From positions 32,001 to 96,000 of the IMG/VR virus record IMGVR_UViG_3300045988_135716: a stretch of 64,000 nt of DNA; one strand, written 5' to 3'. Below, piece by piece: positions 1 to 64,000 of the stretch; position 1 is the stretch's first letter, and the number at the start of each line of letters is the position of its first letter. The notes below the pieces were generated by a model that was given only the letters and a program-made list of their open reading frames with translations, had not been told where the DNA came from and searched no databases. The position numbers were made by a program, and so were the translations under genes. This DNA is from a virus.

Positions 1-163
1 TTTCTGCAATTCTGGATTGTTTTTGATTATTTCCTCTTGACATAATGAAATCCGCATTGTTTAACCAACCACTATATCCTCTATGTAATTCTTCTCTGCT
101 TGGCATAGCATAATATTTGTTATAGCTGCATTCATGGTTTCTTCTGTTTTCTGTTTCTGTCAT
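1..163 (-). CDS. hypothetical protein (N-terminal part; ORF runs off window start)
   Basis: Minus-strand ATG at 163-161 preceded by AAAGGAG; open to window edge (MTETENRRNHECSYNKYY...). Confidence 0.4.
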   Translation of the reverse strand, partial: MTETENRRNHECSYNKYYAMPSREELHRGYSGWLNNADFIMSRGNNQKQSRIAE

Positions 164-301
164 ATTTAATGTTCTCCTTTGATTTAAAATTCATAATTGC
201 ATCACTCCTTTTTGTGATACTGGTTAATAGTTATATATGTATATTCTCTTTTTTATTTATTCAATCATGTGTATCATCAACGTCCTTTCTATCCGTCAAA
301 T

Positions 302-1462
302 TTATTTCACATCCTTACCTGTTAATTCTCCAAATGAATCTACATTATATACTTCTAGCATCTTTAAAATAGCCCATTCAATTTCTTGTTCATATCCTTC
401 TTTATTAAGTACATAGATATTTGGAACATTTTGTGGTGGCTTTTTAGGATCTGGTTGTATACTACCTACTTCTCTTTTTATCAAAAGAGGTTTTTGGTTT
501 TCACTAGAAGAAGTTAAACATTGAATACATTGATTTAATGTATCTTTTGAAATTGCCAATTCTTTTGCCATACTTTCCATGCTGCGAAAAAATGCTTCTG
601 GTTTAGATTTAGGATTACTTATTGTTTCTTCATTATTTTTATTTTTTGGACGAATAAAAATATAAGAATTGATGTAAAGGAATGCCATTAATATATTCTC
701 TTTGTTAATACTTGATTCACTCATCATTATGAAGTCAAGTTGCGAAGATGTAATTTTTGAAAATTTATCTGTTGCGTCAAAATTCTCTGGTATAATATCC
801 ATTTGAATACATTCATTATATCCAACACTATGAATATCAAAATCAGAAGTAATATTAATCATGTTACTTTCATGTAAAAACAATAAACATTTGATTATTT
901 CAAAAAATATTTTAGGTTTGTGTTTTGTTTGCTTATATTTACATAAATTGAATATCTCTGAAATCACAATATATGATTGATCTTCATAACTTCTATGTTT
1001 ATCAATTAAGATATATATAAGATAAAAAATTCTATGTAAATGATATTTCTTTTTAATGTCTACCTGAATAAAGCTATTTGGAACTCTGGCAAAATATTCT
1101 TTGTGTTTATTCTCAACATATGGATTGTTTATTGGAACAATATCATCAAAATCAAATTGAAACGCTATACCCAAATTAAAATTAGAATTATTATATCCTT
1201 TCAATACTGAATCATATTTTGATATATAAAACTTCTCTAAAGTTCTTGCTTCTTTGTAACTGATATTTTCTTTTATAATTTCATGTGAAAATCCATCATT
1301 CCATCCATATTTCTGAATATCTTTATAAAATTTTTTGTTTTCTCTATATCCATTACCATTACTCCATCTTTCTTTTTCTGCTTGTTGAGTAATCCCAATA
1401 TATTTTTTTCCATTAACTAAATTTGTATGTATATATACTTTGTAATTGTTTATAATATTCAC
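302..1462 (-). CDS. GIY-YIG-type nuclease (homing-endonuclease-like) with long unassigned C-terminal domain
   Basis: N-terminal ~90 aa follow the GIY-YIG layout (VYIHTNLVNGKKYIGIT...R...FSHEII...EARTLEKFYI...YN). Confidence 0.65.
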   Translation of the reverse strand: MNIINNYKVYIHTNLVNGKKYIGITQQAEKERWSNGNGYRENKKFYKDIQKYGWNDGFSHEIIKENISYKEARTLEKFYISKYDSVLKGYNNSNFNLGIAFQFDFDDIVPINNPYVENKHKEYFARVPNSFIQVDIKKKYHLHRIFYLIYILIDKHRSYEDQSYIVISEIFNLCKYKQTKHKPKIFFEIIKCLLFLHESNMINITSDFDIHSVGYNECIQMDIIPENFDATDKFSKITSSQLDFIMMSESSINKENILMAFLYINSYIFIRPKNKNNEETISNPKSKPEAFFRSMESMAKELAISKDTLNQCIQCLTSSSENQKPLLIKREVGSIQPDPKKPPQNVPNIYVLNKEGYEQEIEWAILKMLEVYNVDSFGELTGKDVK

Positions 1463-1674
1463 CTTCCTTTTGACTTGGGCATATTATGCGAGCGTTCAGT
1501 TTACAACACCTGGGTGCTGTATGATTTTCAATTTTAGAAATTAGACATCAACTGGATGTTCTAAACTGAACAGAAAGAAGATATACTACTTTTTAATAAG
1601 ACAGACAAAATATATTTTATTTATTCATTACATTCATAAATAAAATATATTTTAAAAACCACATCTTGTTTGTA

Positions 1675-1881
1675 TCATTGAGTTATTGAAATATCATCCT
1701 CATACATTCCATTTTGTATATTCTCTCTTTGCTGGATATAAGTCTTAATACATTTCTCAATCTCTGGTTTATCAACTTCTCTTAACAGAGAGCCGATAAT
1801 TGATAGTATTAGTAGATTCTCTGAATGAATTAAATCAGCATAATTGTAAATCTTGTTTAATTTCTTTTCTAAATCTGTCAT
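1675..1881 (-). CDS. hypothetical protein
   Basis: Intact ORF co-oriented with minus-strand module; no family recognised. Confidence 0.4.
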   Translation of the reverse strand: MTDLEKKLNKIYNYADLIHSENLLILSIIGSLLREVDKPEIEKCIKTYIQQRENIQNGMYEDDISITQ

Positions 1882-1886
1882 ATGTA

Positions 1887-2093
1887 TTATTTTTCTCTTC
1901 TTTCTTTTAAAATATCTTCACACACTTGAATAGCCATTATGAAATAGTCAGTGTTACATTTTGGATTTACTTTGCATTTCTTGAAATACGTTTTCCATTC
2001 CAGGATAGTATCAGTTGATTGGTTTGCTAAGTTTTTCAGTAATCTATTATATTTTGGGCTGTGATTTTCAATTGTAATGGTCTTAGTGGACAT
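1887..2093 (-). CDS. hypothetical protein
   Basis: Intact ORF, 5 nt from next minus-strand gene; no family recognised. Confidence 0.4.
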   Translation of the reverse strand: MSTKTITIENHSPKYNRLLKNLANQSTDTILEWKTYFKKCKVNPKCNTDYFIMAIQVCEDILKERREK

Positions 2094-2331
2094 TTATGTG
2101 TTTCTCCCTTCAAATTGATTTTTGGTATATTTTTTATAAAGGATAATTATTTTGTGTCAAAAATTGTTGACATTACAAGTTTCTCTTTATGAAGTACTAA
2201 ATCATATTTCTCCAAAAGATTATCTACTAACTGCTCAAACAATACTCTTACAGTTTTATCATGCTCTATTGCATCTAATGTGTAACAAGTTTCTAGTTTA
2301 TTCTCGTAGCAATAATCATCTACAATCTGGT

Positions 2332-3009
2332 TTAGCTCAATATCAGGATATATATCTGAAATTCTCTATATAGATTCTTATAGAGATCTTTCAGTTGGAT
2401 TTCAAAATATTCTGCTAATGCTTGATATTTAGGGAACATTTTTGATTGCCAATATGTAAATCTCTGTTTCTTTGATAATGCTTTTGGTATATTATTGTTT
2501 TCCAATGTAGATACTCTTGATTCTAATGAATCAAATTTACTATCAATCTTTTGTACAAGACTGGTTACACTCTGCGCTAAAGCTTGAATATCATCATTTC
2601 TTGCTTGTAATTTAGCAGTAGCAATTTTTAATCCTTGCTCACAAGCGATAAAATAATCTCTTGCTTGCTCATGTTTCTCAGTATTACCTGTCATTGAAAG
2701 TTTCTTTGCAAATTCTGATGTGAGTTTATAATCTGTCTTTGGTTTTGGATTTTTTGGTTTATCTCGTTCTTCTTGCATGATGAACGGGAAATAATCTTCA
2801 TTTTCAGTTACAAATTTATTATTTACGATATTTTTCTTACACCATCTAGCAAAATTACTTGGATTCAATTCTAAAAAAGCATATAATTTACTTGCTGTTG
2901 TCATTCCATCTTTATCAATCTGCAATGCAATCTCAATAGGTGTCTTATCAGATGTTGATGGTGTGATAGTAGTTGTTGTATTATTTTTGTCGTCTTTTAA
3001 TTTTCTCAT
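2332..3009 (-). CDS. AntA/AntB-like phage antirepressor
   Basis: TASKLYAFLELNPSNFARWCKKNIVNNKFVTENEDYF matches the AntA N-terminal pattern; coiled-coil C-terminus. Confidence 0.6.
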   Translation of the reverse strand: MRKLKDDKNNTTTTITPSTSDKTPIEIALQIDKDGMTTASKLYAFLELNPSNFARWCKKNIVNNKFVTENEDYFPFIMQEERDKPKNPKPKTDYKLTSEFAKKLSMTGNTEKHEQARDYFIACEQGLKIATAKLQARNDDIQALAQSVTSLVQKIDSKFDSLESRVSTLENNNIPKALSKKQRFTYWQSKMFPKYQALAEYFEIQLKDLYKNLYREFQIYILILS

Positions 3010-3028
3010 AGTAATTGATCTCCTTTAT

Positions 3029-3545
3029 TTATTTGTGAAATTTCTTATTTGTGTTGTTTCTATCGGCAATAAGTTTTAAGCAGCTCATTTCTTTCTGATT
3101 ATTACTTCTCTGTTTAGTAATAATATTTTGTGTTGTATATGAATTAAATATCTTCTTACAAATCTTTGCTTTATATAAATTCTCTATATCAGATTTATAA
3201 TTTTGTACTGTGTATTCTGGTGAATATGGATCATATGAAAATTGACTCTTTTCTGAATTTAATATTAGCTTTAGGAAATAACATAACTCTCTGATTGATT
3301 TACCGTTTCCTCTTGAGAGATGGTAGTATGATTGTGGTGTTATTTCTGATATGTATATTCTCTTATCGGCAAGATATTTATTTGTTATGGATTTGATTTT
3401 GTTTAATGTTGCCGATGAAAAATTCCATTTGTATATTGTAAGTGGTTGAAATATATTTGAAGTAATTAATAAGATTGATAGGATATAATCTTGTGCCATT
3501 AAAATATTTAGTCAAATATTCATTACTGTTAATTTTATTATTCAT
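3029..3545 (-). CDS. hypothetical protein, apparently frame-disrupted (55-codon ORF 3545-3378 with strong SD, then 156-codon ORF 3499-3029 lacking SD)
   Basis: AAGGAG 8 nt before ATG at 3545; that frame stops at 3380-3378 in an A-rich run while the overlapping frame continues to 3029. Confidence 0.4.
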
Positions 3546-6212
3546 TTGTGTAATCTCCTTTTTATTTTAATGATTTTTGATAATTATTATTTCTCTCTTT
3601 GCGGATTGAAATATTTAGTTTGCATGTTACTGGTTGTAGATTCTCTATTTGAAACAAAGATGATCTATTTTTGCTGGTGAAAATTTGAGGTTAGGTGGGA
3701 TATGAGAGTAGTGATTTTTGTGAATGTAAAAGTACCCCCACTTATCTTTCTATCTAATATTCTCTATTTGAGATTCTGCTTGAGATATTTGTTGTAGATT
3801 ATATGATGTAGATTTAATTTGAAAATTGTAACGTGCAAATGCTAAGTTGCTCAAGTGATGGTATTTGTGATGTTTATTCTAAGTTGTACATTAGAATAGT
3901 GAGCATAGAATTGATTTTAGAGTTGTAGATGATATGTGATTGATATGAAATTGAAATGATTGTATCTTGAAGTGTAACTTTAGCATTTCAAGATTTTTTA
4001 TAATGTATTTTTGAGTAAATTTTTGTGATTAGAATTGTGTGAAAGTTTGACACAATTTAGAGAGGTATTTCCTGATGATGTGAGATTATGGACTTCGAGA
4101 TAGGTGTTTTGGGTGATAATTTTGATTGAGATGGGAGAGTGATGTGTACTTTTAATAGGAAATGATTGCTGCGTTTTAGGTAGATGTGGCAAGGGAATAT
4201 GGGATATTGCAGGATGATAAAATTAAATTAAGTTTATGATCTTGAGATATATAATTAGGTATCACTTCGAGAAGACTTCGTAAATTGTTAGATTTTGCAA
4301 GGGATATTGTGATTTGGAGTAGGTAATTTTGGGTGAAAATTGGTGATTTAGAATTGTCAGAAAATTTATTTTGCGTTGATATGCAAGGGTGCGGTCGAAC
4401 TCAGTCTCGAACTCATTTTGATTATTTTGGTGAATTGTGTGTAGGTTTAGTGCAATTTGTGAGGTGGTATGAGGGTGAGAAATTTTTTGTTGCTGGTGGT
4501 GAGTGTAGAGTGATGGATTACCAGTTTTGATTTTTGGACGAGTAGTGTGAGTTGAACTCATCAGTGGATATGACAATATCATATTAAAATTACAAATGTA
4601 AACTATCCCCGTCCTACTGGTATACATTATAAAACAGGATCATAAAATCGGATTAAAATAGTGTAATATGCAATTCCCGAAAAGCCTTGCTATTGTTGAA
4701 TAAAACTAACTTTTGCACTTTTGTGGGAAGTGTAAAAAAGTCAAGTTTTGTTATTATTTGACATTTTTACTCCGGTCAAAAACATGGGGGTGGTACAGGA
4801 TATAAAAGTTAGTATGATAAAACTAAAATTTTATCGGGTATTCTGGATATGAGATCACGGGACGGTAGACTTTAATTGTATAGACAATTATAAATATTAT
4901 TATAGTATACTCGAAAAAAGGAAAAGTGAGAAAATGAAAGAAAACAAGAGAAAATGAGCGAAAAAACGTGAATAAATGACTATCGGTCAATTCTGTTCGT
5001 TATGTTGGATTTCCAACAAAAAATTTGATTACAAGATTGTAACACAAAATCATAACACAAACTTATATCACCACTTGCACCACAAAAACGTAACAAAATA
5101 GACTAATACACTCCACTTTATACCCAAAAACAGCGGTAAAAATGGGATAGCGCACCACTACAAAATAATACATAAATGTAACACAAAAATTGTATCACAC
5201 TCATATAACACAAAAATCTGGACGAAATAAAACCATCTGGACGCACAACAGTAGACTCTACCAGATAGCAAGATCACACCCCAAACCATCCCCCAAAATA
5301 CAATATAAAATCATATTAACATAACACAATATACTCATACAATAACATCAAATAACCATACATAAACTCACAATAATATACAATATAATATACATTATAT
5401 ATCACATAATACATCACATATAACTTACAATATACATCTATCTATATTCAACTATATACCTACAATATACCACATAATATTACTATTATAATACCTCTGA
5501 TATATCATACAATATACTACAATACATACTCATACAATCAACCATAATGCCACATAATATAACGCATAATATACTCACACTAACCACACCACATTATACA
5601 ATCTGCATCCTATAAAACCATTGCAAATACTACATTCTAACACCATCCAGGGATTAAAATATAACATCAGATCACGATAAAATTATCTTAAAACAGGACG
5701 CAAAACACCACATAAAAACAGATAAAATTATACTCCAAACAAGATAAAAACCACACGCCAAACAGATAAAAATACCTCACATTTCAATCATAAATCAGAC
5801 AAAATACTCACACTTTACCGCAATATTTTACCCATTCGCACACAAAAAACAACGCTATTCTATACAAAATTTTGCATAAAAATACATCAATCAAACTGTA
5901 TAAATATACAATATTCTTGCATAAAATAGCGCACATTTTGACGTAAAAATACACCTAAAAACATATTAAAATGATACAAAAATATCATCATGCTGCACGT
6001 TTCAAACAGTCCAGATATACGATTGTAAATATATCATACTTACAAAATGACCTTGTAAAACGCTCTATAAACGACTTTAAGCGCATAACCCTATATAATT
6101 ATCATATCTAATATAAAAGCCCTTAAAACGTCAAATACACGCTTATAAGGCTATCTGTACATTTTGAACATGATAACAATAGGTTGTTTGTGTTACTTCC
6201 TATTATATGTGG
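3546..6212. other. 2.7-kb ORF-free region with mirrored strand composition (C-poor arm ~3600-4560, mixed core ~4620-4990, G-poor arm ~5040-6000)
   Basis: Hand counts: 69 C in 3601-4560 (about 7%); 56 G in 5041-6000 (about 6%); no G at all 5273-5498; only low-complexity ORFs. Confidence 0.8.
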
Positions 6213-6692
6213 CTAATACAACTGTTTTATCTTTGACAACATAGTATCTATATAACTATCTAATTCATTGTAATTTCTTCCATACCATAATAAATGTGCA
6301 ACAAAATCTATTTCTATATCTGCACATCTTCCGTTATTTAAGGCGTTGTATATATCTTCTTTATTGACTCTATATCTTCCATTTGATAACTTTTGATTAT
6401 ACTGTATATTATTATATCTAAGCATATCTAAACATCTTGACACGTTACCAGATACAATAAAAAATTTATATATTATATCTGTTATGCTGTCAGTGTCAGT
6501 TATAAATAAACATTTCCTTATTATATGGCGTATATACTCTATAAATAAATCATCATATAAATAATGTATATTTCCATTATCAAACAACTTTAAAGCATCA
6601 TAATAGTTTATGTCTCTTAAATGTTCTATGTGCTCTTTTGTTATTTTATCGTCTATCATATATTTATTTATAACCTTTTCTGTCAAGATCAT
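6213..6692 (-). CDS. hypothetical protein (downstream partner of RHH gene)
   Basis: 159-aa ORF overlapping the upstream RHH gene by 29 nt; no family recognised. Confidence 0.5.
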   Translation of the reverse strand: MILTEKVINKYMIDDKITKEHIEHLRDINYYDALKLFDNGNIHYLYDDLFIEYIRHIIRKCLFITDTDSITDIIYKFFIVSGNVSRCLDMLRYNNIQYNQKLSNGRYRVNKEDIYNALNNGRCADIEIDFVAHLLWYGRNYNELDSYIDTMLSKIKQLY

Positions 6693-6852
6693 CCTGTATT
6701 AGCTTCTTGATATATACGCTCATTGGTATGTTATTATCTTTTGCATACCGTTTCATTCTTGCACATTCTTCCGTTTCTTCTGGTGTATATTTAAGTTTTA
6801 CAACTGTACATCTATCATTATAATCTTTTTGTGATTTTGGGCTATATGCCAT
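6664..6852 (-). CDS. ribbon-helix-helix (CopG/Arc-like) DNA-binding protein
   Basis: 62 aa; beta-strand then two helices pattern (CTVVKLKYTPEETEECARMKRYAKDNNIPMSVYIKKLI); paralog of 26390-26575; sits next to palindromic operators. Confidence 0.6.
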   Translation of the reverse strand: MAYSPKSQKDYNDRCTVVKLKYTPEETEECARMKRYAKDNNIPMSVYIKKLIQDDLDRKGYK

Positions 6853-6924
6853 AATTCTTACACCTTTCTTTATTTATTATATGTAATAATTCTCTTTTTC
6901 TTTTTGGTGTAAGAGTAGTATTAC

Positions 6925-6953
6925 ATATTAACATTATAGCTTTATCCTGTCAA
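6925..6953 (-). promoter_or_regulatory. candidate leftward sigma-A-type promoter
   Basis: Minus strand TTGACA (6953-6948), 17 nt, TAATAT (6930-6925), upstream of RHH gene. Confidence 0.45.
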
Positions 6954-6985
6954 CTTTTCTATTGACATTTGTGTATATTGTACTA

Positions 6986-7075
6986 ATAGGGTACCCTATG
7001 CAAATATGTAAATTATACACAATTCACAAACATAAAAAATCATAGGGTAACCTATTGACTAATAGGGTACCCTAT
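6986..7075. promoter_or_regulatory. three copies of a 14-bp palindromic operator ATAGGGTACCCTAT
   Basis: Perfect copies at 6986-6999 and 7062-7075; one-mismatch copy at 7042-7055; located between divergent promoters. Confidence 0.7.
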
Positions 7076-7083
7076 GGTATAGT
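7055..7083 (+). promoter_or_regulatory. candidate rightward sigma-A-type promoter
   Basis: TTGACT (7055-7060), 17 nt (spacer is the operator copy), TATAGT (7078-7083). Confidence 0.6.
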
Positions 7084-7158
7084 AATACCATCAACAGAGG
7101 GGCAGAGATAAAATCAAAGTTCTAAAGTTGATAAAACTAAATAAAGGAGGTGACTCCA

Positions 7159-7266
7159 ATGACATATCCAATCGGATATCGTGGTCACTGTTTTCTTGCA
7201 ATAGTCAATGGCAAGTTGATGCAATTTGCAAGTGATACAGAATACTACGAATACATAACGGATTAA
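7159..7266 (+). CDS. 35-aa micro-ORF (MTYPIGYRGHCFLAIVNGKLMQFASDTEYYEYITD)
   Basis: AAAGGAGG 7 nt upstream of ATG; first ORF after rightward promoter. Confidence 0.5.
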   Translation: MTYPIGYRGHCFLAIVNGKLMQFASDTEYYEYITD

Positions 7267-8046
7267 TCATTGATGAGGGCATAGCCACAAGGCTTATAAG
7301 TCCCTCAAAATCACTTCCTTAAATGGTATTATACCATATTTAGTTTTTAACTACAAGTTAATCTAATAAGTCCCAAACAAGATTGAAACGGGCACACACT
7401 GAACCTTGCAGTTGAATAAAGGGTTGACTACTCGACAGCGAAAACTGTTATATGAGAGTCCTGGGTATCTGCCTCGAAAGAGATATTAGCGCATTCTGAA
7501 TTGCTGAAAGTATAGTAACAAAATCAGACGTTTGTAGAAAAGGTTTTTAACGTGAAAAAACTTGACCGTCAATGTGATCAACAGGGAATCACACAAAAAT
7601 AATAAGTTAGGGACGGGATAATAAATCAGAATTTAGTTTTACATAAAAGCAACTTATTAACAATAACATACTTGTAATAAGTGGCAAGTTACTTTTTTAC
7701 GGAATATCTAAAGCAACAAAAAATGGAGTCAAAACCATTTCAAAAAAAGAATGTGATGACCAAACTAAATAGTGGACGGTTTGTCTGGTATGAGTACCAC
7801 TTTAAAAGATAGGAAATCAGTCAAAAGCATGAGACAGCTTAATCATTCAAAAAATACGGTTGTCCGTATCCGATCAAAAAACGGGGAAAGATGCAAAACA
7901 AAGACCTAAGATTTGTTTAGACTGAAATAGTTTACTTGTTATCTATCAATGATACATAAAAATAAGTCGTTATCATAAAACGTTAAAAGCGTTCTGATTT
8001 ACGAAAAATCATTGCAAGCGGTTAATCATTAATCACTTGCTTTTTT
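7267..8046 (+). ncRNA. candidate large structured non-coding RNA / long structured 3' UTR
   Basis: About 780 nt with no credible ORF in any frame in an otherwise gap-free genome; visibly higher GC than flanks; many local hairpins (7274-7307, 7435-7448, 7473-7482 CTC-GAAA-GAG, 7652-7682, 7854-7869); ends at a terminator. Confidence 0.4.
8014..8046 (+). terminator. rho-independent terminator
   Basis: GCAAG...CTTGC stem with inner TTAAT/ATTAA pairing followed by TTTTTT. Confidence 0.55.
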
Positions 8047-8224
8047 GTTTTACTTAGGTTGCAAGGCATTATCAACAAGCAAAGTTATTTGAAAGACGGG
8101 CAAAAGCGTAAGACCCGTGGCGGTGAGTAGTAGTCAAGTATAAATAATTTCTAATGTTGAATTATAATGGCTTGCAAAAATGAGAACAAAAAGAGAATAC
8201 ATAAACATACAGGAGGGAAATACG

Positions 8225-8551
8225 ATGACAACATATGTAGACGTAATTGCAAGAAAAGATACTATCACAATTGATGGTTATACATCAAACAAAACAGAAC
8301 GTGGCATTATTAAAGATGTTGCAAGAGTAGTTTCAAAATACGATCAGAGTGAAGCCAACACTCTTCTTGATTACTTAAAAATGGGGTTGAACAAGTACAA
8401 TACTCCATTTGCTAAAGCATCTGAAAGTGAAGGCGGTTATTTCTTTGAATATGAAGAAGTGCCATGTGCTACAAGATACAATGAAGAAACTGACGAGATG
8501 AAATATAAAGAAGGTTATTACAACTACTTTTGTATTAGAATTGTTAAATAA
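8225..8551 (+). CDS. hypothetical protein
   Basis: ORF; AGGAGGG SD before ATG 8225 (upstream in-frame ATG 8180 has no SD). Confidence 0.5.
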   Translation: MTTYVDVIARKDTITIDGYTSNKTERGIIKDVARVVSKYDQSEANTLLDYLKMGLNKYNTPFAKASESEGGYFFEYEEVPCATRYNEETDEMKYKEGYYNYFCIRIVK

Positions 8552-8568
8552 ACAGGAGGTCAAAAGCT

Positions 8569-8772
8569 ATGCCAAAAGTTAAAATTACAGCTCATACATA
8601 TGTATGTGAGTTGCCCGAAACAATTCAGTCACAGATTTTCCAGGAGTGTGAAGCTACATTTAAAAGCCTTGCATTTCCTGTAGATATCAATGAGCAACTT
8701 GAAAACGTAAAAGGTTGCAAGATGTGTGATCTTGAAGATACGATAAACGTACAGAAATATTACACAAAATGA
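8569..8772 (+). CDS. hypothetical protein
   Basis: ORF with AGGAGG SD; plus-strand gene train. Confidence 0.5.
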   Translation: MPKVKITAHTYVCELPETIQSQIFQECEATFKSLAFPVDINEQLENVKGCKMCDLEDTINVQKYYTK

Positions 8773-8798
8773 AATCCATGTTTTAAGGAGGTTTTACA

Positions 8799-9008
8799 AT
8801 GAAAGAATGGCATATTATCCATGAATGTGATACAGAGAACGGAATACCAACGCAATGGGCAAAAGAGATTGACCATCCTAAATATGGTCGGTATGTATGG
8901 ATTGAACTTACATATAATAACACTTATGACGTAGTTGCAAATGATACAGTTTTAAAGAATTGTAAATCACTTGCAAGTGCGAAACGTTGGGTATCAACAA
9001 ATTTATAG
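8799..9008 (+). CDS. hypothetical protein
   Basis: ORF with AAGGAGG SD. Confidence 0.5.
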   Translation: MKEWHIIHECDTENGIPTQWAKEIDHPKYGRYVWIELTYNNTYDVVANDTVLKNCKSLASAKRWVSTNL

Positions 9009-9020
9009 GCAGTAACATAG

Positions 9021-9051
9021 CACACAAGTAAATGACGCTTGTGTGTTTTTT
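9021..9051 (+). terminator. rho-independent terminator
   Basis: CACACAAG / CTTGTGTG 8-bp stem followed by TTTTTT. Confidence 0.7.
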
Positions 9052-9092
9052 AGTACCTATAAACAGAGAACTATAGAAGGGAAGGTGCAACA

Positions 9093-9242
9093 ATGTTCAA
9101 AAAGTTATTCCGTCGTAATTCATATACGACAGCTATCAAGAAAGACATTACCGACATTAAAGCAATGTCAAAACAGTATGAGGAAACACGTAAACAGGTT
9201 TTAAAGAACGTTGAAACAATCAACGCTTTAATGGGGAGGTGA
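9093..9242 (+). CDS. hypothetical 49-aa protein
   Basis: ATG after GGGAAGG SD; fills gap between terminator and next gene. Confidence 0.4.
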   Translation: MFKKLFRRNSYTTAIKKDITDIKAMSKQYEETRKQVLKNVETINALMGR

Positions 9243-9246
9243 AAAC

Positions 9247-9687
9247 ATGGAGTTTACAACACTTGCAAAAATGAAAAAGTCTTTTCCGTGGTGTAAAACA
9301 TCAGACGGAAAACAGACTGTACTTTTCGATCTGTCGGATTTAGACAGAACATGGTTCAAAGAATCTGTTATCAATCAGATCATGCCATCCTTAGAAAAGT
9401 ATATAGGAATAAACAGCATAGAGGAATTTGTTTTTGCGATTCCTGTTAGTACAGATAATGCAGAACTGTCGATAGACATTGAATTTAACAGAACGCACGT
9501 ATATAGCGAAAAAACAGGAAAGAAACTTTATACATTGAAAAGTGTATCGGGTTTCCGTATTGCGGAATACAAGCGTAACATTTACGGAGTTGTGCCTTAT
9601 AACTCTATTCCAGTTAGCGTTATTACATATGGAACGTTGGATAATCCTAAATGGATTAAAGCATATAACAGGGACGTGGAAATTTAA
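9247..9687 (+). CDS. hypothetical protein
   Basis: ORF with GGGGAGG SD. Confidence 0.5.
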   Translation: MEFTTLAKMKKSFPWCKTSDGKQTVLFDLSDLDRTWFKESVINQIMPSLEKYIGINSIEEFVFAIPVSTDNAELSIDIEFNRTHVYSEKTGKKLYTLKSVSGFRIAEYKRNIYGVVPYNSIPVSVITYGTLDNPKWIKAYNRDVEI

Positions 9688-9694
9688 TCAAGAG

Positions 9695-9725
9695 TCTTAC
9701 AAACAACACTAATACATAGAAAGAA
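9695..9725 (+). repeat. conserved ~30-nt element copy A (TCTTACAAACAACACTAATACATAGAAAGAA)
   Basis: Near-identical to 23761-23790; core shared with 34467-34490. Confidence 0.7.
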
Positions 9726-9739
9726 TGAGGGAAAGAATT

Positions 9740-10126
9740 ATGATGAATTATAATTATTTAGAAGCAATTACAGAGGATGTAAAAGAATATATTAAGAATG
9801 AGATTAATTTCTCTGAATATGAGGATATGGACGAATTAAAAGAATTTTTAAATGACGATTTATGGACGGAAGATAGCGTAACAGGAAACGGAAGTGGAAG
9901 TTATACATTTAATCGTGCAACTGCTAAAGAATATGTTGACGAAAATAAAGATCTTGTTAATGAAATGATGGAAGAATTTGATTGCAAAGAAAAGGTGGCT
10001 AATTGGTGGATAGAAGATAACTATGAAGCTATTGACGTTTCAATCAGATGCTATCTTTTAGGACAGGCAATAGATAAAGCATTAGATGATTTTACAGAAG
10101 AATTTGAGAAAGCACATGAAGCGTAA
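9740..10126 (+). CDS. hypothetical acidic protein
   Basis: ORF; GAGGGAAAG SD before ATG 9740. Confidence 0.5.
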   Translation: MMNYNYLEAITEDVKEYIKNEINFSEYEDMDELKEFLNDDLWTEDSVTGNGSGSYTFNRATAKEYVDENKDLVNEMMEEFDCKEKVANWWIEDNYEAIDVSIRCYLLGQAIDKALDDFTEEFEKAHEA

Positions 10127-10150
10127 ACACACTTTATAATCACTAAATAG

Positions 10151-10185
10151 GGCATGAATGGAAATTATATCATTCGTGCCTTTTA
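10151..10185 (+). terminator. rho-independent terminator
   Basis: GGCATGAATG / CATTCGTGCC stem (one G:U) then TTTTA. Confidence 0.6.
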
Positions 10186-10232
10186 TAGTGCTTATAATGG
10201 CAAATAACACAACAAGAAAGAGGGAAACTACT

Positions 10233-10388
10233 ATGGAAAAGATTTATGGAACAAGAGCCTACTGGAAAGCAGTATTTAAACAGGAAAGAAAGCAGAAAAT
10301 CAAGAAAGTACTTACATATATTTGCGCATTCTTCTTATTTACAATGCCTGTTTGGATGTTTTTAGACTACATTGCAAAAGGATATTAA
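10233..10388 (+). CDS. small membrane protein
   Basis: Start moved downstream of terminator; AGAGGGA SD; hydrophobic C-terminal helix (YICAFFLFTMPVWMFL). Confidence 0.4.
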   Translation: MEKIYGTRAYWKAVFKQERKQKIKKVLTYICAFFLFTMPVWMFLDYIAKGY

Positions 10389-10419
10389 TTATATATATAT
10401 AAGAAAGGTGAAAACAATT

Positions 10420-10815
10420 ATGAAGAACAGAGTTAAAAAGATATTACTTGCTACACTTGCAACCTTAACAGTTATTGGAAACACAACAAGCGCACCTGTA
10501 CAGGCTACAGAATATACGGAAGTGGTAAAAGCTGTACCTATCACAAAAGTTATTGATTGTAATGACTTAACAGAGGAAATGCTTACAACAAGAGCAGAGC
10601 GCAACGTTATGTATATAGAACGCATTATCGGAAAAGTAACTGATAATGCTAAGAATGGAAAAGTACTCAATCCGCCTGTCGATGGTGGCTACTACATCTC
10701 ATACGCAAGCGTAGAGGATGCAAGAAAAGGAGATACAATCATTACTTATTGCGTTTATAATCCCTATTCAAATTGGGATGATGATGTTATAGAACGTTGG
10801 GACTTTATACAGTGA
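10420..10815 (+). CDS. secreted protein with signal peptide
   Basis: MKNRVKKILLATLATLTVIGNTTSAPVQA signal-like N-terminus; AAAGGTG SD. Confidence 0.5.
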   Translation: MKNRVKKILLATLATLTVIGNTTSAPVQATEYTEVVKAVPITKVIDCNDLTEEMLTTRAERNVMYIERIIGKVTDNAKNGKVLNPPVDGGYYISYASVEDARKGDTIITYCVYNPYSNWDDDVIERWDFIQ

Positions 10816-10828
10816 GGAAGGTGGAAAC

Positions 10829-11014
10829 ATGAAAGAAGTAAAATACAACTACCATCACACGGCAAGCGACAGGGGATATATTCCAGTAGGGAAAGAAATT
10901 AAAGAACCTTACAAGGGCAGATATGGAAGAGGGTACATCATAAAGCGTAACAACCCACGCTCAAATAGGTTTTATCTCAAAGATTATTATATCAGACAGG
11001 AGGTGGAAAGATGA
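10829..11014 (+). CDS. hypothetical basic protein
   Basis: ORF with GGAAGGTGG SD. Confidence 0.45.
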   Translation: MKEVKYNYHHTASDRGYIPVGKEIKEPYKGRYGRGYIIKRNNPRSNRFYLKDYYIRQEVER

Positions 11015-11157
11015 AGAAATATTATGTAATGTTCTATAACGGAAATGAAAAAGTATGTGGAACGTGGAAACAAGCTTGCTTATTTGCGGAAATTACATTG
11101 ATATGTAAATATCCGAATGTAAGATATACAAGTTGTAATGTGGTAAATGTGGCATAA
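11011..11157 (+). CDS. hypothetical 48-aa protein
   Basis: ATG overlapping previous stop (ATGA); AGGAGGTGG SD. Confidence 0.4.
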   Translation: MKKYYVMFYNGNEKVCGTWKQACLFAEITLICKYPNVRYTSCNVVNVA

Positions 11158-11195
11158 AGAATAGATAAAAGTACAATTTCATGGAGGGAAACAGA

Positions 11196-11437
11196 ATGGA
11201 TATATTATTTAGAAAAGACAGAAAAACAAATGAAGTGGTAGCATTTATTCCAGAATCAACAGTATGCATATCGGACAGCATAGCGAAGCAAGTTTACAGT
11301 ATTATTGGGAAACGGTAAAAGCTACAGAGGAAGAATATAAACCACTGTTAAAGGAATTAAAAAGCATTTATGCTGATGAAGCACTTGTTATTAAGAAGCG
11401 TTTAAACATGGATAAATTAAGAAGTATATGGAGATAA
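11196..11437 (+). CDS. hypothetical protein, apparently frame-disrupted (11196-11318 plus 11264-11437)
   Basis: SD (GGAGGG) only before 11196; second, overlapping frame reads MHIGQHSEASLQYYWETVKATEEEYKPLLKEL...; one missing nt near 11262 would fuse them. Confidence 0.4.
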
Positions 11438-11450
11438 AGGGGAAAATATT

Positions 11451-11693
11451 ATGTTTATAATTAAAGATAAGAAAAACAAAACTATTACATATGATGAAGG
11501 GGATGCATACGCATATAAAAAAGTTGTGTATGGATGTTATTCATCAGAAGCAGATGCAACCTTTATCATGGCGGATATAATTGAAAAGGAAACAGGTTCT
11601 TGTATAAGTACAGAAGTAACAGGCTTTTATTTTGGTGAGCCTGACTTTGAATATACCGAAAAATATCAGAACACACGAAAAACGGAATTTTAG
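11451..11693 (+). CDS. hypothetical protein
   Basis: ORF with AAGGGGA SD. Confidence 0.5.
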   Translation: MFIIKDKKNKTITYDEGDAYAYKKVVYGCYSSEADATFIMADIIEKETGSCISTEVTGFYFGEPDFEYTEKYQNTRKTEF

Positions 11694-11705
11694 GAAATAA
11701 AAACC

Positions 11706-11948
11706 ATGACAAATACAGAGAAAGTAAAAGCGGAAAAGATTCTTGATGAAGCTATCAGAAAACACAAGAACGCAATTGACGATTGGAAAGCATATGAGCG
11801 TTGCAAGAAAGAAAATGATCTGGTATCAGCAGAAACATATTTGCGGAAATTTCAGGACGGAATAAGTTATGCGGAAGGCATTTATAACGCATTGGTTACT
11901 ATTGGTTTTACACATCCCAAAATGAAAGAATTTTCGGATATGTTATAA
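11706..11948 (+). CDS. hypothetical protein
   Basis: ORF in plus-strand train. Confidence 0.5.
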   Translation: MTNTEKVKAEKILDEAIRKHKNAIDDWKAYERCKKENDLVSAETYLRKFQDGISYAEGIYNALVTIGFTHPKMKEFSDML

Positions 11949-11983
11949 ATGAAATTCACATTTCAGACAGGAGGTAAACTGGT

Positions 11984-12340
11984 ATGGATAAGTTTGTAGA
12001 ATTAAAAATTTGTAACTATATTGATGATACTTTGGATGTAGAAAGAGAAGTAAGATTTAAAATTACAAAAGAATGTTTACAAGATTATTTAATAGAAACA
12101 GAAGACGGCAGAACAATTAATAAATTTTTGGAAACATACAATAGTGATGAATCAAGTATTATTTATGAATATGCGAGTGATGATGGGAGAATTGTATCAG
12201 AAGAAATTACATATTGTGATGATTTTAATGAACAGTACAAAGATTTTATTAGAAGAACACAAATGTTTAATCCTGATATGACTCCAGAAGAAATAGCAAC
12301 AAAAGAAGATTATTATTGGCAATGTTGGAAAGTTCATTAA
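11984..12340 (+). CDS. hypothetical acidic protein
   Basis: ORF with AGGAGG SD preceded by TGAAA-N6-TTTCA element. Confidence 0.5.
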   Translation: MDKFVELKICNYIDDTLDVEREVRFKITKECLQDYLIETEDGRTINKFLETYNSDESSIIYEYASDDGRIVSEEITYCDDFNEQYKDFIRRTQMFNPDMTPEEIATKEDYYWQCWKVH

Positions 12341-12361
12341 ACCACAAGGGAGGAAATAAAC

Positions 12362-12544
12362 ATGAATAGTTCAGAATTAGCAAGAAAGATTATCGACTGT
12401 CTTTCCGATGGCTATGACGATGAAGAAAACAGAGAAGAAGCGGAAACAGAACTATACAATGAGTTATCACAACTTAACGGAAATAGTGTGGTGAAAGCTG
12501 CTCTTTTAAGATTGTGCGAAACAATAGAAGAATTAATAGAATGA
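12362..12544 (+). CDS. hypothetical acidic protein
   Basis: ORF with GGGAGG SD. Confidence 0.5.
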   Translation: MNSSELARKIIDCLSDGYDDEENREEAETELYNELSQLNGNSVVKAALLRLCETIEELIE

Positions 12545-12560
12545 ACAGGAGAAAAGAAAA

Positions 12561-12770
12561 ATGGAATGGATCAACAAATTTAATGAAATGTTAGAAGAAA
12601 ATCCGTATACAAACGGAAACAGAGTAACAGTGACATATTCAGAAGAATCGGAAAGCGTGTTTGTTACCGTAAACGGAAAGACTTCTATTGTTATGTGGGA
12701 AGGTTTAACAGAATATGGTTTGATGATGAAGATCATGAGAACAATTGACCGCTTATACAACAATGTTTGA
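12561..12770 (+). CDS. hypothetical protein
   Basis: ORF with AGGAG SD. Confidence 0.5.
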   Translation: MEWINKFNEMLEENPYTNGNRVTVTYSEESESVFVTVNGKTSIVMWEGLTEYGLMMKIMRTIDRLYNNV

Positions 12771-12822
12771 CCGTTGATAGGCATACGGAAAATAGTTCTG
12801 TATGCCGATTGAACGGTCAAAC
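12765..12822 (+). other. two-tier hairpin (terminator-like, no U-tract)
   Basis: Outer 11-bp stem GTTTGACCGTT/AACGGTCAAAC (12765-12775 / 12812-12822), inner 7-bp stem GGCATAC/GTATGCC (12780-12786 / 12800-12806). Confidence 0.6.
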
Positions 12823-12855
12823 AGAACACTATATAATAAGGAAGGAATTGATAAC

Positions 12856-13092
12856 ATGAAATTAATTGCAATGGCGGTAAAAGGAAAAGAATACTTGCAT
12901 TCCAGACAGAATGCTTTCTTTGTGTCTGATAGAAGTGCAAAGAAAATTTGTGAAGTAATGAATAATGTAAAATTTAGAATCAAAAATGATTCGGAAACAT
13001 GGTACATTTATGACTATGATTTTACGCAAGAAAGTTATGTCACTGGAAAATTAACTATTTACAAGGGCATTGTAAAGTTAAAAGCATTATAG
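12856..13092 (+). CDS. hypothetical protein
   Basis: AAGGAAGG SD before ATG 12856; upstream part of track ORF lies inside the hairpin. Confidence 0.5.
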   Translation: MKLIAMAVKGKEYLHSRQNAFFVSDRSAKKICEVMNNVKFRIKNDSETWYIYDYDFTQESYVTGKLTIYKGIVKLKAL

Positions 13093-13119
13093 AGAAGAAT
13101 ATACGGAGGTATACAGAAC

Positions 13120-13374
13120 ATGGAAAATTTAATAATAAGAGTTAAGGCAAATAAAGATGGACATTATAAAACAATTGATTTAATGGAGTGTATAAAGAAA
13201 AATTTTAATGATGTTATATTCCCTAACAAACCATTATACGAAACTTGTTTAGCTGATTTGTCATTAGACAATGGGAAAATGTGTACATATTCATTTTCTA
13301 GTGGTGTAATAGGAACATGGGATAATGATTTAGGAGAATACATGGAAAGAGATTTTGTTTTGTGCTTTTCATAA
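13120..13374 (+). CDS. hypothetical protein
   Basis: ORF with GGAGG SD. Confidence 0.5.
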   Translation: MENLIIRVKANKDGHYKTIDLMECIKKNFNDVIFPNKPLYETCLADLSLDNGKMCTYSFSSGVIGTWDNDLGEYMERDFVLCFS

Positions 13375-13401
13375 AATGTAACAGAATAACAGAGAATACC
13401 A

Positions 13402-13435
13402 AAAGGAAACTAATTCAATTTAGTTTCCTTTTTTA
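13402..13435 (+). terminator. rho-independent terminator
   Basis: Perfect 11-bp stem AAAGGAAACTA/TAGTTTCCTTT followed by T-run. Confidence 0.8.
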
Positions 13436-13462
13436 ATTGGAAAATTTTGGAGGTATAAGAAC

Positions 13463-13972
13463 ATGATTAACAGAGAATGGTTAGAACTGATTGAACAGAA
13501 TAAAGAAAGAATTATCAGCAAAGGAATCGAAGCATATAAAGAATCTTTAGAAAATAAAAACTTGCGTTACATTGTGGAAATGGACGAAAACGGAATTATA
13601 ACAATGTGGTATGACGTAGCCGGTGGAAACAGTTTCCATATGTCTACATATAACGGAAAGTCGATAGAACTAATTCACTTCTGTATGCGGAATTGGATTG
13701 ACGATCCTATCCCTGATAGCGATATAGAACAGAAATTACAGGAACGTGGTTTATACAAGTGTTACCTTAAAGAAAGAGAATCGCAAGAAGTAGAGGACTG
13801 GGAAACAGCGGAAATTGTTATTATTAACAGTACAGATGAACAATTACATAATATTCTTGAAGAATGCCGACAGGAAAGAAAACAGTTCTACGTGGACGAA
13901 TACGCAAGAACAGAAGCAGAGAATCAGTTGGAAAATTTAAAGAACGTATTAGACAGCTTCACTTGTTTATAA
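13463..13972 (+). CDS. hypothetical protein
   Basis: ORF with GGAGG SD. Confidence 0.5.
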   Translation: MINREWLELIEQNKERIISKGIEAYKESLENKNLRYIVEMDENGIITMWYDVAGGNSFHMSTYNGKSIELIHFCMRNWIDDPIPDSDIEQKLQERGLYKCYLKERESQEVEDWETAEIVIINSTDEQLHNILEECRQERKQFYVDEYARTEAENQLENLKNVLDSFTCL

Positions 13973-14023
13973 ATAAAGAAAATCAATACATATAATAAAA
14001 CATACATAAAGGAGATTAAAACA

Positions 14024-15202
14024 ATGATGGAATTTAAAATTACTATGAAGGAAATGAAAGATGTTGTTAAAAAGATTGAAAAGTCAGTAATGAAGAAAGC
14101 TGCACTTTCAATCCTGGAAACGGTACTTGTTAAACAGGAAAATGGTCAACTTGCATTTATCGCAAGTAACACGGAAGAAGAATTACATATTTATAAAAAT
14201 GTTCTTGTTACTGGAAATGATTCTTTCTGTATTGCGCTAGATAACTTAAAAAAGATCGTAAAACTTAAAGCTGATGTTATCACTATTACATACGATTCAG
14301 AAGATAAGAAAATATTAGTTAGCACTGGAAAGAAGATCGTATCATTTGTTTCAGAATGGGATATAACATCTTTTCCGTTGATGTATATTAAAGAACCAGA
14401 AGAAACATGGTTTATTTCAAGGTATACAAGTTTTTATGAAATGATGGAAAAATTATCAGTATATCTTGAAGATGCAGACGAGAATTACAAAGCAATGACT
14501 TGTTATAATTTCAATATTGCAAAGAATAGAATTGTTGCACTTGATGGTCATAGAATGGGAGTGTGTAACCCGTCCGAAAATATCGGAAAATTTAATAACG
14601 ATTCAGAATTGAAAGAAATCAATTTAAAGCGTACTTTCTGGATTAAATTAAAAAATTGTATTGCGAAAGAAGTTAATGGTGAACAGAACACTATATCTAT
14701 GGCAAGTGCGGAAAATAAAACATATATCACTGGAAATGATTTTATGATGATTGTTAGAAATGTTGATGTAATGTATTTTAACGTTGATGGAATGATTTTG
14801 AATGAGTTAGATTTAATGATGGTTAATGTAAGTACAAAAGAACTCAAAGAATCAGCAGAATATAATGTTACTTTATATGATAAGGATCATAGAAAGCCAA
14901 TGTATATGGAGTTTATCGGAAATTATGTAATGTCTTATATGAAGTCACAGACAGAAGAATCATTTGATAGAATTACATTAATGGAAAATGGTGTAAATGA
15001 TGGCTTTATGATCGGATTTAATCCACGATTTATAAAAGATTTATGCAATGGAATTGATACAGAATTTGCGAGAATGGGTTTTCGTAATGCTAAATCTCCT
15101 GTTATGGCATACGATGGAGATTTTACCTATCTTGTATTACCTGTTAATATCAACGAATGTGATGTATCAGAAAGAATTGATAAATTGATGAAAGCTGCAT
15201 AA
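14024..15202 (+). CDS. DNA polymerase III beta sliding-clamp-like protein
   Basis: 392 aa; N-terminus aligns to DnaN pattern (F.I....L...V..V......ILE.VL......L.F.A....E....); C-terminal YLVLPV like the DnaN tail. Confidence 0.6.
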   Translation: MMEFKITMKEMKDVVKKIEKSVMKKAALSILETVLVKQENGQLAFIASNTEEELHIYKNVLVTGNDSFCIALDNLKKIVKLKADVITITYDSEDKKILVSTGKKIVSFVSEWDITSFPLMYIKEPEETWFISRYTSFYEMMEKLSVYLEDADENYKAMTCYNFNIAKNRIVALDGHRMGVCNPSENIGKFNNDSELKEINLKRTFWIKLKNCIAKEVNGEQNTISMASAENKTYITGNDFMMIVRNVDVMYFNVDGMILNELDLMMVNVSTKELKESAEYNVTLYDKDHRKPMYMEFIGNYVMSYMKSQTEESFDRITLMENGVNDGFMIGFNPRFIKDLCNGIDTEFARMGFRNAKSPVMAYDGDFTYLVLPVNINECDVSERIDKLMKAA

Positions 15203-15224
15203 TGGAAGAATGGAGGAAATAGTT

Positions 15225-15575
15225 ATGATTAAATTAAGTAATACAATAGCGGAAATTTTAGAAGATAATGGATTTAGCTATGATGAGGTTAAAGAACAGG
15301 ATGGAAAATATTACATAGAACTGAATAATGACACACCAGAGGGAGAAGATTGGTGGTTGACTGTATGGTTTGATGGAACGGATAAAAGTTTTGTTGATGC
15401 CGTAGAAGAAATTATAACTGATTTTGATGTAGATGAAGAAGTGGAAATATTGATACCATCAAGAGGGCAAAATGGTGTACCGTCCAGTATTTCAGCATTG
15501 GTACACGATGCAGAATGGAAATTAGAACAATTAGAATCATTGTTATCTGATTTACAAAGAGGGAAAGTCGCATAA
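15225..15575 (+). CDS. hypothetical acidic protein
   Basis: GGAGG SD before ATG 15225. Confidence 0.5.
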   Translation: MIKLSNTIAEILEDNGFSYDEVKEQDGKYYIELNNDTPEGEDWWLTVWFDGTDKSFVDAVEEIITDFDVDEEVEILIPSRGQNGVPSSISALVHDAEWKLEQLESLLSDLQRGKVA

Positions 15576-15598
15576 TTAACGATGAAATGTATCTTTTA

Positions 15599-15636
15599 TA
15601 GCCTTGTAGAGAATAAATCTATAAGGCTAATTTTAT
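15599..15636 (+). terminator. rho-independent terminator
   Basis: TAGCCTT/AAGGCTA stem followed by ATTTTAT. Confidence 0.55.
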
Positions 15637-15750
15637 ACTTAGAACAGGATTAAAGGAGAAGATTAAAATGTACGAGTTAGGTTATTGTTTGGGAATTGGA
15701 CTTACAATACTTATTATAGTAGCAATACTGAGTTGATGGAGGATATACAT

Positions 15751-16011
15751 ATGCAGAATTTAGCAAGCTTCATAGAGTATACAGATGGAAATAAACAGAA
15801 TACACACGTTTTTATGAGAATGCAGATGGATAACGGAAAAATAGAAGAGATTGATCTGTTTGCGAATGATAAAGTAAGAAAATACAAAACACGCCTGGAT
15901 GATAGTATAAGAGAAGGCGGAAAAGGTTCAGTTGCTAAAAAGAAAATGAGGATAGAATTGATAAACGCATTTGAAGCATTATTGAAAGCATCAGGATTAC
16001 ATATAGCATGA
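15751..16011 (+). CDS. hypothetical protein
   Basis: GGAGGA SD before ATG 15751. Confidence 0.45.
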   Translation: MQNLASFIEYTDGNKQNTHVFMRMQMDNGKIEEIDLFANDKVRKYKTRLDDSIREGGKGSVAKKKMRIELINAFEALLKASGLHIA

Positions 16012-16095
16012 TTCGTTTGTAGTTAGTAGTTGCTAGAATGGAAATTTTAGTAACTACGATAGTGCTTATGAACATAAAAATAATGAAAATAGATG

Positions 16096-16124
16096 TTGAC
16101 AAGTACCTGTTAAAATGATAATAT
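16096..16124 (+). promoter_or_regulatory. sigma-A-type promoter
   Basis: TTGACA (16096-16101), 17 nt, TAATAT (16119-16124), then TATAAT overlap; 24 nt upstream of RHH gene. Confidence 0.65.
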
Positions 16125-16147
16125 AATAGACGTAAGGAGGAAATCCA

Positions 16148-16303
16148 ATGGCGAAACCTAAGCAGAATGGAATAAGAAAGTCTGTTTATATTTCAAAAGA
16201 ATTGGAGGAATCATTGGAAAGAGAAGCACAAGAAAAGGGGACAAATTTTTCTAATCTCATAAGAATGATTCTTGTAGAACGGGAGAAAGATAAGCAGAAA
16301 TAG
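16148..16303 (+). CDS. ribbon-helix-helix (CopG-like) regulator, 51 aa
   Basis: MAKPKQNGIRKSVYISKELEESLEREAQEKGTNFSNLIRMILVE: beta-strand/helix/helix RHH pattern; AAGGAGG SD. Confidence 0.6.
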   Translation: MAKPKQNGIRKSVYISKELEESLEREAQEKGTNFSNLIRMILVEREKDKQK

Positions 16304-16488
16304 AAATGGTGGTTCACAGCCTGAGAAACTAGAAACCACCATTAACCGCCATCAGCATGGAAAACCATTAACTGATTGACTTATCTATTATATATCATTT
16401 CAACACGATTAGTCAATCAGAAAATTTCCAATATTTTACAAATGCACATTGAGAACTAAATAATATGCAAGTACAGGAGGAATCAATT

Positions 16489-17226
16489 ATGGTAGAAACA
16501 AAGAAAATTCCATTTGAAGGTAGTGAACTGTTAGGAATCAAAGATGATTCTGGAAAATTATGGTTGGCAATCAGAAATGTTTGTTATGACTTAGGGTTTT
16601 CGGATGGTCAGACTAGGAGACAGGTTGAAAATGCAAGAAAAGATATCGTGCTTTCAAAAGGAATCGCAATTTTGCGTTACCCTTCCAAAGGTGGAGAACA
16701 GGAAACATTATGTGTCGTTGAAGATTATGTTACACTATGGCTTGCTAAAATTTCTCTTACTCCTACTATGAGAAGGAATAATCCAGAAGGTGTACAAAAA
16801 CTTGTTTTATATCAGTTAAAAGCTGCTAAAACACTTCACGAGGCATTTTTCGGAACAGAAGAACAGAAACAAGAATTTTTTAATGATTTAGGACTTACAG
16901 GACGTATTGAAGGAATGCAAGTTCAAATTAACGCAATGGAAGATCTTCTCGGAGAACAGACAGAAATGCTCAACAAGATGGTGGAAAATATGACGTTATC
17001 CACTAGACAGCAACAGAAGTTATATAAAGCAGCGAAAGACAGAATCAATAAACTTCTGGATGGAGCGCATGGGACTAAATACAAATGCTATTCCAAAAGC
17101 TATTTTATCAATATGTGGAATGAATTAAAGGAAAGGTTTGGATGTAGTTCTTATAAGGATTTAAACCCTATGTATTACAATGAAGCGTTTGACTTTATCG
17201 CAGAATGGGAATATACAGAACGATAA
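16489..17226 (+). CDS. phage antirepressor-like protein (Bro-N / P22 Ant N-terminal-like)
   Basis: IPFEGSELLGIKDDSGKLWLAIRNVCYDLGFS... resembles antirepressor N-domains; AGGAGG SD before ATG 16489. Confidence 0.5.
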   Translation: MVETKKIPFEGSELLGIKDDSGKLWLAIRNVCYDLGFSDGQTRRQVENARKDIVLSKGIAILRYPSKGGEQETLCVVEDYVTLWLAKISLTPTMRRNNPEGVQKLVLYQLKAAKTLHEAFFGTEEQKQEFFNDLGLTGRIEGMQVQINAMEDLLGEQTEMLNKMVENMTLSTRQQQKLYKAAKDRINKLLDGAHGTKYKCYSKSYFINMWNELKERFGCSSYKDLNPMYYNEAFDFIAEWEYTER

Positions 17227-17238
17227 TATTACATACTT

Positions 17239-17274
17239 ACAGGTGGTACTTGATATAGAGTGCCACCTGTTTTA
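17239..17274 (+). terminator. rho-independent terminator
   Basis: ACAGGTGG/CCACCTGT stem then TTT. Confidence 0.6.
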
Positions 17275-17323
17275 ATTAACAGAGAATTAACAGATGAAAG
17301 AGATATTTCAGAGAGGTGAAACT

Positions 17324-17629
17324 ATGATTATTAATAAGATGGAAAATGGAGTATGGACGAGTATTGATACAGAAAGAAATGAAGTGTTATGTACCATAGA
17401 ATCACTTGGAAATCATATCTATAAAGCTACAAATAGTTTTTTAAAAATAACCGCAGAAGTATTTCCTATTGATGAATATACAACTTCTGTTAAATGTATC
17501 GAAAATAAAAACAGAACTAAGAATGGGATATATAGAAAATCAAGGAAATTATTGGATTCTAATATGAAATGGTTGGTTTATATGTTAGAAGAATGTGGAT
17601 TTATTAGAAAACCAAAAACTATATCATAA
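17324..17629 (+). CDS. hypothetical protein
   Basis: GAGAGGTG SD before ATG 17324. Confidence 0.45.
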   Translation: MIINKMENGVWTSIDTERNEVLCTIESLGNHIYKATNSFLKITAEVFPIDEYTTSVKCIENKNRTKNGIYRKSRKLLDSNMKWLVYMLEECGFIRKPKTIS

Positions 17630-17664
17630 AAGAAGAGTTTTAGGTTAAAAATGGAGGAAGTAAT

Positions 17665-17892
17665 ATGAAAGAATTTAAGGAATTTGTATTAGATAAATGT
17701 AAAGAGTTGAATATTTCAGATACGGAAAACATTTATTTTTCTCAGACAAGAGATATGTATTATGCTAATTATAAATCGAATTATCCAGAAAAAACAAATG
17801 GGGACTTTACAATTTCACAGGAAGTTATATCTGGTAAAAGAAAAATGTATGGAAATTTTAATGCTTTGATTCCAACAATAATAGAATTGTAG
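17665..17892 (+). CDS. hypothetical protein
   Basis: ORF with GGAGG SD. Confidence 0.5.
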   Translation: MKEFKEFVLDKCKELNISDTENIYFSQTRDMYYANYKSNYPEKTNGDFTISQEVISGKRKMYGNFNALIPTIIEL

Positions 17893-17929
17893 CAATGAAA
17901 CAAGAGTTTCTTTAGATAAGGAGAAGATT

Positions 17930-18214
17930 ATGAAAATAAATTTTGATATTACTAAAATTGTGTTTACACCATACTGCAATAATTATGACTTTACATTAGG
18001 TATTACGAGAGATAATGAAGGTGATGAATGCTATTTAGGAATAGATATTCCATGCAAAGACGATGCAGAATGGAGATTTTGGTTGTTATTTGAAGATGAC
18101 AATGTTGCTTGGAATATTTCTAATGAAGATAAAGAGTACGTTAAGCAAGAAGCAATAAAGCATTGTTTATCTAATGGATATTCATACAATGGAAAATATT
18201 TTGAACAGAGATGA
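17930..18214 (+). CDS. hypothetical protein
   Basis: ORF with AAGGAG SD after TGAAAC-N4-GTTTC element. Confidence 0.5.
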   Translation: MKINFDITKIVFTPYCNNYDFTLGITRDNEGDECYLGIDIPCKDDAEWRFWLLFEDDNVAWNISNEDKEYVKQEAIKHCLSNGYSYNGKYFEQR

Positions 18215-18254
18215 TGAAACGATGATTTACTGACAGAAAGTGAGGAAAAATATT

Positions 18255-18464
18255 ATGAAGACGAATACATTAATGCCTGTTATTAAAGCAATATTAAATG
18301 ATGAAGAATTTTTATGTGGTGGAATTTTTACTAAAGAAAAACAATATGCGAAAAAATATGATTTGACAATGGAAGAAATAGGAAATATTCAGACCTGTTT
18401 ATATTATGCATTACATATCAAAGATGAATGTTATAACGAGAGAATTAATCATTTGTGTGATTGA
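18255..18464 (+). CDS. hypothetical protein
   Basis: GTGAGGA SD before ATG 18255. Confidence 0.45.
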   Translation: MKTNTLMPVIKAILNDEEFLCGGIFTKEKQYAKKYDLTMEEIGNIQTCLYYALHIKDECYNERINHLCD

Positions 18465-18477
18465 GAGGTGGGAAAAA

Positions 18478-18696
18478 ATGAAAGTATATATGTTGGATGA
18501 TTTTTGGATCGGAAGTTATTGTGTAACCTGTGTTGCAGAAACGAAAGAGAAATGTATTGAAGTTGCATGGAAGAAAATCGGAGAGATGTTTCCAGGATAT
18601 GTTGAACAGTACAAGAATTGTTCTGAATGGGTGGAAGATAATTGGATTGAAAATAAGGTTGAAAAAATTACATTAGGAGAATGTATTGTTAGATAA
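18478..18696 (+). CDS. hypothetical protein
   Basis: GAGAGGTGGG SD before ATG 18478. Confidence 0.45.
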   Translation: MKVYMLDDFWIGSYCVTCVAETKEKCIEVAWKKIGEMFPGYVEQYKNCSEWVEDNWIENKVEKITLGECIVR

Positions 18697-18710
18697 GGAA
18701 AGGATATGAT

Positions 18711-18863
18711 ATGAGAAGTATTTCAAGCGCAATAATTAGTTTGACTTGTTGGTATATACTTACAAATTACAATGACGAAAGAGATGGCGAGAGAGTATTT
18801 TTAGCTTTGATGTCATTTGTAATGTTAGTAGTAGCAATTATATTGATGATTTTAGGATTTTAA
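18711..18863 (+). CDS. small membrane protein (50 aa)
   Basis: AAGGAAAGGA SD; two hydrophobic segments. Confidence 0.4.
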   Translation: MRSISSAIISLTCWYILTNYNDERDGERVFLALMSFVMLVVAIILMILGF

Positions 18864-19054
18864 TGAAATAAAATTTTATAAAGGAAGTGTAAATAAGTTG
18901 TATGGATTTTTAGAAGAGAAATGGATTAAAGATGGCTGTCATATTGATGAAATGCCAGATTATGAAATGGAAGATAAAGAAAGATTAAAAGATGCGTTAC
19001 GTGCATTAGATAGAACACTTGACAATTTCAAAAATGGAAAGTGAGGAAAGAGAC

Positions 19055-19247
19055 ATGAAAGTAGCAGTAACATGGGAGATGTGCGGGGTACATTGATATT
19101 GAAGCTAACAACATGGAAGAAGCTATGAAAAAATTCCACAGTGAATCGGATCATATTAAGCTTCCTGAAGATGGTGTCTATGTCGATGGCAGCTTTCAGT
19201 TAACATCTGATGATGTAGAGGAAATGGAAGCTATGTCTGAATGGTAG
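19055..19247 (+). CDS. hypothetical protein, frame-disrupted at G4 run 19085-19088
   Basis: SD+ATG frame stops after 13 codons; the +1 frame continues IDIEANNMEEAMKKFHSESDHIKLPEDGVYVDGSFQL...; span is 193 nt (3n+1); GGGG->GGG restores one ORF. Confidence 0.5.
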
Positions 19248-19257
19248 GAGGAGACTT

Positions 19258-20100
19258 ATGAAAGTATATTTAGTATGTACATTGGATGATGAACATTATA
19301 GAGAACCATATTTTTACTTTTTCAAAACTGCTTTTGCGGCTCATAAATGGGTTATAAACAACTTAGTCAGTATTACAGAGGAAAGCCGAGAAGAAGTAAT
19401 AAGTGAGCTTGAATATAAAAATGTAGACGGATCCGACGACCAGATCATGCGAATTGATTATTCATACGGAGATGGAGAATTCTATGTTAACACTATTCAT
19501 GAAATTGAAATAAAAGATGGAGATTATCTTTGTATTTATCATCATGCTTACGAAGGTGTTGGATTCTATGTAGAGAAGATTGGCACTTTGGAAGAATGTA
19601 AAAATCATATGTTAGATTCTACAGCTAAAATGGCTAATGATCATGACATTGACATAACCAATGATGATATATTCGAAGTTAATTCATTTGATTCGTGTAT
19701 TGATGATGACTATCAGTGGCATATGAACAATATTATTCTGTTCAAGGCAGATGAAATTATTCAAGACGAAAAAAAAGAGTCTAAAGAAACTGAACCAGAA
19801 GAAATTGGAGCAACAATATTAACATCAGAGGAATCAAATAATAACGGTCATAAATACAGTGATGAAATTTATGAAGAGCTAAAAGATTATATGTATGGAC
19901 CTATTCCTGGATATGGTGTTACTTCTGATTATGTTGAAACTTCGTTAGAAGAAATAATTGAAGATATTGATGCCAGACCAAAATATGAAGTATTTAAAGA
20001 ATTGTGTAACTATCATGGAATTGCACCTAGTACGGTAGAGTATCTGTACGAATCTATTTGGGGAAAGCCAAAGGATAAAACAGTTGGATATTTCTTATAA
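19258..20100 (+). CDS. hypothetical acidic protein
   Basis: 280-aa ORF with AGGAGGAG SD. Confidence 0.55.
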   Translation: MKVYLVCTLDDEHYREPYFYFFKTAFAAHKWVINNLVSITEESREEVISELEYKNVDGSDDQIMRIDYSYGDGEFYVNTIHEIEIKDGDYLCIYHHAYEGVGFYVEKIGTLEECKNHMLDSTAKMANDHDIDITNDDIFEVNSFDSCIDDDYQWHMNNIILFKADEIIQDEKKESKETEPEEIGATILTSEESNNNGHKYSDEIYEELKDYMYGPIPGYGVTSDYVETSLEEIIEDIDARPKYEVFKELCNYHGIAPSTVEYLYESIWGKPKDKTVGYFL

Positions 20101-20198
20101 TACAAATAAAAATAAGGGGATAAAATTGCAGTATTTTTTAATAGGAGTTATAGCAAGAGTTATTATTGAATGGATATTTAAATGAAAGAAGGTGAAAC

Positions 20199-20387
20199 AT
20201 GAAAACTTATAACAGAAGAGAAGTTGAGAGAATTATTCTAAAGAATGGCTGGGAACTAGACCATTGTACTGGAGGACATTCGATTTATAAGAAAGAAGGT
20301 GTAAAGAAAACATTGTCTATTGCTTATAAGAAATGTAACCGGATGGTTGTGCAGAGACTTATTAAAGAGTTTGGGTTGGTTACGTAG
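20199..20387 (+). CDS. hicA: HicA-family toxin (mRNA interferase)
   Basis: 62 aa; ...ILKNGWELDHCTGGHSIYKKEG..KTLSIAY...V.RLIKEFGL matches HicA/YcfA pattern with conserved GxH. Confidence 0.65.
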   Translation: MKTYNRREVERIILKNGWELDHCTGGHSIYKKEGVKKTLSIAYKKCNRMVVQRLIKEFGLVT

Positions 20388-20609
20388 GTGCAAAATATGA
20401 GTATCATTAAAGCAAACAAGTTACATAAGGATATTAAAATAAAATCTTGCCCGTTTTGTGGAGAATCAGATGATATTGTTTTAGAAGAATATGAACATAC
20501 ATCTGGTAAAAGATGGAAAATCTATTGTTGCAACTGTATGTCTGGAATTGATAGAGGGTACGATCAGTCACCGTATGGATTAATTGATGCATGGAATAAG
20601 AGAGTATAA
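20388..20609 (+). CDS. lar: Lar-family restriction-alleviation protein
   Basis: CPFCG...x...CCNC...AWNKR signature of Lar family zinc-ribbon proteins. Confidence 0.6.
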   Translation: MQNMSIIKANKLHKDIKIKSCPFCGESDDIVLEEYEHTSGKRWKIYCCNCMSGIDRGYDQSPYGLIDAWNKRV

Positions 20610-20640
20610 GGAGAATGCATTATCAAATAAGGAGCGAAAT

Positions 20641-20874
20641 ATGAAGGTAAAAGATTTATTGGAAAATTATCAGGGAGATAATCATATAGAGATTTACGAT
20701 TGTTTTTCATGGGACACAAAAAGATTTAATAATAAAGCAATCGCAATCAAAAATTTTGGTTATTTCCCAGTGTTATCGTGGACAGTATTAACCACTCAAA
20801 ACAAAATTAAAAATTACAATAAAAAGTCAAATGTAACTGATGAAATGATGATTTCAGGATTGGAGAAAATATGA
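20641..20874 (+). CDS. hypothetical protein
   Basis: AAGGAG SD before ATG 20641. Confidence 0.45.
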   Translation: MKVKDLLENYQGDNHIEIYDCFSWDTKRFNNKAIAIKNFGYFPVLSWTVLTTQNKIKNYNKKSNVTDEMMISGLEKI

Positions 20875-21077
20875 ACAATAACGGGAAAATCAAATTGGAA
20901 CTTACACCAAAGGAAATAAGTATTTTATCAAATGGTTTAATTTGTTTAATTGACAATGCTTACAGAGCAGAAAAATTAACATGTGAAACATCTGTAATTA
21001 AAGCGTTAGATGAATCAGCGGAGATATATCAGAAACTTAATCAGAAAATTTGTAATTCAGTATCAAGAATGGAGTGA
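20871..21077 (+). CDS. hypothetical protein
   Basis: ORF overlapping previous stop by 4 nt. Confidence 0.45.
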   Translation: MNNNGKIKLELTPKEISILSNGLICLIDNAYRAEKLTCETSVIKALDESAEIYQKLNQKICNSVSRME

Positions 21078-21081
21078 TAAT

Positions 21082-21225
21082 ATGATTTATTGTTATGTAT
21101 GCGGACAGAAAAGCAGAAAACAGTATTTTGATTTTGTTAATGGGAAATTTGTGTTAGTGGATAGATGTTTTAATCCTTTTTGTAAATCATACAACAAATT
21201 CATAAATTATGGGAGAACTATATGA
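21082..21225 (+). CDS. small zinc-ribbon protein (47 aa)
   Basis: CYVCG...x...CFNPFC; GGAGTG SD before ATG 21082. Confidence 0.4.
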   Translation: MIYCYVCGQKSRKQYFDFVNGKFVLVDRCFNPFCKSYNKFINYGRTI

Positions 21226-21440
21226 AAGAAAAAGAATTAACGCTACAAGATGTAATTGATAAAAATATAGAAATTTTATGGAAAGAATTTCAGAACGTTC
21301 CTGTAGATTGTAATGGAAATCTTAAAGCTGCATGGTATGCATTTCCAAAAGGAACTAATAAGAATGCTGTATATGATTGGTTCAATCGTCACTATAGTAA
21401 GGGATTATCATATCTTATGGAAGAGGTGAAGAAAGAATGA
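21222..21440 (+). CDS. hypothetical protein
   Basis: ORF overlapping previous stop (ATGA). Confidence 0.45.
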   Translation: MKEKELTLQDVIDKNIEILWKEFQNVPVDCNGNLKAAWYAFPKGTNKNAVYDWFNRHYSKGLSYLMEEVKKE

Positions 21441-21592
21441 AAGGAACAAATAAATATGTAGAACATTGGGATAAAGACAAGCGTGATTCTGGAAACTGTT
21501 TCCGTAATTATAATGGAAATTATACAGAAAGAGAAGAAAATATGGAAAATTTTAACTTTGATGTGTGGTTGAGAGAAATGTTGCATAGATGA
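21437..21592 (+). CDS. hypothetical 51-aa protein
   Basis: ATGA overlap with previous gene; fills gap. Confidence 0.4.
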   Translation: MKGTNKYVEHWDKDKRDSGNCFRNYNGNYTEREENMENFNFDVWLREMLHR

Positions 21593-21616
21593 ATCAGAGA
21601 ATTTAAGAGGTAGTGT

Positions 21617-22177
21617 ATGGGAAGAAGAGAATGGACAAAAGATGAAGAAACTTATATGTATAGAAGGTATTTGAATCAATCAGTTGAAACTACGGCAAAT
21701 TTTCTGGATAGAAGTGTATCATCTGTAAAGCATAAAGCAAGTAAAATGGGATTGAATCATTATTACGGGGAAAGAATTAGTGCGAAAACACTTGCAAAAT
21801 GCTTTCATTCAGATATAAGCGTAATAGTGAGATGGATTGATAAATATGATCTTCCTTGTAAAAAGGTCAAATTGAAAAATCAGACACGATATTTAATTGA
21901 CGCAGCAGAGTTTTGGAAATGGGCTGAAAATCATAAAGAGATAATTAACTGGAAGAAATACGAAAGAGAAACATTATTTCCAGAGCCATCATGGATTAAC
22001 TATGAATGGAAGAAAGATAACGGTAAACCAGAGCGACATGGAAATAAAATAACAGACTTTGAGAAGCTATCAATTAAAAACATGTTGAGAAAAGGCATGA
22101 GCAATAAGGAGATTGCAAAAGAAATACATAGAACTTATGAAGCTACGAAACATATCACAAAGACAGTATTTTGCTGA
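21617..22177 (+). CDS. DNA-binding protein (SANT/Myb-like N-terminus, C-terminal HTH)
   Basis: REWTKDEETYMYRRY... and C-terminal MSNKEIAKEIHRTYEATKHI HTH-like segment. Confidence 0.4.
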   Translation: MGRREWTKDEETYMYRRYLNQSVETTANFLDRSVSSVKHKASKMGLNHYYGERISAKTLAKCFHSDISVIVRWIDKYDLPCKKVKLKNQTRYLIDAAEFWKWAENHKEIINWKKYERETLFPEPSWINYEWKKDNGKPERHGNKITDFEKLSIKNMLRKGMSNKEIAKEIHRTYEATKHITKTVFC

Positions 22178-22193
22178 GAAAGAGGAAAAATAA

Positions 22194-22289
22194 ATGATAA
22201 CAGGTATTATAATTGGAATAATTATTGGTGGGCTTACAGGAATGATGTGCACTTGCTTATGTGTAGCAAGTGGAAAGGAGAAGAGATAA
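22194..22289 (+). CDS. 31-aa membrane peptide
   Basis: MITGIIIGIIIGGLTGMMCTCLCVASGKEKR; AGAGGAAAA SD. Confidence 0.35.
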   Translation: MITGIIIGIIIGGLTGMMCTCLCVASGKEKR

Positions 22290-22360
22290 TGTATACATTA
22301 GGATGTATTGCTTGTTTTGGATTTGTAGTGGTAATTATAGCAGCGTTACTTGATTTATAG
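22289..22360 (+). CDS. 23-aa membrane peptide
   Basis: MYTLGCIACFGFVVVIIAALLDL; TAATG overlap; AAGGAGAAG SD. Confidence 0.3.
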   Translation: MYTLGCIACFGFVVVIIAALLDL

Positions 22361-22372
22361 GAGAAATTTATT

Positions 22373-22771
22373 ATGGACGAATTAAAAGAATTTCAATTAT
22401 ATGTATCGCAATTGGAAGAAGAAAATTTTAGACTGAAAAATTCTATTAAAGCATTAAGAAACAATAATAAATCCATGTTACAAGGATTAACAAAACTTCA
22501 AAGTTATGTACATAAGTTAAAACGAGATTTACATTACAATAATTATTGGGTGTCACTATTAATTCAGGACGATGAAAAGAGCAAACCATATCTTATTTCA
22601 ATGACAGATAGCGCACCACATTTAAAAGATGCAATGAAAATTATTGAAAGAGGAAGAAATAATTATAGAGTATTATCTGCGTGGGTTGATGTGTTTGACA
22701 AGAATAATGCAAAGATAACGATATTTCATGAATGCTATGTAAATGTAGTTGGAAAAGTGGAAAGGAAATAA
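22373..22771 (+). CDS. hypothetical protein (N-terminal coiled coil)
   Basis: ORF with AGGAG SD. Confidence 0.5.
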   Translation: MDELKEFQLYVSQLEEENFRLKNSIKALRNNNKSMLQGLTKLQSYVHKLKRDLHYNNYWVSLLIQDDEKSKPYLISMTDSAPHLKDAMKIIERGRNNYRVLSAWVDVFDKNNAKITIFHECYVNVVGKVERK

Positions 22772-22773
22772 AC

Positions 22774-22950
22774 ATGATAAAAGAAATAGCAATATGTGAT
22801 AAATGCGGAAAAGAAATGAATCCGTATACTGAAAGTAATGATATTACAATCAAATGGGATGATAAATATTTTACAAATACAACAGCCATTCATTTGTGCG
22901 ATGAATGTTATAAAGAATTTATGAGGATATATTTGCACGAGAATGTCTGA
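22774..22950 (+). CDS. small zinc-ribbon protein
   Basis: CDKCG...x...CDEC; GGAAAGGA SD before ATG 22774. Confidence 0.45.
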   Translation: MIKEIAICDKCGKEMNPYTESNDITIKWDDKYFTNTTAIHLCDECYKEFMRIYLHENV

Positions 22951-22977
22951 AACGAGAATTTCATGGAGGAAAGAAAT

Positions 22978-23349
22978 ATGGAAAATAAAAAGAGCTATGA
23001 ACGTATGAAAGCATTTCAAAAATCTTTAATGGAATTATCCAACGAAGTGGAAGATCAGTATTTAAAGATGCATAAAGAATGTATAGAAGAAATTGTCTTA
23101 AAAGAGGAAGAAAAAATAGTTCAGAAAAACGATATGCATGATTTATATGAGAGATTGACAGAATGTCATTCCTTGCGAATAACATACATAAAAAATCATC
23201 TTCCTTGGTATCTGAAACTATTTAAAGTTAATAGCACAGAAATGAAACTTTATGGAAATAGCCTTTTTATTGGTGTAAACTTATGGAAATCTAATAAAAC
23301 AAATTTCTTTATAGAAGTAAGACCTGTAGATATAGGATGGAAGAACTAA
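22978..23349 (+). CDS. hypothetical protein
   Basis: GGAGGA SD (after TGAAA-N6-TTTCA element) before ATG 22978. Confidence 0.5.
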   Translation: MENKKSYERMKAFQKSLMELSNEVEDQYLKMHKECIEEIVLKEEEKIVQKNDMHDLYERLTECHSLRITYIKNHLPWYLKLFKVNSTEMKLYGNSLFIGVNLWKSNKTNFFIEVRPVDIGWKN

Positions 23350-23350
23350 T

Positions 23351-23539
23351 ATGATTAAAGGGCAAATGACAGGATGGGGATTACAAACTCAAAAAGAATT
23401 AGAACATGCGAGAAATTGGTTGGTTGAAAGGGGACTTCTTGCTCATATAGATTATGAGAAAATGGTAGTTGTTGTTAGTGGAACAGTAAATGGTAAATGG
23501 GTAACTGATTCTAATGGAGATTTAATACGAATTGATTAG
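23351..23539 (+). CDS. hypothetical protein
   Basis: ORF 1 nt after previous stop. Confidence 0.45.
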   Translation: MIKGQMTGWGLQTQKELEHARNWLVERGLLAHIDYEKMVVVVSGTVNGKWVTDSNGDLIRID

Positions 23540-23570
23540 ATGAAAACCAGTTTTTAAGGAAGGAAGTAAA

Positions 23571-23738
23571 ATGAAAGAAAGCATTAAAATTGAGCCACTG
23601 ATTAGGAAATTCGAAGATATGGCAAAAAGAGAATCATTGTTGGCTAGAGGAAATATAACACAGAATGATTTGTTAATTCAAATTATTGGAACAATTGTTC
23701 ATGTTGCAATGGAAGAACAGGATGCAATAAGTAAATGA
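23571..23738 (+). CDS. hypothetical 55-aa protein
   Basis: AAGGAAGGAAG SD; fills gap. Confidence 0.4.
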   Translation: MKESIKIEPLIRKFEDMAKRESLLARGNITQNDLLIQIIGTIVHVAMEEQDAISK

Positions 23739-23760
23739 AAACCAATTTTTAGAATAAAGA

Positions 23761-23790
23761 TCTTACAAACAACACAATACATATAAAGAA
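23761..23790 (+). repeat. conserved ~30-nt element copy B (TCTTACAAACAACACAATACATATAAAGAA)
   Basis: Near-identical to 9695-9725. Confidence 0.7.
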
Positions 23791-23884
23791 CAGGAGATAA
23801 TTGATGGTGAGTGACAGATTGATTGATGTGTGGTAAAATAATAGATAATAAGCAGATGAAAGAATAGATTCATGGGGTGAAAAT

Positions 23885-24100
23885 ATGAATGAATGGATTG
23901 TTGCAAGAATAAATTCTTTGAAAGAAGATTTATCTAAGAAACAGGAATATTTCAAAATAAATATACAAAACATGGATTCTCCCACCTATGAGGATAATAC
24001 AATTAACGATTTGTTGGTAATGAAAAAGTTGAAAACGGAAATTGAGCAGCTTGAATTAATGTTACAGATGAATGAAATTTTTCACAGAGAAAATACATGA
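23885..24100 (+). CDS. hypothetical protein
   Basis: ORF with GGGGTGA SD. Confidence 0.45.
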   Translation: MNEWIVARINSLKEDLSKKQEYFKINIQNMDSPTYEDNTINDLLVMKKLKTEIEQLELMLQMNEIFHRENT

Positions 24101-24134
24101 AAGATATAGAAAATAATGTTAAGAGGTAAATATT

Positions 24135-24425
24135 ATGGGAATGGACATAGAAGTAATTGGGATGACATGGTATACAGTTCATCTTTCGGACGAAGATGTA
24201 GAGAAAGTGAAACAATGGCTTGAAAATCATAAAGATGATTTACCGTCATTTGATCCAAAAGAGAATATTTCAAAAGCGGTATGGAATTTATATAGTAAGG
24301 GAGAAATCTCTTTATTTGATGATGATAAATGTACAGAAAGTGATTTTAATACAGAAGAAATCAGATGGTCAGAGTTTGAGGAACGAGAACCAGAAGAAAT
24401 ATTTGGAGAAAAAGTATTTAGATGA
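24135..24425 (+). CDS. hypothetical acidic protein
   Basis: ORF with AAGAGG SD. Confidence 0.5.
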   Translation: MGMDIEVIGMTWYTVHLSDEDVEKVKQWLENHKDDLPSFDPKENISKAVWNLYSKGEISLFDDDKCTESDFNTEEIRWSEFEEREPEEIFGEKVFR

Positions 24426-24441
24426 TGAAACCTAAGTTTCA
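24426..24441 (+). promoter_or_regulatory. intercistronic TGAAA-N6-TTTCA element (TGAAACCTAAGTTTCA)
   Basis: 6-bp stem/4-nt loop directly between stop (24423-24425) and AGGAGG SD; one of at least 10 strong copies. Confidence 0.6.
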
Positions 24442-24453
24442 GGAGGTGTTTTT

Positions 24454-25098
24454 ATGTTTGAGTGGAAAATAGAAGAATTAAAATTATACCACCAAAAAGG
24501 TGTAATTTATGATTGTGAACATACAGTATCGAGAGAAGATAAAATTGCATTCGTTGATGGTTTACAAGATGGGAAATTGAGTTATATATTAAATCTTTTT
24601 GAGAAATTTAAAGAAGATGAAGAAAATTTACCAAAAGACAAATGGGGAGATGTAAAAACTGTTTCGCTAAAATCCTGGATAAAAAGAAACGATACAAGAA
24701 AATTAATTGATGATACTTATACTTATGGAAAAATAAGATTTATTGGTGGACGATCAATTAAATCGGTCAATATAAAAAGTGCATATGATACATACGATGA
24801 TTATGTTGATGAAGTTTTTCATAGACAACTAAAAGAATGTGAAAATAAAGAAAGGGAATATTTCTTAGAACATGATGAATATTCAATCTTGAAAAGAGAG
24901 TTTTTGAATAAAAAATATAACACTACTTTTGGAGTAAACATCACATCATGGAGTAGTGGGAAAGTATGTATTTGTGATGATGTAACTAAAGAAGAAAGAG
25001 AAATAACTATCGAAGAATTAAAATATTTATTGAGTAGATATAAAGAATTGGATGAACTTGTTGAGAAAATAACAAAAGAAACACATATTACTTATTGA
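24454..25098 (+). CDS. hypothetical protein
   Basis: 214-aa ORF with AGGAGG SD. Confidence 0.55.
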   Translation: MFEWKIEELKLYHQKGVIYDCEHTVSREDKIAFVDGLQDGKLSYILNLFEKFKEDEENLPKDKWGDVKTVSLKSWIKRNDTRKLIDDTYTYGKIRFIGGRSIKSVNIKSAYDTYDDYVDEVFHRQLKECENKEREYFLEHDEYSILKREFLNKKYNTTFGVNITSWSSGKVCICDDVTKEEREITIEELKYLLSRYKELDELVEKITKETHITY

Positions 25099-25129
25099 TG
25101 AAATTTAACTTTCAAGTCACTTTTATATG

Positions 25130-25138
25130 TGATATAAT
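25130..25138 (+). promoter_or_regulatory. extended -10 promoter element (TGATATAAT)
   Basis: TGnTATAAT consensus in a 145-nt intergenic gap; weak -35. Confidence 0.4.
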
Positions 25139-25244
25139 ATAGTAGAGTTTAGTAGTCCCATATTGGAATGTAAAAAGTATTATAAAATTTTACATTATTT
25201 AAAGTAGAACCATATTGGAACATAAAAATAAGGAGGATTACATT

Positions 25245-25529
25245 ATGTTAGAAAGTACATTAAAGTATGCAGAAAGTATGGGCTATAAACTTACAACTGT
25301 TAATAACTGTATTTATGGTATTGACACTTATCTTGTAAAAGATCATCATAGAATATTCTGTAGTAAAGTTGCTGCATTTGAAAAATATTCTATTCCTGAT
25401 GAGGAAATTCTGAATCAATTAACAGAAGAAGAATATCAATGGCAGAAAACTACCGAAGAATTATTGAATAATTATAGTGACGATTTATATAATAAAGCGA
25501 TGGGAGCGTTACAAGATGGATGTGAATAA
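25245..25529 (+). CDS. hypothetical protein
   Basis: AAGGAGG SD before ATG 25245. Confidence 0.5.
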   Translation: MLESTLKYAESMGYKLTTVNNCIYGIDTYLVKDHHRIFCSKVAAFEKYSIPDEEILNQLTEEEYQWQKTTEELLNNYSDDLYNKAMGALQDGCE

Positions 25530-25791
25530 GTGGTTTTGTTTTAAACAGGGTGAAGAATTTGGCAAGTTAGCAAAAAAGAAAACGATTTTAAAATATAAAA
25601 TGCAAGAAATATTAAACTTGTCAGAAGCTAAAAAACAAAGTGATACATTACAAAGTATATTAGATTTAGCTTTACAATATGAGTCAAATGCCAGTTCTAT
25701 TGGAGAAGTTTTGGTTGACGGGAATGAGGAAGATTGTAGAACAGCTAGATTATATTTTGTACAAGGGTTTATACGTGGAAGAACAAGTTAA
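25516..25791 (+). CDS. hypothetical protein
   Basis: ORF overlapping previous gene; start choice uncertain. Confidence 0.4.
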   Translation: MDVNKWFCFKQGEEFGKLAKKKTILKYKMQEILNLSEAKKQSDTLQSILDLALQYESNASSIGEVLVDGNEEDCRTARLYFVQGFIRGRTS

Positions 25792-25816
25792 GGGTGATAG
25801 AAATATCACCCATTTT
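25792..25816 (+). terminator. rho-independent terminator
   Basis: GGGTGATA/TATCACCC stem then ATTTT. Confidence 0.6.
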
Positions 25817-25864
25817 CTATAAAATGACTGTTTCGAGTTTTACAATGTTGTGAGGAGAAATTTT

Positions 25865-26017
25865 ATGTATGATCGTAATGAAATCAAGCAAATAATTGAC
25901 GAAATTGTGTTTCTGAAAAAATATGCATTATTTGATAAGCAGGGATATGATGAAAAAGCAAAAGTTATAGAAGAATTAAAGTCGGATTTATACAATGCGT
26001 TTGGAATAGATGAATAA
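25865..26017 (+). CDS. hypothetical 50-aa protein
   Basis: GAGGAG SD; fills gap. Confidence 0.4.
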   Translation: MYDRNEIKQIIDEIVFLKKYALFDKQGYDEKAKVIEELKSDLYNAFGIDE

Positions 26018-26052
26018 ACAACATAAAATGACGGTTTTAAAGAGGTGATATT

Positions 26053-26313
26053 ATGCATAGACATGCTGTGAGAAATGGAATAAGAAGACAGGTATATAAT
26101 AGACAAAATGGAAAATGTTCTATGTGTGGTGATAAGATTAGTTATTTGAATTTTACTGTAGATCATATTATTCCAATATCAAAGGGTGGTTCTAATACTT
26201 TAGAAAATATGGAAGCAATGTGTGAAGTATGTAATCAAATGAAAAGAGATCATATGAAAAATGATTTTCTTAGGCACATAGAGAAAATTTATAAATTAAA
26301 TTTTTGTGGTTAA
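26053..26313 (+). CDS. HNH endonuclease (86 aa)
   Basis: CSMCG...VDHIIPISKGGSNTLENMEAMCEVCNQMK. Confidence 0.8.
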   Translation: MHRHAVRNGIRRQVYNRQNGKCSMCGDKISYLNFTVDHIIPISKGGSNTLENMEAMCEVCNQMKRDHMKNDFLRHIEKIYKLNFCG

Positions 26314-26389
26314 AACTGATAAAATAATTACTTGCTACGTGAGCAGATTTCCTTTATAATAAGAAGAGATATGATGGGAGGCGGTTAAG

Positions 26390-26575
26390 ATAACAGTATC
26401 AAAAGCAAAAAAAGAAGCCAATGAGCGTTATTTTAAAAAGGCATATGCACAAGTTAAACTGTCTATGCCAAAAGAAGAAGCTGCTACTCTTGCGACTTAT
26501 TGTGAAGAAAAGGGATATACAAAAGCAGGTTTTATAAGGCAAGCTATTAAAGAAAAAATGGAAAGAGACAATTAG
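26390..26575 (+). CDS. ribbon-helix-helix regulator (paralog of 6664-6852); start codon unresolved (ATA at 26390?)
   Basis: ...RYFKKAYAQVKLSMPKEEAATLATYCEEKGYTKAGFIRQAIKE; GGGAGG 8 nt upstream of ATA; no ATG/GTG/TTG in frame. Confidence 0.45.
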   Translation: MTVSKAKKEANERYFKKAYAQVKLSMPKEEAATLATYCEEKGYTKAGFIRQAIKEKMERDN

Positions 26576-26577
26576 AA

Positions 26578-26608
26578 ATAAGACATCTTAATAGGTGTCT
26601 TATTTTTG
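26578..26608 (+). terminator. rho-independent terminator
   Basis: 8-bp stem ATAAGACA/TGTCTTAT followed by TTTTT. Confidence 0.7.
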
Positions 26609-26616
26609 TACAAGAA

Positions 26617-26708
26617 ATACAATGGTACTATTGTATAAATATCACAAATAATAACTATGAATATTGGTACTAATGCCTATTGAAATACAATGGTACTAAT
26701 GCTATAAT
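26617..26708 (+). promoter_or_regulatory. promoter with repeated operator boxes
   Basis: ATACAATGGTACTA at 26617-26630 and 26685-26698; TGGTACTAATGC twice; TTGAAA (26680-26685), 17 nt, TATAAT (26703-26708). Confidence 0.6.
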
Positions 26709-26740
26709 ATAATCAAGTTAAGAGAGAGGAGAAAAATCAA

Positions 26741-27136
26741 ATGACAAGTAAACATTATATGCACTTTAATCCGAATGATAAAGACAAAAAAGATGAACAA
26801 AGTGATTGTGTTATTCGTGCATTATGCAAGGTAATGAGCAAAACATGGTTAGAAGTATTTGATGAATTGATTCCGATTGCAAGAGATATACAGTGTAATC
26901 CTAACAGTAAGCCTTGTTACAAGCGATATTTAGAGGAACATGGATTTGAATATGTGGGGATTAGTAACAAAAAAGGATCTAAACGTCCTACAGTAGAAAG
27001 CTTTACAAAAGATCATAAAGAAGGTACATACTTTTTAAGTGTAGCAAATCACGCAGTTGCATCCGTTGATGGATATTTCTACGACAAATGGGATTCTGGC
27101 GATTGCTGCTTATATGGATATTGGAAAATAAAATAA
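26741..27136 (+). CDS. hypothetical protein, possible papain-fold Cys/His protein
   Basis: SDCVIRAL (Cys) ... ANHAVAS (His) spacing reminiscent of cysteine-peptidase folds; weak. Confidence 0.3.
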   Translation: MTSKHYMHFNPNDKDKKDEQSDCVIRALCKVMSKTWLEVFDELIPIARDIQCNPNSKPCYKRYLEEHGFEYVGISNKKGSKRPTVESFTKDHKEGTYFLSVANHAVASVDGYFYDKWDSGDCCLYGYWKIK

Positions 27137-27384
27137 AATAGTGTAGGTTCTCAACCGACCAAAGCGATAACCTACACTACTAAAGATAGGGATAATGCAT
27201 AAATGACACATATCCAGAACATATTATAGCTTATTTTCTGGACTATTTCAAGTCGTAATTCCCATATATAAACTGAACATTGATAATTAAATATGAAATT
27301 ATCACTGAAATTAATAAGACTTACTCAGAAATGAGATAGGTCTATTAAGTATACAAAAAAATTACATAAAGGAGAGAAAGCATT

Positions 27385-28290
27385 ATGAGCGCAGTTATTA
27401 AAATGAATGAAGAAGAAAGAAGAATTGAGCAGTTTAATGATGTAATGGCAAATGCGAAGCCGATGATTACAGAAGGTAAAGGACGATCATTGAGGACTAT
27501 TACAGCAAGTGCATGTGTACCTCTCAGTATTTGTTTTGTAGATCCACGTTATCAGGGTATGAGAAGTCATAAAAGACTTAATCGACTGGATCTGCATTTT
27601 GACAAACGTAAACTTGCTCCAATTACTCTTGTACCCCATTACGAAGAATATAGATTTGCTGTAGTAGATGGACAGGGAAGAACAATAGTTGCACCAAGAA
27701 AAGGAATGGATAGATTGTTTGCTACAATTCTCATGGATGCACCAGAAGATCCTGTAGAAAGACTGAAATTTGAAGCTGAATATTTTATTGGACAGGATTC
27801 AGAGATTGAGCCAGTAAGCTCTCTGGAAAAGCATCCAGCAAGAGTTATTATTGGTGATCCAACAGCAACAACGCTTGATAAGTTGCTTAAAAGATATGAT
27901 ATAAAATTTACTCAGAGTCCAGGTAACAGAAAAGAATCTGTATTAGGAAGTTATCCAACTACATATGAAATTGCTAAACGTGGAGAAAAATGTTTGGATT
28001 TTATTTTTTCTATTATTAAAAATGCAGGATGGAATCATGAGAAAAATGGATATGGAACATTTGTAATGATTCCATTAGAAAGAATGTGGGTTGAACATTC
28101 AGAGGATAGAGATAGAATTGACAACTTCTTATCTGATTATTTACGTCAGATTAATCCATCCATTTTTAATACAGAAGCAAAGGTTACATATCCAAAGAGA
28201 GATAATCGAGCAGCTTGTACATTACACTTAGAAGATATTCTTTGTGAATCATTAGGTATTGAGCGAAAGGTTTATCCCGTAAGTAAATAG
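27385..28290 (+). CDS. ParB/Srx-fold protein (DGQHR/DndB-like motif)
   Basis: ...LAPITLVPHYEEYRFAVVDGQGRTIV... ParB N-terminal-domain pattern. Confidence 0.55.
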   Translation: MSAVIKMNEEERRIEQFNDVMANAKPMITEGKGRSLRTITASACVPLSICFVDPRYQGMRSHKRLNRLDLHFDKRKLAPITLVPHYEEYRFAVVDGQGRTIVAPRKGMDRLFATILMDAPEDPVERLKFEAEYFIGQDSEIEPVSSLEKHPARVIIGDPTATTLDKLLKRYDIKFTQSPGNRKESVLGSYPTTYEIAKRGEKCLDFIFSIIKNAGWNHEKNGYGTFVMIPLERMWVEHSEDRDRIDNFLSDYLRQINPSIFNTEAKVTYPKRDNRAACTLHLEDILCESLGIERKVYPVSK

Positions 28291-28313
28291 GGATTATATA
28301 AGGAGGAATTGAA

Positions 28314-29363
28314 ATGTTACAGATTTTAGGCAAAACAGATAAGTTAAGAGATGAATGGACGGTTAGAAAGATTGTAAATAATTATAAAAGTGGTGTTAGC
28401 GTATTTGATAATGCGGTTCAGAGAGGACTTGTCTGGAAGAATGATAAGAAATCAAGACTTATTCGTTCTACTATTCTTAATAGACCAATTCCTCCTATTT
28501 ACGCTTCAAAACATGATGAGATTTATAATAATCTGGATGGAAAACAGAGAAGTTATACATATGTGGAGTTCCTTAATGATGAATTTTCGTTAGAAGGACT
28601 TGATCCCGTCACTGTTAAGAATACAGAAACAGGTGAAATTGAGGATGTGGAATTGAATGGTAAGTGTTTTTCAGAGTTGCCGGAGGAATTACAGAACGCT
28701 ATCACGGATGCAACTTTAACTGTCATTATAATTAACAATGTGACAGAAGATGAAGAATGTGAGATTTTTTATGACATTAATAATGGACAGCCATTAAATG
28801 CTATTACCATTGCAAGAGCAACAGCAAAATCACGTAAAGATATTACTCAGTTGGGACTGCATAAATTATTCCAGAATGCTTTAACTAAGAAAGCATTAGA
28901 GAAATATACAAATGAGGATATTGTTGTTAAGAGTTGGGCTATTTTGCATCAGGAAAATCCATCTCTGGAATCAAAGAATATTAAAAAATTAATGTCAGAA
29001 GTAGAATTAACAGGGGATGATATGATTCAACTTGAAAAATGCTTCGATAGAGTTCTGGCTACATATAACGCCATTGATGATAGAAAGATAGCAAAAAGGA
29101 TTTTAACCAGAACACATATGATTAGTATTATGCGAGTTGTATGGAAATCTATTGAATGTGGGAAATCAGAGGAAGAATTTGCAAATTGGTTTACAAAGTT
29201 TTATTGTGGTAAACAATCTCCTACAAAAGACGAAGTGTATAACAGTTTATGTAGAGCAGGAACTAATAGAACATCTGCGGTATGTAAGAGACTTGAAATT
29301 CTTGAGAATAACTATAATAAATTTTTCAACATATCATCAACAAGTGAAAAGGAGAACGATTAA
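28314..29363 (+). CDS. DUF262-family (ParB/GmrS-like NTPase fold) protein, no nuclease domain seen
   Basis: NAVQRGLVWKNDKKSRLIRSTILNRPIPPIY...LDGKQRS; no DUF1524/HNH motif in C-terminus. Confidence 0.65.
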   Translation: MLQILGKTDKLRDEWTVRKIVNNYKSGVSVFDNAVQRGLVWKNDKKSRLIRSTILNRPIPPIYASKHDEIYNNLDGKQRSYTYVEFLNDEFSLEGLDPVTVKNTETGEIEDVELNGKCFSELPEELQNAITDATLTVIIINNVTEDEECEIFYDINNGQPLNAITIARATAKSRKDITQLGLHKLFQNALTKKALEKYTNEDIVVKSWAILHQENPSLESKNIKKLMSEVELTGDDMIQLEKCFDRVLATYNAIDDRKIAKRILTRTHMISIMRVVWKSIECGKSEEEFANWFTKFYCGKQSPTKDEVYNSLCRAGTNRTSAVCKRLEILENNYNKFFNISSTSEKEND

Positions 29364-29365
29364 AT

Positions 29366-29551
29366 ATGGCGAAAGACAGAGAAACACCTTGCCTGTACTA
29401 TATCTGTATGGGTGAATGTAAGAAAGGTAGAGATGCAAACCATTGGCATTATTGCCAGAAATGTGATAAGTACAGACCAAAGTTAAGAGTGCGACATCTT
29501 AACAAGAAGAAAGAGAAATTAGAGAAGATAAGGAAGAATGAAAAATATTAG
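29366..29551 (+). CDS. small Cys/His-rich basic protein
   Basis: CLYYICMGEC...HWHYCQKC then Lys/Arg-rich tail; directly upstream of recombinase. Confidence 0.45.
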   Translation: MAKDRETPCLYYICMGECKKGRDANHWHYCQKCDKYRPKLRVRHLNKKKEKLEKIRKNEKY

Positions 29552-29563
29552 GAGGTGGGGGTT

Positions 29564-30388
29564 ATGCCAACTTTAGCAATCCAACAGCCGTGTTATATCA
29601 ATCAAAAACAGAAAGCAACGATATACAACTTCCCAAAACAGAAAACATTACGGCGTGGGAAGTCAACAGAGATGGAATGCTTGTATACTAAGGATGAAAT
29701 TTTATCTGTATACAATATGTTTAAAACAGATGTTGATAATGCAACTACTGTTAATAAAGAAAAGAACGCTATGCGAAATCTTACAATGTTCATATGTGCG
29801 ATCAATATTGGATTACGTGGTGGGGATTTTTGCAAACTCACATGGAAAGATGTATATGAAGATGGATGGAGAATTAAAAAGTCACAGAAGTTTGTTCCAG
29901 AAAAAACAGAGCGTAGAGATAGATGTGGAAATGTAATTAAAAGAAAATATGTCAAGTTAAGATATGACAGTGATTTTAAAATGGCTATTCAGAATTGGCA
30001 TAAGTGGTTAGAAGATCATAATGAAACACCTGAGTTGACTGATTATATCTTTTCTTCTAATAAAGGTGAACATATTGGAGAAATGACATGGTATAGAACT
30101 GTTGAGAGGAATAGAATAAAAGCAGGTATTAAACAGTCTATTGGTACTCATGGACTTCGTAAGACTTTTGGACATAGCTATTATTTAGCAGCACCAGATA
30201 AACAACAAGCTCTTATACAGCTTATGACTATTTTTGGACATGCTGATATGCGTATTACTCTAAGATATATTTGTATTACCGATGAAGAAATATTTAAAAA
30301 CCAGGAAAGAATGTGCATTTTCTCGAATGAAGAAGAAACACCAGAAGATTATTTATGTCCACAAGATGATCCAGATATGATAGAATAG
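29564..30388 (+). CDS. tyrosine recombinase / integrase family protein
   Basis: GLRGGDFCKLTW (Arg), THGLRKTFG (HxxR), GHADMRITLRYI (His...Tyr); GGAGGTGGGG SD before ATG 29564. Confidence 0.8.
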   Translation: MPTLAIQQPCYINQKQKATIYNFPKQKTLRRGKSTEMECLYTKDEILSVYNMFKTDVDNATTVNKEKNAMRNLTMFICAINIGLRGGDFCKLTWKDVYEDGWRIKKSQKFVPEKTERRDRCGNVIKRKYVKLRYDSDFKMAIQNWHKWLEDHNETPELTDYIFSSNKGEHIGEMTWYRTVERNRIKAGIKQSIGTHGLRKTFGHSYYLAAPDKQQALIQLMTIFGHADMRITLRYICITDEEIFKNQERMCIFSNEEETPEDYLCPQDDPDMIE

Positions 30389-30446
30389 GAGTAATAAGTG
30401 AGATTAACAGAGAAGTATATTATAGAAAGATTTTGGAGGTATATAG

Positions 30447-30603
30447 ATGATGGATAGCTTTATGAATAAAACCAGTTGAGAAAGAATTTACATATGATGA
30501 TATTGTGAATACTTATAATAGAAGTGGAGACAAGAAAGACGTTGCCAAAAGATTTTGTATAAGTGTTGGCGAAGTGACTAAGATTTTGAAGAAGAATAAA
30601 TAG
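30447..30603 (+). CDS. small HTH protein, frame-disrupted at A4 run 30468-30471
   Basis: GGAGG+ATG frame stops after 10 codons; shifted frame reads ...[43 protein letters not shown]. Confidence 0.4.
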
Positions 30604-30616
30604 AGAGGTATTAATT

Positions 30617-31153
30617 ATGAATTTAACAAATTTGAGCAAATATATGAGTCTTATTTTAAGACACAAACCCGAAGCAATTGGGATTTCTTTAGATGAACAC
30701 GGATGGGCGAGTGTAAACGATTTGATTTGTGGTATTGAAAAGAATAATCCAGGATTCAATATGGATATTTTAGAACAAATTGTGAGAACTGATAGTAAGC
30801 ATCGTTATTCTTTCAATGAAGATAAATCGCTTATTCGTGCAAATCAAGGACATTCCGTTAACGTAGATGTAGAATTAAAAGAAAAAGAACCTCCAGAATA
30901 TTTATATCATGGAACAGGAGAAAAGTATGTAAAATCTATTAATCAGGATGGTTTAATTCCTAAGAGTAGATTATATGTACATTTGTCTAAAGATATAAAA
31001 ACTGCTGAAAATGTTGGGAAAAGGCATGGAAAAGAAGTTGTATATCGTATTAATAGTGGACAAATGTATCGAGATGGATATAAATTTTATCTATCTGAGA
31101 ATGGAATTTGGTTAACGAAAGAAGTTCCTGTAAAGTATTTAGAAATAATGTAA
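30617..31153 (+). CDS. kptA: Tpt1/KptA RNA 2'-phosphotransferase
   Basis: [14 protein letters not shown]...[11 protein letters not shown]...IRANQGHSV...LYHGT...VHLS: full KptA/Tpt1 motif set. Confidence 0.85.
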
Positions 31154-31188
31154 TAATGCAAAATAAAATAATAAATGGAGTTTAGTTT

Positions 31189-31374
31189 ATGAAGCATAAA
31201 AAGAAAAGTGAAATCAAATTAGGAAGAAGTGAAGCGTTCACGGAAGATTTATATAGCAATCCAGAAGCAGGAAAATGCCCTGAATGTGGTGGTATTTTAG
31301 TTACAAATTATGGCGAAGGAATAAGTTGTACTTTTTGTGTAGATTGTGATTATAATGAATATGATTATGATTAG
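31189..31374 (+). CDS. small zinc-ribbon protein
   Basis: CPECG...x...CTFCVDC. Confidence 0.45.
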   Translation: MKHKKKSEIKLGRSEAFTEDLYSNPEAGKCPECGGILVTNYGEGISCTFCVDCDYNEYDYD

Positions 31375-31411
31375 ATGAAAGACTGAATTTATTAAAATGG
31401 AGGTATGATAT

Positions 31412-31633
31412 ATGGGACACGTTAATATTTTTAAAACAAAATCAAAAGAAGAATTAATAAAATTGTATGGTGAATTTCTTAAAGTAGAAGAAACTGGATT
31501 TTTTGATCCTGAGACAGATTTGGGTGGAATCAGAGAAATTTACAGCTGTGATTTTGGAGCAAATACGACATGGATGTTGCAAATAGAATTAACTCATGCA
31601 ATTTCTGATTTGTGGTACGAAGAAAATAAATGA
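31412..31633 (+). CDS. hypothetical protein
   Basis: ORF with GGAGG SD. Confidence 0.5.
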   Translation: MGHVNIFKTKSKEELIKLYGEFLKVEETGFFDPETDLGGIREIYSCDFGANTTWMLQIELTHAISDLWYEENK

Positions 31634-31659
31634 ATTTCGACTTTCATTTTGTGAGAAAG

Positions 31660-31857
31660 ATGGTGTTACAAATGGCAAAAGTAAAAGACACGGGGTATAG
31701 AATGATTATAGAAAATCATGGTGGAAGATGGATGTTTGTTAATGATGATATTTACAGTTTTATGGAATGTTCAGGTTGTAAAGAGCAGATTTTAATTAAA
31801 GATGTTGAAAAGTATTGTCCTAATTGCGGAGCAAAATTAGAAGGTGTGGGAGATTAA
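31660..31857 (+). CDS. small zinc-ribbon protein
   Basis: CSGC...x...CPNCG; start placed after TGAA-N-TTTCA element. Confidence 0.4.
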   Translation: MVLQMAKVKDTGYRMIIENHGGRWMFVNDDIYSFMECSGCKEQILIKDVEKYCPNCGAKLEGVGD

Positions 31858-31858
31858 T

Positions 31859-32143
31859 ATGGAAAAAATTAAAGCAAGGCGTGTAGATATAGAATCTGGA
31901 CGTATGGATCAGGATGAGTTTTTAGAGCAAGTTACATCTGCATACGTAGATGCAGAGAAACGTGGCTTCAATAGTATTGTTGTGGCAATTGATACAGATT
32001 TAGATACTACATATTATATTAATGACACACCAGATGGATTCCAGTGTGACTTATGGGATTATTATTTTGATGACTTAGAAACTATTGCTTCTCAGTTATA
32101 TGACGAAATGCATGGTAGTGTGACGGAAATTAGAATTGAGTGA
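31859..32143 (+). CDS. hypothetical acidic protein
   Basis: GGGAG SD before ATG 31859. Confidence 0.45.
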   Translation: MEKIKARRVDIESGRMDQDEFLEQVTSAYVDAEKRGFNSIVVAIDTDLDTTYYINDTPDGFQCDLWDYYFDDLETIASQLYDEMHGSVTEIRIE

Positions 32144-32180
32144 TACAATGCTGAAATCAAACTTTCATGGAGATGATGAA

Positions 32181-32474
32181 ATGCTAGAAAAATTAATTAC
32201 TGACAATAAAGAAAACTTTAAAGGTTATTATGTATTTGCAATCTGTATGTGGAAAGATAAATTATGCTTAGTGCCATGTGATGATGCAATGTCTGGGTAT
32301 TATCCTGTATATGATAAAGCAATTAATATATCCGATATGCCAATCGTGAATTTTCCAAATAAAATCAATGGACAAAATATTGATGCAATAATTTTAAAAT
32401 TATATAAAGGATCTATAGAATTTGATTTTGCAGAAGATACATGGGATGGATTTCAGCCATTAGGAGATTTATAG
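32181..32474 (+). CDS. hypothetical protein
   Basis: TGAAATCAAACTTTCA element (32152-32167), GGAG, ATG 32181. Confidence 0.45.
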   Translation: MLEKLITDNKENFKGYYVFAICMWKDKLCLVPCDDAMSGYYPVYDKAINISDMPIVNFPNKINGQNIDAIILKLYKGSIEFDFAEDTWDGFQPLGDL

Positions 32475-32512
32475 TAACTATGAAATCCAGCTTTCAAAGA
32501 AAGGATTATTTT

Positions 32513-33058
32513 ATGAAGTATACAAAGTTTAGTGATATACCACAGTTTACAAGAGATGCAAGTTATCACGTTAATATGGATATTCGTAGAGTATCTATAT
32601 GGATTGAAGAAAACATTAAAGAATATAATTTGCAACTTAATCCAGACTTCCAGAGAGGACATGTGTGGACAGAAGAACAACAGATTGCATGGTTGGAGTT
32701 CTTTCTCAAAGGTGGTAAATCTGGTAATGATGTCTATTTTAATGATCCATTTTGGATGGACTGGAACATGAATAACACAAAACCGGATATATATAAAGAT
32801 TTTGTTTGTGTAGATGGTTTACAGAGATTAACTTCCATTCAGAGATTTATAAATAATGAGATTAAAGTGTTTAATTCTTATTATAGAGAATATGAAGATC
32901 CAAGGCATCTGAATACAAATACATTAATCATTCATGTAAATAATCTGAAAACAGAGAAAGAAGTATTGCAATGGTATATTGACATGAATGCAGGTGGAAC
33001 ACCACATGCAAAAGAAGAGATTGAACGTGTCAAGGAACTTATTGATAATTTGGAATGA
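32513..33058 (+). CDS. DUF262-family (ParB/Srx-fold) protein
   Basis: PDFQRGHVWTEEQQIAWLEFFLKGG...VDGLQRLTSIQRF; TGAAATCCAGCTTTCA element (32481-32496) then SD and ATG 32513. Confidence 0.65.
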   Translation: MKYTKFSDIPQFTRDASYHVNMDIRRVSIWIEENIKEYNLQLNPDFQRGHVWTEEQQIAWLEFFLKGGKSGNDVYFNDPFWMDWNMNNTKPDIYKDFVCVDGLQRLTSIQRFINNEIKVFNSYYREYEDPRHLNTNTLIIHVNNLKTEKEVLQWYIDMNAGGTPHAKEEIERVKELIDNLE

Positions 33059-33110
33059 TTAGATGAAAAGTTGTTTTTTAAATTTTATGTTGCGTATGTA
33101 TGGGCGATGA

Positions 33111-33512
33111 TTATTTATCATCGTCCTTCTTGTTTGAGTTTAATACATCTAACATTATATTATAGAATATTTGATTTATATTTGGCGTTGCTTTGTCTAT
33201 TGCCTTTTTGAGTTCATTATTAGAGTCAGATACATAAGCGTCAGTATTATTTTTATTATTTTTCTGATTTTGTGAATGATAAACCCTAATTATATTCTTT
33301 TTCTTTTGCGGTTGCTTAGTTGAAATTAATAAATCATTTGGGGTACAATTAAATAATTCGCACATTTTTTCAAGTGTATCAAATGCGATTTTTGTAGTTT
33401 CGCCATTGTAGATTTTACAAGCTGCTTGGTATCCTATTCCAAGTGCGACAGCAAATTGATTAATGTTTTTATAATTCTCATCTACATACCTTTTAACCTC
33501 AAGTTTCATCAT
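33111..33512 (-). CDS. XRE-family (Cro/CI-type) HTH repressor
   Basis: INQFAVALGIGYQAACKIYNGETTKIAFDTLEKMCELFNCTPNDLL; only minus-strand gene in the 8-64 kb block; GGAGGG SD. Confidence 0.75.
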   Translation of the reverse strand: MMKLEVKRYVDENYKNINQFAVALGIGYQAACKIYNGETTKIAFDTLEKMCELFNCTPNDLLISTKQPQKKKNIIRVYHSQNQKNNKNNTDAYVSDSNNELKKAIDKATPNINQIFYNIMLDVLNSNKKDDDK

Positions 33513-33583
33513 AATACATCCCTCCGTATATAAATTGTATTATAGCATAGAACTTGAGATAAATAAATTGATTTTTAGATTAA

Positions 33584-33628
33584 ATCTTTAGATTATATCT
33601 TGACATCTAATCTAAAGAGTAATATAAT
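33584..33628 (+). promoter_or_regulatory. sigma-A promoter flanked by inverted-repeat operator
   Basis: TTGACA (33600-33605), 17 nt, TATAAT (33623-33628); TCTTTAGATTA / TAATCTAAAGA inverted repeat brackets the -35. Confidence 0.7.
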
Positions 33629-33665
33629 AGGCTCATAAGATAAAGAAAGGAGCTACACACACGAT

Positions 33666-34055
33666 ATGATGGAGTTTAATATATTTGATATTCTTTATGT
33701 CAAAACAAATGTTAATACATCAGCTAAATCACACGTTCAGCAGATCGAAAGACCTGTTGTTGTAATCCAGAATGATTCTGGAAATAAGTTTGCTCCTACT
33801 TTGATTGTCATGTGCTTAACCAGTAAAATCAAAAAGGTTGAGCAGCCCACTCACGAAGTAATTAAAGCTAGTAAATCTAATGGTTTAAAATGTGACTCAA
33901 TGGTTTTAGGAGAACAGATTTTTACTATTGATAAGCGTGATGTAGTTGAAAAATGGGGAAACATTGACAATGAAGAGGATAGACTTTTAGTAGAAAAATG
34001 TTTTCTTGCAAACTTATATGGTAAAAAGAAAATCAGAGTGGAGGAATTAGCATGA
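33666..34055 (+). CDS. MazF/PemK-family endoribonuclease toxin
   Basis: ...RPVVVIQNDSGNKFAPTLIVMCLTSK...PTHEVI...DSMVLGEQIFTIDKRDV. Confidence 0.75.
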   Translation: MMEFNIFDILYVKTNVNTSAKSHVQQIERPVVVIQNDSGNKFAPTLIVMCLTSKIKKVEQPTHEVIKASKSNGLKCDSMVLGEQIFTIDKRDVVEKWGNIDNEEDRLLVEKCFLANLYGKKKIRVEELA

Positions 34056-34330
34056 GTGGAAGAATTGTGTCCGTAGATGAAGCTATAAGATTGTTAACTG
34101 AGTATAAGAAAAACGGTGGAGAGAATGTGTTATTTTCCTCATTTGATTTAGATACAAGATCACCTGATTGTGAAGCAATTCCAATTAGTATTACTTGTGG
34201 AATTAAAGCAATTACAACAGGTCTTCCGATAACATATAATAGAAACTTTATAATGTCCACATTAAAAACACAAGATAAAAACAAAGAGAAGACGATATTA
34301 TTTGCTGAGAAGGGACATATGAAAATATAA
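34052..34330 (+). CDS. hypothetical protein (overlaps MazF-like stop by 4 nt)
   Basis: 92-aa ORF translationally coupled to toxin gene; no family recognised. Confidence 0.45.
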   Translation: MSGRIVSVDEAIRLLTEYKKNGGENVLFSSFDLDTRSPDCEAIPISITCGIKAITTGLPITYNRNFIMSTLKTQDKNKEKTILFAEKGHMKI

Positions 34331-34365
34331 AATCGAAAAAATACAAACAAATGTTCTGGAAAGTA

Positions 34366-34394
34366 TTGACACAAACAAATGTTTGGTATATGAT
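34366..34394 (+). promoter_or_regulatory. sigma-A-type promoter with flanking direct repeat
   Basis: TTGACA (34366-34371), 17 nt, TATGAT (34389-34394); ACAAACAAATGTT present on both sides of the -35. Confidence 0.6.
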
Positions 34395-34422
34395 ATGAAC
34401 ATCTTCACAAGATAATAAAAAA

Positions 34423-34472
34423 GTAAGGATCTTATCTCGGTGCGGGAACACCATATGAGATAAGAACCTTAC
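34423..34472 (+). other. long hairpin in 5' leader
   Basis: GTAAGGATCTTATCTC (34423-34438) pairs with GAGATAAGAACCTTAC (34457-34472), 16 bp with one mismatch. Confidence 0.7.
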
Positions 34473-34490
34473 AAACAACACATATAACAG
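34467..34490 (+). repeat. conserved element copy C (CCTTACAAACAACACATATAACAG)
   Basis: Shares CTTACAAACAACAC core with 9695 and 23761 copies. Confidence 0.6.
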
Positions 34491-34641
34491 AGATTGGTAC
34501 AACCTCTTGCTATACATTTTTAGTTTAAGTCTTTTTAGTTTAAAAGTCAAGATAAAAGTCTAGCAATTCTGCGATTGTTCCAATTAATTACAACTAAATA
34601 TAGGAAATATTACAAATGAAAGTCGGCTTTCATCGTAGTTT

Positions 34642-35592
34642 TTGTACGCATTTTTTGGAAGGGGGTCTGATTATATAAATAATTATGTAGATTGTGGTTC
34701 TTATTATATTGGGACTACTAAAACAGGATTAAAATTTTATTTTGATAAGAAATATTATAATATAGTATCTTTATATCATTGGAAAATGAATAGTGATCAT
34801 ATTCCAGTAACATGCGTTGATAATAAATATGTTTCAATTAAGAAAATATTATTTGGAAATATATCATTAAAACATATTAACGGGAATAAATCGGACATAA
34901 GAGAAGAAAATTTAATACCAACAAGAGGATTAAATCATGATGGTAAAACTTTTTTGAATGGTTATATTTCTATCTACATGCCAGAACATAAACGAGCATT
35001 TGATAATGGGTGTGTATATGAACATGTGTTAGTTGCAGAAAAAATGTTAAATAGAGAATTAAAAGAAACAGAATGCGTACATCATATAAATCATATTAGA
35101 ACAGATAATCGTCCAGAAAATTTGATGGTATTTCGTACAAACAAAGACCATATTTTGTTTCATGCAGGAAATTATGCAATTTTATTGGATGATGGCTCGT
35201 ATGTCGTTGATGATAAAAAGATAGAATATTTATATAAATATAATAATAGAACTGCGGAAGAAATTAAAAATAACGTTGAGGATAAAGGTTCAGTTACAGT
35301 AATTACATATAAAAGACAGATAGGAAAAGATTTATGTCCAGTCTGTTTAAAACATATGAAATCAATAAAAGCAAAAATGTGTAAAGAATGTTGGGACAAA
35401 GAAAAAAGTACAAATATACCTACAAAGGAAGAACTTGAAAAATATATTTATGATTTTTCATTTGAAAAAATCGGAAAAATGTATGGTGTAACAGGTAAGA
35501 ATATAACGAAATGGTGTAAAAAATATAATTTACCATATAGAAAAAAGGATATGGATAAAAATGAAAGGGGCGATGTAAATTGGATTGCTTAA
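34642..35592 (+). CDS. HNH homing endonuclease (two HNH_3-like motifs, C-terminal HTH)
   Basis: KHINGNKSDIREENL and VHHINHIRTDNRPENLMVF...H; TTG start in track, true start uncertain. Confidence 0.7.
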   Translation: MYAFFGRGSDYINNYVDCGSYYIGTTKTGLKFYFDKKYYNIVSLYHWKMNSDHIPVTCVDNKYVSIKKILFGNISLKHINGNKSDIREENLIPTRGLNHDGKTFLNGYISIYMPEHKRAFDNGCVYEHVLVAEKMLNRELKETECVHHINHIRTDNRPENLMVFRTNKDHILFHAGNYAILLDDGSYVVDDKKIEYLYKYNNRTAEEIKNNVEDKGSVTVITYKRQIGKDLCPVCLKHMKSIKAKMCKECWDKEKSTNIPTKEELEKYIYDFSFEKIGKMYGVTGKNITKWCKKYNLPYRKKDMDKNERGDVNWIA

Positions 35593-36311
35593 TTACAAAC
35601 GGCAAGCAATATATCCGTTTAGATTCAAATGGTAGTCCTCAAACATGCGGTCAGGTACTTGCAGAAAGATTTTCAGAAGATAAAGCAAAAAACATTATCA
35701 AGAATCTTCCTAAACCATTGAGAAAATTTCACTTTAATGTTCAGCTAGTCTCTGAAATCGCTGCTCAACCTAAATCAATTGAAGAAGAAAAACTACCAGA
35801 AGATATTAACGGTATCTTAGCGGAACTTGACGATTACTATGAAGATTATCAGCGAAATTCAAAGTATGATAATCCTTATACATATCATGGAGAAACTGCT
35901 TTAGAGAAAGAACTTTCTATGAATGATATAGGAATCGGCAATTTCTTTAAGATGGTAATTGATTGTGTTTCTGATAGAGAGAAATACATTGAGAATATGG
36001 AATATCTTATTAAAGAATATGATCTGAAAATTCTTGACGTAAGACATTTTATCCGAGATGAAGAAACAAAATTGGGAACAGTGCCAATGAGTAGAATCAG
36101 TTACTTATTACAATATTATGAACGTCAACGTGCTATATGCAAGAGAAATAGAAATTGTGCAAAACTTTTCCAATATCATGTAGAGAGATTTAAAAACAGG
36201 AAATACATGAAAGTGATTGATAGGATTACAAATTCTAAATATAAATACAGACGTTTATCTAAAGAATATCTCGAAGATTATGCAAAAGGTATAACGAAAG
36301 AGAGAAAATAA
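35580..36311 (+). CDS. hypothetical protein
   Basis: 243-aa ORF (TTG start). Confidence 0.45.
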   Translation: MDCLITNGKQYIRLDSNGSPQTCGQVLAERFSEDKAKNIIKNLPKPLRKFHFNVQLVSEIAAQPKSIEEEKLPEDINGILAELDDYYEDYQRNSKYDNPYTYHGETALEKELSMNDIGIGNFFKMVIDCVSDREKYIENMEYLIKEYDLKILDVRHFIRDEETKLGTVPMSRISYLLQYYERQRAICKRNRNCAKLFQYHVERFKNRKYMKVIDRITNSKYKYRRLSKEYLEDYAKGITKERK

Positions 36312-36345
36312 TTATTACATAGTTACATATCAACAGAGAGGATCG

Positions 36346-38610
36346 GTGATACGAATGCACTACAAAGACATTCTGGAATCTTATTACAAAGTTAATGAGA
36401 ACAATCCAGAAAACTCAGCAAAGAAATTACATAATGTTGTAGATAAAATTCTAAAACAGTTTGGTGGTATCACCGATATTGACAGGGATGAATGTTATTC
36501 TATAGCAAATTTAGAGATTACAAAATATATCAAAAGTCAATTAGATAAAGGAATTGAAGATTTTGATGAAGATAAATTCAATGGATTTATATATTTTGCA
36601 ATTTCCAGAAAAGTTAAGATGCATATTACAAGAAAAAACAGACAAAAGCGTTGTAAAATCGTAACAAAGATAGAAGATGGAAAGGAAATTAAGGAATATA
36701 TTTATCCAACATCATTAGATAATCTCATGTCTGACGATGGAAAAACAAAGATGATTGATATAATTCCTTCTGATTTTGATATAGAAAGCAGTATTGATGC
36801 AGGAGAACTATTAAATCTTGGAGAAAATGTAGTCAAATATATTGCTTCTCTTGGGTGTATAGAGCGCAAAATTGCAGATTTAATAATGCAAGGATGTAAT
36901 TCTACGGAGATCAAAAGCATATTAAAGCTTTCGGACAAAGAATATAATACATATCTTTCGGATATGAAAGAATATGAAAAAAGAAAACTTCTAAAGATGG
37001 AAGAATGTGAAAATGCAAATATTGAGGAGGAATTACCAATGGAAACAAAAACAACAACATCAGAAAGAACAAAATCTACCAGTTATTCAATAGAATCTCT
37101 TAGCAAACAGTTGAGACAGCACAGATTAAGAGACAACCATCCATTACAAAGAACTTCTGGACAATGGAGTCTACTTACAAAAAGCGAATTAATTTCTGAT
37201 ATTTTACAAGGTAATTCACTTTTACAGATTGTAATTTCAGAAGAAATTAAAGCCGGAATTATAATGCATTGGTTAATTGATGGAAAGCAGCGTTCTACAA
37301 ATTTAAAAGATTATCTTGAAGATGGATTTGCAATTTCCAAAAATGTACAGAGATATATGATTGAATATCAGAGCGACAAAACAGATGAAGATGGGAATGT
37401 AATTTTAAATGAAGATGGGTTTCCAATGCCAGAAAGTAAAGTATTTGATATTCGTGGAAAAAAATTTTCTCAATTGCCAGAAGAATTACAAGACAAATTT
37501 AAAGATTATCAAGTTCCTGTAATGCTCAATTTGAATTGTACAAAGAAAGATATTGCTTATGATATTGCACGATTCAACAGATGTAGACCAATGAATGTTT
37601 CTCAGTCAGGATGGCTAGGATTAGAAGAATCCTATGCTGAATATGTAGATAAGATTTTAAAGATGGATTTCTTTAAGGTTGATTGTGATAAGTCAAGTTA
37701 TTCAAATACGAATATTAAGAACGGATCACTTAGAAGAATTATTATTGAAGCAATAATGACATCTAAATATCTTAGTCATTTTGATAAAGACTTTGGTAAA
37801 ATGTGTGCTTACTTAACTGAAAATGCAAATGAATCAGTATTTATTGATTTTTATTTGACATTGGAGAAGTTATCTAATGTGTTAAGAGGTAATACATCAG
37901 ATATTTTTAATAACAAAAATTCATTTTTATGGTTTGCTTTATTTGATAAATTTTTAGAATATAACATTGAAGATGATAAATTTAATGGATTTATTCAGGA
38001 ATTTAAAGAGACATTACATAATAAAGAAATTGATGGTATTACATACGATTGCTTAAACGGTCAGAAAGGGACAAAGGATCGTTCTTCCGTAACAAAAAGA
38101 TTCAATCATTTGCTTACTCTGATGAAAGAATACTTACATATCGAAGATTCTGTTGAGGAAATCACAGAAGAACCAGAAACCATTGAAAATGATTTGTTTG
38201 ATACAGAAACAATTGAAGAATCATCTGAGAAACCTGCTATCGCAGAAGTAACAGAGTATTCAGCAATTGGAAATGTGGAAATTGAACACGTTGAAGGAGA
38301 AGTAGTAGATAACGATACATTAGATTTTGTGAAAGAATGTGTTGATAAGAACGTAACAGACATTGATGTTTCTTATTATGAAGACGACTTAAATACCATT
38401 ACAAAAGATGTACAGTCTAAGTTACTTGATGATGTAAACAGAAAATCTTTAATTGCAGTTATCGCATATGCGTATATGCAGGATGAAAATTACGAAGAAT
38501 GGTTTGAGAATTATTTTAAAAGAGTTGATACATATGATATTGATCAAAAAAAGAACTATCTCAATATGAGAAACGATTTGATTACTTTTAATAAAGGAGC
38601 AGTTGCATAA
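36346..38610 (+). CDS. fusion protein: sigma-70/ECF-like N-terminal region + DUF262 (ParB/Srx-fold) core + acidic C-terminal region
   Basis: HTH like sigma region 4 (LGCIERKIADLIMQGCNSTEIKSILKLSDKEY) at aa ~170-205; DUF262 motifs PLQRTSGQWS...LIDGKQRS at aa ~265-320. Confidence 0.55.
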   Translation: MIRMHYKDILESYYKVNENNPENSAKKLHNVVDKILKQFGGITDIDRDECYSIANLEITKYIKSQLDKGIEDFDEDKFNGFIYFAISRKVKMHITRKNRQKRCKIVTKIEDGKEIKEYIYPTSLDNLMSDDGKTKMIDIIPSDFDIESSIDAGELLNLGENVVKYIASLGCIERKIADLIMQGCNSTEIKSILKLSDKEYNTYLSDMKEYEKRKLLKMEECENANIEEELPMETKTTTSERTKSTSYSIESLSKQLRQHRLRDNHPLQRTSGQWSLLTKSELISDILQGNSLLQIVISEEIKAGIIMHWLIDGKQRSTNLKDYLEDGFAISKNVQRYMIEYQSDKTDEDGNVILNEDGFPMPESKVFDIRGKKFSQLPEELQDKFKDYQVPVMLNLNCTKKDIAYDIARFNRCRPMNVSQSGWLGLEESYAEYVDKILKMDFFKVDCDKSSYSNTNIKNGSLRRIIIEAIMTSKYLSHFDKDFGKMCAYLTENANESVFIDFYLTLEKLSNVLRGNTSDIFNNKNSFLWFALFDKFLEYNIEDDKFNGFIQEFKETLHNKEIDGITYDCLNGQKGTKDRSSVTKRFNHLLTLMKEYLHIEDSVEEITEEPETIENDLFDTETIEESSEKPAIAEVTEYSAIGNVEIEHVEGEVVDNDTLDFVKECVDKNVTDIDVSYYEDDLNTITKDVQSKLLDDVNRKSLIAVIAYAYMQDENYEEWFENYFKRVDTYDIDQKKNYLNMRNDLITFNKGAVA

Positions 38611-39056
38611 TGAAAGATACAGTAAATGAAGTAAAGAAAAACTTATCAGAACTCGATTATCTTCTTGGAGAAAATAATGTTGAAGATATTAAGAAACGTA
38701 TTGGAGATTTGATTGTGGACAGAATAGCATCAGATTTACGTGCATATGACTATTATCTGTTTTATCCAGAAGATTATACCGAAACAATCAATAGTGCATT
38801 TGAGAAAATAGAGAAGAAAATAACAAAAATGTATTCCGATGCGTTATTGGAAACGGCAACAGAATCAGTTACACGATTTAAAGATATTGCATTATCACAT
38901 ATAAACGAAACACAGGGGCTACAATTGAGGTCGTGTCATAAATGTGAACATTGTAATTTTAATAGATGTAAATTCTATGAAGATTACTATTGGAAAGCAC
39001 ATGACGGAATTTGTGCAGAAGAAGGATTTATCAATTTTAAAGAGAAAGTAGATTAA
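38610..39056 (+). CDS. hypothetical protein with C-terminal Cys cluster
   Basis: CHKCEHCNFNRCKF...C; ATGA overlap with upstream gene. Confidence 0.45.
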   Translation: MKDTVNEVKKNLSELDYLLGENNVEDIKKRIGDLIVDRIASDLRAYDYYLFYPEDYTETINSAFEKIEKKITKMYSDALLETATESVTRFKDIALSHINETQGLQLRSCHKCEHCNFNRCKFYEDYYWKAHDGICAEEGFINFKEKVD

Positions 39057-39071
39057 TAAGGGAGATTACAT

Positions 39072-39659
39072 ATGAACATGAGACTTTCAGAAATTAAAAT
39101 TTCTGCGGATTTTGAAAGCAGTATTCCAAATACATATAAATATAATAAATGTGAAAATTACTATAACAAAACAGGAAATCAGGATAGGTACATAGTAGTA
39201 GATGAGAAGAATGTTTTAGTAGATGGTTATATAATGTATTTAGTATTGAAAAATCATGATGTGGAATATGGTAATGTAAAACGTTTGACATTAAGAAAAC
39301 ATACTTATACTGATAAGCAACGTAAAAAGTATGGACGATTGATTTCACCTAAACACGTTGTTACATACAAGGAAAAACCAACTGCTTATGTATACGGAAA
39401 ACATCCTAATAGTAAAGACAATAAAGAATACGTTTGGAGATTACCGCAAGCATGGGGATATATGAGTCTTATGTTACAAAAAGGTGATGTAATCTATTGT
39501 GGTACAAGATTTGGAGTTGCACCTGTTGTTGTAACTAAAGTGGAATTAAAATCTAATTTTGATACCAGTTTATGTATTAAAAAAGTATGCTCACAGAAGA
39601 TTTATAGGAATGGAGAATTATTAAAATATGATAGTAAGGATGGATCAACTAATGTGTAA
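39072..39659 (+). CDS. possible ParB N-terminal-domain-like protein
   Basis: LSEIKISADFESSIP...RYIVVDEKNVLVDGYIMYLVLKNHDVEYGNV resembles ParB/Srx N-domain; weak. Confidence 0.35.
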   Translation: MNMRLSEIKISADFESSIPNTYKYNKCENYYNKTGNQDRYIVVDEKNVLVDGYIMYLVLKNHDVEYGNVKRLTLRKHTYTDKQRKKYGRLISPKHVVTYKEKPTAYVYGKHPNSKDNKEYVWRLPQAWGYMSLMLQKGDVIYCGTRFGVAPVVVTKVELKSNFDTSLCIKKVCSQKIYRNGELLKYDSKDGSTNV

Positions 39660-39819
39660 TCATAACTGGGTATTAATCGAAAAGCCACGACATTTAAAGT
39701 ATAATTATAGTGGGTTAGAAGTTGTGATTGGTAAATGTCGATGCACGAAATGTAAGAAGATAAAGGATAGAAAGATGATTGGTCACCAGATTGGAAATAT
39801 ATTTGAGGAGACAGGATAA
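39652..39819 (+). CDS. small zinc-ribbon protein
   Basis: MCNHNW...CRCTKC; AAGGATGGA SD before ATG 39652. Confidence 0.4.
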   Translation: MCNHNWVLIEKPRHLKYNYSGLEVVIGKCRCTKCKKIKDRKMIGHQIGNIFEETG

Positions 39820-39838
39820 AAGCGTGGTTTCATTGCCA

Positions 39839-40010
39839 GTTTTTAGAAGAGCTTAAATTTATAGAGTTCTAAAACTAATGAGGTACATTGGTTAAGTGTA
39901 GTGCACACGTTTTAGAAGAGTGTAAATTTATAGGGTTCTAAAGCTCCTTGCCCGTCATGCCGATAGCACAGCCAGTTTTAGAAGAGTGTAAATTTATAAG
40001 GTTCTAAAGC
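39839..40010 (+). CRISPR. mini-CRISPR array: 3 repeats (36-37 nt), 2 spacers (33 and 30 nt)
   Basis: R1 39839-39875, R2 39909-39944, R3 39975-40010 (R2/R3 differ at 1 nt; R1 degenerate); unique spacers 39876-39908 and 39945-39974; repeats partly palindromic (TTTAGAA...TTCTAAA). Confidence 0.75.
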
Positions 40011-40288
40011 CTCAAATTTACAAGAACCTTATAAATTATGAAATGTACGTATGTACATACGTTGTCAACTAAAAATAGAATAAGTGATACATAAGTTGAA
40101 CTACATTATTATAAGAGAATATGTTATTGTGTCGCTCTAGCAATAATTATATCGTGAAAAGCTAAACATCCATTACATAATTCTGTAAAACACTCTTAAT
40201 GGAAGTGCTTGAACATCAAAGACTTATAATAATATTTTCGAAGAGCATTACCAGTTTTATACTGAGATTATATTTAAGGACAAAGAAA
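40011..40288 (+). ncRNA. anti-repeat plus omega-RNA/tracrRNA-like scaffold leader of the IscB gene
   Basis: 40024-40037 GAACCTTATAAATT is the perfect complement of 39991-40004 in R3; ~250 nt ORF-free, contains 16-nt palindrome 40047-40062; abuts SD/ATG of IscB. Confidence 0.55.
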
Positions 40289-41842
40289 ATGAATTACTTA
40301 GATTTTGCATTTGTAATAGATAAAAATAATAATCCTTGTATGCCTATTTATGAAGGATATGCAGGTAAATTATTGAGAAGTAAAAAAGCAGTTATTGTAA
40401 ATCATGATCCATTAGTTGTACAAAGACACGATGAATATAATGCAGATTTAGAGTTTAGAGATAGAATTACATTAAAAGTAGATACTGGATATGAAAATAT
40501 AGGATTTTCAGTCAGTGATAGTAAACATGAATATTTATCAGGTCAAGTTAAATTGCTTAATGGAATATCTAAGAGGTTATTGGCTAGAAAAGAACATAGA
40601 GGTTGTCGTAGACAAAGATTAAGATATAGAAAAAACAAAGCCATAGACTATAAAACAGTTAATAATCCAACATATAAAAATGGGAATCAAGATGGTTGGT
40701 TAGCACCTTCAATTTTACATAGAATTAATTCGCATTTGAGATTAGTTGATAAAATTGCTTCTTGGATTCCAATTGATAAAGTGATTATTGAAACTGCGAA
40801 CTTTGATATACAGAAAATAAAAGCTATATTAAACGACAAAGAAATTGAAGGAGTCGAATATCAGTTAGGAGAAATGTATGGATTTGAAAATGTTAAACAG
40901 TATGTAAGAGAACGAGACAATTATACTTGTCAAATATGCGAAGCTGGACAAGATAAAGATAAGAAAAATGTTCCTATAGAAGTACATCATATTATTCCAC
41001 GTTCAAAAGGAGGTTCTAATAAGCCAGATAATTTAATTTCGTTATGTAAAACCTGTCATAAAAAAGTTCATATGAATAATAATGACAATGATTTATTTAG
41101 AAAATTGCAACATGATGGAGTGAAAAATACATACAAAGATGCTTCATTTATGAACATCATGAGATGGACGCTATATAATCAGTTAAAAGAAAAATATGAC
41201 GTATCTATATCATATGGTTATATAACAAAATTAAATAGACGAATGGCAAATCTGAAAAAGTACCATTATATTGATGCGTTGTGCATTTCAGATTATCATG
41301 AAATTACACTTACTAAAAATATTTATTTAGTTGAACAAAAACGATGTAATGATAGATGTATGGAATCGTTTTTTGATGCCAAATATATTGATAGTAGAGA
41401 TAATAAAATAAAGGAAGGAACTGAATTATGTAAAGTCAGAAAATCATATGCATCGAGAAGATCTACAAGAAAAGAAGATATTGAAAACAATCGTATTTTT
41501 AGAAAAGAAAAAGTTGAAAAAGGAAGAAGACAATATAGATGTCATTCATATTGTTTAAAAGCAGGAGATTTAGTATATATAAATTATGGAAAACATAAAG
41601 GCAAAATAGCAGAATTTTCAACAATGAAAAAAACTCCAACTGGTTCATATCAAATAAAATTTATTTATGATGGACAAGAATGTAAATGTCCATCAATATC
41701 TATCAAACCAGAAGAGTATATTCAATTAACAACAAATCAATGTGACAAAGTAAAAATTGTACGTACTCGTAGAGGTATGATTTGGCGAAAAACTGATAGA
41801 TTAGAATATGAGTCAAACACACCTGAACAGTATAGACCTTAA
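40289..41842 (+). CDS. iscB: IscB-family RNA-guided nuclease (PLMP-RuvC-bridge helix-HNH-RuvC), 517 aa
   Basis: FVIDKNNNPCMPI (PLMP-like); KVDTG (RuvC-I); RGCRRQRLRYRKN (bridge helix); IIETANFD (RuvC-II); CQIC...HHIIPRSKGGSNKPDNLISLCKTCH (HNH); HYIDA (RuvC-III); AAGGA SD 8 nt before ATG 40289. Confidence 0.85.
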   Translation: MNYLDFAFVIDKNNNPCMPIYEGYAGKLLRSKKAVIVNHDPLVVQRHDEYNADLEFRDRITLKVDTGYENIGFSVSDSKHEYLSGQVKLLNGISKRLLARKEHRGCRRQRLRYRKNKAIDYKTVNNPTYKNGNQDGWLAPSILHRINSHLRLVDKIASWIPIDKVIIETANFDIQKIKAILNDKEIEGVEYQLGEMYGFENVKQYVRERDNYTCQICEAGQDKDKKNVPIEVHHIIPRSKGGSNKPDNLISLCKTCHKKVHMNNNDNDLFRKLQHDGVKNTYKDASFMNIMRWTLYNQLKEKYDVSISYGYITKLNRRMANLKKYHYIDALCISDYHEITLTKNIYLVEQKRCNDRCMESFFDAKYIDSRDNKIKEGTELCKVRKSYASRRSTRKEDIENNRIFRKEKVEKGRRQYRCHSYCLKAGDLVYINYGKHKGKIAEFSTMKKTPTGSYQIKFIYDGQECKCPSISIKPEEYIQLTTNQCDKVKIVRTRRGMIWRKTDRLEYESNTPEQYRP

Positions 41843-41919
41843 TACATATCATATCTAAAACATTCTTATAAAAGATCCCAATTTTATCATAATTGAATAT
41901 ATAGAAAGAGGTGATAACC

Positions 41920-42066
41920 ATGATCCTAGTAATGCGAATAATCCTTGTACCATTATGTATCGCAAATGCGATTGTTCAGAAACGAAACACACAAAAAGTC
42001 CTCTGGTCTTGCATGGCATTATGTTGGCTTGGATTGTGTGTAGATGAAATTATGAAAATTTGGTAA
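41920..42066 (+). CDS. small membrane protein (48 aa)
   Basis: AGAGGTGA SD; hydrophobic (MILVMRIILVPLCIANAIV...). Confidence 0.4.
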   Translation: MILVMRIILVPLCIANAIVQKRNTQKVLWSCMALCWLGLCVDEIMKIW

Positions 42067-42080
42067 AGAAAAGGAGAAAA

Positions 42081-42482
42081 ATGAGAGACAGAAGTGAATT
42101 TGGAAGAATGTATGGAATTATTTTCACCAATGATGATTATGTTGGTATGAAAAAGCTTGATGAAATTTTAAGAGAAAAGTTGGCACAAGGAATTAAGTGT
42201 GTAAGACATGACCGACTTGGATATTATTGTAATTACATTATGAAATTTTCGGATGATGATGTATGGAGAATTATTTCACCACATGACAAATCTGTGAGGT
42301 GCTTAAAATGGAATTTAGCATATATAGACGCTTATAATACTACTTTGGATGATTACATGAATATTATTATTCCTTCTGGTGATACAACAATGGTTGAAGA
42401 ACCAAAATATTTTAATTGGGATAATGAATATTTTAAAGATTTAGTTATTGGCAAACGGCAAGAATTTAAGTGGATAGAATAA
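42081..42482 (+). CDS. hypothetical protein
   Basis: AAAGGAG SD before ATG 42081. Confidence 0.5.
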   Translation: MRDRSEFGRMYGIIFTNDDYVGMKKLDEILREKLAQGIKCVRHDRLGYYCNYIMKFSDDDVWRIISPHDKSVRCLKWNLAYIDAYNTTLDDYMNIIIPSGDTTMVEEPKYFNWDNEYFKDLVIGKRQEFKWIE

Positions 42483-42608
42483 TACGATGAAATGTGAGTT
42501 TTAGGAGTAATTAAGAATGATAGAATTGATTTATAATATTATGTTAATTATGATACCTGTAATATATTTAACAAATGTTATTTACAATTGGGTTTTTAAG
42601 GAGAAGAA

Positions 42609-42851
42609 ATGAAAGAGAGTCAGTGTGATAAATTATTTAACAGATTTGTAGATAGTTATAACAGTTCTAACTGGCATCCAAATGACATTAGAAGATTTCA
42701 TGAATATGTAGAATACTGTTATATGAATAATATAGATTGTTATGCTATGATTGAAAAAATTAAAAGATGCACATTTACAAAAGAAACAAAAGATATACTT
42801 ATAAGAAATGCATTAGACGTATATGAGTATTTACGAATAAAAGATATTTAA
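42609..42851 (+). CDS. hypothetical protein
   Basis: ORF with AAGGAG SD. Confidence 0.5.
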   Translation: MKESQCDKLFNRFVDSYNSSNWHPNDIRRFHEYVEYCYMNNIDCYAMIEKIKRCTFTKETKDILIRNALDVYEYLRIKDI

Positions 42852-42954
42852 AACTTAGATGAATGACTTGTTTTATTAAAACTTGAGTTTCAAAGAAAGG
42901 AAGTGAGATACAATAAGTAAAGAATTTGAAAATGAATTTTATAAATTAGATTAT

Positions 42955-43212
42955 ATGCATAATTATATTTTGAATACTATGAATCACATACCAAGATATG
43001 TCTATGGTAAACCAAAACAATCAAAACGACTCATTAAAGAATATATGCTGAAAAATGAATATGATGAATATTTTACAGAAGAAATTAATAATGATTTTTG
43101 TGAAGGTTTTGGATGCGCAGTTGATTTAATATTTAATGAATTTTTAGATGATATTCATGAAAAATATGATCTATTAAAAAAAGGAAGATATGGAGAGAAT
43201 TATAATGGATAA
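42955..43212 (+). CDS. hypothetical protein (possible upstream ATA start at 42913)
   Basis: No SD before ATG 42955; frame is open back to 42907 with AAGGAAG upstream. Confidence 0.4.
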   Translation: MHNYILNTMNHIPRYVYGKPKQSKRLIKEYMLKNEYDEYFTEEINNDFCEGFGCAVDLIFNEFLDDIHEKYDLLKKGRYGENYNG

Positions 43213-43615
43213 GGAGAAAGAAAAATTATCTAAAGAGATATTTCTTATTTGTAAGGGAAGATACAATTACGAAAAGTATGGTTCAGTGTTTGATGCAATG
43301 AATAAATATTATCATAAACATTATTGTGATGATATTGACATTACATATAAACTTGCCAATCAGATATTTTTATTTCCTATGGTTGAATGGATATTGGAGA
43401 ATCATAGAGATAATAAGTTGCATTCGTTTTTGTATCACATATTTAATAATAACTTATTTTGGAACGGAGAATGTAATTACGATGAGAACTTATTTAAAAA
43501 GATTTTGAGTTGGGTTGTTATAATAAATGTAAAACATTATAACGAAGAAACGGATGAATACGAATGGGTTATTGATTTATCTGATTTTGACGGAAAGGAT
43601 GTTGATTTAGAATGA
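43190..43615 (+). CDS. hypothetical protein
   Basis: 141-aa ORF. Confidence 0.5.
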   Translation: MERIIMDKEKEKLSKEIFLICKGRYNYEKYGSVFDAMNKYYHKHYCDDIDITYKLANQIFLFPMVEWILENHRDNKLHSFLYHIFNNNLFWNGECNYDENLFKKILSWVVIINVKHYNEETDEYEWVIDLSDFDGKDVDLE

Positions 43616-43641
43616 TTAATAGTATCAAATAAGGAGAAAAT

Positions 43642-43791
43642 ATAGGTGTAGCAACACAGGTACAAGGTGCAGTTGTAGATGTATATCAACATCCAAAATT
43701 TAAAGGCATGTATGGATTTGTATATAGAGGTGAGAAGTGGACTTGTAGTGATTATGCTTTTGATAAGGAGTACAAGAGTGAAATGGATTAA
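43642..43791 (+). CDS. hypothetical 49-aa protein with apparent ATA start
   Basis: AAGGAG 5 nt upstream of ATA 43642; open frame IGVATQVQGAVVDVYQHPKFKGMYGFVYRGEKWTCSDYAF...; no canonical start near SD. Confidence 0.35.
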   Translation: MGVATQVQGAVVDVYQHPKFKGMYGFVYRGEKWTCSDYAFDKEYKSEMD

Positions 43792-43948
43792 GAGAAAAAT
43801 AATTATGTGGTTATTTGGATATGATTTTCCTCGATATGTGAGACAGTTCTATAAGGAACAGGATCAAGTGAGAAAATTGTACTCTGATATGCTACATGAA
43901 GAAGAAAGATTGTTAAGATGGATAAAGCTAGCAGAAGAAAAGAGGTGA
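43778..43948 (+). CDS. hypothetical protein
   Basis: GTG 43778 after AAGGAG; upstream part of track ORF 43679 overlaps the better-supported 43642 frame. Confidence 0.4.
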   Translation: MKWIKRKIIMWLFGYDFPRYVRQFYKEQDQVRKLYSDMLHEEERLLRWIKLAEEKR

Positions 43949-43954
43949 GAATAA

Positions 43955-44560
43955 TTGAGTTACATAGGGAGTAGGGTTAAGTATATAGGCAATGTTTATG
44001 GTATGTCTTGTAAAGAAGGTATAATTATTGAAGAAAATACAGGCACTGTACAGGTTGAATTTGACAATGGGGTAATTCTTGATTTATGTAAAAAATATAT
44101 TGTAATAAACGAAAGTGAGGATAATAACATGGCAAAATTAGAAGGATATTATGCAGTAGCAGTAACAGAAGAAGGAATTGGGTATAATAAAAGAAATTAT
44201 TATTATGCGATTTTTGATGATGGTAACATATATAAAGTCGGAGATCAGGTTATAGTAAGTGGTTCAAATAATGACGTTTTGGAAATTAAAGATATTATCA
44301 CATTAGAAGAAGCAAAAGAAAAAGGAAGAAAAGATATTACTGCGGAAGTTATTTGTAAGGTTGATACATTAGCGTATGATAAACGTGTGGAAGAACGTAA
44401 AGAGAAAGTTGAACGTAAGAAAGAAGCTGATAAAATTAAGAAACAGATGGATAAAATGATTGCAGAAATGGATCAGACAAAGCGTTATGAGATGTATGCA
44501 AGTGATAATCCTGAGCTAGCAGAGAAATTAAAAGCATATAAGGAGCTGATTGGAGAGTAA
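43955..44560 (+). CDS. hypothetical protein with C-terminal coiled coil
   Basis: 201-aa ORF (TTG start in track). Confidence 0.5.
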   Translation: MSYIGSRVKYIGNVYGMSCKEGIIIEENTGTVQVEFDNGVILDLCKKYIVINESEDNNMAKLEGYYAVAVTEEGIGYNKRNYYYAIFDDGNIYKVGDQVIVSGSNNDVLEIKDIITLEEAKEKGRKDITAEVICKVDTLAYDKRVEERKEKVERKKEADKIKKQMDKMIAEMDQTKRYEMYASDNPELAEKLKAYKELIGE

Positions 44561-44561
44561 T

Positions 44562-44813
44562 ATGGAAGTCATGATAGCGATTTTAATTATAACATCTATT
44601 ATGTTGAGTATATTTTTTGTGTACAATGCTGTTGAAAGTGATGATTTGCCACATGAAACATACTTAATTATTTACAAAGATAAAAATTTGTTTGGGATAA
44701 TTACCACTACTTTATATTTGATTTTTTCAATTCCTGCACAGATAATTATATATTTATCTTATGTAATCATGGAGTTTATTGATTTGATTTATCGTTTAGG
44801 AGTAAAAAAGTAA
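44562..44813 (+). CDS. membrane protein (2 TM)
   Basis: GGAGAG SD before ATG 44562; two long hydrophobic segments. Confidence 0.5.
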   Translation: MEVMIAILIITSIMLSIFFVYNAVESDDLPHETYLIIYKDKNLFGIITTTLYLIFSIPAQIIIYLSYVIMEFIDLIYRLGVKK

Positions 44814-45073
44814 TGAACAAAGAAAAGATACATAAATTTCGTAGGAAGTTAGGTTGGGTTGTTTTTCTTGGTGGGATGGTGGCAAACGTGATAATTTCAT
44901 GGGGATTTTTATTCATGAAACCCGTCTTTCATCTGTTATTTTCCATTGCAGCAGGGGTATTTTCAGTTAAATTATTGGGAATTTCACTATTAAAATGCTT
45001 TTTAGCTCCTATTGTATGGTATACATTATTATGGATTATAGAAGTAATTTTAGAATATTTGGGAGATTATTGA
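44813..45073 (+). CDS. membrane protein (multi-TM)
   Basis: TAATG overlap; three hydrophobic segments. Confidence 0.5.
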   Translation: MNKEKIHKFRRKLGWVVFLGGMVANVIISWGFLFMKPVFHLLFSIAAGVFSVKLLGISLLKCFLAPIVWYTLLWIIEVILEYLGDY

Positions 45074-45184
45074 TAAATAAAGAGAAAGAATTAAAAGAAC
45101 ATATTGAAAAACGTATTCAGAATTATGTTTGGAAAGCTTTGACAGGAAAGAAATTAACTATTGAAGATTTAGGAGGATATAGCG

Positions 45185-45514
45185 GTGGCGGTTTTAAGAA
45201 CAGAAGATGGTAAAGAGTTGATTTTAACTTGTAGATGTGGATGTGATGATGGAATCCACTTTAAGATTGATAAGGATTTTGAAGATTATATGTATATGAC
45301 ATATACGAATGGTAATTTTTACCGTGATCAGGACAATGGATTCTTTAGAACATTAGGAAGAAAGTTACGAAAAGTTTTTGCAATCTTATTCAATCAAGAT
45401 TACTATTATGCAGAAGCAGTATTCTCTAAAGAAGATTTTGAAGAGTTTAGAGAATATATTAATAGTTTTGCAGTACATAAAGAAAACTCCACTGACGTTG
45501 TGGACAATCAGTAG
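45185..45514 (+). CDS. hypothetical protein
   Basis: AGGAGG 8 nt before GTG 45185. Confidence 0.5.
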   Translation: MAVLRTEDGKELILTCRCGCDDGIHFKIDKDFEDYMYMTYTNGNFYRDQDNGFFRTLGRKLRKVFAILFNQDYYYAEAVFSKEDFEEFREYINSFAVHKENSTDVVDNQ

Positions 45515-45642
45515 AGTTATTGGAATAGATCAAGACCAGTGATCTATGTAGAAAATCATATCATGTTTCTATGACTTGTTCAAGTCGATATTTCCAAGAT
45601 AATAATTAAAAATCAATATTAAATATATAGGAAGGATTATTT

Positions 45643-45817
45643 TATGAACTCAGCATTTAGACAAATTTTAGAAAACCAGATGACAATTATGGAAGAATTA
45701 GGAGATATTAAATTTTGTGTATTAGGATTATTAAAAGGACATATCCCTGATGAATATAACAAGGCATTACTTGAAAGAATTGGGAGTACTGAAAAATTAT
45801 TAAAACAGAGAATATAG
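45643..45817 (+). CDS. hypothetical protein, frame-disrupted near 45660
   Basis: AGGAAGGA+ATG frame stops after 22 codons; adjacent frame continues QILENQMTIMEELGDIKFCVLGLLKGHIPDEYNKALLERIG...; span 175 nt (3n+1). Confidence 0.4.
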
Positions 45818-45854
45818 TGATACATTGAATCTTGCTTTCAGGAGGTGCGATAAA

Positions 45855-46040
45855 GTGACAACAGTTGAATTTAGAAATGAATTAATAGACAGGTTGAATA
45901 ATAATGCAAGTCGTTATCACGGTGGAATTTGTAACGGAAAATATTTTCCAGAAGTAGAAACATTTGATGTTGATGAAGTTTATGAGATTATCGACAGAAT
46001 TTACTTCAATCAACCAGAAGATAATAACGAAAGTGAGTGA
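45855..46040 (+). CDS. hypothetical protein
   Basis: TGAATCTTGCTTTCA element, GGAGG, GTG 45855. Confidence 0.45.
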   Translation: MTTVEFRNELIDRLNNNASRYHGGICNGKYFPEVETFDVDEVYEIIDRIYFNQPEDNNESE

Positions 46041-46693
46041 TTATAATGTCATATTGGACTTACATAACAGGAACGATAACAGTATCTCCCATAGGGTGTA
46101 CACAAGCTCAGAAAAGGTACATTCTCGATACCGTCCTGGCACATCTACCGATAGTTTCTGGTTCAGAGAAAGATATGGATGTATATGTGATTCAGAAAAA
46201 TGGTCATAATAGTTCCTGTTCTTGTGATGAATTTGGTGAAAGAACTAATAATTTAACTGATTGGTATGGTGATAGAACAAGAAGTAGAGGAATGTTGTGT
46301 ACACAAGATGAATACATCTTAGTCGTAGACGCTGCATTAAGAGATAGAGAATTTGATCAGACATACAGAGAATTTATGAAATGGATTGTAAGATTAGGTA
46401 AAAGAGTCATGATTGATAATATTCTTGTAAAAATTAGTGGATATGATAAGTCTACAATCATCAAAGATTATTGTGTGAAAAATGAAAAATATTCATATCA
46501 GAATGTTTTCTTGAATCTATTTGAAGGTACAAGCTGGGTTAAAGAAGATGGAGAAGTTAATTGGTGTGAATATATGCTATATCCAAGAGCTAAAGATTCT
46601 GATTATCCCATGATGTTAGCTTATAAGTATTTCAATGATAAGGAAAATGATGAAGAAGTAGAGAGAAGAATGAAGTATGAGAGGGGTAAATGA
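46037..46693 (+). CDS. hypothetical protein
   Basis: 218-aa ORF, 4-nt overlap with previous gene. Confidence 0.5.
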   Translation: MIIMSYWTYITGTITVSPIGCTQAQKRYILDTVLAHLPIVSGSEKDMDVYVIQKNGHNSSCSCDEFGERTNNLTDWYGDRTRSRGMLCTQDEYILVVDAALRDREFDQTYREFMKWIVRLGKRVMIDNILVKISGYDKSTIIKDYCVKNEKYSYQNVFLNLFEGTSWVKEDGEVNWCEYMLYPRAKDSDYPMMLAYKYFNDKENDEEVERRMKYERGK

Positions 46694-47075
46694 AAAGTAT
46701 AAAGAGAAATATAAAACAGGAATGATATTCAGAAGTAAAAAATATCCATGGACTGATTTGGTAATTGATTTTGTTTCGTACATGAGAGGATCGGAAACAG
46801 CTTATACATTCAATATGAACTCAATTATAGACTGGGTAAGAATTAATGAAGAAGCATTCAATAAACATATCAGTGTAGCAAAAGGTATTAATTATAACAA
46901 AGTTAAAAATCATGAAGTGAGTACATTTCCATATCCATTTTTCGGTGAGATGCATCAGAAATCTATGGATAATTATATCAGAAAATATGAAATGGAATTT
47001 TGTGGTATGAGTGATAAAGAAGTTATTGTATTCAATGATGATGTTTTTGAGTATAGTTCTGGATTTAAAAAGTAA
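46677..47075 (+). CDS. hypothetical protein
   Basis: 132-aa ORF; start uncertain. Confidence 0.45.
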   Translation: MRGVNEKYKEKYKTGMIFRSKKYPWTDLVIDFVSYMRGSETAYTFNMNSIIDWVRINEEAFNKHISVAKGINYNKVKNHEVSTFPYPFFGEMHQKSMDNYIRKYEMEFCGMSDKEVIVFNDDVFEYSSGFKK

Positions 47076-47110
47076 CATCATGATAAAAATTAAAATATGG
47101 AGTACATAAA

Positions 47111-47271
47111 ATGAGCTACTGTGACGGAACCTGTAAGTATCTGAATACAAGAAAACACAAATGTGAATTGACAGGAGAAAACTCACATACATGAAATGGA
47201 GTTATGGAATCGAGTATTCAGTGCATGAACACAGAGGATTCTGTGAGAAAGATAAGGAGGACACAAAATGA
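47111..47271 (+). CDS. small Cys-rich protein, frame-disrupted at A4 run (~47177-47180)
   Basis: MSYCDGTCKYLNTRKHKCELTGE... stops; adjacent frame gives ...LTYMKWSYGIEYSVHEHRGFCEKDKEDTK; span 161 nt (3n+2); one extra A restores it. Confidence 0.45.
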
Positions 47272-47567
47272 AATTATTTAAAACAGTAGATGAGAAATTA
47301 GCAGAAATTGGATTTACAAAAGAAAAAGAAGACAAGTATGGGTGTGTATATAAAAGAAAAGATAAGAAATATAATTTTACACAAAAAGTTGTCATTGAAC
47401 ACAAAAAATCTGGTAGACATATTTTACAGTCATATGATCCAGATTTAGGAGATGATAAAGGAATTGGAAATACTTGTGTAGGACTTACAGGATACGAAAT
47501 GAAACTATTTCTTAAAAAGATGAAGCGGATGAAAATGTATTCTGGAAAGAAAGTAAGCATCGAATGA
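47268..47567 (+). CDS. hypothetical protein
   Basis: ORF with AAGGAGG SD. Confidence 0.5.
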   Translation: MKLFKTVDEKLAEIGFTKEKEDKYGCVYKRKDKKYNFTQKVVIEHKKSGRHILQSYDPDLGDDKGIGNTCVGLTGYEMKLFLKKMKRMKMYSGKKVSIE

Positions 47568-47600
47568 AATAATGAAATTGGCATTTCAAAGGAGCGGAAT

Positions 47601-47837
47601 ATGTTAATTAGAAGTCAGGATAAAGAAATTTTAATCAATTTTAATAACTCACCGGCAATCAAAATCATGGAAACTAAGGGAGATGCAATAATTATCTGTT
47701 CAGATACATATGAGACGTTTGTTATTGGGAATTATTCCACCAAAGCAAAATCCCTGAAAGTATTAGATATGATTCAGGAATCCTATATAAATGGACATAT
47801 TGATTATCAGATGCCAGAAGATAGTGAGGTGGTATAA
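47601..47837 (+). CDS. hypothetical protein
   Basis: TGAAATTGGCATTTCA element, AGGAG, ATG. Confidence 0.5.
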   Translation: MLIRSQDKEILINFNNSPAIKIMETKGDAIIICSDTYETFVIGNYSTKAKSLKVLDMIQESYINGHIDYQMPEDSEVV

Positions 47838-48278
47838 ATGAAAAATAGAGAAAAATTCGCTAAAGAAATTTTGGATATTGCTTGTAAAGGAAACCATTTT
47901 GGAGTAACAAAAGCAGGTGAAATTATTAGTTGTCATGAGACCGATTGTGAAAAATGTTTATTTAATGGTGATATTGATTGTGATATTAGTTTGGAGCAAT
48001 GGTCAGAATCAGAATATGTAGAGAAACATACAATTACATCAAAAGAAAAGGCATTTCTTGATACACTTGTACCTGACTGCAAATATATTGCAAGAGATGG
48101 TAATAATCGACTTTATATTTATGGTAAGAAACCAATACGTGAAGATAAAAGTGAATCTTGGGTATCTGATAATTCTAATTATTACTGTGCAACAAGAGAT
48201 ATGTTTGACTTTATTAAATGGGGAGACGTGGAACCTTGGAGAATTGAAGATTTAAAGAAATTAGAGGTGAGAGAATGA
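47838..48278 (+). CDS. hypothetical protein
   Basis: ORF abutting previous stop. Confidence 0.5.
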   Translation: MKNREKFAKEILDIACKGNHFGVTKAGEIISCHETDCEKCLFNGDIDCDISLEQWSESEYVEKHTITSKEKAFLDTLVPDCKYIARDGNNRLYIYGKKPIREDKSESWVSDNSNYYCATRDMFDFIKWGDVEPWRIEDLKKLEVRE

Positions 48279-48676
48279 GTGGAGAAATGATGCAGTTTCC
48301 AAATAATATGAAACAATTTTTAAACAAATATTCATTTTTAGACAGAGAAAGAATATATACAAATGGAAGTTTATTGATTCCTACATTCAGAGCAGAACAA
48401 GCTCTTGAGTATTATGTTCCAAAATGGAATTCGATTAATAATGGTTTACCATGTATGGAATTAGTACATAAATCATCATTTAACAATACCTATGAATCAA
48501 AAAATGTTCTCATTCAAACAAAACGAGATGAAATATATTCGGCTTATTGTGTAAAAAGAGTATATAAAGACATGAAATTTAAGGAAGATATAAATTGGTA
48601 CACGCATGGAACAATGAAAGTGATGAGTAAAGTTGTTGCATGGATGCCATTACCAGAATTATATACAGGTGAGTAA
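48275..48676 (+). CDS. hypothetical protein
   Basis: ATGA overlap with previous gene. Confidence 0.5.
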   Translation: MSGEMMQFPNNMKQFLNKYSFLDRERIYTNGSLLIPTFRAEQALEYYVPKWNSINNGLPCMELVHKSSFNNTYESKNVLIQTKRDEIYSAYCVKRVYKDMKFKEDINWYTHGTMKVMSKVVAWMPLPELYTGE

Positions 48677-48678
48677 TT

Positions 48679-48822
48679 ATGTGTGATGATTATGAAGAAG
48701 ATCCATACGACTACTGTTATGAATGTGGTGGTTATGGTGACAATTATTATCTGGACGAAGATGGAGAATTAATCTGTAGATGTCCTGAGTGTCTGATGAA
48801 TCCTAATTCGTGGGATGATTAA
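48679..48822 (+). CDS. small zinc-ribbon protein (47 aa)
   Basis: CYECGG...x...CRCPEC. Confidence 0.4.
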   Translation: MCDDYEEDPYDYCYECGGYGDNYYLDEDGELICRCPECLMNPNSWDD

Positions 48823-49000
48823 TACATATCAAGTAAATTTCTATGGGTGGTCACCCAATTATTTCCAAAAACAAAGAAATATTATTTTTATCGGATAGTC
48901 ATGAATGTCCGATTTACGCAGCATTACAAAGTTTATAGAAAGGAATTTAGGTAAATTCTAGGATAAAGTAGTTGTACAACTCCCTATAAAATAAGGGAAT

Positions 49001-49984
49001 TTGAGTCATTTAGTTGAAAATAATAATTCATCTGAGAATGGATTAAGAGTATTAAGTCTATTCGATGGTATATCTTGTGGCAGAATTGCATTGGATAGAG
49101 CTGGATTTAAGGTTAAAGATTATTACGCTTATGAGATTGAACAGAATGCAATCAAGATAAGCAGATATAATTATCCGTCCATTTATCAATGTGGTGATGT
49201 TTTTGATGAAGATTTTAGTAAATATGATGGTATTGATTTGTTAATTGGTGGCAGTCCCTGTACTGAATTTTCAGTAGCAAAGTGTTCTAAAACTGCAAAA
49301 CATAAAAGAGAAGTCGTGCCTGGTGGAGATGGTTGGAAATTGTTTATGCAATATGTAAGAGCGTTACATGAATCGAAACCAAAATATTTTCTATATGAGA
49401 ACAATTATGGCATTGCAGATTCTATACGTGATGCTATCACAAAAGAACTTGGTGTTGAACATGTGCTTTTAGACAGCCAATTAGTTTCAGCTCAAAGACG
49501 TAAGAGATTATATTGGACGAATATTCCAATAAAAGGAGAACCAGAAGATAGAGGAATTTTAGTAAAGGATGTGATTGTAAATGATTCTGAACTAATTAAG
49601 CAGTTTGATGATCGTATTAGAAACACATTAGTCAAATGTGAGAATTACATAAAATATGATTTAAGTGGCAAAGGACATTTTTCTCAGCAAGATAGGATGT
49701 ATTTTCTTAATAATAAAGCACCAACAGTTCCAAGATGTAGAACTGAAACTAAATTTAATGTTTGGTTAGGTGGAGAAACATATAAGAAAACTTGTCCTGT
49801 TGAGATAGAAAGACTTCAAACATTACCAGATGGATATACGGAGTTTGGGTTGAATGAAGATGGAAGCATTGTGAAAATGCCGAAAACAAGAAGATTTGAA
49901 GCTATTGGTAACGGTTGGACTGTTGACATTATAGCTTGGATATTTAGTTTTATGAAGGAGAAACAAGATGCAAATAACAGCTAA
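49001..49984 (+). CDS. DNA (cytosine-5)-methyltransferase
   Basis: LFDGISCG (I), GGSPCTEFS (IV), ENNYG (VI), QRRKRLYW (VIII), GNGWTV (X); TTG start. Confidence 0.85.
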   Translation: MSHLVENNNSSENGLRVLSLFDGISCGRIALDRAGFKVKDYYAYEIEQNAIKISRYNYPSIYQCGDVFDEDFSKYDGIDLLIGGSPCTEFSVAKCSKTAKHKREVVPGGDGWKLFMQYVRALHESKPKYFLYENNYGIADSIRDAITKELGVEHVLLDSQLVSAQRRKRLYWTNIPIKGEPEDRGILVKDVIVNDSELIKQFDDRIRNTLVKCENYIKYDLSGKGHFSQQDRMYFLNNKAPTVPRCRTETKFNVWLGGETYKKTCPVEIERLQTLPDGYTEFGLNEDGSIVKMPKTRRFEAIGNGWTVDIIAWIFSFMKEKQDANNS

Positions 49985-50834
49985 AAGCTATTTTAGTGGA
50001 GCAGGAGGAATGGATTTAGGAATAGAGGAATCTGGAATTAACATAATTGAATCGTATGAGATAGATAAAAAGTGTTGCGACACTTTGAGAAAGAATTTCA
50101 AACATCATGTAAATGAGTCAGATATTACACAGATTACAGTTCTCGATCAGAATGATGCGGATGTTTATATTGGTACATTTCCATGTACACGATATTCAAC
50201 CATTGCTGATATTTCAGGTATAAGAACAGGTGATGATTTATTTTTACATTTCTTTAGGCATATTGCTTTAGCACAACCAGAAATGTATGTAGTAGAAAAC
50301 GTTCCTGGAATGCTTAAATTCAAAGTAGTTATGGAAGCATTGACAAAATTACCTGATTATTACGTGAGAGTTGAATGTCCTATTAACGCAAATATGTGGT
50401 TGCCACAAGAAAGAAAACGATTGATTCTAATTGGAAGTAAGAAACCATTTACCAATTTTGATTATCCTGATTCTCAACCATTAAAACTGAAAGATATTAT
50501 CGAAAATGATGCTTCGATTGATATTCCACAATATGTATATAATCGCATTAATGGAAAATATAGAGATAAACCAATTGTTTCAGATCCAGATAATGATGAT
50601 CTTGCTCCAACATGTGTAGCGCATTACGCAAAAGATAAAGGAACAAGATTAATCAAAGATGGAAAGAGAATTAGACCATATACAGTAAGGGAATATGCTA
50701 GACTGCAAGGTTTTCCAGATTGGTTTGAGTTCTGTGGAACAGATAATGATGCTTATAGACAGATTGGTAATGCTGTTGCTGTTCCAATGGGACGTTGGAT
50801 TGGCAAACAGATTGTAAAATATTTTAATTCATAA
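49968..50834 (+). CDS. DNA (cytosine-5)-methyltransferase (second, overlapping by 17 nt)
   Basis: FSGAGGMDLG (I), GTFPCTRYS (IV), VVENVPG (VI), QERKRLILIG (VIII), RQIGNAVAVP (X). Confidence 0.85.
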   Translation: MQITAKSYFSGAGGMDLGIEESGINIIESYEIDKKCCDTLRKNFKHHVNESDITQITVLDQNDADVYIGTFPCTRYSTIADISGIRTGDDLFLHFFRHIALAQPEMYVVENVPGMLKFKVVMEALTKLPDYYVRVECPINANMWLPQERKRLILIGSKKPFTNFDYPDSQPLKLKDIIENDASIDIPQYVYNRINGKYRDKPIVSDPDNDDLAPTCVAHYAKDKGTRLIKDGKRIRPYTVREYARLQGFPDWFEFCGTDNDAYRQIGNAVAVPMGRWIGKQIVKYFNS

Positions 50835-50855
50835 TAAGAAAAGGAGAAAAACACT

Positions 50856-50981
50856 ATGGGAATTACAAGCAAACAGACAGGGAAATTTAGAGGAATGATG
50901 AGAAAAATTGAAAATGAACAGCTTAAAATTAAAGCTGATTCCGTGAAACGTAAGAAGAAAGAAGATAAGAAAAATGCCTGA
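50856..50981 (+). CDS. hypothetical basic 41-aa protein
   Basis: AAAGGAG SD. Confidence 0.35.
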   Translation: MGITSKQTGKFRGMMRKIENEQLKIKADSVKRKKKEDKKNA

Positions 50982-51168
50982 CATTACAATGTGTTGTAGT
51001 AGTGACTGCCCTAAACGTAGTCATTGCTACAGGGCGCAAGCCAAACCAGACAAATTACAGAGTTATTCAGACTTTTCTGCTGAGTGTTTTCAATACAATT
51101 TCTTGCGATATTGGAGCATGAGTAGGGAATCTGACGAGATGAAAGGGAATAGCGATGAACGACATTAG
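50974..51168 (+). CDS. small Cys-rich protein
   Basis: MCCSSDCPKRSHC... Confidence 0.4.
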   Translation: MPDITMCCSSDCPKRSHCYRAQAKPDKLQSYSDFSAECFQYNFLRYWSMSRESDEMKGNSDERH

Positions 51169-51316
51169 TCATTGTATAATGGGTGCGTTGATTATTCTAA
51201 ATATGATTGCGGCAAAACGGTACGCTAATCGAAATAAATTAGAATATGTCATTATTTTATGTACAACTTCGATAATTATAACAATATTGATGTGTTGTTT
51301 AGTAATGAATGGTTGA
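51155..51316 (+). CDS. small membrane protein (53 aa)
   Basis: Two hydrophobic segments; overlaps previous gene end. Confidence 0.4.
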   Translation: MNDISHCIMGALIILNMIAAKRYANRNKLEYVIILCTTSIIITILMCCLVMNG

Positions 51317-51322
51317 TTTCAA

Positions 51323-51505
51323 ATGAGATGGTTAATTAATTATATACGAAGTTGTTTTTGTAAACATGACTGGGAATTAATTTTTGATACTCAAGTACAT
51401 GGTGAAAAATTAGATGGAAGTCCTTATGAATATCCATTATATCGTGTAAAAACATATCGTTGTAAAAAATGTGGAATGGAGAAGAAATATAAAAGTGTTA
51501 AATAA
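51323..51505 (+). CDS. small zinc-ribbon protein
   Basis: CFCKH...x...CKKCG. Confidence 0.4.
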   Translation: MRWLINYIRSCFCKHDWELIFDTQVHGEKLDGSPYEYPLYRVKTYRCKKCGMEKKYKSVK

Positions 51506-51803
51506 ATTTCCAATAATGCATTTGATTGGTAGTACGAAAATAGAAAATGAACAACAATTCATAGATGCTGAGAAATATTATACTAAAAATGGTTATATAG
51601 TATTTAAACCTGTATTTTTCGGGTTAGATAAAAATGATAAGAGGTTATCTATGTATACCGATATGTGTACACAAAAATTAAATATGTGTGATGTAGTTTG
51701 TGTCGTCACTGAACACATTGGAGAATCTACGAGAAAAAGAATAGAACAAGCAATGGAATCTGGTAAAGAAATTATATATTTTAATTTGGAAAGGAATAAA
51801 TAA
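51471..51803 (+). CDS. hypothetical protein
   Basis: ORF; start uncertain. Confidence 0.4.
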   Translation: MEWRRNIKVLNKFPIMHLIGSTKIENEQQFIDAEKYYTKNGYIVFKPVFFGLDKNDKRLSMYTDMCTQKLNMCDVVCVVTEHIGESTRKRIEQAMESGKEIIYFNLERNK

Positions 51804-51892
51804 TATGATTAAAATTGTTTGTATTGTGAGCTTTGTTTTACTTACATGTGTTGCTATTGGTGCATCGTTTGAATAAAATAACGAGGTGAAGA

Positions 51893-52207
51893 ATGAAGAA
51901 TTATATTCCTTTAAGATCGTCAAAATTATCAAAATACAAACAATATATGTATGTTGATTGTAAGAATTATCTTGCTGATGATTTATTCATAAAAAATAAA
52001 ATCACGGTGAATTTTGAAGGTGATTTCACAAAGGATGACTCTGATTATATTTTTGTATATTGTAAAATAAAAAAGAAAAATCAGGATAAATTCATTAAGG
52101 CTCTTGAAGAATTGAAAAATAAGATGTTAATTATGGGACATTCTGATTATGAATCATTTTGTGAAGAACATATTAACAGAATTTTAAATGATGCAAACAA
52201 TATATAA
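51893..52207 (+). CDS. hypothetical protein
   Basis: ORF with GAGGTGA SD. Confidence 0.5.
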   Translation: MKNYIPLRSSKLSKYKQYMYVDCKNYLADDLFIKNKITVNFEGDFTKDDSDYIFVYCKIKKKNQDKFIKALEELKNKMLIMGHSDYESFCEEHINRILNDANNI

Positions 52208-52245
52208 GTTGAAAGAAATCTTTTATTGTATCAAAGGTTACAAAA

Positions 52246-52794
52246 ATGAAAAGACAAAAAGCAAATAAAAAGATCCAAAATATTGTTGGAAATATTTGTT
52301 GCAATTGCGGAAAAACAGATCATATAGAATATCATCATATAGTTCCGTTGTCATTGGGAGGAAATGATATTGAATCAAATATTGTTCCAATATGTCATGT
52401 TTGCCATATGGCAGCTCATCATGGTAGGAATATCAATCATTACTTTGGTTCATTCAATAAAGGTGGAAGACCTTCAATCGCTAATATTGAAGACGATTAT
52501 AATATTTTTGATATGTATATAAATGGTGAAATTGGAAATAGAATGGTAAAACAAATGCTTGGATATTCTGATTCAACACAAATCAAAGATAGATCTGTTT
52601 TTAAAAAATACATAAAATCTAAAGGTATAAGTAGTATAAAAAATATCATAGATGTAGCAGCAACAAATAGATCCGATGGATTAAAAAATGGAGATGTAGT
52701 TGGAGAAATTATATATGAAGATGGTAGGCATGAAGATATTATTTATAAAGATACAGGATATAATCTTGTAGAATACCATCATCGTTGTAGTTGA
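52246..52794 (+). CDS. HNH endonuclease with C-terminal extension
   Basis: CCNCG...IEYHHIVPLSLGGNDIESNIVPICHVCH..AH. Confidence 0.8.
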   Translation: MKRQKANKKIQNIVGNICCNCGKTDHIEYHHIVPLSLGGNDIESNIVPICHVCHMAAHHGRNINHYFGSFNKGGRPSIANIEDDYNIFDMYINGEIGNRMVKQMLGYSDSTQIKDRSVFKKYIKSKGISSIKNIIDVAATNRSDGLKNGDVVGEIIYEDGRHEDIIYKDTGYNLVEYHHRCS

Positions 52795-52821
52795 AAAATT
52801 TATTTCATTTTAGAAGGTGAT

Positions 52822-53256
52822 TTGATGATTAATATTCAAGATGTTTCATTATTAAAGATAACGAAAGTGAGAGATTGGTCTATTCTTTTTGACTATGATG
52901 GAAAACATTATTTATTGCATGGAACTGGCGAAAGTGGAGAACCTGATCGACAAGAATTGTACGAGAGAAATCTAAATCAAAATGGAAAATATGATTTAGA
53001 GTATAAAAATGTTTGCTATGGAACTGAATATGTATCAAGAGATTACATTAAAAGTAAGAGCAACAAAACTATTGTTTATAATCAAATTGATAAAGATTTT
53101 TTCGCTTATAAATTGACTAAACGAGGATTTGCGGAAGGTATTATGGAAGATAAAGTACAATATGAAAACGATAGAATAGATAAGATTCAGAAGAAAATTA
53201 GAATATTTGAATATAAAATTTCTGAACTGAGAAGAACAATACAAGATTATATTTAA
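52822..53256 (+). CDS. hypothetical protein
   Basis: ORF with AAGGTGA SD. Confidence 0.5.
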   Translation: MMINIQDVSLLKITKVRDWSILFDYDGKHYLLHGTGESGEPDRQELYERNLNQNGKYDLEYKNVCYGTEYVSRDYIKSKSNKTIVYNQIDKDFFAYKLTKRGFAEGIMEDKVQYENDRIDKIQKKIRIFEYKISELRRTIQDYI

Positions 53257-53281
53257 AATATTTCAAGGAGAGAAATAATAC

Positions 53282-53506
53282 ATGATTAAATATATTTGTG
53301 ACTTATGTGGCAAAGAATCAGGGTATTTAGACAAATATTATATTCCAATGATGTATTCAAATGGCAAATTCAAATCAGTACAATTACATTTATGTGATGA
53401 TTGCTGTAATAGAATTGATTTATTCATACGTGATATAGCATCTAAGAATATAGGGAAAAGACTGGATCAGATGATGAACACAAACGATAAGGATGATCTT
53501 TGGTAG
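53282..53506 (+). CDS. small zinc-ribbon protein
   Basis: CDLCG...x...CDDCC. Confidence 0.45.
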   Translation: MIKYICDLCGKESGYLDKYYIPMMYSNGKFKSVQLHLCDDCCNRIDLFIRDIASKNIGKRLDQMMNTNDKDDLW

Positions 53507-53520
53507 GAGAAATAAATAAT

Positions 53521-53733
53521 ATGTGGAAAGTAGATTATTACACTTTAGCGGTATGTGAAGATGGCTCTGTAGGAAATGTAAAACAATATAGTGACGTTTG
53601 GTACACAGAATATGGACCTCCAATTTTATTTGATAAATTACAAGAAATTACAGACAAAAGAAAAGGCAAAAATCAATATAAACCTGTAATTTTAAAAATT
53701 GAGTCTGTAGGAGGACATGGTGATATATGTTAG
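53521..53733 (+). CDS. hypothetical protein
   Basis: TAGGAG SD before ATG 53521. Confidence 0.45.
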   Translation: MWKVDYYTLAVCEDGSVGNVKQYSDVWYTEYGPPILFDKLQEITDKRKGKNQYKPVILKIESVGGHGDIC

Positions 53734-54098
53734 ATCATTATGAATGGGAAAGTCAGATATACTTATATCCACCAGATAAAATGAATGATTTGTATTATAA
53801 AGTTTGTTGCTATTGGAATGCAAAAACTGAAATGTATGATTCTATTTTAGCTGACAGTTATCTATATGACTCAGCATATATTTCAAATCCTAAACTTCGT
53901 GGCTATTCTGCCGAATATTCCCGTCAAATATTTTTGTTTTGTCAACACGTACTTATTTGTGAATACAATAAGCCGTTTGATGAAAACTTATGGAAGAATA
54001 TAAATAACAATAGATATACTGCTCGTCAGTGGATGAAAGAATATGAAAGATTAAAGTCTAATGGAGAATTAGATTTTATAGAAAGATATAAACAATAA
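53727..54098 (+). CDS. hypothetical protein
   Basis: 123-aa ORF overlapping previous by 7 nt. Confidence 0.5.
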   Translation: MLDHYEWESQIYLYPPDKMNDLYYKVCCYWNAKTEMYDSILADSYLYDSAYISNPKLRGYSAEYSRQIFLFCQHVLICEYNKPFDENLWKNINNNRYTARQWMKEYERLKSNGELDFIERYKQ

Positions 54099-54116
54099 TA
54101 AATAAAAGGAGATTGA

Positions 54117-55480
54117 ATGAACTACGAAGATTTTCTAAAACAAAAGGATTATGTTCTGGAAAGTAGTGGATTTAATATTGATAAAGATAAATTAAATCCC
54201 ATGCTATTTGACTTTCAGAAAGACGTAGTAAGATGGGCATTAGCAAAAGGTAGAGCTTGTATTTTTGCAGAGTGTGGGCTTGGTAAAACGCCAATGCAAT
54301 TATCATGGGCGCATCAAGTACATCTACATACGGGCGGTAAAGTTTTAATTCTTGCACCTCTATCGGTTGCGGATCAGACAAAGAGAGAATCTGAAAAATT
54401 CCATTACAATGCAAAAGTATGTGAGAAACAGGAAGATTGTATTGATGGAATCAACATTACAAACTATGAGAAATTAGACAAATTCGTAGCAAATGAATTT
54501 GTTGGAGTAGTCTTAGACGAGAGTTCAATTCTTAAATCCTACACTGGTAAAGTGAGGACTTCTATTATCGAGAATTTCCAAAATGTTCCCTATAAATTAG
54601 CTTGTACTGCGAACCTGCCCCAAATGATTATATGGAGTTGGGAAATCATTCGGAATTTTGTGGAGTTATGACACGTTCAGAGATGTTATCAATGTTCTTT
54701 GTTCATGATGGTGGTCAAACATCTAAGTGGAGATTAAAAGGTCATGCAAAAGATGTATTTTGGCAATGGATGGCAAGTTGGTCTGTATTTATTGATAATC
54801 CATCAAATTTAGGATATGACGGTACAGATTATGAATTACCTAATTTGAATATTCATGAAATTATAGTTGATGGAGATGAACCAATCACTGAATCACTCAC
54901 ATTAACAGAGCGTAGAAATGCAAGAAAAGATACTCTTGAATTAAGATGTCAAAAAGCAGCAGATTTAGTAAATAATTCAGATGAACAATGGTTAGTCTGG
55001 TGTGATCTTAATGCAGAAGGCGATAGATTGAATGAACTGATTGAAGAAAGTAAAAACGTTCAAGGAAGTGATAAGAATAAATACAAGAGTGAAACAATGC
55101 TATCATTTTCTGATGAAAAATTAAAATGTCTTATCAGCAAGCCACAGCTCGCAGGATATGGCATGAATTGGCAGAATTGCCACAATGTTATTTTTACTGG
55201 ACTTTCTGATAGTTTTGAGCAATATTATCAGGCTGTAAGAAGATGTTGGCGTTTTGGTCAGACAAAAGAAGTCAATGTATACATAATCATTTCAGCAAAA
55301 GAAGGTTGTGTAAAAGAGAATATTGAAAGAAAGCAATTAGATTTCATTACTATGAGAGATGCAATGATTAATCTGACTAAAGAAATTACTAAGAAAGAGC
55401 TTAAATCAACGTGTAGGCTTACTACACCATATGAAGCAAATACAACAATGAAATTACCAAATTGGGAGGAATTCAAATAA
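54117..55480 (+). CDS. SNF2/DEAD-like helicase, split by a 1-nt frame shift at ~54612-54614
   Basis: ECGLGKTPMQ (motif I), VVLDESSILK (II), ...KLACTA | PAPNDYMELGNHSEF... continues in next frame; QAVRRCWRFGQTKEV (VI); two track ORFs 54117-54671 and 54602-55480. Confidence 0.75.
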
Positions 55481-56388
55481 TGATGAACGTAATTGATCAA
55501 GCAGTAGCAAATAGATATGCACTTTATCATGGAGACAGTGTAGAAATTACTAAGGAGATTCCAGATAATAGCATTCACTACACTATCTTTTCACCACCAT
55601 TTTCACAGTTATATGTGTACTCTAATTCAGATAGAGATATGGGTAATTGTAAAGGTGATGAAGAATTCTATAATCATTTCAAATATCTTGCAAAAGAATT
55701 ATATAGAATTACAATGCCTGGACGACTTCTGAGTTTTCATTGTATGGATTTACCTCTTATGAAATCAAGAGATGGTGTAATTGGATTAAAAGATTTTCCT
55801 GCGCTCATGCTTAAAATCTTTCAGGATTGTGGATTTATCTATCATAGTAAAGTAACTATTTGGAAGAATCCTGTTACAGAAATGCAAAGAACAAAAGCAC
55901 TTGGGCTTTTACATAAACAGATTAAGAAAGATAGTAGTATGAGTCGTCAAGGACTTCCAGATTATGTGATCACGGTTAGGAAGCCTGGTGATAATCCAGA
56001 ACGAGTTGAACACACAAATGAATCATTTCCTGTTAATGTATGGCAAAATTACGCTTCACCTGTATGGATGGACATTAGGCAGAGTGATACATTACAGAGA
56101 AAATCAGCAAGATCTGAACAGGATGAGAAACATATTTGTCCATTACAGCTTGAAGTAATTCAGAGATGTATTGAATTATGGACGAATCCAAACGATATTG
56201 TGTTTGATCCGTTTGGTGGAATTGGTTCTACTCCATATGTTGCACTTAAATTAGGAAGAAGAGGAATTGCAAGTGAATTAAAAGATAGTTATTTTGAGCA
56301 GTTGAAGAAAAATGTAGAGTCTGTGGCTGCCGAAGAACCAGAATTATTTCCAGTTGGAGAAAAGAGTATTGAGGATGTAGTCGCATAA
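55480..56388 (+). CDS. beta-class DNA amino-methyltransferase (N6-adenine or N4-cytosine)
   Basis: IFSPPF (motif IV) precedes FDPFGGIGST (motif I); GGGAGG SD; TAATG overlap with helicase stop. Confidence 0.8.
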   Translation: MMNVIDQAVANRYALYHGDSVEITKEIPDNSIHYTIFSPPFSQLYVYSNSDRDMGNCKGDEEFYNHFKYLAKELYRITMPGRLLSFHCMDLPLMKSRDGVIGLKDFPALMLKIFQDCGFIYHSKVTIWKNPVTEMQRTKALGLLHKQIKKDSSMSRQGLPDYVITVRKPGDNPERVEHTNESFPVNVWQNYASPVWMDIRQSDTLQRKSARSEQDEKHICPLQLEVIQRCIELWTNPNDIVFDPFGGIGSTPYVALKLGRRGIASELKDSYFEQLKKNVESVAAEEPELFPVGEKSIEDVVA

Positions 56389-56435
56389 GCGGCTATATTC
56401 CTTATACAAAATATAATTTAAAGGAGAACAACACT

Positions 56436-56579
56436 ATGAAAGATTCAGTAAAAGAAACATTAAAAAGACTTGGGATTTCACTAACAAAAGAAACAGATAA
56501 AGGAACTTGTGTGAAAACTTCATATGAATTATTGGAAGAATTAGCAGAAAAGTGGGAAACACAGTTATTAAAAGATTGA
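56436..56579 (+). CDS. hypothetical 47-aa protein
   Basis: AAAGGAG SD. Confidence 0.4.
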   Translation: MKDSVKETLKRLGISLTKETDKGTCVKTSYELLEELAEKWETQLLKD

Positions 56580-56599
56580 TAGTTTGAAAGGGTGAGAAC

Positions 56600-56809
56600 A
56601 TGAAAACAAGTACCAGATATCAGTGTGAATTTTGTGGAACAGAATATTCAGATAAAAATAAATGTAAACAGTGTGAAGAAAATCATAAAACAAATTTAAA
56701 AATTATAGGAAAAAAATATGTCTCATTCAAAGGAGATAATACTGGATATCCTACAAGAATTGAAGTGGAGTTTGAGAATGGAGAATTTGTGACATATAAA
56801 CGCTATTAG
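56600..56809 (+). CDS. small zinc-ribbon protein
   Basis: CEFCG...x...CKQC. Confidence 0.45.
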   Translation: MKTSTRYQCEFCGTEYSDKNKCKQCEENHKTNLKIIGKKYVSFKGDNTGYPTRIEVEFENGEFVTYKRY

Positions 56810-56810
56810 T

Positions 56811-56826
56811 TGAAACACGAGTTTCA
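56811..56826 (+). promoter_or_regulatory. intercistronic TGAAA-N6-TTTCA element (TGAAACACGAGTTTCA)
   Basis: 6-bp stem, 4-nt loop, 1 nt after stop, followed by AGGAG. Confidence 0.6.
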
Positions 56827-56841
56827 CAGGAGAAATAATTT

Positions 56842-57435
56842 ATGAGTTATATTATTAAATCACCAGATGAACTAAAAGATCCATTCTTATGTTATTGTGT
56901 ATTCCATAGATTTATGGAAGAAGCTGGCGAAGATTATATTGATTACAATGAATGTATTGTAAACGGGACACCATTATTGTTCTGGATGCTTGGCAAAGGA
57001 TATATTTCAGATAAAGAAACAGAAGAAGTATTAAAGAGAAGTAATGGGAGATATATTTATGTTTCAGATATTTTAAAAGACGATGCGATTTTTAAAAAGA
57101 GTTACGGTGACACATCAATTGGATCAGCAAAATCATATAGCATTTTAGCGGAATATATGTGTCAGATTTCAGAATTTAGACAAAGATTATATGATAGTGT
57201 ATATGACAAAGCAACAGGATTTGAGAATTATAAATTTTATAAAGATGAAAATGAAATTAGTCTTGCTTGTATTATCAGTGATGAAAATATGATTGAAAGT
57301 AAATTGTATTCTTTAGAAGAATTAAAAAATATGACAGTATATGAATTTGATGATTTATCATATAAAGATCAGTTTAATGCAGTAAGAAATCTTACTATTA
57401 AAGAAGCCGATGGTATAGAAGAAAAATATAGTTAG
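56842..57435 (+). CDS. hypothetical protein
   Basis: 197-aa ORF. Confidence 0.5.
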   Translation: MSYIIKSPDELKDPFLCYCVFHRFMEEAGEDYIDYNECIVNGTPLLFWMLGKGYISDKETEEVLKRSNGRYIYVSDILKDDAIFKKSYGDTSIGSAKSYSILAEYMCQISEFRQRLYDSVYDKATGFENYKFYKDENEISLACIISDENMIESKLYSLEELKNMTVYEFDDLSYKDQFNAVRNLTIKEADGIEEKYS

Positions 57436-57471
57436 TTTAAACACGGTTTTCAAAATTTGTAGGAGAAAAAC

Positions 57472-57780
57472 ATGGTTTTAAAAGATAAATATAATAATAA
57501 ATCATATTATTGCAAACTCACAGAAGACTTAGACCATTGCGCAGGATTTGATAAAAAAGCTTATAAGTATTATGAGCATTATTTACTTGATTATCGAAAT
57601 GTTGATGGGTTTTATAATTTTCCAATTCGTGTTCCTGGTGGTACAGTTGGTGGAATTTGGGTAGACGATCATAATATAATTGTTAATATAAAGATTGATC
57701 GTAATTATGTTGTGAAAACATATTCTGATGAATTGGATGCAATTATAGAGAAATACATTGGTAAGAAGATTGAGCTTTAA
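57472..57780 (+). CDS. hypothetical protein
   Basis: ORF with TAGGAG SD. Confidence 0.5.
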   Translation: MVLKDKYNNKSYYCKLTEDLDHCAGFDKKAYKYYEHYLLDYRNVDGFYNFPIRVPGGTVGGIWVDDHNIIVNIKIDRNYVVKTYSDELDAIIEKYIGKKIEL

Positions 57781-57792
57781 GAGGTGAAGTAG

Positions 57793-58233
57793 ATGGAGAG
57801 ATTAACAAAATGGGAAGATGATAGTATCACATATAACGAAAAACGAGAGTTTGAGTGTGGTGAATATTGCGATAGCTGCTCACAGGGTGCAGGAAATTGC
57901 AAAACAGTAGAGAATATGATTAAAAAGCTTGCCACTTATGAAGACTTAGAAGAACAGGGATTGCTTGTGAGATTGCCGTGTAAACTTAAAGATAAACTAT
58001 ATCATTTTTACGGAATAGATCTTGAAGATAATTTTGCAGATGTAATATCAGACGAAATCATAATGGAAGTTGTAGCAACGGAATTTATAATTGATAGTTA
58101 TGAAACCGCAATTAAGTGTATCACTGATTGGAATAGTCCATATGAATATTTGCCAGTGGTAGAGTTTGGTAAAACAGTATTCCTCAATCGTGAAGATGCT
58201 GAAAGAAAATTAAAGGAGTTAGAAAATGAATAA
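57793..58233 (+). CDS. hypothetical protein
   Basis: ORF with GAGGTGA SD. Confidence 0.5.
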   Translation: MERLTKWEDDSITYNEKREFECGEYCDSCSQGAGNCKTVENMIKKLATYEDLEEQGLLVRLPCKLKDKLYHFYGIDLEDNFADVISDEIIMEVVATEFIIDSYETAIKCITDWNSPYEYLPVVEFGKTVFLNREDAERKLKELENE

Positions 58234-58435
58234 TGTGTATCTAGTGATGAGAGAAAAAGATAATGTATTGGTTTCGATTATGCGAAATAAATTAGATGGT
58301 ACATATTCTTTTGTAAATTTAACAAAAGGACACATATGTACTTGTAAATTTAATAGTATTGAAGAAGCGATAAACGATATTCAAACTAAAAAAGAAAATG
58401 ATGAAGTTGTAGATTATTTTAAAGTAGGTGAGTAA
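58226..58435 (+). CDS. hypothetical protein
   Basis: ORF overlapping previous by 8 nt. Confidence 0.45.
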   Translation: MNNVYLVMREKDNVLVSIMRNKLDGTYSFVNLTKGHICTCKFNSIEEAINDIQTKKENDEVVDYFKVGE

Positions 58436-58438
58436 ATA

Positions 58439-58702
58439 GTGGATCGAAGAAATAGAAAGTATTATTTAGTGGAATTATCATATTGTCATAATGCATGTGT
58501 GAAAAAATTAAAAGAAATTAGAACTGTAAAAATTTCAAATCCTTATGATTTTGATAAAGATAAGGAATATGGATATGCAAATTGTTTAATTGGATTCTCC
58601 AATGATGTAGAAAATTCTGTTCTTACAGTTTTAAATTCAAAATGGGAATATGGTTATAAAGCAGAATATAAAGAAATTACTAAAGAAATGATTGGACATT
58701 AG
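58439..58702 (+). CDS. hypothetical protein
   Basis: ORF (GTG start). Confidence 0.45.
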   Translation: MDRRNRKYYLVELSYCHNACVKKLKEIRTVKISNPYDFDKDKEYGYANCLIGFSNDVENSVLTVLNSKWEYGYKAEYKEITKEMIGH

Positions 58703-58720
58703 GAAAGGTATAAATAAAAA

Positions 58721-59224
58721 ATGGGAAAATCATTGAAATTTATAAAAGAGAGAATCCAATCAGGTGGAACAAACGGTATGGAAAATAATAAATATGACTG
58801 GATGGAAGAACAAACACCGTTTGAAGTTCTCAAAGAACCATTAAAATTAGTAATTAAAGATTCTATCTTATGTAACCAGACATTTGAATATAACATTCTA
58901 AATAAAGGTATATTTAATGTAAAACTTATTTATAATCCAGATGCCGAATATGATTATTTTACAATGCAACGTTGTTCATCTGATGGCACTTATGCACATC
59001 TTTATGAACTAATGGAAATATGTGTAGAAAACATCATTAATCTTAAAACTTATTTTAAGAATGTAACGCTTCCAAAAGATTTATCAGGGCATACTTTAAT
59101 TTATACTATAGGTAATTTTGTTTTAACTTCCGAAACGGATAAGGAAAAATTTAAAACAGAGGATAAGCCTTGGTTGGATTGTAGATTTACAGCAATGTTA
59201 CCTATTAAATTTGAGATTGAATAA
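58721..59224 (+). CDS. hypothetical protein
   Basis: 167-aa ORF. Confidence 0.5.
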   Translation: MGKSLKFIKERIQSGGTNGMENNKYDWMEEQTPFEVLKEPLKLVIKDSILCNQTFEYNILNKGIFNVKLIYNPDAEYDYFTMQRCSSDGTYAHLYELMEICVENIINLKTYFKNVTLPKDLSGHTLIYTIGNFVLTSETDKEKFKTEDKPWLDCRFTAMLPIKFEIE

Positions 59225-59264
59225 TATTTTAAATCGGACAGAAATTTAATTGGGAGTGATATCA

Positions 59265-59555
59265 ATGTGTAAAACAAGTACAAATATTAAACATAATCCA
59301 AAAACAAAAGTAACCGATATAGAACAGATTCTCGAGATTATAGATGATAGACCTTATTATTCATTAAAATATAAAAAAGTTGGAGAAGACTATTATCATA
59401 TAGGATATAGTTCATATGATTTCCATAATGTTCTTCAATGGGAGCAAGAATGTTTTGAGCTGGCTAATTGTATTGAATGTAAGTATGAACAGAAAAATGT
59501 TGTAGGGAGAAAGTGTCAAGCGTGTATAGGTAAAAATATGTTTGAGAAAATATGA
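59265..59555 (+). CDS. hypothetical Cys-containing protein
   Basis: GGGAGTG SD before ATG 59265. Confidence 0.45.
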   Translation: MCKTSTNIKHNPKTKVTDIEQILEIIDDRPYYSLKYKKVGEDYYHIGYSSYDFHNVLQWEQECFELANCIECKYEQKNVVGRKCQACIGKNMFEKI

Positions 59556-59565
59556 GGAATAGAAA

Positions 59566-59751
59566 ATGATTAGTTTAGCAGGAAGTAGATTTAGAGTAGA
59601 GTATGATTTTGATAACGATGAATATAAAGTATTCACTAGGGATCATAGTGGACAAAAAGAAGTCACGGAATCTTTGAGTGCAGAGGACAAGGAAGAACTA
59701 ATAGATGATTTAATTTATGCTATTACAAAACTGGTCACAAAGGAAGCCTGA
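59566..59751 (+). CDS. hypothetical acidic protein
   Basis: ORF; stop TGA is first 3 nt of TGAAACGGCAGTTTCA element. Confidence 0.45.
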   Translation: MISLAGSRFRVEYDFDNDEYKVFTRDHSGQKEVTESLSAEDKEELIDDLIYAITKLVTKEA

Positions 59752-59820
59752 AACGGCAGTTTCATTTGGAGAAATAAAGCACATAACAATAAATAATATA
59801 TAAAATAGGAGGAATAAAGA

Positions 59821-60429
59821 ATGATGAACAATTTTTTAAACGGGATGTTTGGGAAAATTGGAAGTGGAATGTGTAGGCTTTCAATGAATGGAGGAATTGC
59901 AGTAAAAACATCAAACGGTTACAAAAGCTACAATGTTAAAACAGGTAAACTTACTAATTGTAGCAATTTTGTGTTTGATATTGGAGAAGAATTTTTCTTT
60001 GTAATTCCAACAAATAAAGTAGAAAAAGGTGATATTATTTTAGTTAATAATAAACCAAAATGTGTCATTGAATCTGATAAAACTAAAATTACTGTAATCA
60101 ATTATGAAGATTCAACAGTAGAAACTATTTTACCTGAGAGACATGTATTTATGGGTAATACATATTTTTATGGGAAAATTGTTTCAATGTTTGGATGTGA
60201 TATTTTAAAAGGAAAGAAAGGCACAAACAATATTTTTAAATATATGATGCTTTCACAAATGATGAAAGGTGAAAACAATTCTTCTGGAATGCTAAATGGA
60301 AATAGTGGAGGAATGAGTGCTATGTTACCATTTATGATGATGGGTGGAAATATGGGAGAAATGTTTGATGGAATGTTTGATTTTGATACAGACAATGATA
60401 CAAATGTAGAAGAAGAGGAGGAAGCATAA
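59821..60429 (+). CDS. hypothetical protein with Met/Gly-rich region and acidic tail
   Basis: 202-aa ORF, TAGGAGG SD; no family recognised. Confidence 0.5.
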   Translation: MMNNFLNGMFGKIGSGMCRLSMNGGIAVKTSNGYKSYNVKTGKLTNCSNFVFDIGEEFFFVIPTNKVEKGDIILVNNKPKCVIESDKTKITVINYEDSTVETILPERHVFMGNTYFYGKIVSMFGCDILKGKKGTNNIFKYMMLSQMMKGENNSSGMLNGNSGGMSAMLPFMMMGGNMGEMFDGMFDFDTDNDTNVEEEEEA

Positions 60430-60430
60430 T

Positions 60431-61309
60431 ATGGGATGTGGATCATGGACAAGAGCTAGTTATACAAGTTATTCAAAATCAGTAGGAAGAAGTGTTTCAA
60501 AAGATGGAACAATTAGTGGTTCTTATTCTAATCAGGATATGTTCAAAGCTACAAATATTGATCCTGCACTGAATCCCAAAAATGTAATCAGAGAATGTTG
60601 CGACACAGAAGAACATCCAAATACAGTTCCAGTTATTTTAGCATTAGATGTTACTGGATCTATGGGACAAGCTGCCGTTGAAGTAGCAAAGAAACTCAAT
60701 GTAATTATGACTAAATTATATGAGAAAGTAACAGATGTTGAATTTCTCATTATGGGGATTGGAGATTTAGCATGTGACTTTTATCCTATTCAAGCTTCTC
60801 AGTTTGAATCAGATATTCGTATTGCTGAACAGCTTGATAAAATTTATTTTGAATTTGGTGGTGGTGGAAATAATTACGAGTCTTATACCGCAGCATGGTA
60901 TTTTGGTTCTCGTCATACAAAGCTTGATTGTTTAAATCGTGGAAGAAAAGGAATTATCATCACTATGGGAGATGAACAGCTTAATCCATATCTTCCGTTA
61001 AGAGGTCGTTATAGCGGATTGATTGAAGCAACAGGGGATAATCTTCAAGATGATGTAGAAACAAAAGATTTATATAATGAAGTTTCTAAAAAATTTAATA
61101 TTTATCATTTAGATGTAAATCATGGTCGTAGATGGGACGAAGATGAGATTGAAACATCTTATAGAAAATATCTTGACGATGTTCATTTTAGAAAAGTGAC
61201 TATGGATAGTATTACGAATGAAATTGTAGACATTATCATTAATGAAGCAGAAAATAATGTAGTAAATTCAGTTACAAAATCTTCTGGTTCAGAAGAAATT
61301 ACATGGTAG
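60431..61309 (+). CDS. von Willebrand factor A (vWA)-domain protein
   Basis: VILALDVTGSMG MIDAS-like DxTGS motif followed by alternating beta/alpha pattern. Confidence 0.6.
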   Translation: MGCGSWTRASYTSYSKSVGRSVSKDGTISGSYSNQDMFKATNIDPALNPKNVIRECCDTEEHPNTVPVILALDVTGSMGQAAVEVAKKLNVIMTKLYEKVTDVEFLIMGIGDLACDFYPIQASQFESDIRIAEQLDKIYFEFGGGGNNYESYTAAWYFGSRHTKLDCLNRGRKGIIITMGDEQLNPYLPLRGRYSGLIEATGDNLQDDVETKDLYNEVSKKFNIYHLDVNHGRRWDEDEIETSYRKYLDDVHFRKVTMDSITNEIVDIIINEAENNVVNSVTKSSGSEEITW

Positions 61310-61326
61310 AATAGGAGAATTAAAAG

Positions 61327-62427
61327 ATGAAAGACATTAAGATTGTAATTGGAGCAAATTTTGGGGATGAAGGAAAGGGCTTGATGACAGATTATTTTTC
61401 GCAAAAATCCAATAGCATTGTTGTGTGTTCAAATGGTGGAGCGCAAAGAGGACATACTGTAACAACGCCAACTGCAATTAGACATGTCTTTCATCATTTT
61501 GGATCAGGTACATTTAATAACGCAAGTACATATTTATCTGAGGATTTTATTCTTAATCCAATTATTTTTAAACAAGAATATGATGAGTTAGTAAAACTTA
61601 ATCATAATCCAAATGTATATATTAATCAAAATTGCATGATAACAACTCCATTTGATATGATAGCTAATCAAATCGTTGAGGAAAGCCGTGGTAAAAATAA
61701 ACATGGTAGTTGTGGATTAGGGGTTTTTGAGACAATTAAAAGATATAGAGCTGGTGTAACTGATTTAGATTACAATATTAAAGAATACTATTTGGAACAA
61801 CTTAAAAAGGAGGACATTGAATTATCAGGCGAATGGTTGAAAATCTTTTTTGATAATGGTATATTTGAACATTTCTTAGAAGACTTGGATTTTATGAATA
61901 GCCATTCATTGTGTATTTCAGATGAATATTTCTTAAATCAGTATGACAATATTATTTTTGAAGCAGCACAAGGGCTTTTACTTGATCAAAATAATATTGA
62001 TTATTTTCCACATCTTACCCCATCTAACACTGGAATTAAAAATCCCAAGAAAATAATTGAAAATATTGAATGGAATGATGATATAAATATTGAAACTTGT
62101 TATGCATCTCGTACTTATTTAACAAGACATGGCGCAGGGAAATTTCCATCAGAATGCAATAAAAATTTTATTAACGAATATATGTATGATAAAACAAATG
62201 TTCCAAATCCTTTTCAAGATAGATTAAGATATGGATATCTTAATCTAAGAGAACTATATAATAGATGTTCTGATGATATTGGAGATTTTGGAAACACAAA
62301 ATCAATTGCAATTACCCATTGTAACGAATATGACAAATGGGATAATGATTTGCTTATAAATTTATTTAATGATTGGAATATTTATTATTCTGATGGAGAA
62401 ACCCGAAATGATGTAGATTTAAGATAA
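61327..62427 (+). CDS. adenylosuccinate-synthetase-family (PurA/PurZ-like) enzyme, short divergent form
   Basis: IVIGANFGDEGKGLMTD (P-loop GDEGKG with catalytic Asp) and NGGAQRGHTV (GHT His); 366 aa, shorter than bacterial PurA. Confidence 0.6.
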   Translation: MKDIKIVIGANFGDEGKGLMTDYFSQKSNSIVVCSNGGAQRGHTVTTPTAIRHVFHHFGSGTFNNASTYLSEDFILNPIIFKQEYDELVKLNHNPNVYINQNCMITTPFDMIANQIVEESRGKNKHGSCGLGVFETIKRYRAGVTDLDYNIKEYYLEQLKKEDIELSGEWLKIFFDNGIFEHFLEDLDFMNSHSLCISDEYFLNQYDNIIFEAAQGLLLDQNNIDYFPHLTPSNTGIKNPKKIIENIEWNDDINIETCYASRTYLTRHGAGKFPSECNKNFINEYMYDKTNVPNPFQDRLRYGYLNLRELYNRCSDDIGDFGNTKSIAITHCNEYDKWDNDLLINLFNDWNIYYSDGETRNDVDLR

Positions 62428-62456
62428 ATAAAATGTTGTTTTCAAAGGAGGATAAG

Positions 62457-63041
62457 ATGAAAAGACAGATAAGAAAATTAGTTTTTGAGACAAATTCATC
62501 AAGCACACACGCTATTTGCATTACAAAAAAGAAAGATAATTATAAACTTCCAAATCATATTGATTTTGAATTTGGTGAGTTTGGGTGGGAATATGGTGAA
62601 TATAGTGATACACGTAATAAAGCATCATATTTAATTACTGCAATTTTTAGTTTTAGCAAAAGTGAAGCAGATGAAAACCTTACACGATTAAAAAATATTT
62701 TGGATTCTCATAATATTACATATTCAATTCCAGAACCAAAAGTTGAATTAGATAGGTGGAGAGGAAAAGAATATTATTATTATGATATTGGTGATAATTA
62801 CATTGACCACGTAAGAGAAACGCAAGACTTTGTAGATGCGGTTTTATCAGATTCAGAAAAGTTATTTAGATATTTATTCGGAGATTCTTTTATTATTACT
62901 GGTAATGACAATGACGATAGCTACAGGGATAGAATGTGTATCTATGAAGGTGAAGAAGAAACAGATTATGGATGCTATCCGATTTACGGAGATTTAAAAC
63001 CTGAATTTAATGATTATGAAATTTATGAGAAAGGAAATTAA
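62457..63041 (+). CDS. hypothetical protein, paralog A with N-terminal KRQIRxxVFETNSSSxH motif
   Basis: MKRQIRKLVFETNSSSTHAICI; AAGGAGG SD before ATG 62457. Confidence 0.5.
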   Translation: MKRQIRKLVFETNSSSTHAICITKKKDNYKLPNHIDFEFGEFGWEYGEYSDTRNKASYLITAIFSFSKSEADENLTRLKNILDSHNITYSIPEPKVELDRWRGKEYYYYDIGDNYIDHVRETQDFVDAVLSDSEKLFRYLFGDSFIITGNDNDDSYRDRMCIYEGEEETDYGCYPIYGDLKPEFNDYEIYEKGN

Positions 63042-63044
63042 ATT

Positions 63045-63341
63045 ATGAAGAGACAAATTAGACGAGGTGTATTTGAAACTAATTCATCAAGCGTACATAG
63101 CTTAACAATGTGTACACAATCAGATTATGATAGATGGAAAAATGGAGAACTTATTTATGATTATTGGGATGGTAAGTTAATTTCAACTGACGAATTAGAT
63201 GATGATTATGAAGAAGGAAGATATTATACATATGAGAATTTTAATGATTATGAACAATTTGATTTTGAAACATATGAATATGACTTTACGACAGAAAATG
63301 GTGATACGGTAGTTGCATTTGGATATTACGGTCACGATTGA
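63045..63341 (+). CDS. hypothetical protein, paralog B with the same N-terminal motif
   Basis: MKRQIRRGVFETNSSSVHSLTM; acidic Tyr/Asp-rich remainder. Confidence 0.5.
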   Translation: MKRQIRRGVFETNSSSVHSLTMCTQSDYDRWKNGELIYDYWDGKLISTDELDDDYEEGRYYTYENFNDYEQFDFETYEYDFTTENGDTVVAFGYYGHD

Positions 63342-63356
63342 TTAGGAGGATTAAGA

Positions 63357-64000
63357 ATGGGATTATTAGGAAGATATAAAAACGGTAACTTTGTGACAAC
63401 TATTTTAAGTGACGGAACAAAAATTAGAGAAACAGAAGATGATGAATTTATTCCTTCATTTGCTGAAAATATGGATATAAAAATTTGCAACTATTGTGAT
63501 ATGGGATGTAAATTTTGTCATGAGGGTAGCACAATAAATGGCAAGTTTGGTAATATTTTAAATGAAAAATTTGTTGATACTTTACATCCATATCAAGAAG
63601 TTGCGATTGGCGGTGGTGATGCAACCAGTCATCCTGATTTAATTCCATTCTTACAAAAACTAAAAGAACGAAAAGTTATTGCAAATATGACTGTTAATCA
63701 GATCCATTTTGAAAAGAAGCATGAATTAATAAAGAGATTAGTCAATGAGAAATTAATCTATGGTCTTGGCGTTTCGTTAGTAAATCCCACAAAACATTTT
63801 ATTGAACTTATAAAACAATATCCAAATGCAGTTATTCATGTAATTAATGGTGTATTAAAACCATCTGATATAAAAGCATTAGAGAATAATAATTTAAAGA
63901 TGTTAATTCTTGGGTATAAACATTTGCGTAGAGGTAATGAGTATTTTGAAGAAGAACAGAATGATATTGAGACTAAGCAGCAATGGTTATATGAAAATCT
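63357..64000 (+). CDS. radical SAM enzyme (N-terminal 214 codons; runs off window end)
   Basis: Not in track (no stop in window). TAGGAGG SD, ATG 63357; CDMGCKFC = CxxxCxxC cluster motif; GGGDATSHPDL glycine-rich SAM motif. Confidence 0.7.
   Translation, partial: MGLLGRYKNGNFVTTILSDGTKIRETEDDEFIPSFAENMDIKICNYCDMGCKFCHEGSTINGKFGNILNEKFVDTLHPYQEVAIGGGDATSHPDLIPFLQKLKERKVIANMTVNQIHFEKKHELIKRLVNEKLIYGLGVSLVNPTKHFIELIKQYPNAVIHVINGVLKPSDIKALENNNLKMLILGYKHLRRGNEYFEEEQNDIETKQQWLYEN

What the first reader, a model, noticed from the sequence alone, without database searches (positions are those of the whole stretch)
3546..6212. 2.7-kb non-coding tract with mirror-image strand composition, including a 226-nt G-free run
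**Seen (hand counts)**
- The plus strand of 3601-4560 has only 69 C (about 7%) while being G+T rich.
- After a mixed core (about 4620-4990), the plus strand of 5041-6000 has only 56 G (about 6%) and is A+C rich.
- There is no G at all from 5273 to 5498, and only 2 G in 5273-5548.
- The G-poor arm is built from degenerate short motifs: TACAATATA about 6 times, CACATAATA about 4 times, CTCATACAAT 3 times and CCAAACA(A)GATAAAAA twice.
- The C-poor arm repeats GTTGTAGAT, TGAGAT and GGGATATTG.
- The core carries GAGAAAATGA twice and the AGATCAC and ATCTGGACG repeats.
- The only ORFs are low-complexity artefacts of the skew.

**Inference**
- Reading outward from the core, both arms are G-depleted.
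- Possible roles are a bidirectional replication origin, the physical genome termini of a linear phage joined in the assembly, or a pair of unstructured C/A-rich transcripts acting as a protein sponge or decoy. None of these can be decided from sequence alone.
Basis: seen in the sequence. Interest (0 to 1): 0.65.

Follow-up and report, generated by a model that had tools for sequence, protein, structure and literature searches.

The report
G-free-flanked control region, probable phage origin
A 2.7-kb gene-free stretch, conserved in a common ~175-kb temperate phage of human-gut Clostridia, looks most like a large replication origin, and natural selection keeps the DNA strand running away from its centre almost free of G on both sides.

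Summary
The tract is non-coding.

The same mirror composition occurs in all 27 IMG/VR relatives. The conserved core motif was also found in 40 further human-gut metagenome and MAG contigs.

The bias is maintained by selection, not mutation. In the right arm, per-site A>G and G>A rates are equal, yet A is 47% and G 6%. C and T sit at neutral equilibrium. The left arm shows the mirror pattern.

The anatomy is origin-like:
- an invariant 43-bp core block;
- 10-bp phased purine repeats;
- a clade-specific short-repeat module, which in 14 of 54 relatives is three perfect DnaA boxes plus one near-perfect;
- the least stable duplex of the whole 64-kb window, which is the G-free run;
- about 450 bp of A-tracts phased at 11 bp.

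Recombination breakpoints fall in the core. Physical termini are not supported: the phage is temperate, with an integrase and a tRNA-type attP elsewhere, and contig ends do not cluster in the core.

Best reading (about 0.45): a composite lytic origin whose outward-running single strands must stay G-free. G-less outward RNAs remain a serious rival. No replication or transcription data were available.

The parts
3546..3615 (-). Start region of the conserved leftward gene. It holds the Shine-Dalgarno sequence AAGGAGA and ATG at 3545, and a possible sigma-70-like promoter (TTTCAA-17-AATAAT on the minus strand).
   Evidence: Read from the sequence. The block is conserved in alignment A1. The promoter is inferred only.
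3601..4560 (.). Left arm. The + strand is T/G-rich with 7% C, so the minus (outward) strand is A/C-rich and G-poor. The sequence is highly conserved.
   Evidence: Segment 3937-4560 is 83-94% identical among close clades and 73-75% identical in the most distant clade. Selection against C on the + strand is shown.
3724..3739 (+). Copy 1 of the motif ATGTAAA..TA.CCCC, which brackets the conserved part of the left arm.
   Evidence: The motif occurs only twice in the window and only twice in the 176-kb relative. It is conserved in A1.
3964..4004 (+). A conserved 12-bp hairpin followed by a T-run. It is terminator-like for rightward (inward) transcription.
   Evidence: scan; conserved in all 12 aligned sequences.
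4032..4058 (.). Conserved inverted repeat AATTGTGTG...CACACAATT.
   Evidence: One pair changes on both sides.
4093..4559 (.). Short conserved repeats that hold many of the rare C's of the left arm: GACTTCGAG (4093, 4264), GACTTCGTA (4275), TCGAACTCA (4397, 4409), TTGAACTCA (4551) and GCAAGGG (4189, 4299, 4384).
   Evidence: Read.
4596..4610 (+). Copy 2 of the ATGTAAA..TA.CCCC motif, at the left edge of the core.
4561..4770 (.). Conserved half of the core (mixed composition). It includes the 43-bp block GGAAGTGTAAAAAAGTCAAGTTTTGTTATTATTTGACATTTTT at 4726-4768. The first 29 nt of this block are invariant, apart from a 1-nt deletion in L013. The block contains the inverted repeat GTCAA-N13-TTGAC at 4740-4762.
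   Evidence: An exact 23-26-mer from the block was found in 25 viral, 38 metagenome and 2 MAG contigs.
4771..5018 (.). Variable half of the core. It holds the palindrome AATTGTATAGACAATT (4874-4889), 10-bp phased purine/A-tract repeats GAGAAAATGA (4917-4965), and the palindrome GTTGGATTTCCAAC (5004-5017). The last becomes GTTGCATTTGCAAC in the distant clade, a compensatory change. Recombination breakpoints fall here.
5019..5215 (+). Clade-specific short-repeat (iteron-like) module. In the window this is TAACACAA repeated 5-7 times. Other clades carry ATTCATAAT 6-10 times at 11-bp spacing, or three perfect plus one near-perfect DnaA boxes (TTATCCACA).
5216..5295 (+). GC-richer cluster with ATCTGGACG twice, AGATCAC, and C-runs. 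It holds several of the rare G's of the right arm and is conserved.
5273..5548 (.). G-free run, with one G at 5499. It is built of alternating A-pyrimidine steps such as ATACAT, CACATA and TATACA. It is the least stable duplex and the most strictly alternating purine-pyrimidine stretch of the whole 64-kb window, so it is a candidate unwinding element.
5500..6000 (+). Array of about 30 A-tracts, all on the + strand, phased at 11.0-11.3 bp. This is predicted to be intrinsically curved DNA. It includes 22-23-bp repeats at 5716-5772.
   Evidence: The spectral power is 27-42 against a shuffle maximum of about 14. The array is present in the main clades and absent in the DnaA-box clade.
5041..6000 (.). 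Right arm as a whole. The + (outward) strand is A 47%, C 23%, T 24% and G 6%. The sequence is poorly conserved between clades, but the composition is held constant.
   Evidence: Selection against G is shown.
6001..6212 (.). Right boundary segment of mixed composition. It is conserved (about 72% identity in the distant clade) and ends at the stop codon of the convergent gene 6213-6692.

Best explanation
The tract is a cis-acting, non-coding control region of a ~175-kb temperate phage of gut Clostridia. It is most likely the origin of lytic replication.

Proposed mechanism (inferred, not shown):
- Factors shared by the whole lineage bind the invariant core (4726-4768).
- A clade-specific initiator binds the repeat module at 5019-5215. 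In one clade the initiator would be the host DnaA.
- Phased A-tracts bend the DNA.
- The duplex opens in the adjacent alternating A-pyrimidine run (5273-5548), which is the weakest duplex in the region.

On both sides, the strand that runs 5'->3' away from the core is kept almost free of G by purifying selection. That strand therefore cannot fold, cannot form G-U, G-C or G4 structures, and carries no start codon.

This is the strand displaced by outward leading-strand synthesis. It is also the strand on which a DnaB/gp4-type 5'->3' helicase-primase, which this phage encodes, would load and travel.

The same polarity would also fit outward G-less primer or activator transcripts.

Shown here: conservation, selection, the repeat modules, duplex instability and A-tract phasing.
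Inferred: that replication starts here, and which single-stranded species is under selection.
For: Conservation:
- The mirror composition is present in all 27 IMG/VR relatives.
- It is numerically constant in 23 distinct sequences: left-arm C 4.8-7.3%, right-arm G 4.8-6.5%.
- Right-arm identity nevertheless falls to 55-66% between clades.

Selection rather than mutation:
- Right-arm singleton rates per site are A>G 0.164 and G>A 0.172, which would give A=G. The observed values are A 47% and G 6%.
- T>C 0.143 and C>T 0.133 match the observed C 23% and T 24%.
- A/G variants are enriched among singletons relative to C/T variants (odds ratio 4.2, p=6e-8).
- The left arm shows the mirror pattern (odds ratio 6.1, p=1e-6).
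- The core control shows no asymmetry.
- A<->G and T<->C changes have the same effect on duplex stability. The constraint must therefore act on one strand.

Origin-like anatomy:
- The clade-specific repeat module beside the core includes three perfect DnaA boxes within 45 nt in 14 of 54 sequences.
- Those ~20-kb loci hold no other perfect box. The 64-kb window holds none, and the 176-kb relative holds one.
- The least stable 100-bp and 250-bp windows of the 64 kb fall in the G-free run, about 3.6 SD from the mean. The same holds in most relatives.
- A-tracts are phased at 11 bp over about 450 bp, and purine repeats are phased at 10 bp in the core.
- A palindrome shows a compensatory change between clades.
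- Mosaic recombination breakpoints lie in the core.

Genomic context:
- The tract lies 0.7-8 kb from the point where the two large gene blocks diverge.
- The phage has its own replisome, including a gp4-like primase-helicase.
- No conserved RNA structure was found (SCI 0.2-0.3), and there is no Rfam match.
Against: - There is no direct evidence of initiation. No coverage, marker-frequency or replication-assay data were available.
- No initiator gene was identified next to the tract. The flanking genes have no recognisable domains.
- The window's own clade has no consensus DnaA box.
- I could not see DnaA-trios beside the boxes of the DnaA-box clade by eye.
- The curved A-tract array is missing in that clade.
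- At 2.7 kb the tract is very large for a phage origin.
- The 83-94% conservation of the left arm is not explained by a need for an unstructured strand alone.
- The replication genes lie about 65 kb away.
- Strand-specific selection is equally well explained by an RNA product.
Confidence: 0.45

Rival explanations
1. The tract is a divergent non-coding transcription unit. Promoters in the core drive two outward RNAs of about 1 kb that are G-less, A/C-rich, unstructured and untranslatable. The left one could be a long leader of the conserved gene at 3545. These RNAs would act as RNA: as Rho-loading or attenuation zones, or as decoys or sponges for a host single-strand RNA-binding factor such as Rho, Hfq or a G-independent nuclease. 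The DNA repeats would then be regulatory operators.
For: - Selection acts on one strand only.
- The outward strands are predicted to be almost structure-free (-68 kcal/mol over 960 nt, against -243 for the complement).
- ATG, GTG and TTG all contain G, so a G-free RNA has none of these three start codons and no Shine-Dalgarno sequence. This follows directly from the sequence.
- C-rich, G-poor, unstructured RNA is the textbook Rho substrate (established knowledge; PMC9160355 was listed but not read).
- The outward strand carries A-runs and few T-runs, so outward RNAs would have few U-tract terminators.
- Both TTGAC halves of the invariant inverted repeat look like divergent -35 boxes.
- A minus-strand TTTACA-18-TATTGT promoter-like site at 4573-4602 sits just where the G-poor stretch begins.
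- The left arm abuts a gene that is always linked to it.
Against: - No promoter is conserved across all clades.
- Helical (10-11 bp) phasing, DnaA boxes and minimal duplex stability are properties of DNA, not RNA.
- A rightward transcript would have no gene to express and would run antisense into convergent genes.
- The right arm's primary sequence is not conserved.
Confidence: 0.3
2. Transcription enters the tract from both sides and runs inward. The selected property would then be absence of C in the RNA or in the non-template strand. G/U-rich, C-free RNA escapes Rho, and the strongly positive GC skew in the direction of transcription favours R-loops. Such R-loops could prime or activate the core, as at ColE1, T4 or mitochondrial origins.
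For: - The minus-strand genes 6852->6213 point into the right arm, and no terminator was detected after them.
- GC skew of 0.6-0.9 in the inward direction far exceeds the skews linked to R-loop formation at CpG-island promoters (established knowledge).
- A C-free displaced strand would be immune to cytosine deamination.
Against: - Inward RNAs would carry a U-tract about every 11 nt.
- They would also meet a conserved hairpin plus T-run at 3964-4004.
- No convincing rightward promoter is conserved at the left edge. The candidate site at 3780-3807 is missing in the distant clade.
- The genes to the right are variable between relatives.
Confidence: 0.1
3. The tract is a nucleoprotein scaffold unrelated to replication. 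Examples would be a centromere-like or partition site, a silencing nucleation site for host nucleoid proteins on the prophage, or a strong gyrase or plectoneme-pinning site.
For: - Long arrays of 11-bp phased repeats and A-tracts are present.
- A small gene that looks like a ribbon-helix-helix protein lies nearby at 6664-6852 (read by eye).
- The phage is temperate.
Against: - No ParA- or ParM-type gene is adjacent, and the neighbouring genes vary between relatives.
- Binding to double-stranded DNA does not explain selection that distinguishes A>G from T>C.
- DnaA boxes point to replication.
Confidence: 0.07
4. The core is the junction of the physical ends of a linear genome, with telomere-like G/T-rich 3' strands, joined by the assembler.
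For: Read toward the core, the 5'->3' strand is G/T-rich on both sides, which is the polarity of eukaryotic telomeres.
Against: - The tract is contiguous in more than 50 assemblies. In 5 of 9 full-length contigs it lies mid-contig.
- The ends of 19 whole short contigs scatter and do not coincide in the core.
- Long contigs end at the integrase/attP site with foreign flanks.
- MT835469 has no terminal repeat.
- The core is 480 bp of conserved unique sequence.
Confidence: 0.03
5. The skew is a neutral by-product of strand-asymmetric mutation, such as deamination of a strand that is often single-stranded, as in vertebrate mitochondrial DNA.
For: The pattern is amino/keto: A+C-rich against G+T-rich. 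This resembles the L and H strands of mitochondrial DNA (established knowledge).
Against: - Per-site forward and reverse transition rates are equal (A>G 0.164 vs G>A 0.172; T>C 0.116 vs C>T 0.109 in the left arm). Mutation alone would therefore erase the bias.
- The disfavoured alleles are confined to terminal branches.
- The left arm is under strong sequence constraint.
Confidence: 0.03

Closest known systems
Iteron- or DnaA-box-type theta origins of phages and plasmids (lambda ori, P1 oriR, SPP1 oriL/oriR) and bacterial oriC
   Same: It is a non-coding region with a cluster of short direct repeats, which are true DnaA boxes in one clade. It has an adjacent helically unstable stretch and intrinsically bent, phased A-tract DNA. 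The repeat specificity is swapped between related genomes, and the region lies near the early/switch region of a temperate phage.
   Different: It is roughly ten times larger. No adjacent initiator gene was found. It has a highly conserved ~900-bp arm of unknown role. It carries a selected, mirror-image exclusion of G from the outward strands over about 1 kb on each side, which I have not seen described for any origin. Its skew polarity is opposite to the usual origin signature.
Transcript-primed or R-loop origins (ColE1 RNA II, T7 primary origin, T4 oriF/oriG, lactococcal phage c2 ori, herpesvirus oriLyt)
   Same: These are large non-coding origin regions where an untranslated transcript and a displaced single strand take part in initiation. 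This phage has a T7-like primase-helicase.
   Different: No phage RNA polymerase promoter and no conserved promoter was identified. No conserved RNA fold was found. In ColE1 and mitochondria the RNA is G-rich at the hybrid, whereas here the outward strand is G-less.
Rho utilisation (rut) regions, and the laboratory 'G-less cassette'
   Same: Like rut regions, the outward transcript would be C-rich, G-poor, unstructured and untranslated.
   Different: rut sites are about 80 nt long, not about 1 kb, and are not arranged as a mirrored pair. Transcription of the arms is not shown.
Vertebrate mitochondrial DNA strand asymmetry (G-poor L strand, G+T-rich H strand)
   Same: It shows the same amino/keto type of asymmetry and a similar magnitude (G about 5%).
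   Different: In mitochondria the asymmetry is mutational and genome-wide. Here it is local, mirrored about a centre, and maintained by selection.

Membership tests
Iteron/DnaA-box replication origin | A cluster of direct repeats or initiator boxes in a non-coding region | tested here: met
   TAACACAA occurs 5-7 times in the window. Other clades carry ATTCATAAT 6-10 times at 11-bp spacing, or 3 perfect plus 1 near-perfect TTATCCACA in 14 of 54 relatives.
Iteron/DnaA-box replication origin | An adjacent DNA unwinding element of low helical stability | tested here: met
   The least stable 100-bp and 250-bp windows of the 64 kb lie at 5358 and 5298. The same location holds in most relatives.
Iteron/DnaA-box replication origin | Intrinsic bending by phased A-tracts (a common accessory feature) | tested here: inconclusive
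   A strong 11-bp phasing is present in the main clades (power 27-50) but absent in the DnaA-box clade.
Iteron/DnaA-box replication origin | A cognate initiator gene in or next to the origin | tested here: not met
   The flanking ORFs have no Pfam or PHROG match to initiators. The 561 homologues of the linked gene are all unnamed. The replisome genes lie about 65 kb away.
Iteron/DnaA-box replication origin | Replication starts here (autonomous replication, bubble arcs, or a copy-number peak) | not testable with these tools
   No reads, coverage or experiments were available.
Bacterial basal unwinding system (DnaA boxes plus DnaA-trios, PMC8287927) | At least 3 trinucleotides 3'-NAN-5' within 16 bp of a DnaA box | tested here: not met
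   The window has no consensus box. In the DnaA-box clade the flanking sequence alternates with period 2, and I saw no trio register by eye.
Physical genome termini or terminal-repeat junction | Independent contigs end at the same coordinate, or a terminal repeat is present | tested here: not met
   Contig ends are scattered. MT835469 has no terminal repeat. Common contig ends lie at the integrase/attP site.
Rho-dependent terminator or rut region | A C-rich, G-poor, unstructured, untranslated RNA segment | tested here: met
   This holds for outward transcripts only: C 23-25%, G 6-7%, and -68 kcal/mol over 960 nt.
Rho-dependent terminator or rut region | The segment is transcribed in that direction, and termination depends on Rho | not testable with these tools
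   No transcript data were available, and promoter scans are inconclusive.
Known structured non-coding RNA families (Rfam 15) | A match to a covariance model | tested here: not met
   There were no matches at gathering score for the whole window and none at E<=1 for 3300-8400. Structure conservation index is 0.2-0.3.
Protein-coding gene (including recoded genes) | A conserved open reading frame | tested here: not met
   Indels of 1, 11 and 20 nt occur among relatives.

The most novel reading that the evidence does not exclude
The two arms are a new kind of element. They would be a mirrored pair of ~1-kb single strands, either RNA or displaced DNA, that selection keeps G-free so that they stay unstructured and untranslatable.

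One version is that a prophage-encoded pair of G-less RNAs titrates a host single-strand-binding machine, such as Rho, during induction. The other is an origin design in which both helicase-loading strands are kept structure-free over a kilobase. Neither has been described for phages.
Probability: 0.25. Interest if true: 0.8.

Novelty: new variant of a known kind. Interest (0 to 1): 0.62.

Why it matters
- This phage lineage is common in human gut metagenomes. The linked gene has hundreds of homologues, and dozens of ~170-kb contigs were found. Nothing is known about how it replicates or switches.
- A 2.7-kb conserved non-coding region with swappable initiator-site modules would be a handle for origin mapping, host prediction (DnaA-box clade) and engineering.
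- More generally, the finding is a clean natural case of selection that excludes one nucleotide from one strand of non-coding DNA, shown by population data rather than by composition alone.
- Whatever reads that strand (helicase, primase, Rho or another factor), the element gives a testable example of function encoded in strand composition rather than in sequence.

Tried and rejected
- tRNA scan and Rfam searches (gathering score, and E<=1): nothing found.
- Arms as inverted repeats of each other, or tandem-repeat arrays: only weak composition-driven matches.
- Stop-codon recoding to open ORFs: no gain in the tract.
- Conserved RNA secondary structure in the left arm and core on either strand: low structure conservation index, with only two local hairpins.
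- Conserved sigma-70 promoters: many weak sites, none universal.
- MazF-type UACAU decoy idea: TACAT is about 3.4-fold enriched, but only as part of the general alternating A-pyrimidine pattern. I did not pursue it.
- DnaA-trio search beside the DnaA boxes: not evident.
- Termini: rejected from contig ends.
- Neutral mutational skew: rejected from singleton rates.
- Function of the linked flanking gene: no domains or names.
- Cultured relatives: none. The only GenBank relative is the unannotated MT835469.
- Literature searches for a described equivalent: none found.
- Whether the PurA-like gene means a 2-aminoadenine genome, which would abolish A-tract bending: unresolved. The best PDB matches are ordinary PurA.
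Full report
**1. What the window is**

The window has about 30% G+C. Nearly all genes from about 6.9 kb onward lie on the + strand. Genes at 302-3545 and 6213-6852 lie on the minus strand.

The only GenBank phage relative is MT835469, an unannotated 176-kb record from human faeces. In that genome, + strand genes fill 6-92 kb. Minus-strand genes fill 92-176 kb and 0-6 kb. The tract therefore sits just inside the start of the minus block, 0.7 kb (window) to 8 kb (MT835469) from the point where the two blocks diverge.

The phage encodes a T7 gp4-like primase-helicase, a 1102-aa DNA polymerase, a clamp, a ligase and NrdD.

It is temperate:
- An ORF that I read as integrase-like, from its N-terminal sequence, lies at about 92-94 kb of MT835469, with a partial tRNA (attP-like) just upstream. 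I ran no domain search on this ORF.
- Three IMG/VR contigs begin there with 198 nt of unrelated DNA.

Two MAG bins that carry the element are labelled Clostridia and Lachnoclostridium. Strong AGGAGG-type ribosome sites and TTGACA/TATAAT promoters fit such a host. This last point is read from the sequence.

**2. The observation**

The small corrections are given in the observation check.

- GC skew swings from +0.67 to -0.75 across a 480-bp core of mixed composition.
- The right arm is unique in the window and in the 176-kb relative.
- The left arm's C-poverty is matched by some + strand coding regions. It is odd only for its position, its lack of coding, and its T-richness.
- The tract is non-coding.
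- The arms are not inverted repeats of each other.

**3. Conservation**

Twenty-seven IMG/VR relatives were found through the flanking gene. All carry the same pair of skewed arms. The core motif retrieved 38 further human-gut metagenome contigs and 2 MAG contigs.

Conservation differs between the parts:
- In 23 distinct sequences, left-arm C is 4.8-7.3% and right-arm G is 4.8-6.5%.
- The left arm and the left half of the core are conserved in sequence. Segment 3937-4560 is 83-94% identical in the close clades, often more than the neighbouring gene, and about 72% in the most distant clade.
- The right arm is alignable only among close clades, yet it keeps its composition.
- A block at 4726-4768 is nearly invariant, and its first 29 nt are identical in all sequences aligned except for one 1-nt deletion.
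- Sequences are mosaics with breakpoints in the core. L044 has a distant-type left arm and a window-type right half. L027 is 100% identical to the window on the right and 92% on the left.

**4. Selection, not mutation**

I took singletons in the alignments as recent changes.

Right arm, + strand:
- A>G is 0.164 per A site and G>A is 0.172 per G site. Equal rates would give A=G, but A is 47% and G is 6%.
- T>C is 0.143 and C>T is 0.133, which matches C 23% and T 24%.

Left arm, + strand:
- T>C is 0.116 and C>T is 0.109, but T is 39% and C is 7%.
- A>G is 0.079 and G>A is 0.081, which matches A 28% and G 25%.

Variants that create the excluded base are frequent as singletons but rarely shared:
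- Right arm: A/G 81 singleton and 28 common, against C/T 65 and 95 (odds ratio 4.2, p=6e-8).
- Left arm: odds ratio 6.1, p=1e-6.
- The core shows no such asymmetry.

A>G and T>C alter duplex stability equally. The constraint therefore acts on one strand, as RNA or as single-stranded DNA. This step is inference from the data.

The simplest common description is that the strand running 5'->3' away from the core may use A as its only purine. Such a strand has almost no predicted structure (-68 kcal/mol over 960 nt, against -243 for its complement). A fully G-free strand cannot contain ATG, GTG or TTG.

**5. Anatomy of the centre and right side**

From left to right:
- Invariant core with the inverted repeat GTCAA-N13-TTGAC.
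- A variable half-core with a palindrome at 4874-4889, 10-bp phased purine/A-tract repeats at 4917-4965, and a palindrome at 5004-5017 that changes in a compensatory way in the distant clade.
- A module of short direct repeats whose sequence differs by clade. It is TAACACAA in the window, ATTCATAAT at 11-bp spacing in another clade, and three perfect plus one near-perfect DnaA boxes in 14 of 54 sequences.
  - Those loci contain no other perfect box. The window holds none, and the 176-kb genome holds one.
- A GC-richer cluster holding several of the rare G's, in ATCTGGACG and AGATCAC.
- The G-free alternating A-pyrimidine run. It is the least stable duplex and the most strictly alternating stretch of the 64 kb.
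- About 450 bp of A-tracts phased at 11.0-11.3 bp, with power 27-50 against a shuffle maximum of about 14. These are absent in the DnaA-box clade.

These are features of double-stranded DNA and of protein-DNA assemblies. Together they resemble a replication origin.

**6. The left arm**

The conserved part is bracketed by a motif, ATGTAAA..TA.CCCC, found nowhere else in the genome. Many of the arm's rare C's sit in short repeated motifs.

It has a conserved hairpin plus T-run at 3964-4004 that would stop rightward transcription. It shows no conserved global fold. Its role is unexplained.

**7. Termini**

- Short whole contigs end at many positions, mostly inside the low-complexity right arm.
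- Long contigs end at the att site.
- MT835469 has no terminal repeat.

The termini idea is rejected.

**8. Verdict**

The best-supported reading is a large composite origin-type control region whose outward-running single strands are kept G-free.

The polarity matches two things. It matches the strand displaced by outward leading-strand synthesis. It also matches the strand tracked by a 5'->3' gp4/DnaB-type helicase. Both points rest on established enzymology and are inference here.

The same polarity equally fits outward G-less transcripts, which are ideal Rho substrates and untranslatable. Sequence alone cannot separate the two.

I found no described equivalent in Rfam or in the literature searches.

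Noticed in passing
window 6870-7100: This is a divergent switch-like region. Three 16-bp palindromes of the type AATAGGGTACCCTATT (6985, 7041, 7061) overlap sigma-70-like promoters, for example TTGACT-17-TATAGT at 7055-7083. They lie between the leftward gene 6664-6852 and the rightward early genes.
   Followed up: partly
window 6664-6852 (-): This 62-aa protein has a sequence that looks like a ribbon-helix-helix (Arc/CopG-type) DNA-binding protein. That is my reading by eye; there is no Pfam or PHROG hit. It may be the repressor that acts on the neighbouring palindromes.
   Followed up: no
window 7270-8170, especially about 8075-8165: This is a second ORF-poor stretch, richer in G+C. Near its 3' end, just upstream of gene 8180-8551, a hairpin keeps 9 pairs through changes on both sides in 2 of 4 relatives. 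It is a candidate structured leader RNA with no Rfam match.
   Followed up: partly
MT835469 about 92.3-94.1 kb (L065 42350-44100); L111, L113 and L115 positions 1-560: An ORF that looks integrase-like by eye lies here with a partial tRNA (attP-like) just upstream. Three provirus contigs start here with 198 nt of non-phage DNA. The phage is therefore temperate and integrates at a tRNA gene.
   Followed up: partly
window 61327-62427 (+): This is a 366-aa adenylosuccinate-synthetase homologue. It matches PHROG 1211 (annotated '2-aminooxy adenylosuccinate synthetase', which I take to be the PurZ family) and Pfam PF00709. The best PDB matches are ordinary bacterial PurA. Whether the phage makes 2-aminoadenine DNA is unresolved.
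   Followed up: partly
window 3029-3545 (-): The gene always linked to the tract appears split in the window, into a 55-aa ORF and a 156-aa ORF in different frames. Its homologues elsewhere are 199-209 aa. This suggests a frameshift or an assembly error.
   Followed up: no
window 302-1462, 34642-35592, 40199-41842, 52246-52794; 49001-50834, 55462-56388: The window holds many GIY-YIG and HNH homing-endonuclease genes and several DNA methyltransferase genes. An AntA-type antirepressor at 2332-3009 is absent from MT835469.
   Followed up: no
MT835469 95106-95118: A third, looser copy of the tract's bracket motif (TGTAAATATCCCC) lies about 1 kb from the att site. Its significance is unknown.
   Followed up: no

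What the first reader, a model, noticed from the sequence alone, without database searches (positions are those of the whole stretch)
7267..8179. About 0.8-0.9 kb ORF-free, hairpin-dense tract after the rightward promoter and a micro-ORF: candidate large ornate ncRNA
**Seen**
- Intergenic gaps in this genome are usually under 40 nt, yet 7267-8179 has no credible ORF in any frame.
- Its GC content is visibly higher than the flanks (about 40% versus about 30% by eye).
- It contains many compact hairpins, some with GNRA-like or small loops: 7274-7307, 7435-7448 (ACAG-CGAAAA-CTGT), 7473-7482 (CTC-GAAA-GAG), 7652-7682 (8-bp stem), 7854-7869 (ATACGG-TTGT-CCGTAT) and 8096-8118.
- A U-tract terminator sits at 8014-8046.
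- The tract lies downstream of a good promoter (7055-7083) and a 35-codon ORF.

**Established**
- Very large structured RNAs such as ROOL, GOLLD and HEARO are enriched in phages and prophages of Firmicutes.

**Inference**
- This could be a member of such a class, or a new one, rather than a simple UTR. I cannot recall their consensus sequences well enough to assign a class.
Basis: partly seen in the sequence, partly recalled or inferred. Interest (0 to 1): 0.65.

Follow-up and report, generated by a model that had tools for sequence, protein, structure and literature searches.

The report
Modular non-coding early leader RNA
The 0.9 kb gap is a real protein-free stretch transcribed from the main early promoter of an uncultured ~170 kb gut phage; it is a patchwork of small RNA hairpin modules ending in a conserved terminator and a long RNA duplex, and it is neither a known nor a single large "ornate" RNA.

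Summary
**Observation: mostly confirmed.**
- 7267-8224 has no credible ORF, and neither does the equivalent region in 33 distinct related leaders from independent assemblies.
- GC is 33.6% against 30.3% for the window, not 40% against 30%.
- Hairpin density and folding energy are barely above chance.

**Interpretation: partly supported.**
- No Rfam family matches (ROOL, GOLLD, HEARO, OLE and raiA included).
- No common core fold exists. Between an invariant transcription start and an invariant 3' end, relatives carry 440-1141 nt leaders of at least 15 mosaic types.
- Several helices keep pairing through compensatory changes, with G·U pairs on the + strand. These are 7783-7789/7816-7822, 7825-7828/7837-7840, 7573-7578/7588-7593 and 8059-8069/8167-8177. 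This points to selection on the RNA.
- Every leader type ends in an intrinsic terminator.
- After the terminator comes a conserved composite duplex: U-tract with purine box, plus an 11-14 bp helix. It sits just before the first gene's ribosome-binding site.

**Best reading:** a modular, cis-acting early leader or long non-coding RNA with attenuation and an RNase III-type processing site. This is inferred, not shown.

**Novelty:** a new variant of a known kind, of moderate interest.

The parts
6987..7074 (.). Three 12-bp palindromic operators TAGGGTACCCTA (6987-6998, 7043-7054 with 1 mismatch, 7063-7074). They flank and overlap the -35 of the rightward promoter.
   Evidence: 3 sites in 64 kb against 0.55 expected, all of them here. 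Relatives carry different palindromes at the same positions.
7055..7101 (+). Early rightward promoter: TTGACT, 17 nt, TGgTATAGT (7055-7083). The initial transcribed sequence is invariant; the start near 7090 is inferred.
   Evidence: The 24-mer at 7078-7101 is exact in 19 IMG/VR stretches, and its 21-mer core is exact in 37 metagenome stretches.
7159..7266 (+). Micro-ORF (35 codons plus stop) with SD AAAGGAGG at 7144-7151. It is a real small gene, present in only some leader types.
   Evidence: L026 keeps it with conservative replacements. A related 50-aa ORF occurs in the L021, L031, L043 and L063 leaders.
7267..7712 (+). Leader module set M1, a chain of local hairpins:
- 7275-7279/7302-7306
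- 7323-7328/7332-7337
- 7402-7407/7420-7425
- 7426-7433/7454-7460, enclosing 7435-7438/7445-7448
- 7473-7475/7480-7482
- 7542-7548/7556-7562
- 7573-7578/7588-7593
- 7652-7659/7675-7682
   Evidence: Found only in W-type leaders that are 90-99% identical. Compensatory changes occur at 7576/7590 and 7578/7588 (loop CAACARGGA kept), at one pair of 7426-7433/7454-7460, and at 7495/7528. In L019 and L021 the inner hairpin is swapped while the outer helix is kept.
7710..7888 (+). Structured domain (model R1):
- Hairpin 7723-7726/7735-7738 with loop AGUCAAAA
- GUGAU 7753-7757 / AUCAU 7842-7846
- Helix P3 7783-7789/7816-7822
- Possible pseudoknot partner AGUGG 7771-7775 / CCACU 7797-7801
- Hairpin 7825-7828/7837-7840
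- CGG 7857-7859 / CCG 7870-7872
   Evidence: 98.6% of cells are paired against 21-42% when the partner is slid. Five pairs show changes on both sides, 4 of the 7 in P3. The stem of the AGUCAAAA hairpin is AUGG/CCAU here and CUGAC/GUCAG in L001, L027, L028 and L032.
7889..8012 (+). Leader module M3, made of A-rich linkers and small hairpins (for example AAACAAA 7895-7901 / TTTGTTT 7911-7917).
   Evidence: 80-85% identical in the L003 group, L050, L040/L068, L031 and L063/L071. No covariation test was done.
8014..8051 (+). Intrinsic terminator: GCAAG/CTTGC plus GGTTAA/TTAATC stem, then UUUUUUGUUUU.
   Evidence: Leader types have four different stems, but a hairpin is always followed by the same T-tract. 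Local z-score is -2.5.
8041..8193 (+). Composite long duplex:
- U-tract 8041-8051 pairs with the purine box 8183-8193.
- P-helix 8059-8072 pairs with 8164-8177.
- The interior (8073-8163, including hairpin 8096-8100/8114-8118) is variable and dispensable.
   Evidence: RNAalifold finds the P-helix. It is 94.8% paired, and 3 of 11 pairs are doubly changed in the L022 type. The U:A helix is 92.6% paired, and the box varies only between A and G opposite U. The same architecture is the MFE in four divergent types, and the interior is only 11 nt in L026. Local z-score is -3.3.
8172..8224 (+). Invariant box TTGCAAAAATGARARCAAAAAGAGAA followed by the SD AGGAGG (8211-8216) of the first early gene (ATG 8225).
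   Evidence: Unique in the window. Conserved in all 21 distinct 3' regions, whichever gene follows.

Best explanation
7267-8224 is the untranslated, modular leader of the repressor-controlled early rightward transcription unit of an uncultured ~170 kb gut phage.

**Shown**
- A sigma-70-type promoter with an extended -10 and three flanking palindromic operators sits upstream.
- The start region is identical in more than 50 related contigs.
- In every relative, 0.44-1.14 kb without a long ORF follows.
- This stretch is a mosaic of exchangeable modules: small hairpins, some with conserved loops and compensating stems, plus optional micro-ORFs.
- Every type ends with a hairpin plus U6GU4 terminator.
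- After the terminator comes a conserved composite duplex, directly upstream of the ribosome-binding site of whichever gene comes first.

**Inferred**
- Most transcripts stop at the terminator, giving an RNA of about 0.95 kb (7090 to about 8050).
- Read-through transcripts fold the U-tract:purine-box plus P-helix duplex (about 25 bp or more).
- A double-strand-specific RNase (RNase III type) cuts this duplex. That detaches the leader and leaves a purine-rich 5' end next to the SD, which stabilises the early mRNA.
- The interior modules are accessory RNA elements, such as protein-binding or regulatory hairpins, that recombine freely.
For: - **Non-coding:** shown in the window and in 33 distinct relatives.
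- **Promoter and operators:**
- **Mosaic make-up, invariant ends:**
- **RNA-level constraint on the + strand:**
  - Domain 7710-7888 has 5 pairs changed on both sides, is 98.6% paired, and has invariant G·U pairs.
  - Hairpin 7573-7593 has two compensated pairs.
  - The P-helix has 3 compensated pairs plus U·G and G·U variants.
  - The purine box varies only A/G opposite U.
- **Terminator:** function is kept with four different stems.
- **Duplex architecture:** the same composite duplex is the MFE in four divergent types.
- **No promoter after the terminator:** no sigma-70-like promoter lies between terminator and gene in this clade. More distant relatives have TTGACA, 17 nt, TGATAATAT directly upstream of the homologous gene.
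- **Structured RNA in relatives' leaders:** the S-module has 8 of 19 pairs compensated.
- **Precedents:**
  - The SP82 polypurine 5' stabiliser, Hue et al. 1995 (cited in PMC7509114).
  - Abundant 0.6-1.2 kb early lncRNAs in staphylococcal phage K (PMC9241854).
Against: - There are no expression data. Transcript ends, terminator efficiency and cleavage are all inferred.
- Covariation rests on few independent events: 6 sequences for the 7710-7888 domain and one lineage for the P-helix. The alignment was also fitted to the structure.
- Position 8 of the P-helix is a G·G or A·G mismatch in 12 of 21 sequences.
- Pairing of a U-run with an A-run scores high even when slid (52-66%).
- The central 7340-7940 is no more stable than shuffled sequence.
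- 7264-7400 is invariant among the relatives that have it, so nothing can be said about structure there.
- The P-helix arms contain the palindrome TTGCAA, so a DNA-binding protein is not fully excluded.
- No antiterminator or RNase partner is identified, and the host is unknown.
Confidence: 0.5

Rival explanations
1. A stand-alone large ornate structured RNA. The whole 0.8-0.9 kb would fold into one conserved, complex architecture with its own function, like ROOL, GOLLD, HEARO or OLE.
For: - It is long and ORF-free, lies behind a strong promoter and ends at a terminator.
- Some helices covary.
- A possible pseudoknot lies at 7771-7822.
- GNRA-type loops are present.
Against: - No Rfam hit appears, even at permissive thresholds.
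- No common core exists. Relatives with the same promoter and 3' end have leaders of 440-1141 nt built from different modules, and L026 lacks nearly all of 7267-8012.
- Long-range pairs predicted by RNAalifold in 7267-7700 have no covariation support.
- The global z-score is only -1.5.
Confidence: 0.1
2. RNA cargo for host takeover or anti-defence. The interchangeable modules would be independent decoy, sponge or aptamer RNAs, or binding sites for host or phage proteins. They would be expressed first after infection and diversify under an arms race.
For: - The position immediately after the earliest promoter fits.
- Mosaicism is extreme while the flanks are invariant.
- Hairpins have conserved loops and covarying stems: AGUCAAAA, CAGAGUCAAUAAGNCC (two copies), CAACARGGA and AUGNGACA.
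- AATAAGT is enriched, 4 copies against 0.2 expected.
- The S-module in relatives is a well-supported independent motif.
Against: - No target is known.
- There is no similarity to CRISPR repeats (best E 1.5) and there are no ToxI-like tandem repeats.
- The enrichment statistics were chosen post hoc.
- The modules could equally be cis-regulatory.
Confidence: 0.15
3. A replication origin with a transcript acting as primer or activator.
For: - The tract lies at the divergence point of leftward and rightward genes, at the minimum of cumulative GC skew.
- It is an untranslated transcript from an early promoter.
Against: - The skew switch is confounded with the direction of transcription.
- There are no iterons or tandem repeats in the tract.
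- The interior is not conserved among relatives.
- A better ori or terminus candidate lies at 4991-6212: ORF-free, with tandem repeats, extreme strand asymmetry, and assembly breaks in relatives.
Confidence: 0.08
4. A functionless spacer: recombination scars and decayed small early genes with their leftover intergenic hairpins. Only the promoter, the terminator and the region next to the ribosome-binding site would be functional.
For: - The make-up is mosaic.
- Small ORFs are intact in some relatives and absent in others.
- Thermodynamic stability is ordinary and hairpin density is near chance.
Against: - Compensatory substitutions keep several stems while their loops stay conserved.
- Hairpins are replaced by different hairpins at the same site.
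- A leader of at least 440 nt is kept in all 42 complete relatives.
- No frame conservation is detectable.
Confidence: 0.15

Closest known systems
Phage lambda pR'-6S RNA-tR' unit (Q antitermination) and similar promoter-leader-terminator units
   Same: A constitutive or early promoter, an invariant initial transcribed region, a non-coding leader ended by an intrinsic terminator, and the operon proper lying behind the terminator.
   Different: The leader here is 5-6 times longer and modular. No Q-like gene or binding element was identified, and the operon behind it looks early rather than late. The resemblance is recalled from memory, not tested.
B. subtilis phage SP82/SPO1 early mRNA RNase III sites and the SP82 polypurine 5' stabiliser (Panganiban & Whiteley 1983; Hue et al. 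1995; cited in PMC4838370 and PMC7509114)
   Same: A Firmicutes-type phage (strong SD, extended -10). A long imperfect duplex in early RNA is followed by a purine-rich stretch next to an SD.
   Different: There is no sequence similarity, and cleavage is not shown. Here one strand of the duplex is the terminator's own U-tract.
Staphylococcal phage K (Kayvirus) lnc001/lnc002 (PMC9241854)
   Same: Non-coding RNAs of 0.6-1.2 kb in intergenic regions of a large Firmicutes phage. One has its own early promoter and the highest read count. Function is unknown.
   Different: No detectable sequence similarity: blastn of 7000-8300 against 50,697 phage records finds only the uncultured relative MT835469. 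The phage K RNAs lie near tRNA genes, and there are none here.
ROOL, GOLLD, HEARO, OLE and raiA large structured RNAs (Rfam)
   Same: Length class, association with phages or prophages of Firmicutes, and absence of ORFs.
   Different: No match to any of their covariance models. There is no conserved multi-helix core, no adjacent tRNAs, and the make-up is mosaic.
Phage P4 / P1-P7 RNA-based immunity leaders (CI / C4 RNAs)
   Same: A long untranslated leader behind an early promoter. It has internally complementary short repeats (AAACTAAATA twice, TATTTAGTTTT twice) and premature termination.
   Different: The complementary motifs are not consistently kept in relatives, and no processed small RNA is defined. 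The comparison rests on memory only.

Membership tests
ROOL (RF03087) / GOLLD (RF01998) / HEARO / OLE / raiA | Match to the family covariance model at or above the Rfam gathering score | tested here: not met
   No hit in the window at gathering score. None of these families appears among the matches at E up to 10 in 6900-8300. None appears in 13 + 8 related loci.
ROOL / GOLLD | Usual genomic setting next to tRNA genes in prophages | tested here: not met
   ARAGORN finds no tRNA in the 64 kb window.
Large ornate RNA (generic) | A conserved multi-helix core shared by all homologues, supported by covariation | tested here: not met
   Leaders with the same promoter and 3' end share only the ends, and there are 15 mosaic types. 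Covariation is confined to local helices.
Intrinsic (Rho-independent) terminator | G+C-containing hairpin directly followed by a U-tract on the transcribed strand | tested here: met
   8014-8040 has an 11-bp stem with a 1x1 internal loop, followed by U6GU4 at 8041-8051. Four different stems occur in relatives with the same tract. The simple scanner did not list it.
Intrinsic (Rho-independent) terminator | Transcripts end there in vivo | not testable with these tools
   No RNA data are available.
RNase III-type processing site | About two turns of mostly continuous double-stranded RNA | tested here: inconclusive
   The predicted composite duplex has 11 bp (U-tract:box), 14 bp (P-helix) and inner helices, interrupted by small internal loops. 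It is the MFE in four divergent types, and the P-helix covaries. Cleavage cannot be tested.
Type III toxin-antitoxin (ToxI-like RNA array before a terminator and toxin gene) | Tandem direct repeats of the antitoxin RNA unit | tested here: not met
   Tandem Repeats Finder finds none in 7267-8170. The repeat finder gives only scattered 10-23 nt two-copy matches.
Riboswitch / T-box / known cis-regulatory leader | Match to a described aptamer model | tested here: not met
   The best matches are DUF805 RNA at 21.8 bits (gathering score 51.1, E 0.37) and SAM-II at 15.4 bits (E 9.4).
Protein-coding gene(s) missed through sequencing error | An ORF restored in independent assemblies, or a reading frame conserved across relatives | tested here: not met
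   In 33 distinct leaders the + strand maximum is 63 aa. Homopolymer length differs inside the candidate ORF.

The most novel reading that the evidence does not exclude
These gut phages carry a dedicated 'RNA cassette slot' between an invariant early promoter and an invariant terminator and processing site. Unrelated structured RNA modules are shuffled into it by recombination: the 7710-7888 pseudoknot-like domain, conserved-loop hairpins, and the ~130 nt S-module of relatives. These modules would act in trans as the first products of infection, for example as decoys or sponges for host defence or RNA-binding proteins. That would be an RNA counterpart of the variable anti-defence gene islands of other phages.
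Probability: 0.15. Interest if true: 0.8.

Novelty: new variant of a known kind. Interest (0 to 1): 0.5.

Why it matters
Untranslated early leaders and phage lncRNAs are known, but almost none has an assigned mechanism. This one offers three things.
- **A well-delimited system.** The transcription start is invariant, the terminator is conserved, and the predicted processing duplex uses the terminator's own U-tract.
- **Undescribed RNA motifs with covariation support.** These are the 7710-7888 domain, the P-helix element, and the S-module in relatives.
- **A natural experiment.** At least 15 leader variants differ in which interior modules are present.

If the interior modules act in trans, this would be an RNA-based accessory locus. 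If not, it is still a clean model for attenuation plus RNase processing at the entry to an early operon in an uncultured gut phage lineage.

Tried and rejected
- **Rfam:** searched at gathering and permissive thresholds on the window and 21 related loci. Nothing was found. The DUF805 and SAM-II hits are far below threshold.
- **Phage database:** blastn of 7000-8300 against 50,697 phage records finds only the unannotated relative MT835469.
- **Species-representative genomes:** a scan with the 3' box gave one chance hit in a high-GC MAG, so there is no prophage or host clue.
- **AGUCAAAA hairpin in IMG/VR:** a scan with a 17-mer from this hairpin gave mostly chance coding matches. Only L080 and L086 are related.
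- **S-module in the window:** searched with model R2 and absent.
- **Sigma-70 promoter between terminator and gene:** none is conserved. TTGCAA at 8172 has no conserved -10, and TATAAA at 8140 is not conserved.
- **The invariant box as a repeated phage-specific promoter:** it is unique in 64 kb.
- **CsrA-type GGA-loop sponge:** only one convincing hairpin (7573-7593), and my rough hand count of GGA in the tract was near the number expected from its base composition.
- **tRNA, tmRNA and tandem arrays:** none.
- **Antiterminator pairing 7743-7757 with 8032-8046 (I9):** not kept in leader types that have other terminators.
- **Pfam and PHROGs on the neighbouring small proteins:** no significant families. 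The 62-aa leftward protein has only a weak DUF6290 hit (E 0.026), so the ribbon-helix-helix repressor assignment stays tentative.
- **Hue et al. 1995 (PMC177050):** not held in the library.

Full report
**What the window is**

- The window is identical, apart from one A in a homopolymer, to IMG/VR contig UViG_3300045988_130013 (170.8 kb).
- Its only relative among deposited phage records is the unannotated human-faecal contig MT835469 (176 kb).
- Genes read leftward up to 6852 and rightward from 7159.
- Strong AGGAGG ribosome-binding sites and an extended -10 promoter suggest a Firmicutes-type host. The host remains unknown: no related sequence occurs in 185,579 species-representative genomes.

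**Checking the observation**

- The tract is truly ORF-free. The non-coding stretch runs to 8224, because the next gene starts at ATG 8225 behind AGGAGG (8211-8216). Its homologues start with the same MTTYV/MLAYV residues.
- Indel errors do not explain the gap.
  - I collected 42 complete homologous leaders (33 distinct) from IMG/VR and metagenome assemblies, using the invariant promoter string.
  - None has a + strand ORF above 63 aa.
  - The 29-codon ORF at 7723-7812 contains a poly-A run that varies from 6 to 8 A among relatives.
- Their number is not clearly above chance: 17 against 9.7 +/- 4.2, with 25 of 300 shuffles at least as high.
- The global MFE z-score is -1.5 on the + strand. Local z-scores are unremarkable except at the terminator (-2.5) and at 8060-8179 (-3.3).
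- GC is 33.6%, against 30.3% for the window and 33.6% for the adjacent genes. The claimed contrast of 40% against 30% is not there.

**Anatomy upstream**

- Three copies of the palindrome TAGGGTACCCTA (6987, 7043, 7063) are the only ones in 64 kb.
- They bracket TTGACT, 17 nt, TGgTATAGT (7055-7083).
- Relatives have different palindromes at the same places but an identical -10 and first ~20 transcribed bases. This is the pattern of a repressor-operator switch with diverged specificity.
- A 62-aa leftward protein (6664-6852) is a candidate ribbon-helix-helix repressor, but only weakly supported (DUF6290, E 0.026).
- The micro-ORF (7159-7266) is real but optional. L026 keeps it with conservative changes, other types carry a related 50-aa ORF, and others have none.

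**Comparative picture**

- Between the invariant start and an invariant ~200 nt 3' part, the leaders are 440-1141 nt long and fall into 15 types.
- Seen from the window, segments are shared as follows:

| Window segment | Where it recurs |
|---|---|
| 7117-7677 | Only in four near-identical types (90-99% identity) |
| 7700-7885 | In L050, L040/L068 and L021; an alternative module in L031/L043/L063/L071 and the L003 group |
| 7848-8012 | In about ten types, at 80-85% identity |
| 8012-8232 | In all types |

- L026 goes from a 5' structured module and the micro-ORF almost straight to the terminator.
- A single conserved large fold is therefore excluded.
- No Rfam family matches any leader type.

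**Evidence for RNA-level selection**

*(a) Domain 7710-7888*
- A covariance model built on six distinct sequences realigns them with 98.6% of cells paired, against 21-42% in slid controls. Five pairs are changed on both sides.
- Helix 7783-7789/7816-7822 has three different compensated versions. Hairpin 7825-7828/7837-7840 has A-U replaced by C-G.
- G·U pairs are invariant on the + strand.
- AGUGG 7771-7775 / CCACU 7797-7801 would make an H-type pseudoknot with that helix. It never varies, so it is untested.
- The hairpin with loop AGUCAAAA has stem AUGG/CCAU here and CUGAC/GUCAG in four other types.

*(b) Hairpin 7573-7578/7588-7593*
- It changes from UGUGAU/AUCACA to UGUAAG/CUUACA in four relatives, while the loop CAACARGGA is kept.

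*(c) Helix 7426-7433/7454-7460*
- It is kept while its inner hairpin is replaced by a different one in L019 and L021.

*(d) P-helix 8059-8069/8167-8177*
- RNAalifold finds it independently.
- In the L022 type, three positions change on both arms and pairing is kept. Single changes give G·U or U·G.
- Its interior ranges from 11 nt (L026) to about 100 nt. That argues for an RNA helix rather than two protein half-sites.

*(e) Relatives' leaders*
- They contain a ~130 nt S-module with 8 of 19 pairs compensated. It is absent from the window.

*Caveats*
- Sequences are few and the number of independent events is small.
- One alignment was fitted to its structure.
- 7264-7400 is invariant, so it is uninformative.

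**The conserved 3' part**

- Every type has a hairpin followed by T5-8GT4. The stems come in four unrelated versions, so termination itself is what is conserved.
- The U-tract (8041-8051) is complementary to the invariant purine box GAGAACAAAAAG (8182-8193).
- That box varies only between A and G at positions opposite U.
- In four divergent leader types the MFE structure is the same: terminator hairpin, then U-tract:box helix, then a small internal loop, then the P-helix and type-specific inner helices.
- The box is unique in the window, so it is not a reiterated phage promoter.
- No conserved sigma-70-like promoter lies between the terminator and the SD in this clade. More distant relatives have a canonical promoter directly upstream of the homologous gene.

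**Most likely mechanism** (inferred; confidence about 0.5 for the whole, higher for 'non-coding transcribed leader under RNA constraint')

- The early promoter fires once it is free of repressor.
- Most polymerases stop at 8041-8051, releasing a leader RNA of about 0.95 kb that includes the micro-ORF.
- Read-through RNA forms the long composite duplex, a typical substrate for RNase III.
- Cleavage would separate the leader from the mRNA and leave a purine-rich 5' end next to the SD.
- Precedents are the B. subtilis RNase III sites and the polypurine stabiliser of phage SP82 early RNA (cited in PMC4838370 and PMC7509114).
- The interior modules are exchangeable accessory RNA elements. Whether they act in cis (pausing, antitermination, coupling to mini-ORF translation) or in trans (binding host or phage factors) cannot be decided here.

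**Rivals**

| Rival | Confidence | Main weakness |
|---|---|---|
| Single ornate RNA | 0.1 | Contradicted by the mosaicism |
| RNA cargo or decoy modules | 0.15 | Attractive but untested |
| Transcript-primed origin | 0.08 | A better ori or terminus candidate lies at 4991-6212 |
| Functionless spacer or decayed genes | 0.15 | Contradicted by compensatory changes |

**Comparison with known systems**

- The tract works most like promoter-leader-terminator units such as lambda pR'-6S-tR', combined with SP82/T7-type RNase III processing of early RNA.
- By size and setting it resembles the uncharacterised early lncRNAs of phage K (PMC9241854).
- It is not a member of ROOL, GOLLD, HEARO, OLE or raiA, of ToxI-like arrays, or of any described riboswitch (see the membership table).

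**Verdict**

This is a real, conserved, non-coding early leader with several undescribed RNA structural elements. It is not a known or unitary ornate RNA, and its function is unproven.
- Novelty: new variant of a known kind.
- Interest: 0.5.

Noticed in passing
window 4991-6212 (best read on the - strand): A second ORF-free tract of 1.2 kb, left of the switch region.
- On the - strand it is T/G-rich and low in complexity, with GC skew down to -0.87.
- It holds tandem repeats of 21-23 nt (5321-5385, 5716-5772) and 12 nt (5373-5434).
- It is a candidate replication origin or genome terminus.
   Followed up: partly
L006, L007, L008, L010, L011, L013 (contig ends); L012 4690-4860: In a more distant clade, six independent contigs end 210-290 nt upstream of the homologue of the 8225 gene. 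The breaks fall inside an A/T-rich TATA-type repeat tract, and that gene has its own TTGACA, 17 nt, TGATAATAT promoter there.
   Followed up: partly
L003 4194-4344, L026 3772-3916(-), L039 1082-1210, L043 5057-5185(-), L063 2722-2850(-): The S-module is an undescribed structured RNA of about 130 nt at the 5' end of some relatives' leaders.
- It has a hairpin, a long-range closing helix in three fully different complementary versions, and variable GNRA-capped hairpins.
- 8 of 19 pairs are compensated.
- It has no Rfam hit and is absent from the window.
   Followed up: yes
window 61327-62427 (+): This protein matches PHROG 1211 (E 6e-62) and Pfam adenylosuccinate synthetase. I read PHROG 1211 as the PurZ-type family; that reading was not checked. 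If correct, the phage may replace adenine with 2-aminoadenine in its DNA.
   Followed up: no
L005 8137-8206 (+): A type II hammerhead ribozyme hit just above gathering score (38.5 bits against 37) in a related phage contig.
   Followed up: no
window 6987-7074 versus L003 and L001 (alignment A1): The operator palindromes differ between relatives (TAGGGTACCCTA, TAGGTAAAACCTA, TAAGTGATACTTA), while the -10 and the first ~20 transcribed bases are identical. This suggests several immunity or repressor specificities on one promoter scaffold.
   Followed up: partly
L001, L027, L028, L032 leaders (e.g. L001 locus 6380-6440): Mini-ORFs of 8-10 codons with strong SDs (MIVNDNFH*, MIVQNNFP*, duplicated in L028). 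The stop codon lies in the 5' arm of the AGUCAAAA-loop hairpin, so translation could control that hairpin.
   Followed up: no
window 7134-7143, 7337-7347, 7631-7641, 7762-7771: Two copies of AAACTAAATA, one directly 5' of the micro-ORF SD, and two copies of the perfectly complementary TATTTAGTTTT. These could be long-range pairing, or chance in A/T-rich sequence. They are not consistently kept in relatives.
   Followed up: partly
L086 (IMGVR_UViG_3300045988_149537), about 1300 in the locus: A variant in which the AGUCAAAA hairpin region is joined directly to the middle of the 67-aa gene (homologue of window 8569-8772). It loses the terminator and the duplex, and is either a natural deletion or an assembly chimera.
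   Followed up: no
window 7743-7749: The otherwise identical IMG/VR contig (L002) has A8 where the window has A7. This is homopolymer-length noise or variation between assemblies of the same phage.
   Followed up: yes
window 302-1462 (-), 28314-29363 (+), 40199-41842 (+): A GIY-YIG homing-endonuclease-like protein, a GmrSD_N-domain protein and an RRXRR/HNH endonuclease. These are mobile or defence-related genes scattered in the early and replication region.
   Followed up: no

Follow-up and report, generated by a model that had tools for sequence, protein, structure and literature searches.

A phage-borne IscB gene behind a CRISPR-like array whose last repeat is joined in cis to an anti-repeat and an omega-RNA scaffold

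Introduction

What is a short array of direct repeats doing immediately upstream of an IscB gene in a phage genome, and would it supply the nuclease with guides? The question is raised by a locus in the window analysed here, a stretch of 64,000 nucleotides from an IMG/VR virus record, in which positions 39839-41842 hold three repeats of 36 nt with two spacers, followed by an anti-repeat, an omega-RNA scaffold and the gene for a 517-aa IscB. With a probability that we put at about three in four, this is a phage-borne CRISPR-associated IscB on a 2.25-kb cassette composed of array, anti-repeat, omega-RNA scaffold and iscB, whose mechanism we infer.

Results

The cassette and its phage context

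A first-pass annotation of the locus had assumed carriage by a phage. Indeed, the flanks of the window are ~90% identical to the 176-kb faecal phage MT835469.1, and relatives of the window lie on IMG/VR viral contigs of 82-206 kb. Homology to MT835469.1 ends at 39833 and, in the related locus L173, resumes right after the equivalent of 42080; positions 39776-42080 of the window form a 99.3%-identical block common to L173. The cassette and its two genes are placed as follows.

39834-42080, plus strand: whole cassette, 2.25 kb, an insertion relative to the closest phage genome
40289-41842, plus strand: iscB gene, encoding a 517-aa predicted RNA-guided endonuclease
41911-42066, plus strand: 51-aa hydrophobic ORF

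The small ORF travels with the cassette, being within the L173 block and absent from MT835469.1, and has no match in Pfam. Neither cas1, cas2 nor csn2 was found in the phage neighbourhood or within +/-10 kb of the locus in other phages of the clade, and the Y1 transposase TnpA was found neither among the neighbours or the ORFs of at least 250 aa nor within +/-10 kb in those other phages.

The IscB protein

A longer in-frame ORF opens at 40199, and all homologs start at the MNY/MKY position that corresponds to the ATG at 40289. From there the protein follows the complete IscB domain order already read from its translation, with a PLMP/RRXRR N-terminus, RuvC-I (D65), an Arg-rich bridge helix, RuvC-II (E168), HNH (H233-H234), RuvC-III (H326/D329) and then a C-terminal beta-rich domain. 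It scores 295.7 bits against NCBIfam NF040563, 'RNA-guided endonuclease IscB' (cutoff 175), matches RRXRR (2.7e-37) and HNH (6.2e-13) in Pfam, and finds TbaIscB (2e-31) and OgeuIscB (4e-29) among PDB sequences. The best Foldseek match of its AlphaFold2 model (pLDDT 77) is 8csz, an IscB-omega-RNA complex (E 4e-25, TM ~0.5), followed by other IscBs, IsrB and II-D Cas9s; no Cas9 family was matched, and Cas9 structures appear only as distant entries in the Foldseek ranking.

Missing RuvC or HNH residues had been named as grounds for giving up this reading. However, none of D65, E168, H233/H234, N248, H257, H326 and D329 varies among 26 clade members of 46-93% identity, and these residues line up with the HH...N and H-x-x-D motifs of IscBs of known structure. 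With all catalytic residues present, the protein is predicted to be catalytically intact.

The array and its relatives

The elements upstream of iscB, on which the remainder of the argument depends, are listed below in their order along the DNA.

39840-39875, plus strand: repeat R1, 86% identical to R2, degenerate
39876-39908, plus strand: spacer 1, 33 nt
39909-39944, plus strand: repeat R2, 36 nt
39945-39974, plus strand: spacer 2, 30 nt, 60% G+C
39975-40010, plus strand: repeat R3, doubling as the 5' end of the guide-RNA scaffold
R3 positions 8-15: candidate pseudoknot strand
R3 positions 17-31: 5' strand of the repeat:anti-repeat hairpin
40011-40017, minus strand: junction motif CTCAAAT (ATTTGAG on the minus strand), candidate anchor for spacer integration
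40023-40037, plus strand: anti-repeat, 3' strand of the hairpin
40047-40062, plus strand: small hairpin (16-nt palindrome), a lineage-specific insertion in the scaffold
40071-40268, plus strand: conserved core of the omega-RNA scaffold, with covariation and blocks in common with the CdiIscB1 omega RNA
40105-40115 / 40223-40233: scaffold helix H1
40124-40129 / 40141-40146: scaffold helix H2
40154-40162 / 40207-40214: scaffold helix H3
40166-40172 / 40200-40206: scaffold helix H4
40190-40197: candidate pseudoknot partner in the scaffold
40252-40255 / 40261-40264: scaffold helix H5, the terminal hairpin
40276-40280, plus strand: Shine-Dalgarno-like AAGGA, 8 nt 5' of the ATG

The three repeats and the 33- and 30-nt spacers described earlier are borne out, with R1 beginning at 39840 and measuring 36 nt. 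The repeats are 86-100% identical to the reference copy, and over its first 15 nt R2 has the same sequence as the L. coryniformis KCTC3167 type II-A repeat. Both spacers are single-copy within the window at up to 3 mismatches, where chance predicts 0. Spacer 2 does stand out from the phage background in its G+C content (18/30, against ~0.28-0.31 in the surrounding window).

The layout of repeat, junction, anti-repeat, scaffold and iscB recurs in 48 independent related loci (14 from IMG/VR and 34 from metagenomes), the clade comprising proteins of 513-579 aa from gut, rumen and similar phages. In all 48, as in the window, the array shares its strand with the omega scaffold and iscB and directly precedes them; the related loci hold 1-8 repeats falling into nine repeat groups, each anti-repeat matches its own repeat, and the distance from array to ATG is 231-293 nt in 48/48. 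There are about 100 unique spacers, and 129 of 141 spacers measure 29-31 nt. The possibility that these are a dispersed phage repeat family with invariant sequence in between is answered by spacer turnover, since near-identical phages differ in spacer content; the comparison of related phages that the first-pass annotation had called for thus points to a true CRISPR-like array. Its polarity is read from six locus pairs. In five of them (L009/L165, L006/L148, L154/L155, L157/L171 and L160/L161) the differences are iscB-proximal or the distal spacers are held in common, and in the sixth, spacer 4 of L145 equals spacer 1 of L144. Two further loci, L140 and L143, have a single repeat in the same flank as multi-spacer arrays. 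A degenerate first repeat is the rule among related loci, and R1, distal to iscB, is the oldest end of the array, while spacer 2 is the newest spacer and is fused in cis to the scaffold. Judged from these comparisons, spacers appear to enter at the iscB-proximal repeat and to leave the newest one joined to the scaffold, a mode of growth that appears to be new.

This turnover also bears on a more conventional explanation, in which the locus would be nothing more than an OMEGA element of the usual IS200/IS605 type, the apparent array a tandem duplication of the 5' end of the omega RNA, and the apparent spacers leftovers of recombination. IscB is usually transposon-borne, the module is a 2.25-kb insertion, its repeat doubles as the scaffold 5' end, and loci with one repeat and without a spacer exist, all of which would fit. 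However, no TnpA was found in the neighbourhood, matches to foreign phage DNA occur among the 100 or so unrelated spacers, and spacer lengths cluster tightly at 29-31 nt, which, with repeats of strictly 36 nt and a polarised turnover, is what a ruler-guided integrase leaves behind. We regard such an element as quite improbable.

The guide-RNA scaffold

The omega-RNA-like leader proposed for the region before iscB proves to be a structured RNA that is conserved, covaries and has homology to omega RNAs already validated. Of the 35 base pairs in the scaffold, 23 show compensatory changes. Paired cells amount to 96.7%, compared with 81.3 +/- 0.7% in shuffles (0/500 are as high) and 33-46% for the slid controls. 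Its 5' portion, comprising repeat, loop and anti-repeat, was not alignable by MAFFT and was left unpaired by RNAalifold; for this portion, per-locus duplex energies with cognate and non-cognate controls were used. The arms of the inverted repeat (39991-40005 and 40023-40037, with 17 nt between them) are complementary at 15/15 positions, so that the hairpin previously described stands but is one base pair longer than the 14 nt claimed. Pairing of the anti-repeat with R2 involves one G:U, and with R1 one G:U plus one mismatch, just as had been stated. Across the nine repeat groups, cognate duplexes reach -18.6 +/- 3.4 kcal/mol and non-cognate ones -11.0 +/- 3.9 kcal/mol, a difference of 7.6 kcal/mol, and among the 9 partners the cognate one comes 1st, 2nd or 3rd. 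Thus the anti-repeat covaries with the repeat, where a lack of covariation had been named as counting against the pairing.

The hairpin occupies the position of the IscB guide adaptor hairpin and of the Cas9 repeat:anti-repeat duplex, which are equivalent according to PMC9640706. Its duplex begins ~14-16 nt past the guide, whereas in Cas9 guides it follows the guide directly. A candidate pseudoknot between R3 and the scaffold would account for these ~14-16 nt. It was derived from duplex searches and inspection, not from column-wise covariation, and shows compensatory variants in the window (AAGAGTGT/ACACTCTT), in L002 (AAGAATGT/ACATTCTT) and in L162 (AGTATTGT/ACAATATT), as well as in L164, L156 and L159; given that its energy matrix is only weakly diagonal, we term it a candidate. 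The 16-nt palindrome noted at 40047-40062 is confirmed and occurs as a hairpin only in the window, L173 and L139; in L139 the stem is preserved as ACGTAT/ATACGT. Farther 3', an AAGG/AGGA run is found at the place of the Shine-Dalgarno-like motif in most related loci. In DNA this rich in A+T a promoter scan carries little information (25 promoter-like sites, with 16.8 +/- 3.7 expected), and 0 terminators were found. The covariance-model scan suggested for the leader gave no HEARO match: a search of Rfam with 39500-42200 at E <= 10 yielded nothing beyond snoRNA-like matches of chance level. Clostridia-type omega RNAs may lie outside the coverage of the HEARO model, and the non-match is no defining failure.

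Spacer 2, R3, anti-repeat and scaffold had been proposed to make up a natural single-guide RNA. This remains a prediction that gains from the published scaffolds of two clade members, QuioIscB1 (QUIO01000086.1, Ruminococcus sp. AM42-11) and EspIscB (DMEH01000222.1 '(CR)', Eubacterium sp. UBA11922), which begin at the repeat as given among the orthologs in Supplementary Table 1 of PMC13180657. The same ortholog table has a TAM entry of '-' for both, meaning either that they were inactive in that assay or that no result was obtained. This entry, along with the degenerate R1, would suit an inactive relic, in which array and RNA were kept by recent common descent and IscB is no longer RNA-guided. 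Yet catalytic residues are invariant across proteins of only 46-93% identity, 23 scaffold pairs were preserved through changes on both sides, anti-repeats track the changes of their repeats, and spacer content differs between near-identical phages. A relic is therefore the least probable of the explanations considered, and a very improbable one.

A type II-A-like junction

On the minus strand, at the iscB-proximal end of the array, ATTTGAG together with the repeat end forms ATTTGAG/G(C/T)TT, which is a type II-A leader-repeat junction. The ATTTGAG/GTTT junction and the role of this motif in II-A adaptation have been described (PMC5382924). A CAAA-type junction is kept in 8/9 repeat groups while the flanking stems diverge. 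The conserved CTCAAA could alternatively serve as an RNA-processing or protein-contact site.

Such likeness raises the question of whether the phage mini-array feeds a type II-A Cas9 of the host, with IscB and its omega RNA as an independent neighbour; canonical crRNAs would then be made either on the minus strand, starting at the leader-like side, or on the plus strand. The array has the 36-nt repeats, ~30-nt spacers and repeat ends (GTTTTAGA...CTAAAAC) expected of it, 15 initial nucleotides identical to a Lactobacillus II-A repeat and the ATTTGAG/GTTT junction, and the phage lacks cas genes. Against this, the anti-repeat lies on the iscB strand, fixed before the omega-RNA core and covarying in nine repeat groups; the array keeps its 231-293-nt distance to the ATG in 48/48 loci; and a minus-strand crRNA cannot pair with the anti-repeat because both have the same sense. 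In addition, the exact repeat (GTTTTAGAAGARTGTAAATTTATAG) is absent from the contigs of 185,579 species representatives, so a host with the same repeat was not found and any host II-A donor is hypothetical. Scanning genome contigs for the protein clade likewise found none and identified no host. Service to a host Cas9 thus seems unlikely, and an array that serves the adjoining IscB is preferred.

Spacer targets

The spacers were searched against phage sequences, as had been recommended. Spacer 2 has a 25/25 match to Bacteroides phage BU2-1, and its core matches a 23-nt element present in >120 IMG/VR viral contigs, the best full-length match being 28/30. For spacer 1, no convincing match was found in GenBank phages or IMG/VR. 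Spacers of the related loci L005 and L009 resemble part of an HTH gene in the sibling phage L006 (25/30 and 27/30). In contrast, the exact 3' parts of spacers 1 and 2 have no match in IMG/VR and those of two other spacers match only their own arrays there; 26, then 68 concatenated spacers of related loci have no match in GenBank phages; and no perfect protospacer was found for any spacer searched. The flanks of the two imperfect protospacers and of the 23-nt element share no common TAM/PAM motif. Of the two uses first suggested, targeting of other mobile elements is supported by these matches to other phages, and no evidence was found for anti-host targeting.

The 23-nt element belongs to no Rfam family at 16 loci, its sequence was not found in the literature, and its flanking genes are not conserved. 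We considered a tRNA fragment, an attP core, a cos site, a promoter and a riboswitch, none of which is supported.

Discussion

Taken together, a coherent mechanism can be proposed. Plus-strand transcription would run through the array into the scaffold, and the last spacer, R3, anti-repeat and scaffold would fold into a natural single guide, with the 3' part of the last spacer directing IscB to cut matching DNA beside a TAM. Older spacer-repeat units would be usable only once the cis repeat was removed or displaced, by cleavage of the duplex or loop or through a scaffold transcript starting after R3, and would then pair in trans. New spacers would be inserted at the repeat adjoining the anti-repeat. 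Given the II-A junction, the II-A dimensions of repeats and spacers, and the absence of integrase genes from the phage, their most likely source would be the host type II-A Cas1-Cas2-Csn2 acting in trans; if host Cas9 then chose protospacers by PAM, that PAM would lie on the opposite side from the IscB TAM. The purpose would presumably be conflict with other phages in the same host.

We advance one extension of this scheme only tentatively, as a possibility below even odds: that host II-A machinery refills phage IscB arrays in trans by way of an ATTTGAG anchor built into the loop of the guide hairpin, that each new spacer thereby becomes the hard-wired guide while older ones are demoted upstream, and that the guide of the window aims at a 23-nt element of hundreds of otherwise unrelated gut phages, which would give a single guide broad reach against rivals. 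Should host Cas1-Cas2 be recruited by the II-A junction, the locus would show clearly how a mobile element can put host adaptation to work for an effector of its own, and the cis position of the newest spacer would be explained.

CRISPR-associated IscBs are of interest for how a fixed-guide transposon nuclease turns into an adaptive system. The clade offers natural variants (48 loci, nine repeat types, ~100 spacers) in which the sharing of a cis-fused guide RNA with upstream spacers, the supply of spacers to an effector without an integrase, and phage-versus-phage use become testable. In practical terms, it provides predicted nucleases of ~520 aa with natural single-guide RNAs.

Comparison with known systems places the locus more closely. 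It resembles canonical OMEGA IscBs (OgeuIscB, CdiIscB1) in domain order and fold, and its RNA shares with the CdiIscB1 omega RNA the blocks ATAG-CTAAG, CTACGTTA, CTCTAG, TAAACAT, AAGTG and ATAACATTG-CGAAGAG as well as the terminal hairpin. The canonical systems, however, are limited to one fixed guide, have a GTCAAC...GTTGA adaptor stem and travel with IS200/IS605, whereas the window locus lacks a transposase and its scaffold has its first 36 nt in several copies, with exchangeable spacers between them.

CRISPR-associated IscBs of the DelIscB/CasIscB-1 type were reportedly described by Altae-Tran et al. in 2021. DelIscB, a 457-aa protein from an aquatic metagenome, cleaves DNA with the TAM NAC and has been engineered (PMC12660989). 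Like the window locus, it pairs an IscB effector lacking cas1/cas2 with a same-strand upstream ncRNA of spacer(s), direct repeat, anti-repeat and omega-like scaffold, but it belongs to a different protein clade (30% identity to the window protein), whereas the window clade is 513-579 aa, phage-borne and furnished with II-A-type repeats. Closer still are QuioIscB1 and EspIscB, members of the same clade with 58% and 65% identity over 384 and 401 aa, whose scaffolds, as listed in PMC13180657, have the order repeat, CTCAAA, anti-repeat, scaffold; that of EspIscB opens with the repeat of the L012 group, the junction and the anti-repeat (GTTTTGGATATCTGTTAATTTTAAGTACTCTAAAAC CTCAAAT...). The available portions of PMC13180657 do not mention phage carriage, spacer turnover, polarity or targets for these two. 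The novelty of CRISPR-associated IscBs, presented at first as sporadic, was consequently over-rated, with DelIscB characterised and QuioIscB1 and EspIscB catalogued: system type and protein clade are already on record, while the way the array is refilled and its targets look new.

In their architecture, DelIscB-type systems are seen as standing between OMEGA and type II (PMC12660989). In an ancestral sense, the label of OMEGA-to-type-II intermediate first given to the window locus is not supported, as its repeats, spacer length and junction look like a derived type II-A array; the literature also places independent CRISPR associations of IscB outside the Cas9 lineage. With type II-A CRISPR-Cas the locus shares 36-nt repeats, 30-nt spacers, the repeat ends and ATTTGAG/GTTT junction given above, a repeat:anti-repeat duplex, and polarised spacer gain at the leader-repeat junction. 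Unlike type II-A, its effector is a 517-aa IscB without a REC lobe, adaptation genes are absent, the cis-joined anti-repeat base-pairs along the 3' two-thirds of the repeat, and the array would be transcribed toward the 'leader' side rather than away from it.

Finally, mini-CRISPR arrays are borne by archaeal viruses and phages, where they serve inter-viral conflict and rely on a host effector. The array described here is similarly short, carried by a viral genome without adaptation genes, and has spacers against related viruses. In contrast to those arrays, the phage of the window brings along its own effector and scaffold RNA.

The IscB module

The locus in the window is a real, phage-borne CRISPR-associated IscB module that, to judge from its sequence, is apparently functional. 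The first-pass annotation had proposed three direct repeats with two unique spacers and a built-in repeat:anti-repeat hairpin, and all of these are present. The spacers measure 33 nt and 30 nt, each is unique in the window, and neither matches the window elsewhere; the second is G+C-rich, as had been remarked (60%, with ~30% in the surrounding region). Positions 17-31 of R3, the repeat nearest iscB (39991-40005), are complementary at 15/15 positions to 40023-40037, with the arms 17 nt apart. An in-frame ATG at 40199, upstream of the iscB start, is used as the start by no homolog.

Array, gene and cassette in the window
39840-39875, + strand: repeat R1, 36-nt direct repeat
39909-39944, + strand: repeat R2, 36-nt direct repeat
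39975-40010, + strand: repeat R3, 36-nt direct repeat
40289 (ATG) to 41842, + strand: iscB ORF, 517 aa
39834-42080, + strand: 2.25-kb cassette of array, scaffold, iscB and a 51-aa hydrophobic ORF

The protein passes the NCBIfam equivalog 'RNA-guided endonuclease IscB' with 295.7 bits (cutoff 175) and carries the Pfam domains RRXRR and HNH. A PDB sequence search returned TbaIscB (2e-31) and OgeuIscB (4e-29), and the best structural matches of an AlphaFold2 model (pLDDT 77, pTM 0.66) are IscB-omega-RNA-DNA complexes (8csz, E 4e-25), followed by other IscBs, IsrB and type II-D Cas9s, with large Cas9s as distant matches only. Its earlier identification as an IscB is supported by profile and by predicted structure. 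None of the RuvC and HNH catalytic residues is missing: D65 (RuvC-I), E168 (RuvC-II), H233/H234, N248 and H257 (HNH), and H326 and D329 (RuvC-III) are the same in all 26 clade members compared, whose identities range over 46-93%. On these matches, the window protein is an intact IscB. Its clade holds ~40 close relatives of 513-579 aa, set well apart from ordinary IscBs (~450 aa).

The guide RNA scaffold

We aligned 28 distinct sequences from the last repeat through the ATG. The consensus structure has five helices and 35 pairs, 23 of which are maintained through changes on both sides. On this structure pairing holds in 96.7% of cells, a value reached in 0/500 column shuffles (81.3 +/- 0.7%), and sliding the partners by 1-3 columns leaves 33-46% of cells paired.

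Scaffold helices, from the covariation structure mapped onto the window (+ strand)
40105-40115/40223-40233: helix 1
40124-40129/40141-40146: helix 2
40154-40162/40207-40214: helix 3
40166-40172/40200-40206: helix 4
40252-40255/40261-40264: helix 5

Several blocks are common to this scaffold and omega RNAs that have been used in experiments (for example that of CdiIscB1): ATAG-CTAAG, CTACGTTA, CTCTAG, TAAACAT, AAGTG, ATAACATTG-CGAAGAG and a terminal hairpin. The suggestion of an omega-RNA-like leader thus gains support from the covarying helices and the common blocks, but not from the Rfam HEARO model, which gave no match in window 39500-42200.

The variable repeat/anti-repeat part could not be aligned, and duplexes were therefore computed locus by locus. 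Sequence 5' of the scaffold core pairs with the repeat's 3' two-thirds in each of the nine repeat groups. Cognate duplexes reach -18.6 +/- 3.4 kcal/mol and non-cognate duplexes -11.0 +/- 3.9 across the groups, with the cognate anti-repeat ranking first to third of nine, so that the expected covariation of the anti-repeat is borne out. By position, the hairpin is the counterpart of the IscB guide adaptor hairpin, for which the structural literature sees the Cas9 equivalent in the repeat:anti-repeat duplex (PMC9640706).

This hairpin does not include the 5' third of the repeat, in which positions 8-15 complement the loop immediately 5' of an invariant GGAAGTG, forming a candidate pseudoknot.

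Candidate pseudoknot strands in the window
39982-39989 with 40190-40197, + strand: complementary strands AAGAGTGT and ACACTCTT

The two strands change together between groups (AAGAATGT/ACATTCTT in L002 and AGTATTGT/ACAATATT in L162; likewise in L164, L156 and L159, all related IscB loci). By inspection, canonical Clostridial omega RNAs have like complementarity at the same two places (CTGCCA and TGGCAG in CdiIscB1). GTTTT at the start of the repeat could also pair with AAAA(T) 5' of ATAGA; both are invariant, so this pairing is without variation.

The cassette and its phage

In its flanks the window shares ~90% identity with MT835469.1, a human-faecal phage of 176 kb and the closest phage genome. 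This homology ends at 39833, 5-6 nt 5' of R1. L173, a contig of another sample, encodes an identical IscB with the same two spacers, has 99.3% identity to window 39776-42080 and continues after the cassette with an ADP-ribosylglycohydrolase gene, as MT835469.1 has at the same place. Because homology to MT835469.1 stops at 39833 and L173 resumes with its type of glycohydrolase gene, 39834-42080 is, on these boundaries, an insertion relative to MT835469.1. A search of the iscB neighbours and of all window ORFs of >=250 aa gave no Cas1, Cas2, Csn2 or TnpA domain, and none was seen in the 10 kb either side of iscB in two further phage contigs from the clade.

The slot between conserved phage genes is a cassette-exchange hot spot (window 39834-42478 compared with L001 8762-9811 and L173 2306-3092). 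It is occupied by the ADP-ribosylglycohydrolase gene in MT835469.1, by the IscB cassette and a 140-aa ORF in the window, and by the IscB cassette and the glycohydrolase gene in L173. The strongly hydrophobic 51-aa ORF (41911-42066) is inherited along with the IscB cassette and has no family match.

Elsewhere, the window encodes a sliding-clamp-like protein, a helicase and an anti-repressor, and it is densely stocked with genes for DNA conflict. Their products are a GmrSD-N-like protein, a tyrosine recombinase, GIY-YIG and HNH endonucleases, and three DNA methylases, two of them encoded by adjacent genes with a 17-nt overlap.

DNA-conflict genes of the window
28314-29363, 49001-50834, 55462-56388, 302-1462, 34642-35592 and 29555-30388

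A PurZ-like adenylosuccinate synthetase is encoded at 61327-62427 (phrog_1211; Pfam Adenylsucc_synt), and another phage of this clade has a similar gene at a distance of 4 kb from iscB (L174 4947-6107). These phages may carry 2-aminoadenine in place of adenine, which, if true, could influence self versus non-self cutting by nucleases.

Spacer turnover and a II-A-like junction

We compared 14 loci from IMG/VR contigs (<=206 kb, most 82-206 kb) and 34 from metagenomes. Every locus with enough upstream DNA has the same order of 36-nt repeats (1-8), CTCAAA-like junction, anti-repeat, scaffold and ATG, with 231-293 nt between the last repeat and the ATG in the related loci. Their arrays hold 100 different spacers, and 129/141 measure 29-31 nt. 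Phages that are nearly identical carry different spacers, and these differences have a polarity. L165 and L148 correspond to L009 and L006, respectively, minus the iscB-proximal spacer; the distal spacer is the sole one in common in L154/L155, L157/L171 and L011/L012; L161 has one proximal spacer more than L160; and spacer 1 of L144 is the last spacer of L145, followed in L144 by two newer ones. Degenerate repeats are located at the distal end, and L140 and L143 have one repeat and zero spacers where the same flank holds four repeats in L003 and seven in L002. Since the differences are polarised and the degenerate repeats distal, the arrays compared show, as far as sequence can, that spacers enter at the repeat adjoining the anti-repeat. 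The same polarised differences rule out a family of dispersed repeats with unchanging sequence between them.

Some arrays contain paired similar, non-identical spacers (L015 5491-5585; L164 spacers 3 and 4), for example AAAAAGAAGATGTGGTTCTGGCACAACCCGG and AGAAAAATGTGGTACTGGCATGATCCGG, and sibling phages (L007 and L010) also hold variant versions of a spacer, as though variants of one target had been sampled repeatedly. In L011-L014 (~5300-5500), the array starts directly 3' of a sequence that by appearance is like a tRNA 3' end (GGTTCGATTCCC...).

In 6/9 repeat groups the last repeat is followed immediately by CTCAAA(T/G/A), and in another two by a near variant, while the stems either side have diverged between groups. 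On the minus strand the junction reads ATTTGAG, then G(T/C)TTTAGA. Type II-A group 1 systems have ATTTGAG/GTTT as their conserved leader-repeat junction, and in S. thermophilus it was shown to be needed for spacer integration (PMC5382924, citing Wei et al. 2015). The window clade also shares the 36-nt repeat and 30-nt spacers of type II-A arrays, and over its first 15 nt the window repeat is identical to the L. coryniformis II-A repeat. Taken together, the junction, the array dimensions, the polarity and the absence of integrase genes suggest that a host II-A Cas1-Cas2-Csn2 would service the phage array. An exact-repeat scan of 185,579 species representatives found no host carrying the window repeat. 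The CTCAAA motif could instead have a role at the RNA level. With spacer entry next to the anti-repeat, the newest spacer always holds the cis position, joined to the scaffold. The II-A character of the array argues for its capture or moulding once type II-A existed, and speaks against the ancestral OMEGA-to-Cas9 intermediate proposed at first reading, which is not supported.

Spacer targets and a 23-nt element

Spacer 2 of the window matches Bacteroides phage BU2-1 (25/25 nt), a marmot-gut microvirus (23/25) and a human-gut phage contig (23/24); at full length the best is 28/30 among the matches listed. Its exact 3' 25 nt were not found in IMG/VR, where its core, searched as a degenerate 23-nt pattern, matched at least 120 contigs. 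The element reads GCTG(C/T)GCTATCGGC(A/T)T(G/T)ACGGGC on the gene strand, and these viral contigs include Bacteroides phage BU2-1 and Microviridae.

The 23-nt element
L016-L138, for example L016 1501-1525 and L022 8943-8965: copies in the carrier loci
39948-39972 of the window: matching stretch

Each copy is a G+C-rich island within a short AT-rich intergenic gap. Among the matches listed, there is mostly one copy per stretch fetched (two in L096), a stop codon stands 6-10 nt before it, the next ATG follows exactly 7 nt after it in 67/118, and the flanking gene pairs are unrelated (37 upstream and 44 downstream protein clusters). The element matched no Rfam family at the 16 loci searched, and a literature search by sequence gave no match.

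Spacers of L005 and L009 match a 68-aa HTH gene beside a SIR2 gene (25/30 and 27/30). Both genes belong to their sibling phage L006 (4524-5478; also L147), where they stand immediately upstream of its own array, and the spacers against the HTH gene occur in siblings that are without this pair. Spacer 1 of the window had no convincing match in GenBank phages or IMG/VR. Concatenated searches with 26, then 68, related-locus spacers found no match in GenBank phages, the exact 3' parts of two other spacers returned only their own arrays in IMG/VR, and no TAM was derivable from the spacer matches.

Comparison with known systems

The literature found on this clade, in the portions available, contains no description of phage carriage, polarised spacer turnover, a II-A-type junction or targets. 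To us, the points of most interest are the proposed host II-A adaptation, the newest-spacer-in-cis rule and the pan-phage 23-nt element. According to reviews, the association of IscB with CRISPR arose several times independently of Cas9 (PMC10734277). DelIscB, whose ncRNA consists of spacers, repeat, anti-repeat and scaffold, cleaves DNA with the TAM NAC, and an engineered form serves for editing (PMC12660989). Its identity to the window protein is just 30%. Closer are two members of the present clade in Supplementary Table 1 of PMC13180657: QuioIscB1 (Ruminococcus sp. AM42-11; 58% identity) and EspIscB '(CR)' (Eubacterium sp. UBA11922; 65%). Their omega-RNA scaffolds are written there from the repeat onward, which supports the earlier idea of a natural single guide, and their TAM entry is '-'. 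Because DelIscB is published and QuioIscB1 and EspIscB are tabulated, both the CRISPR-associated IscB as a kind of system and the clade of the window protein are already catalogued.
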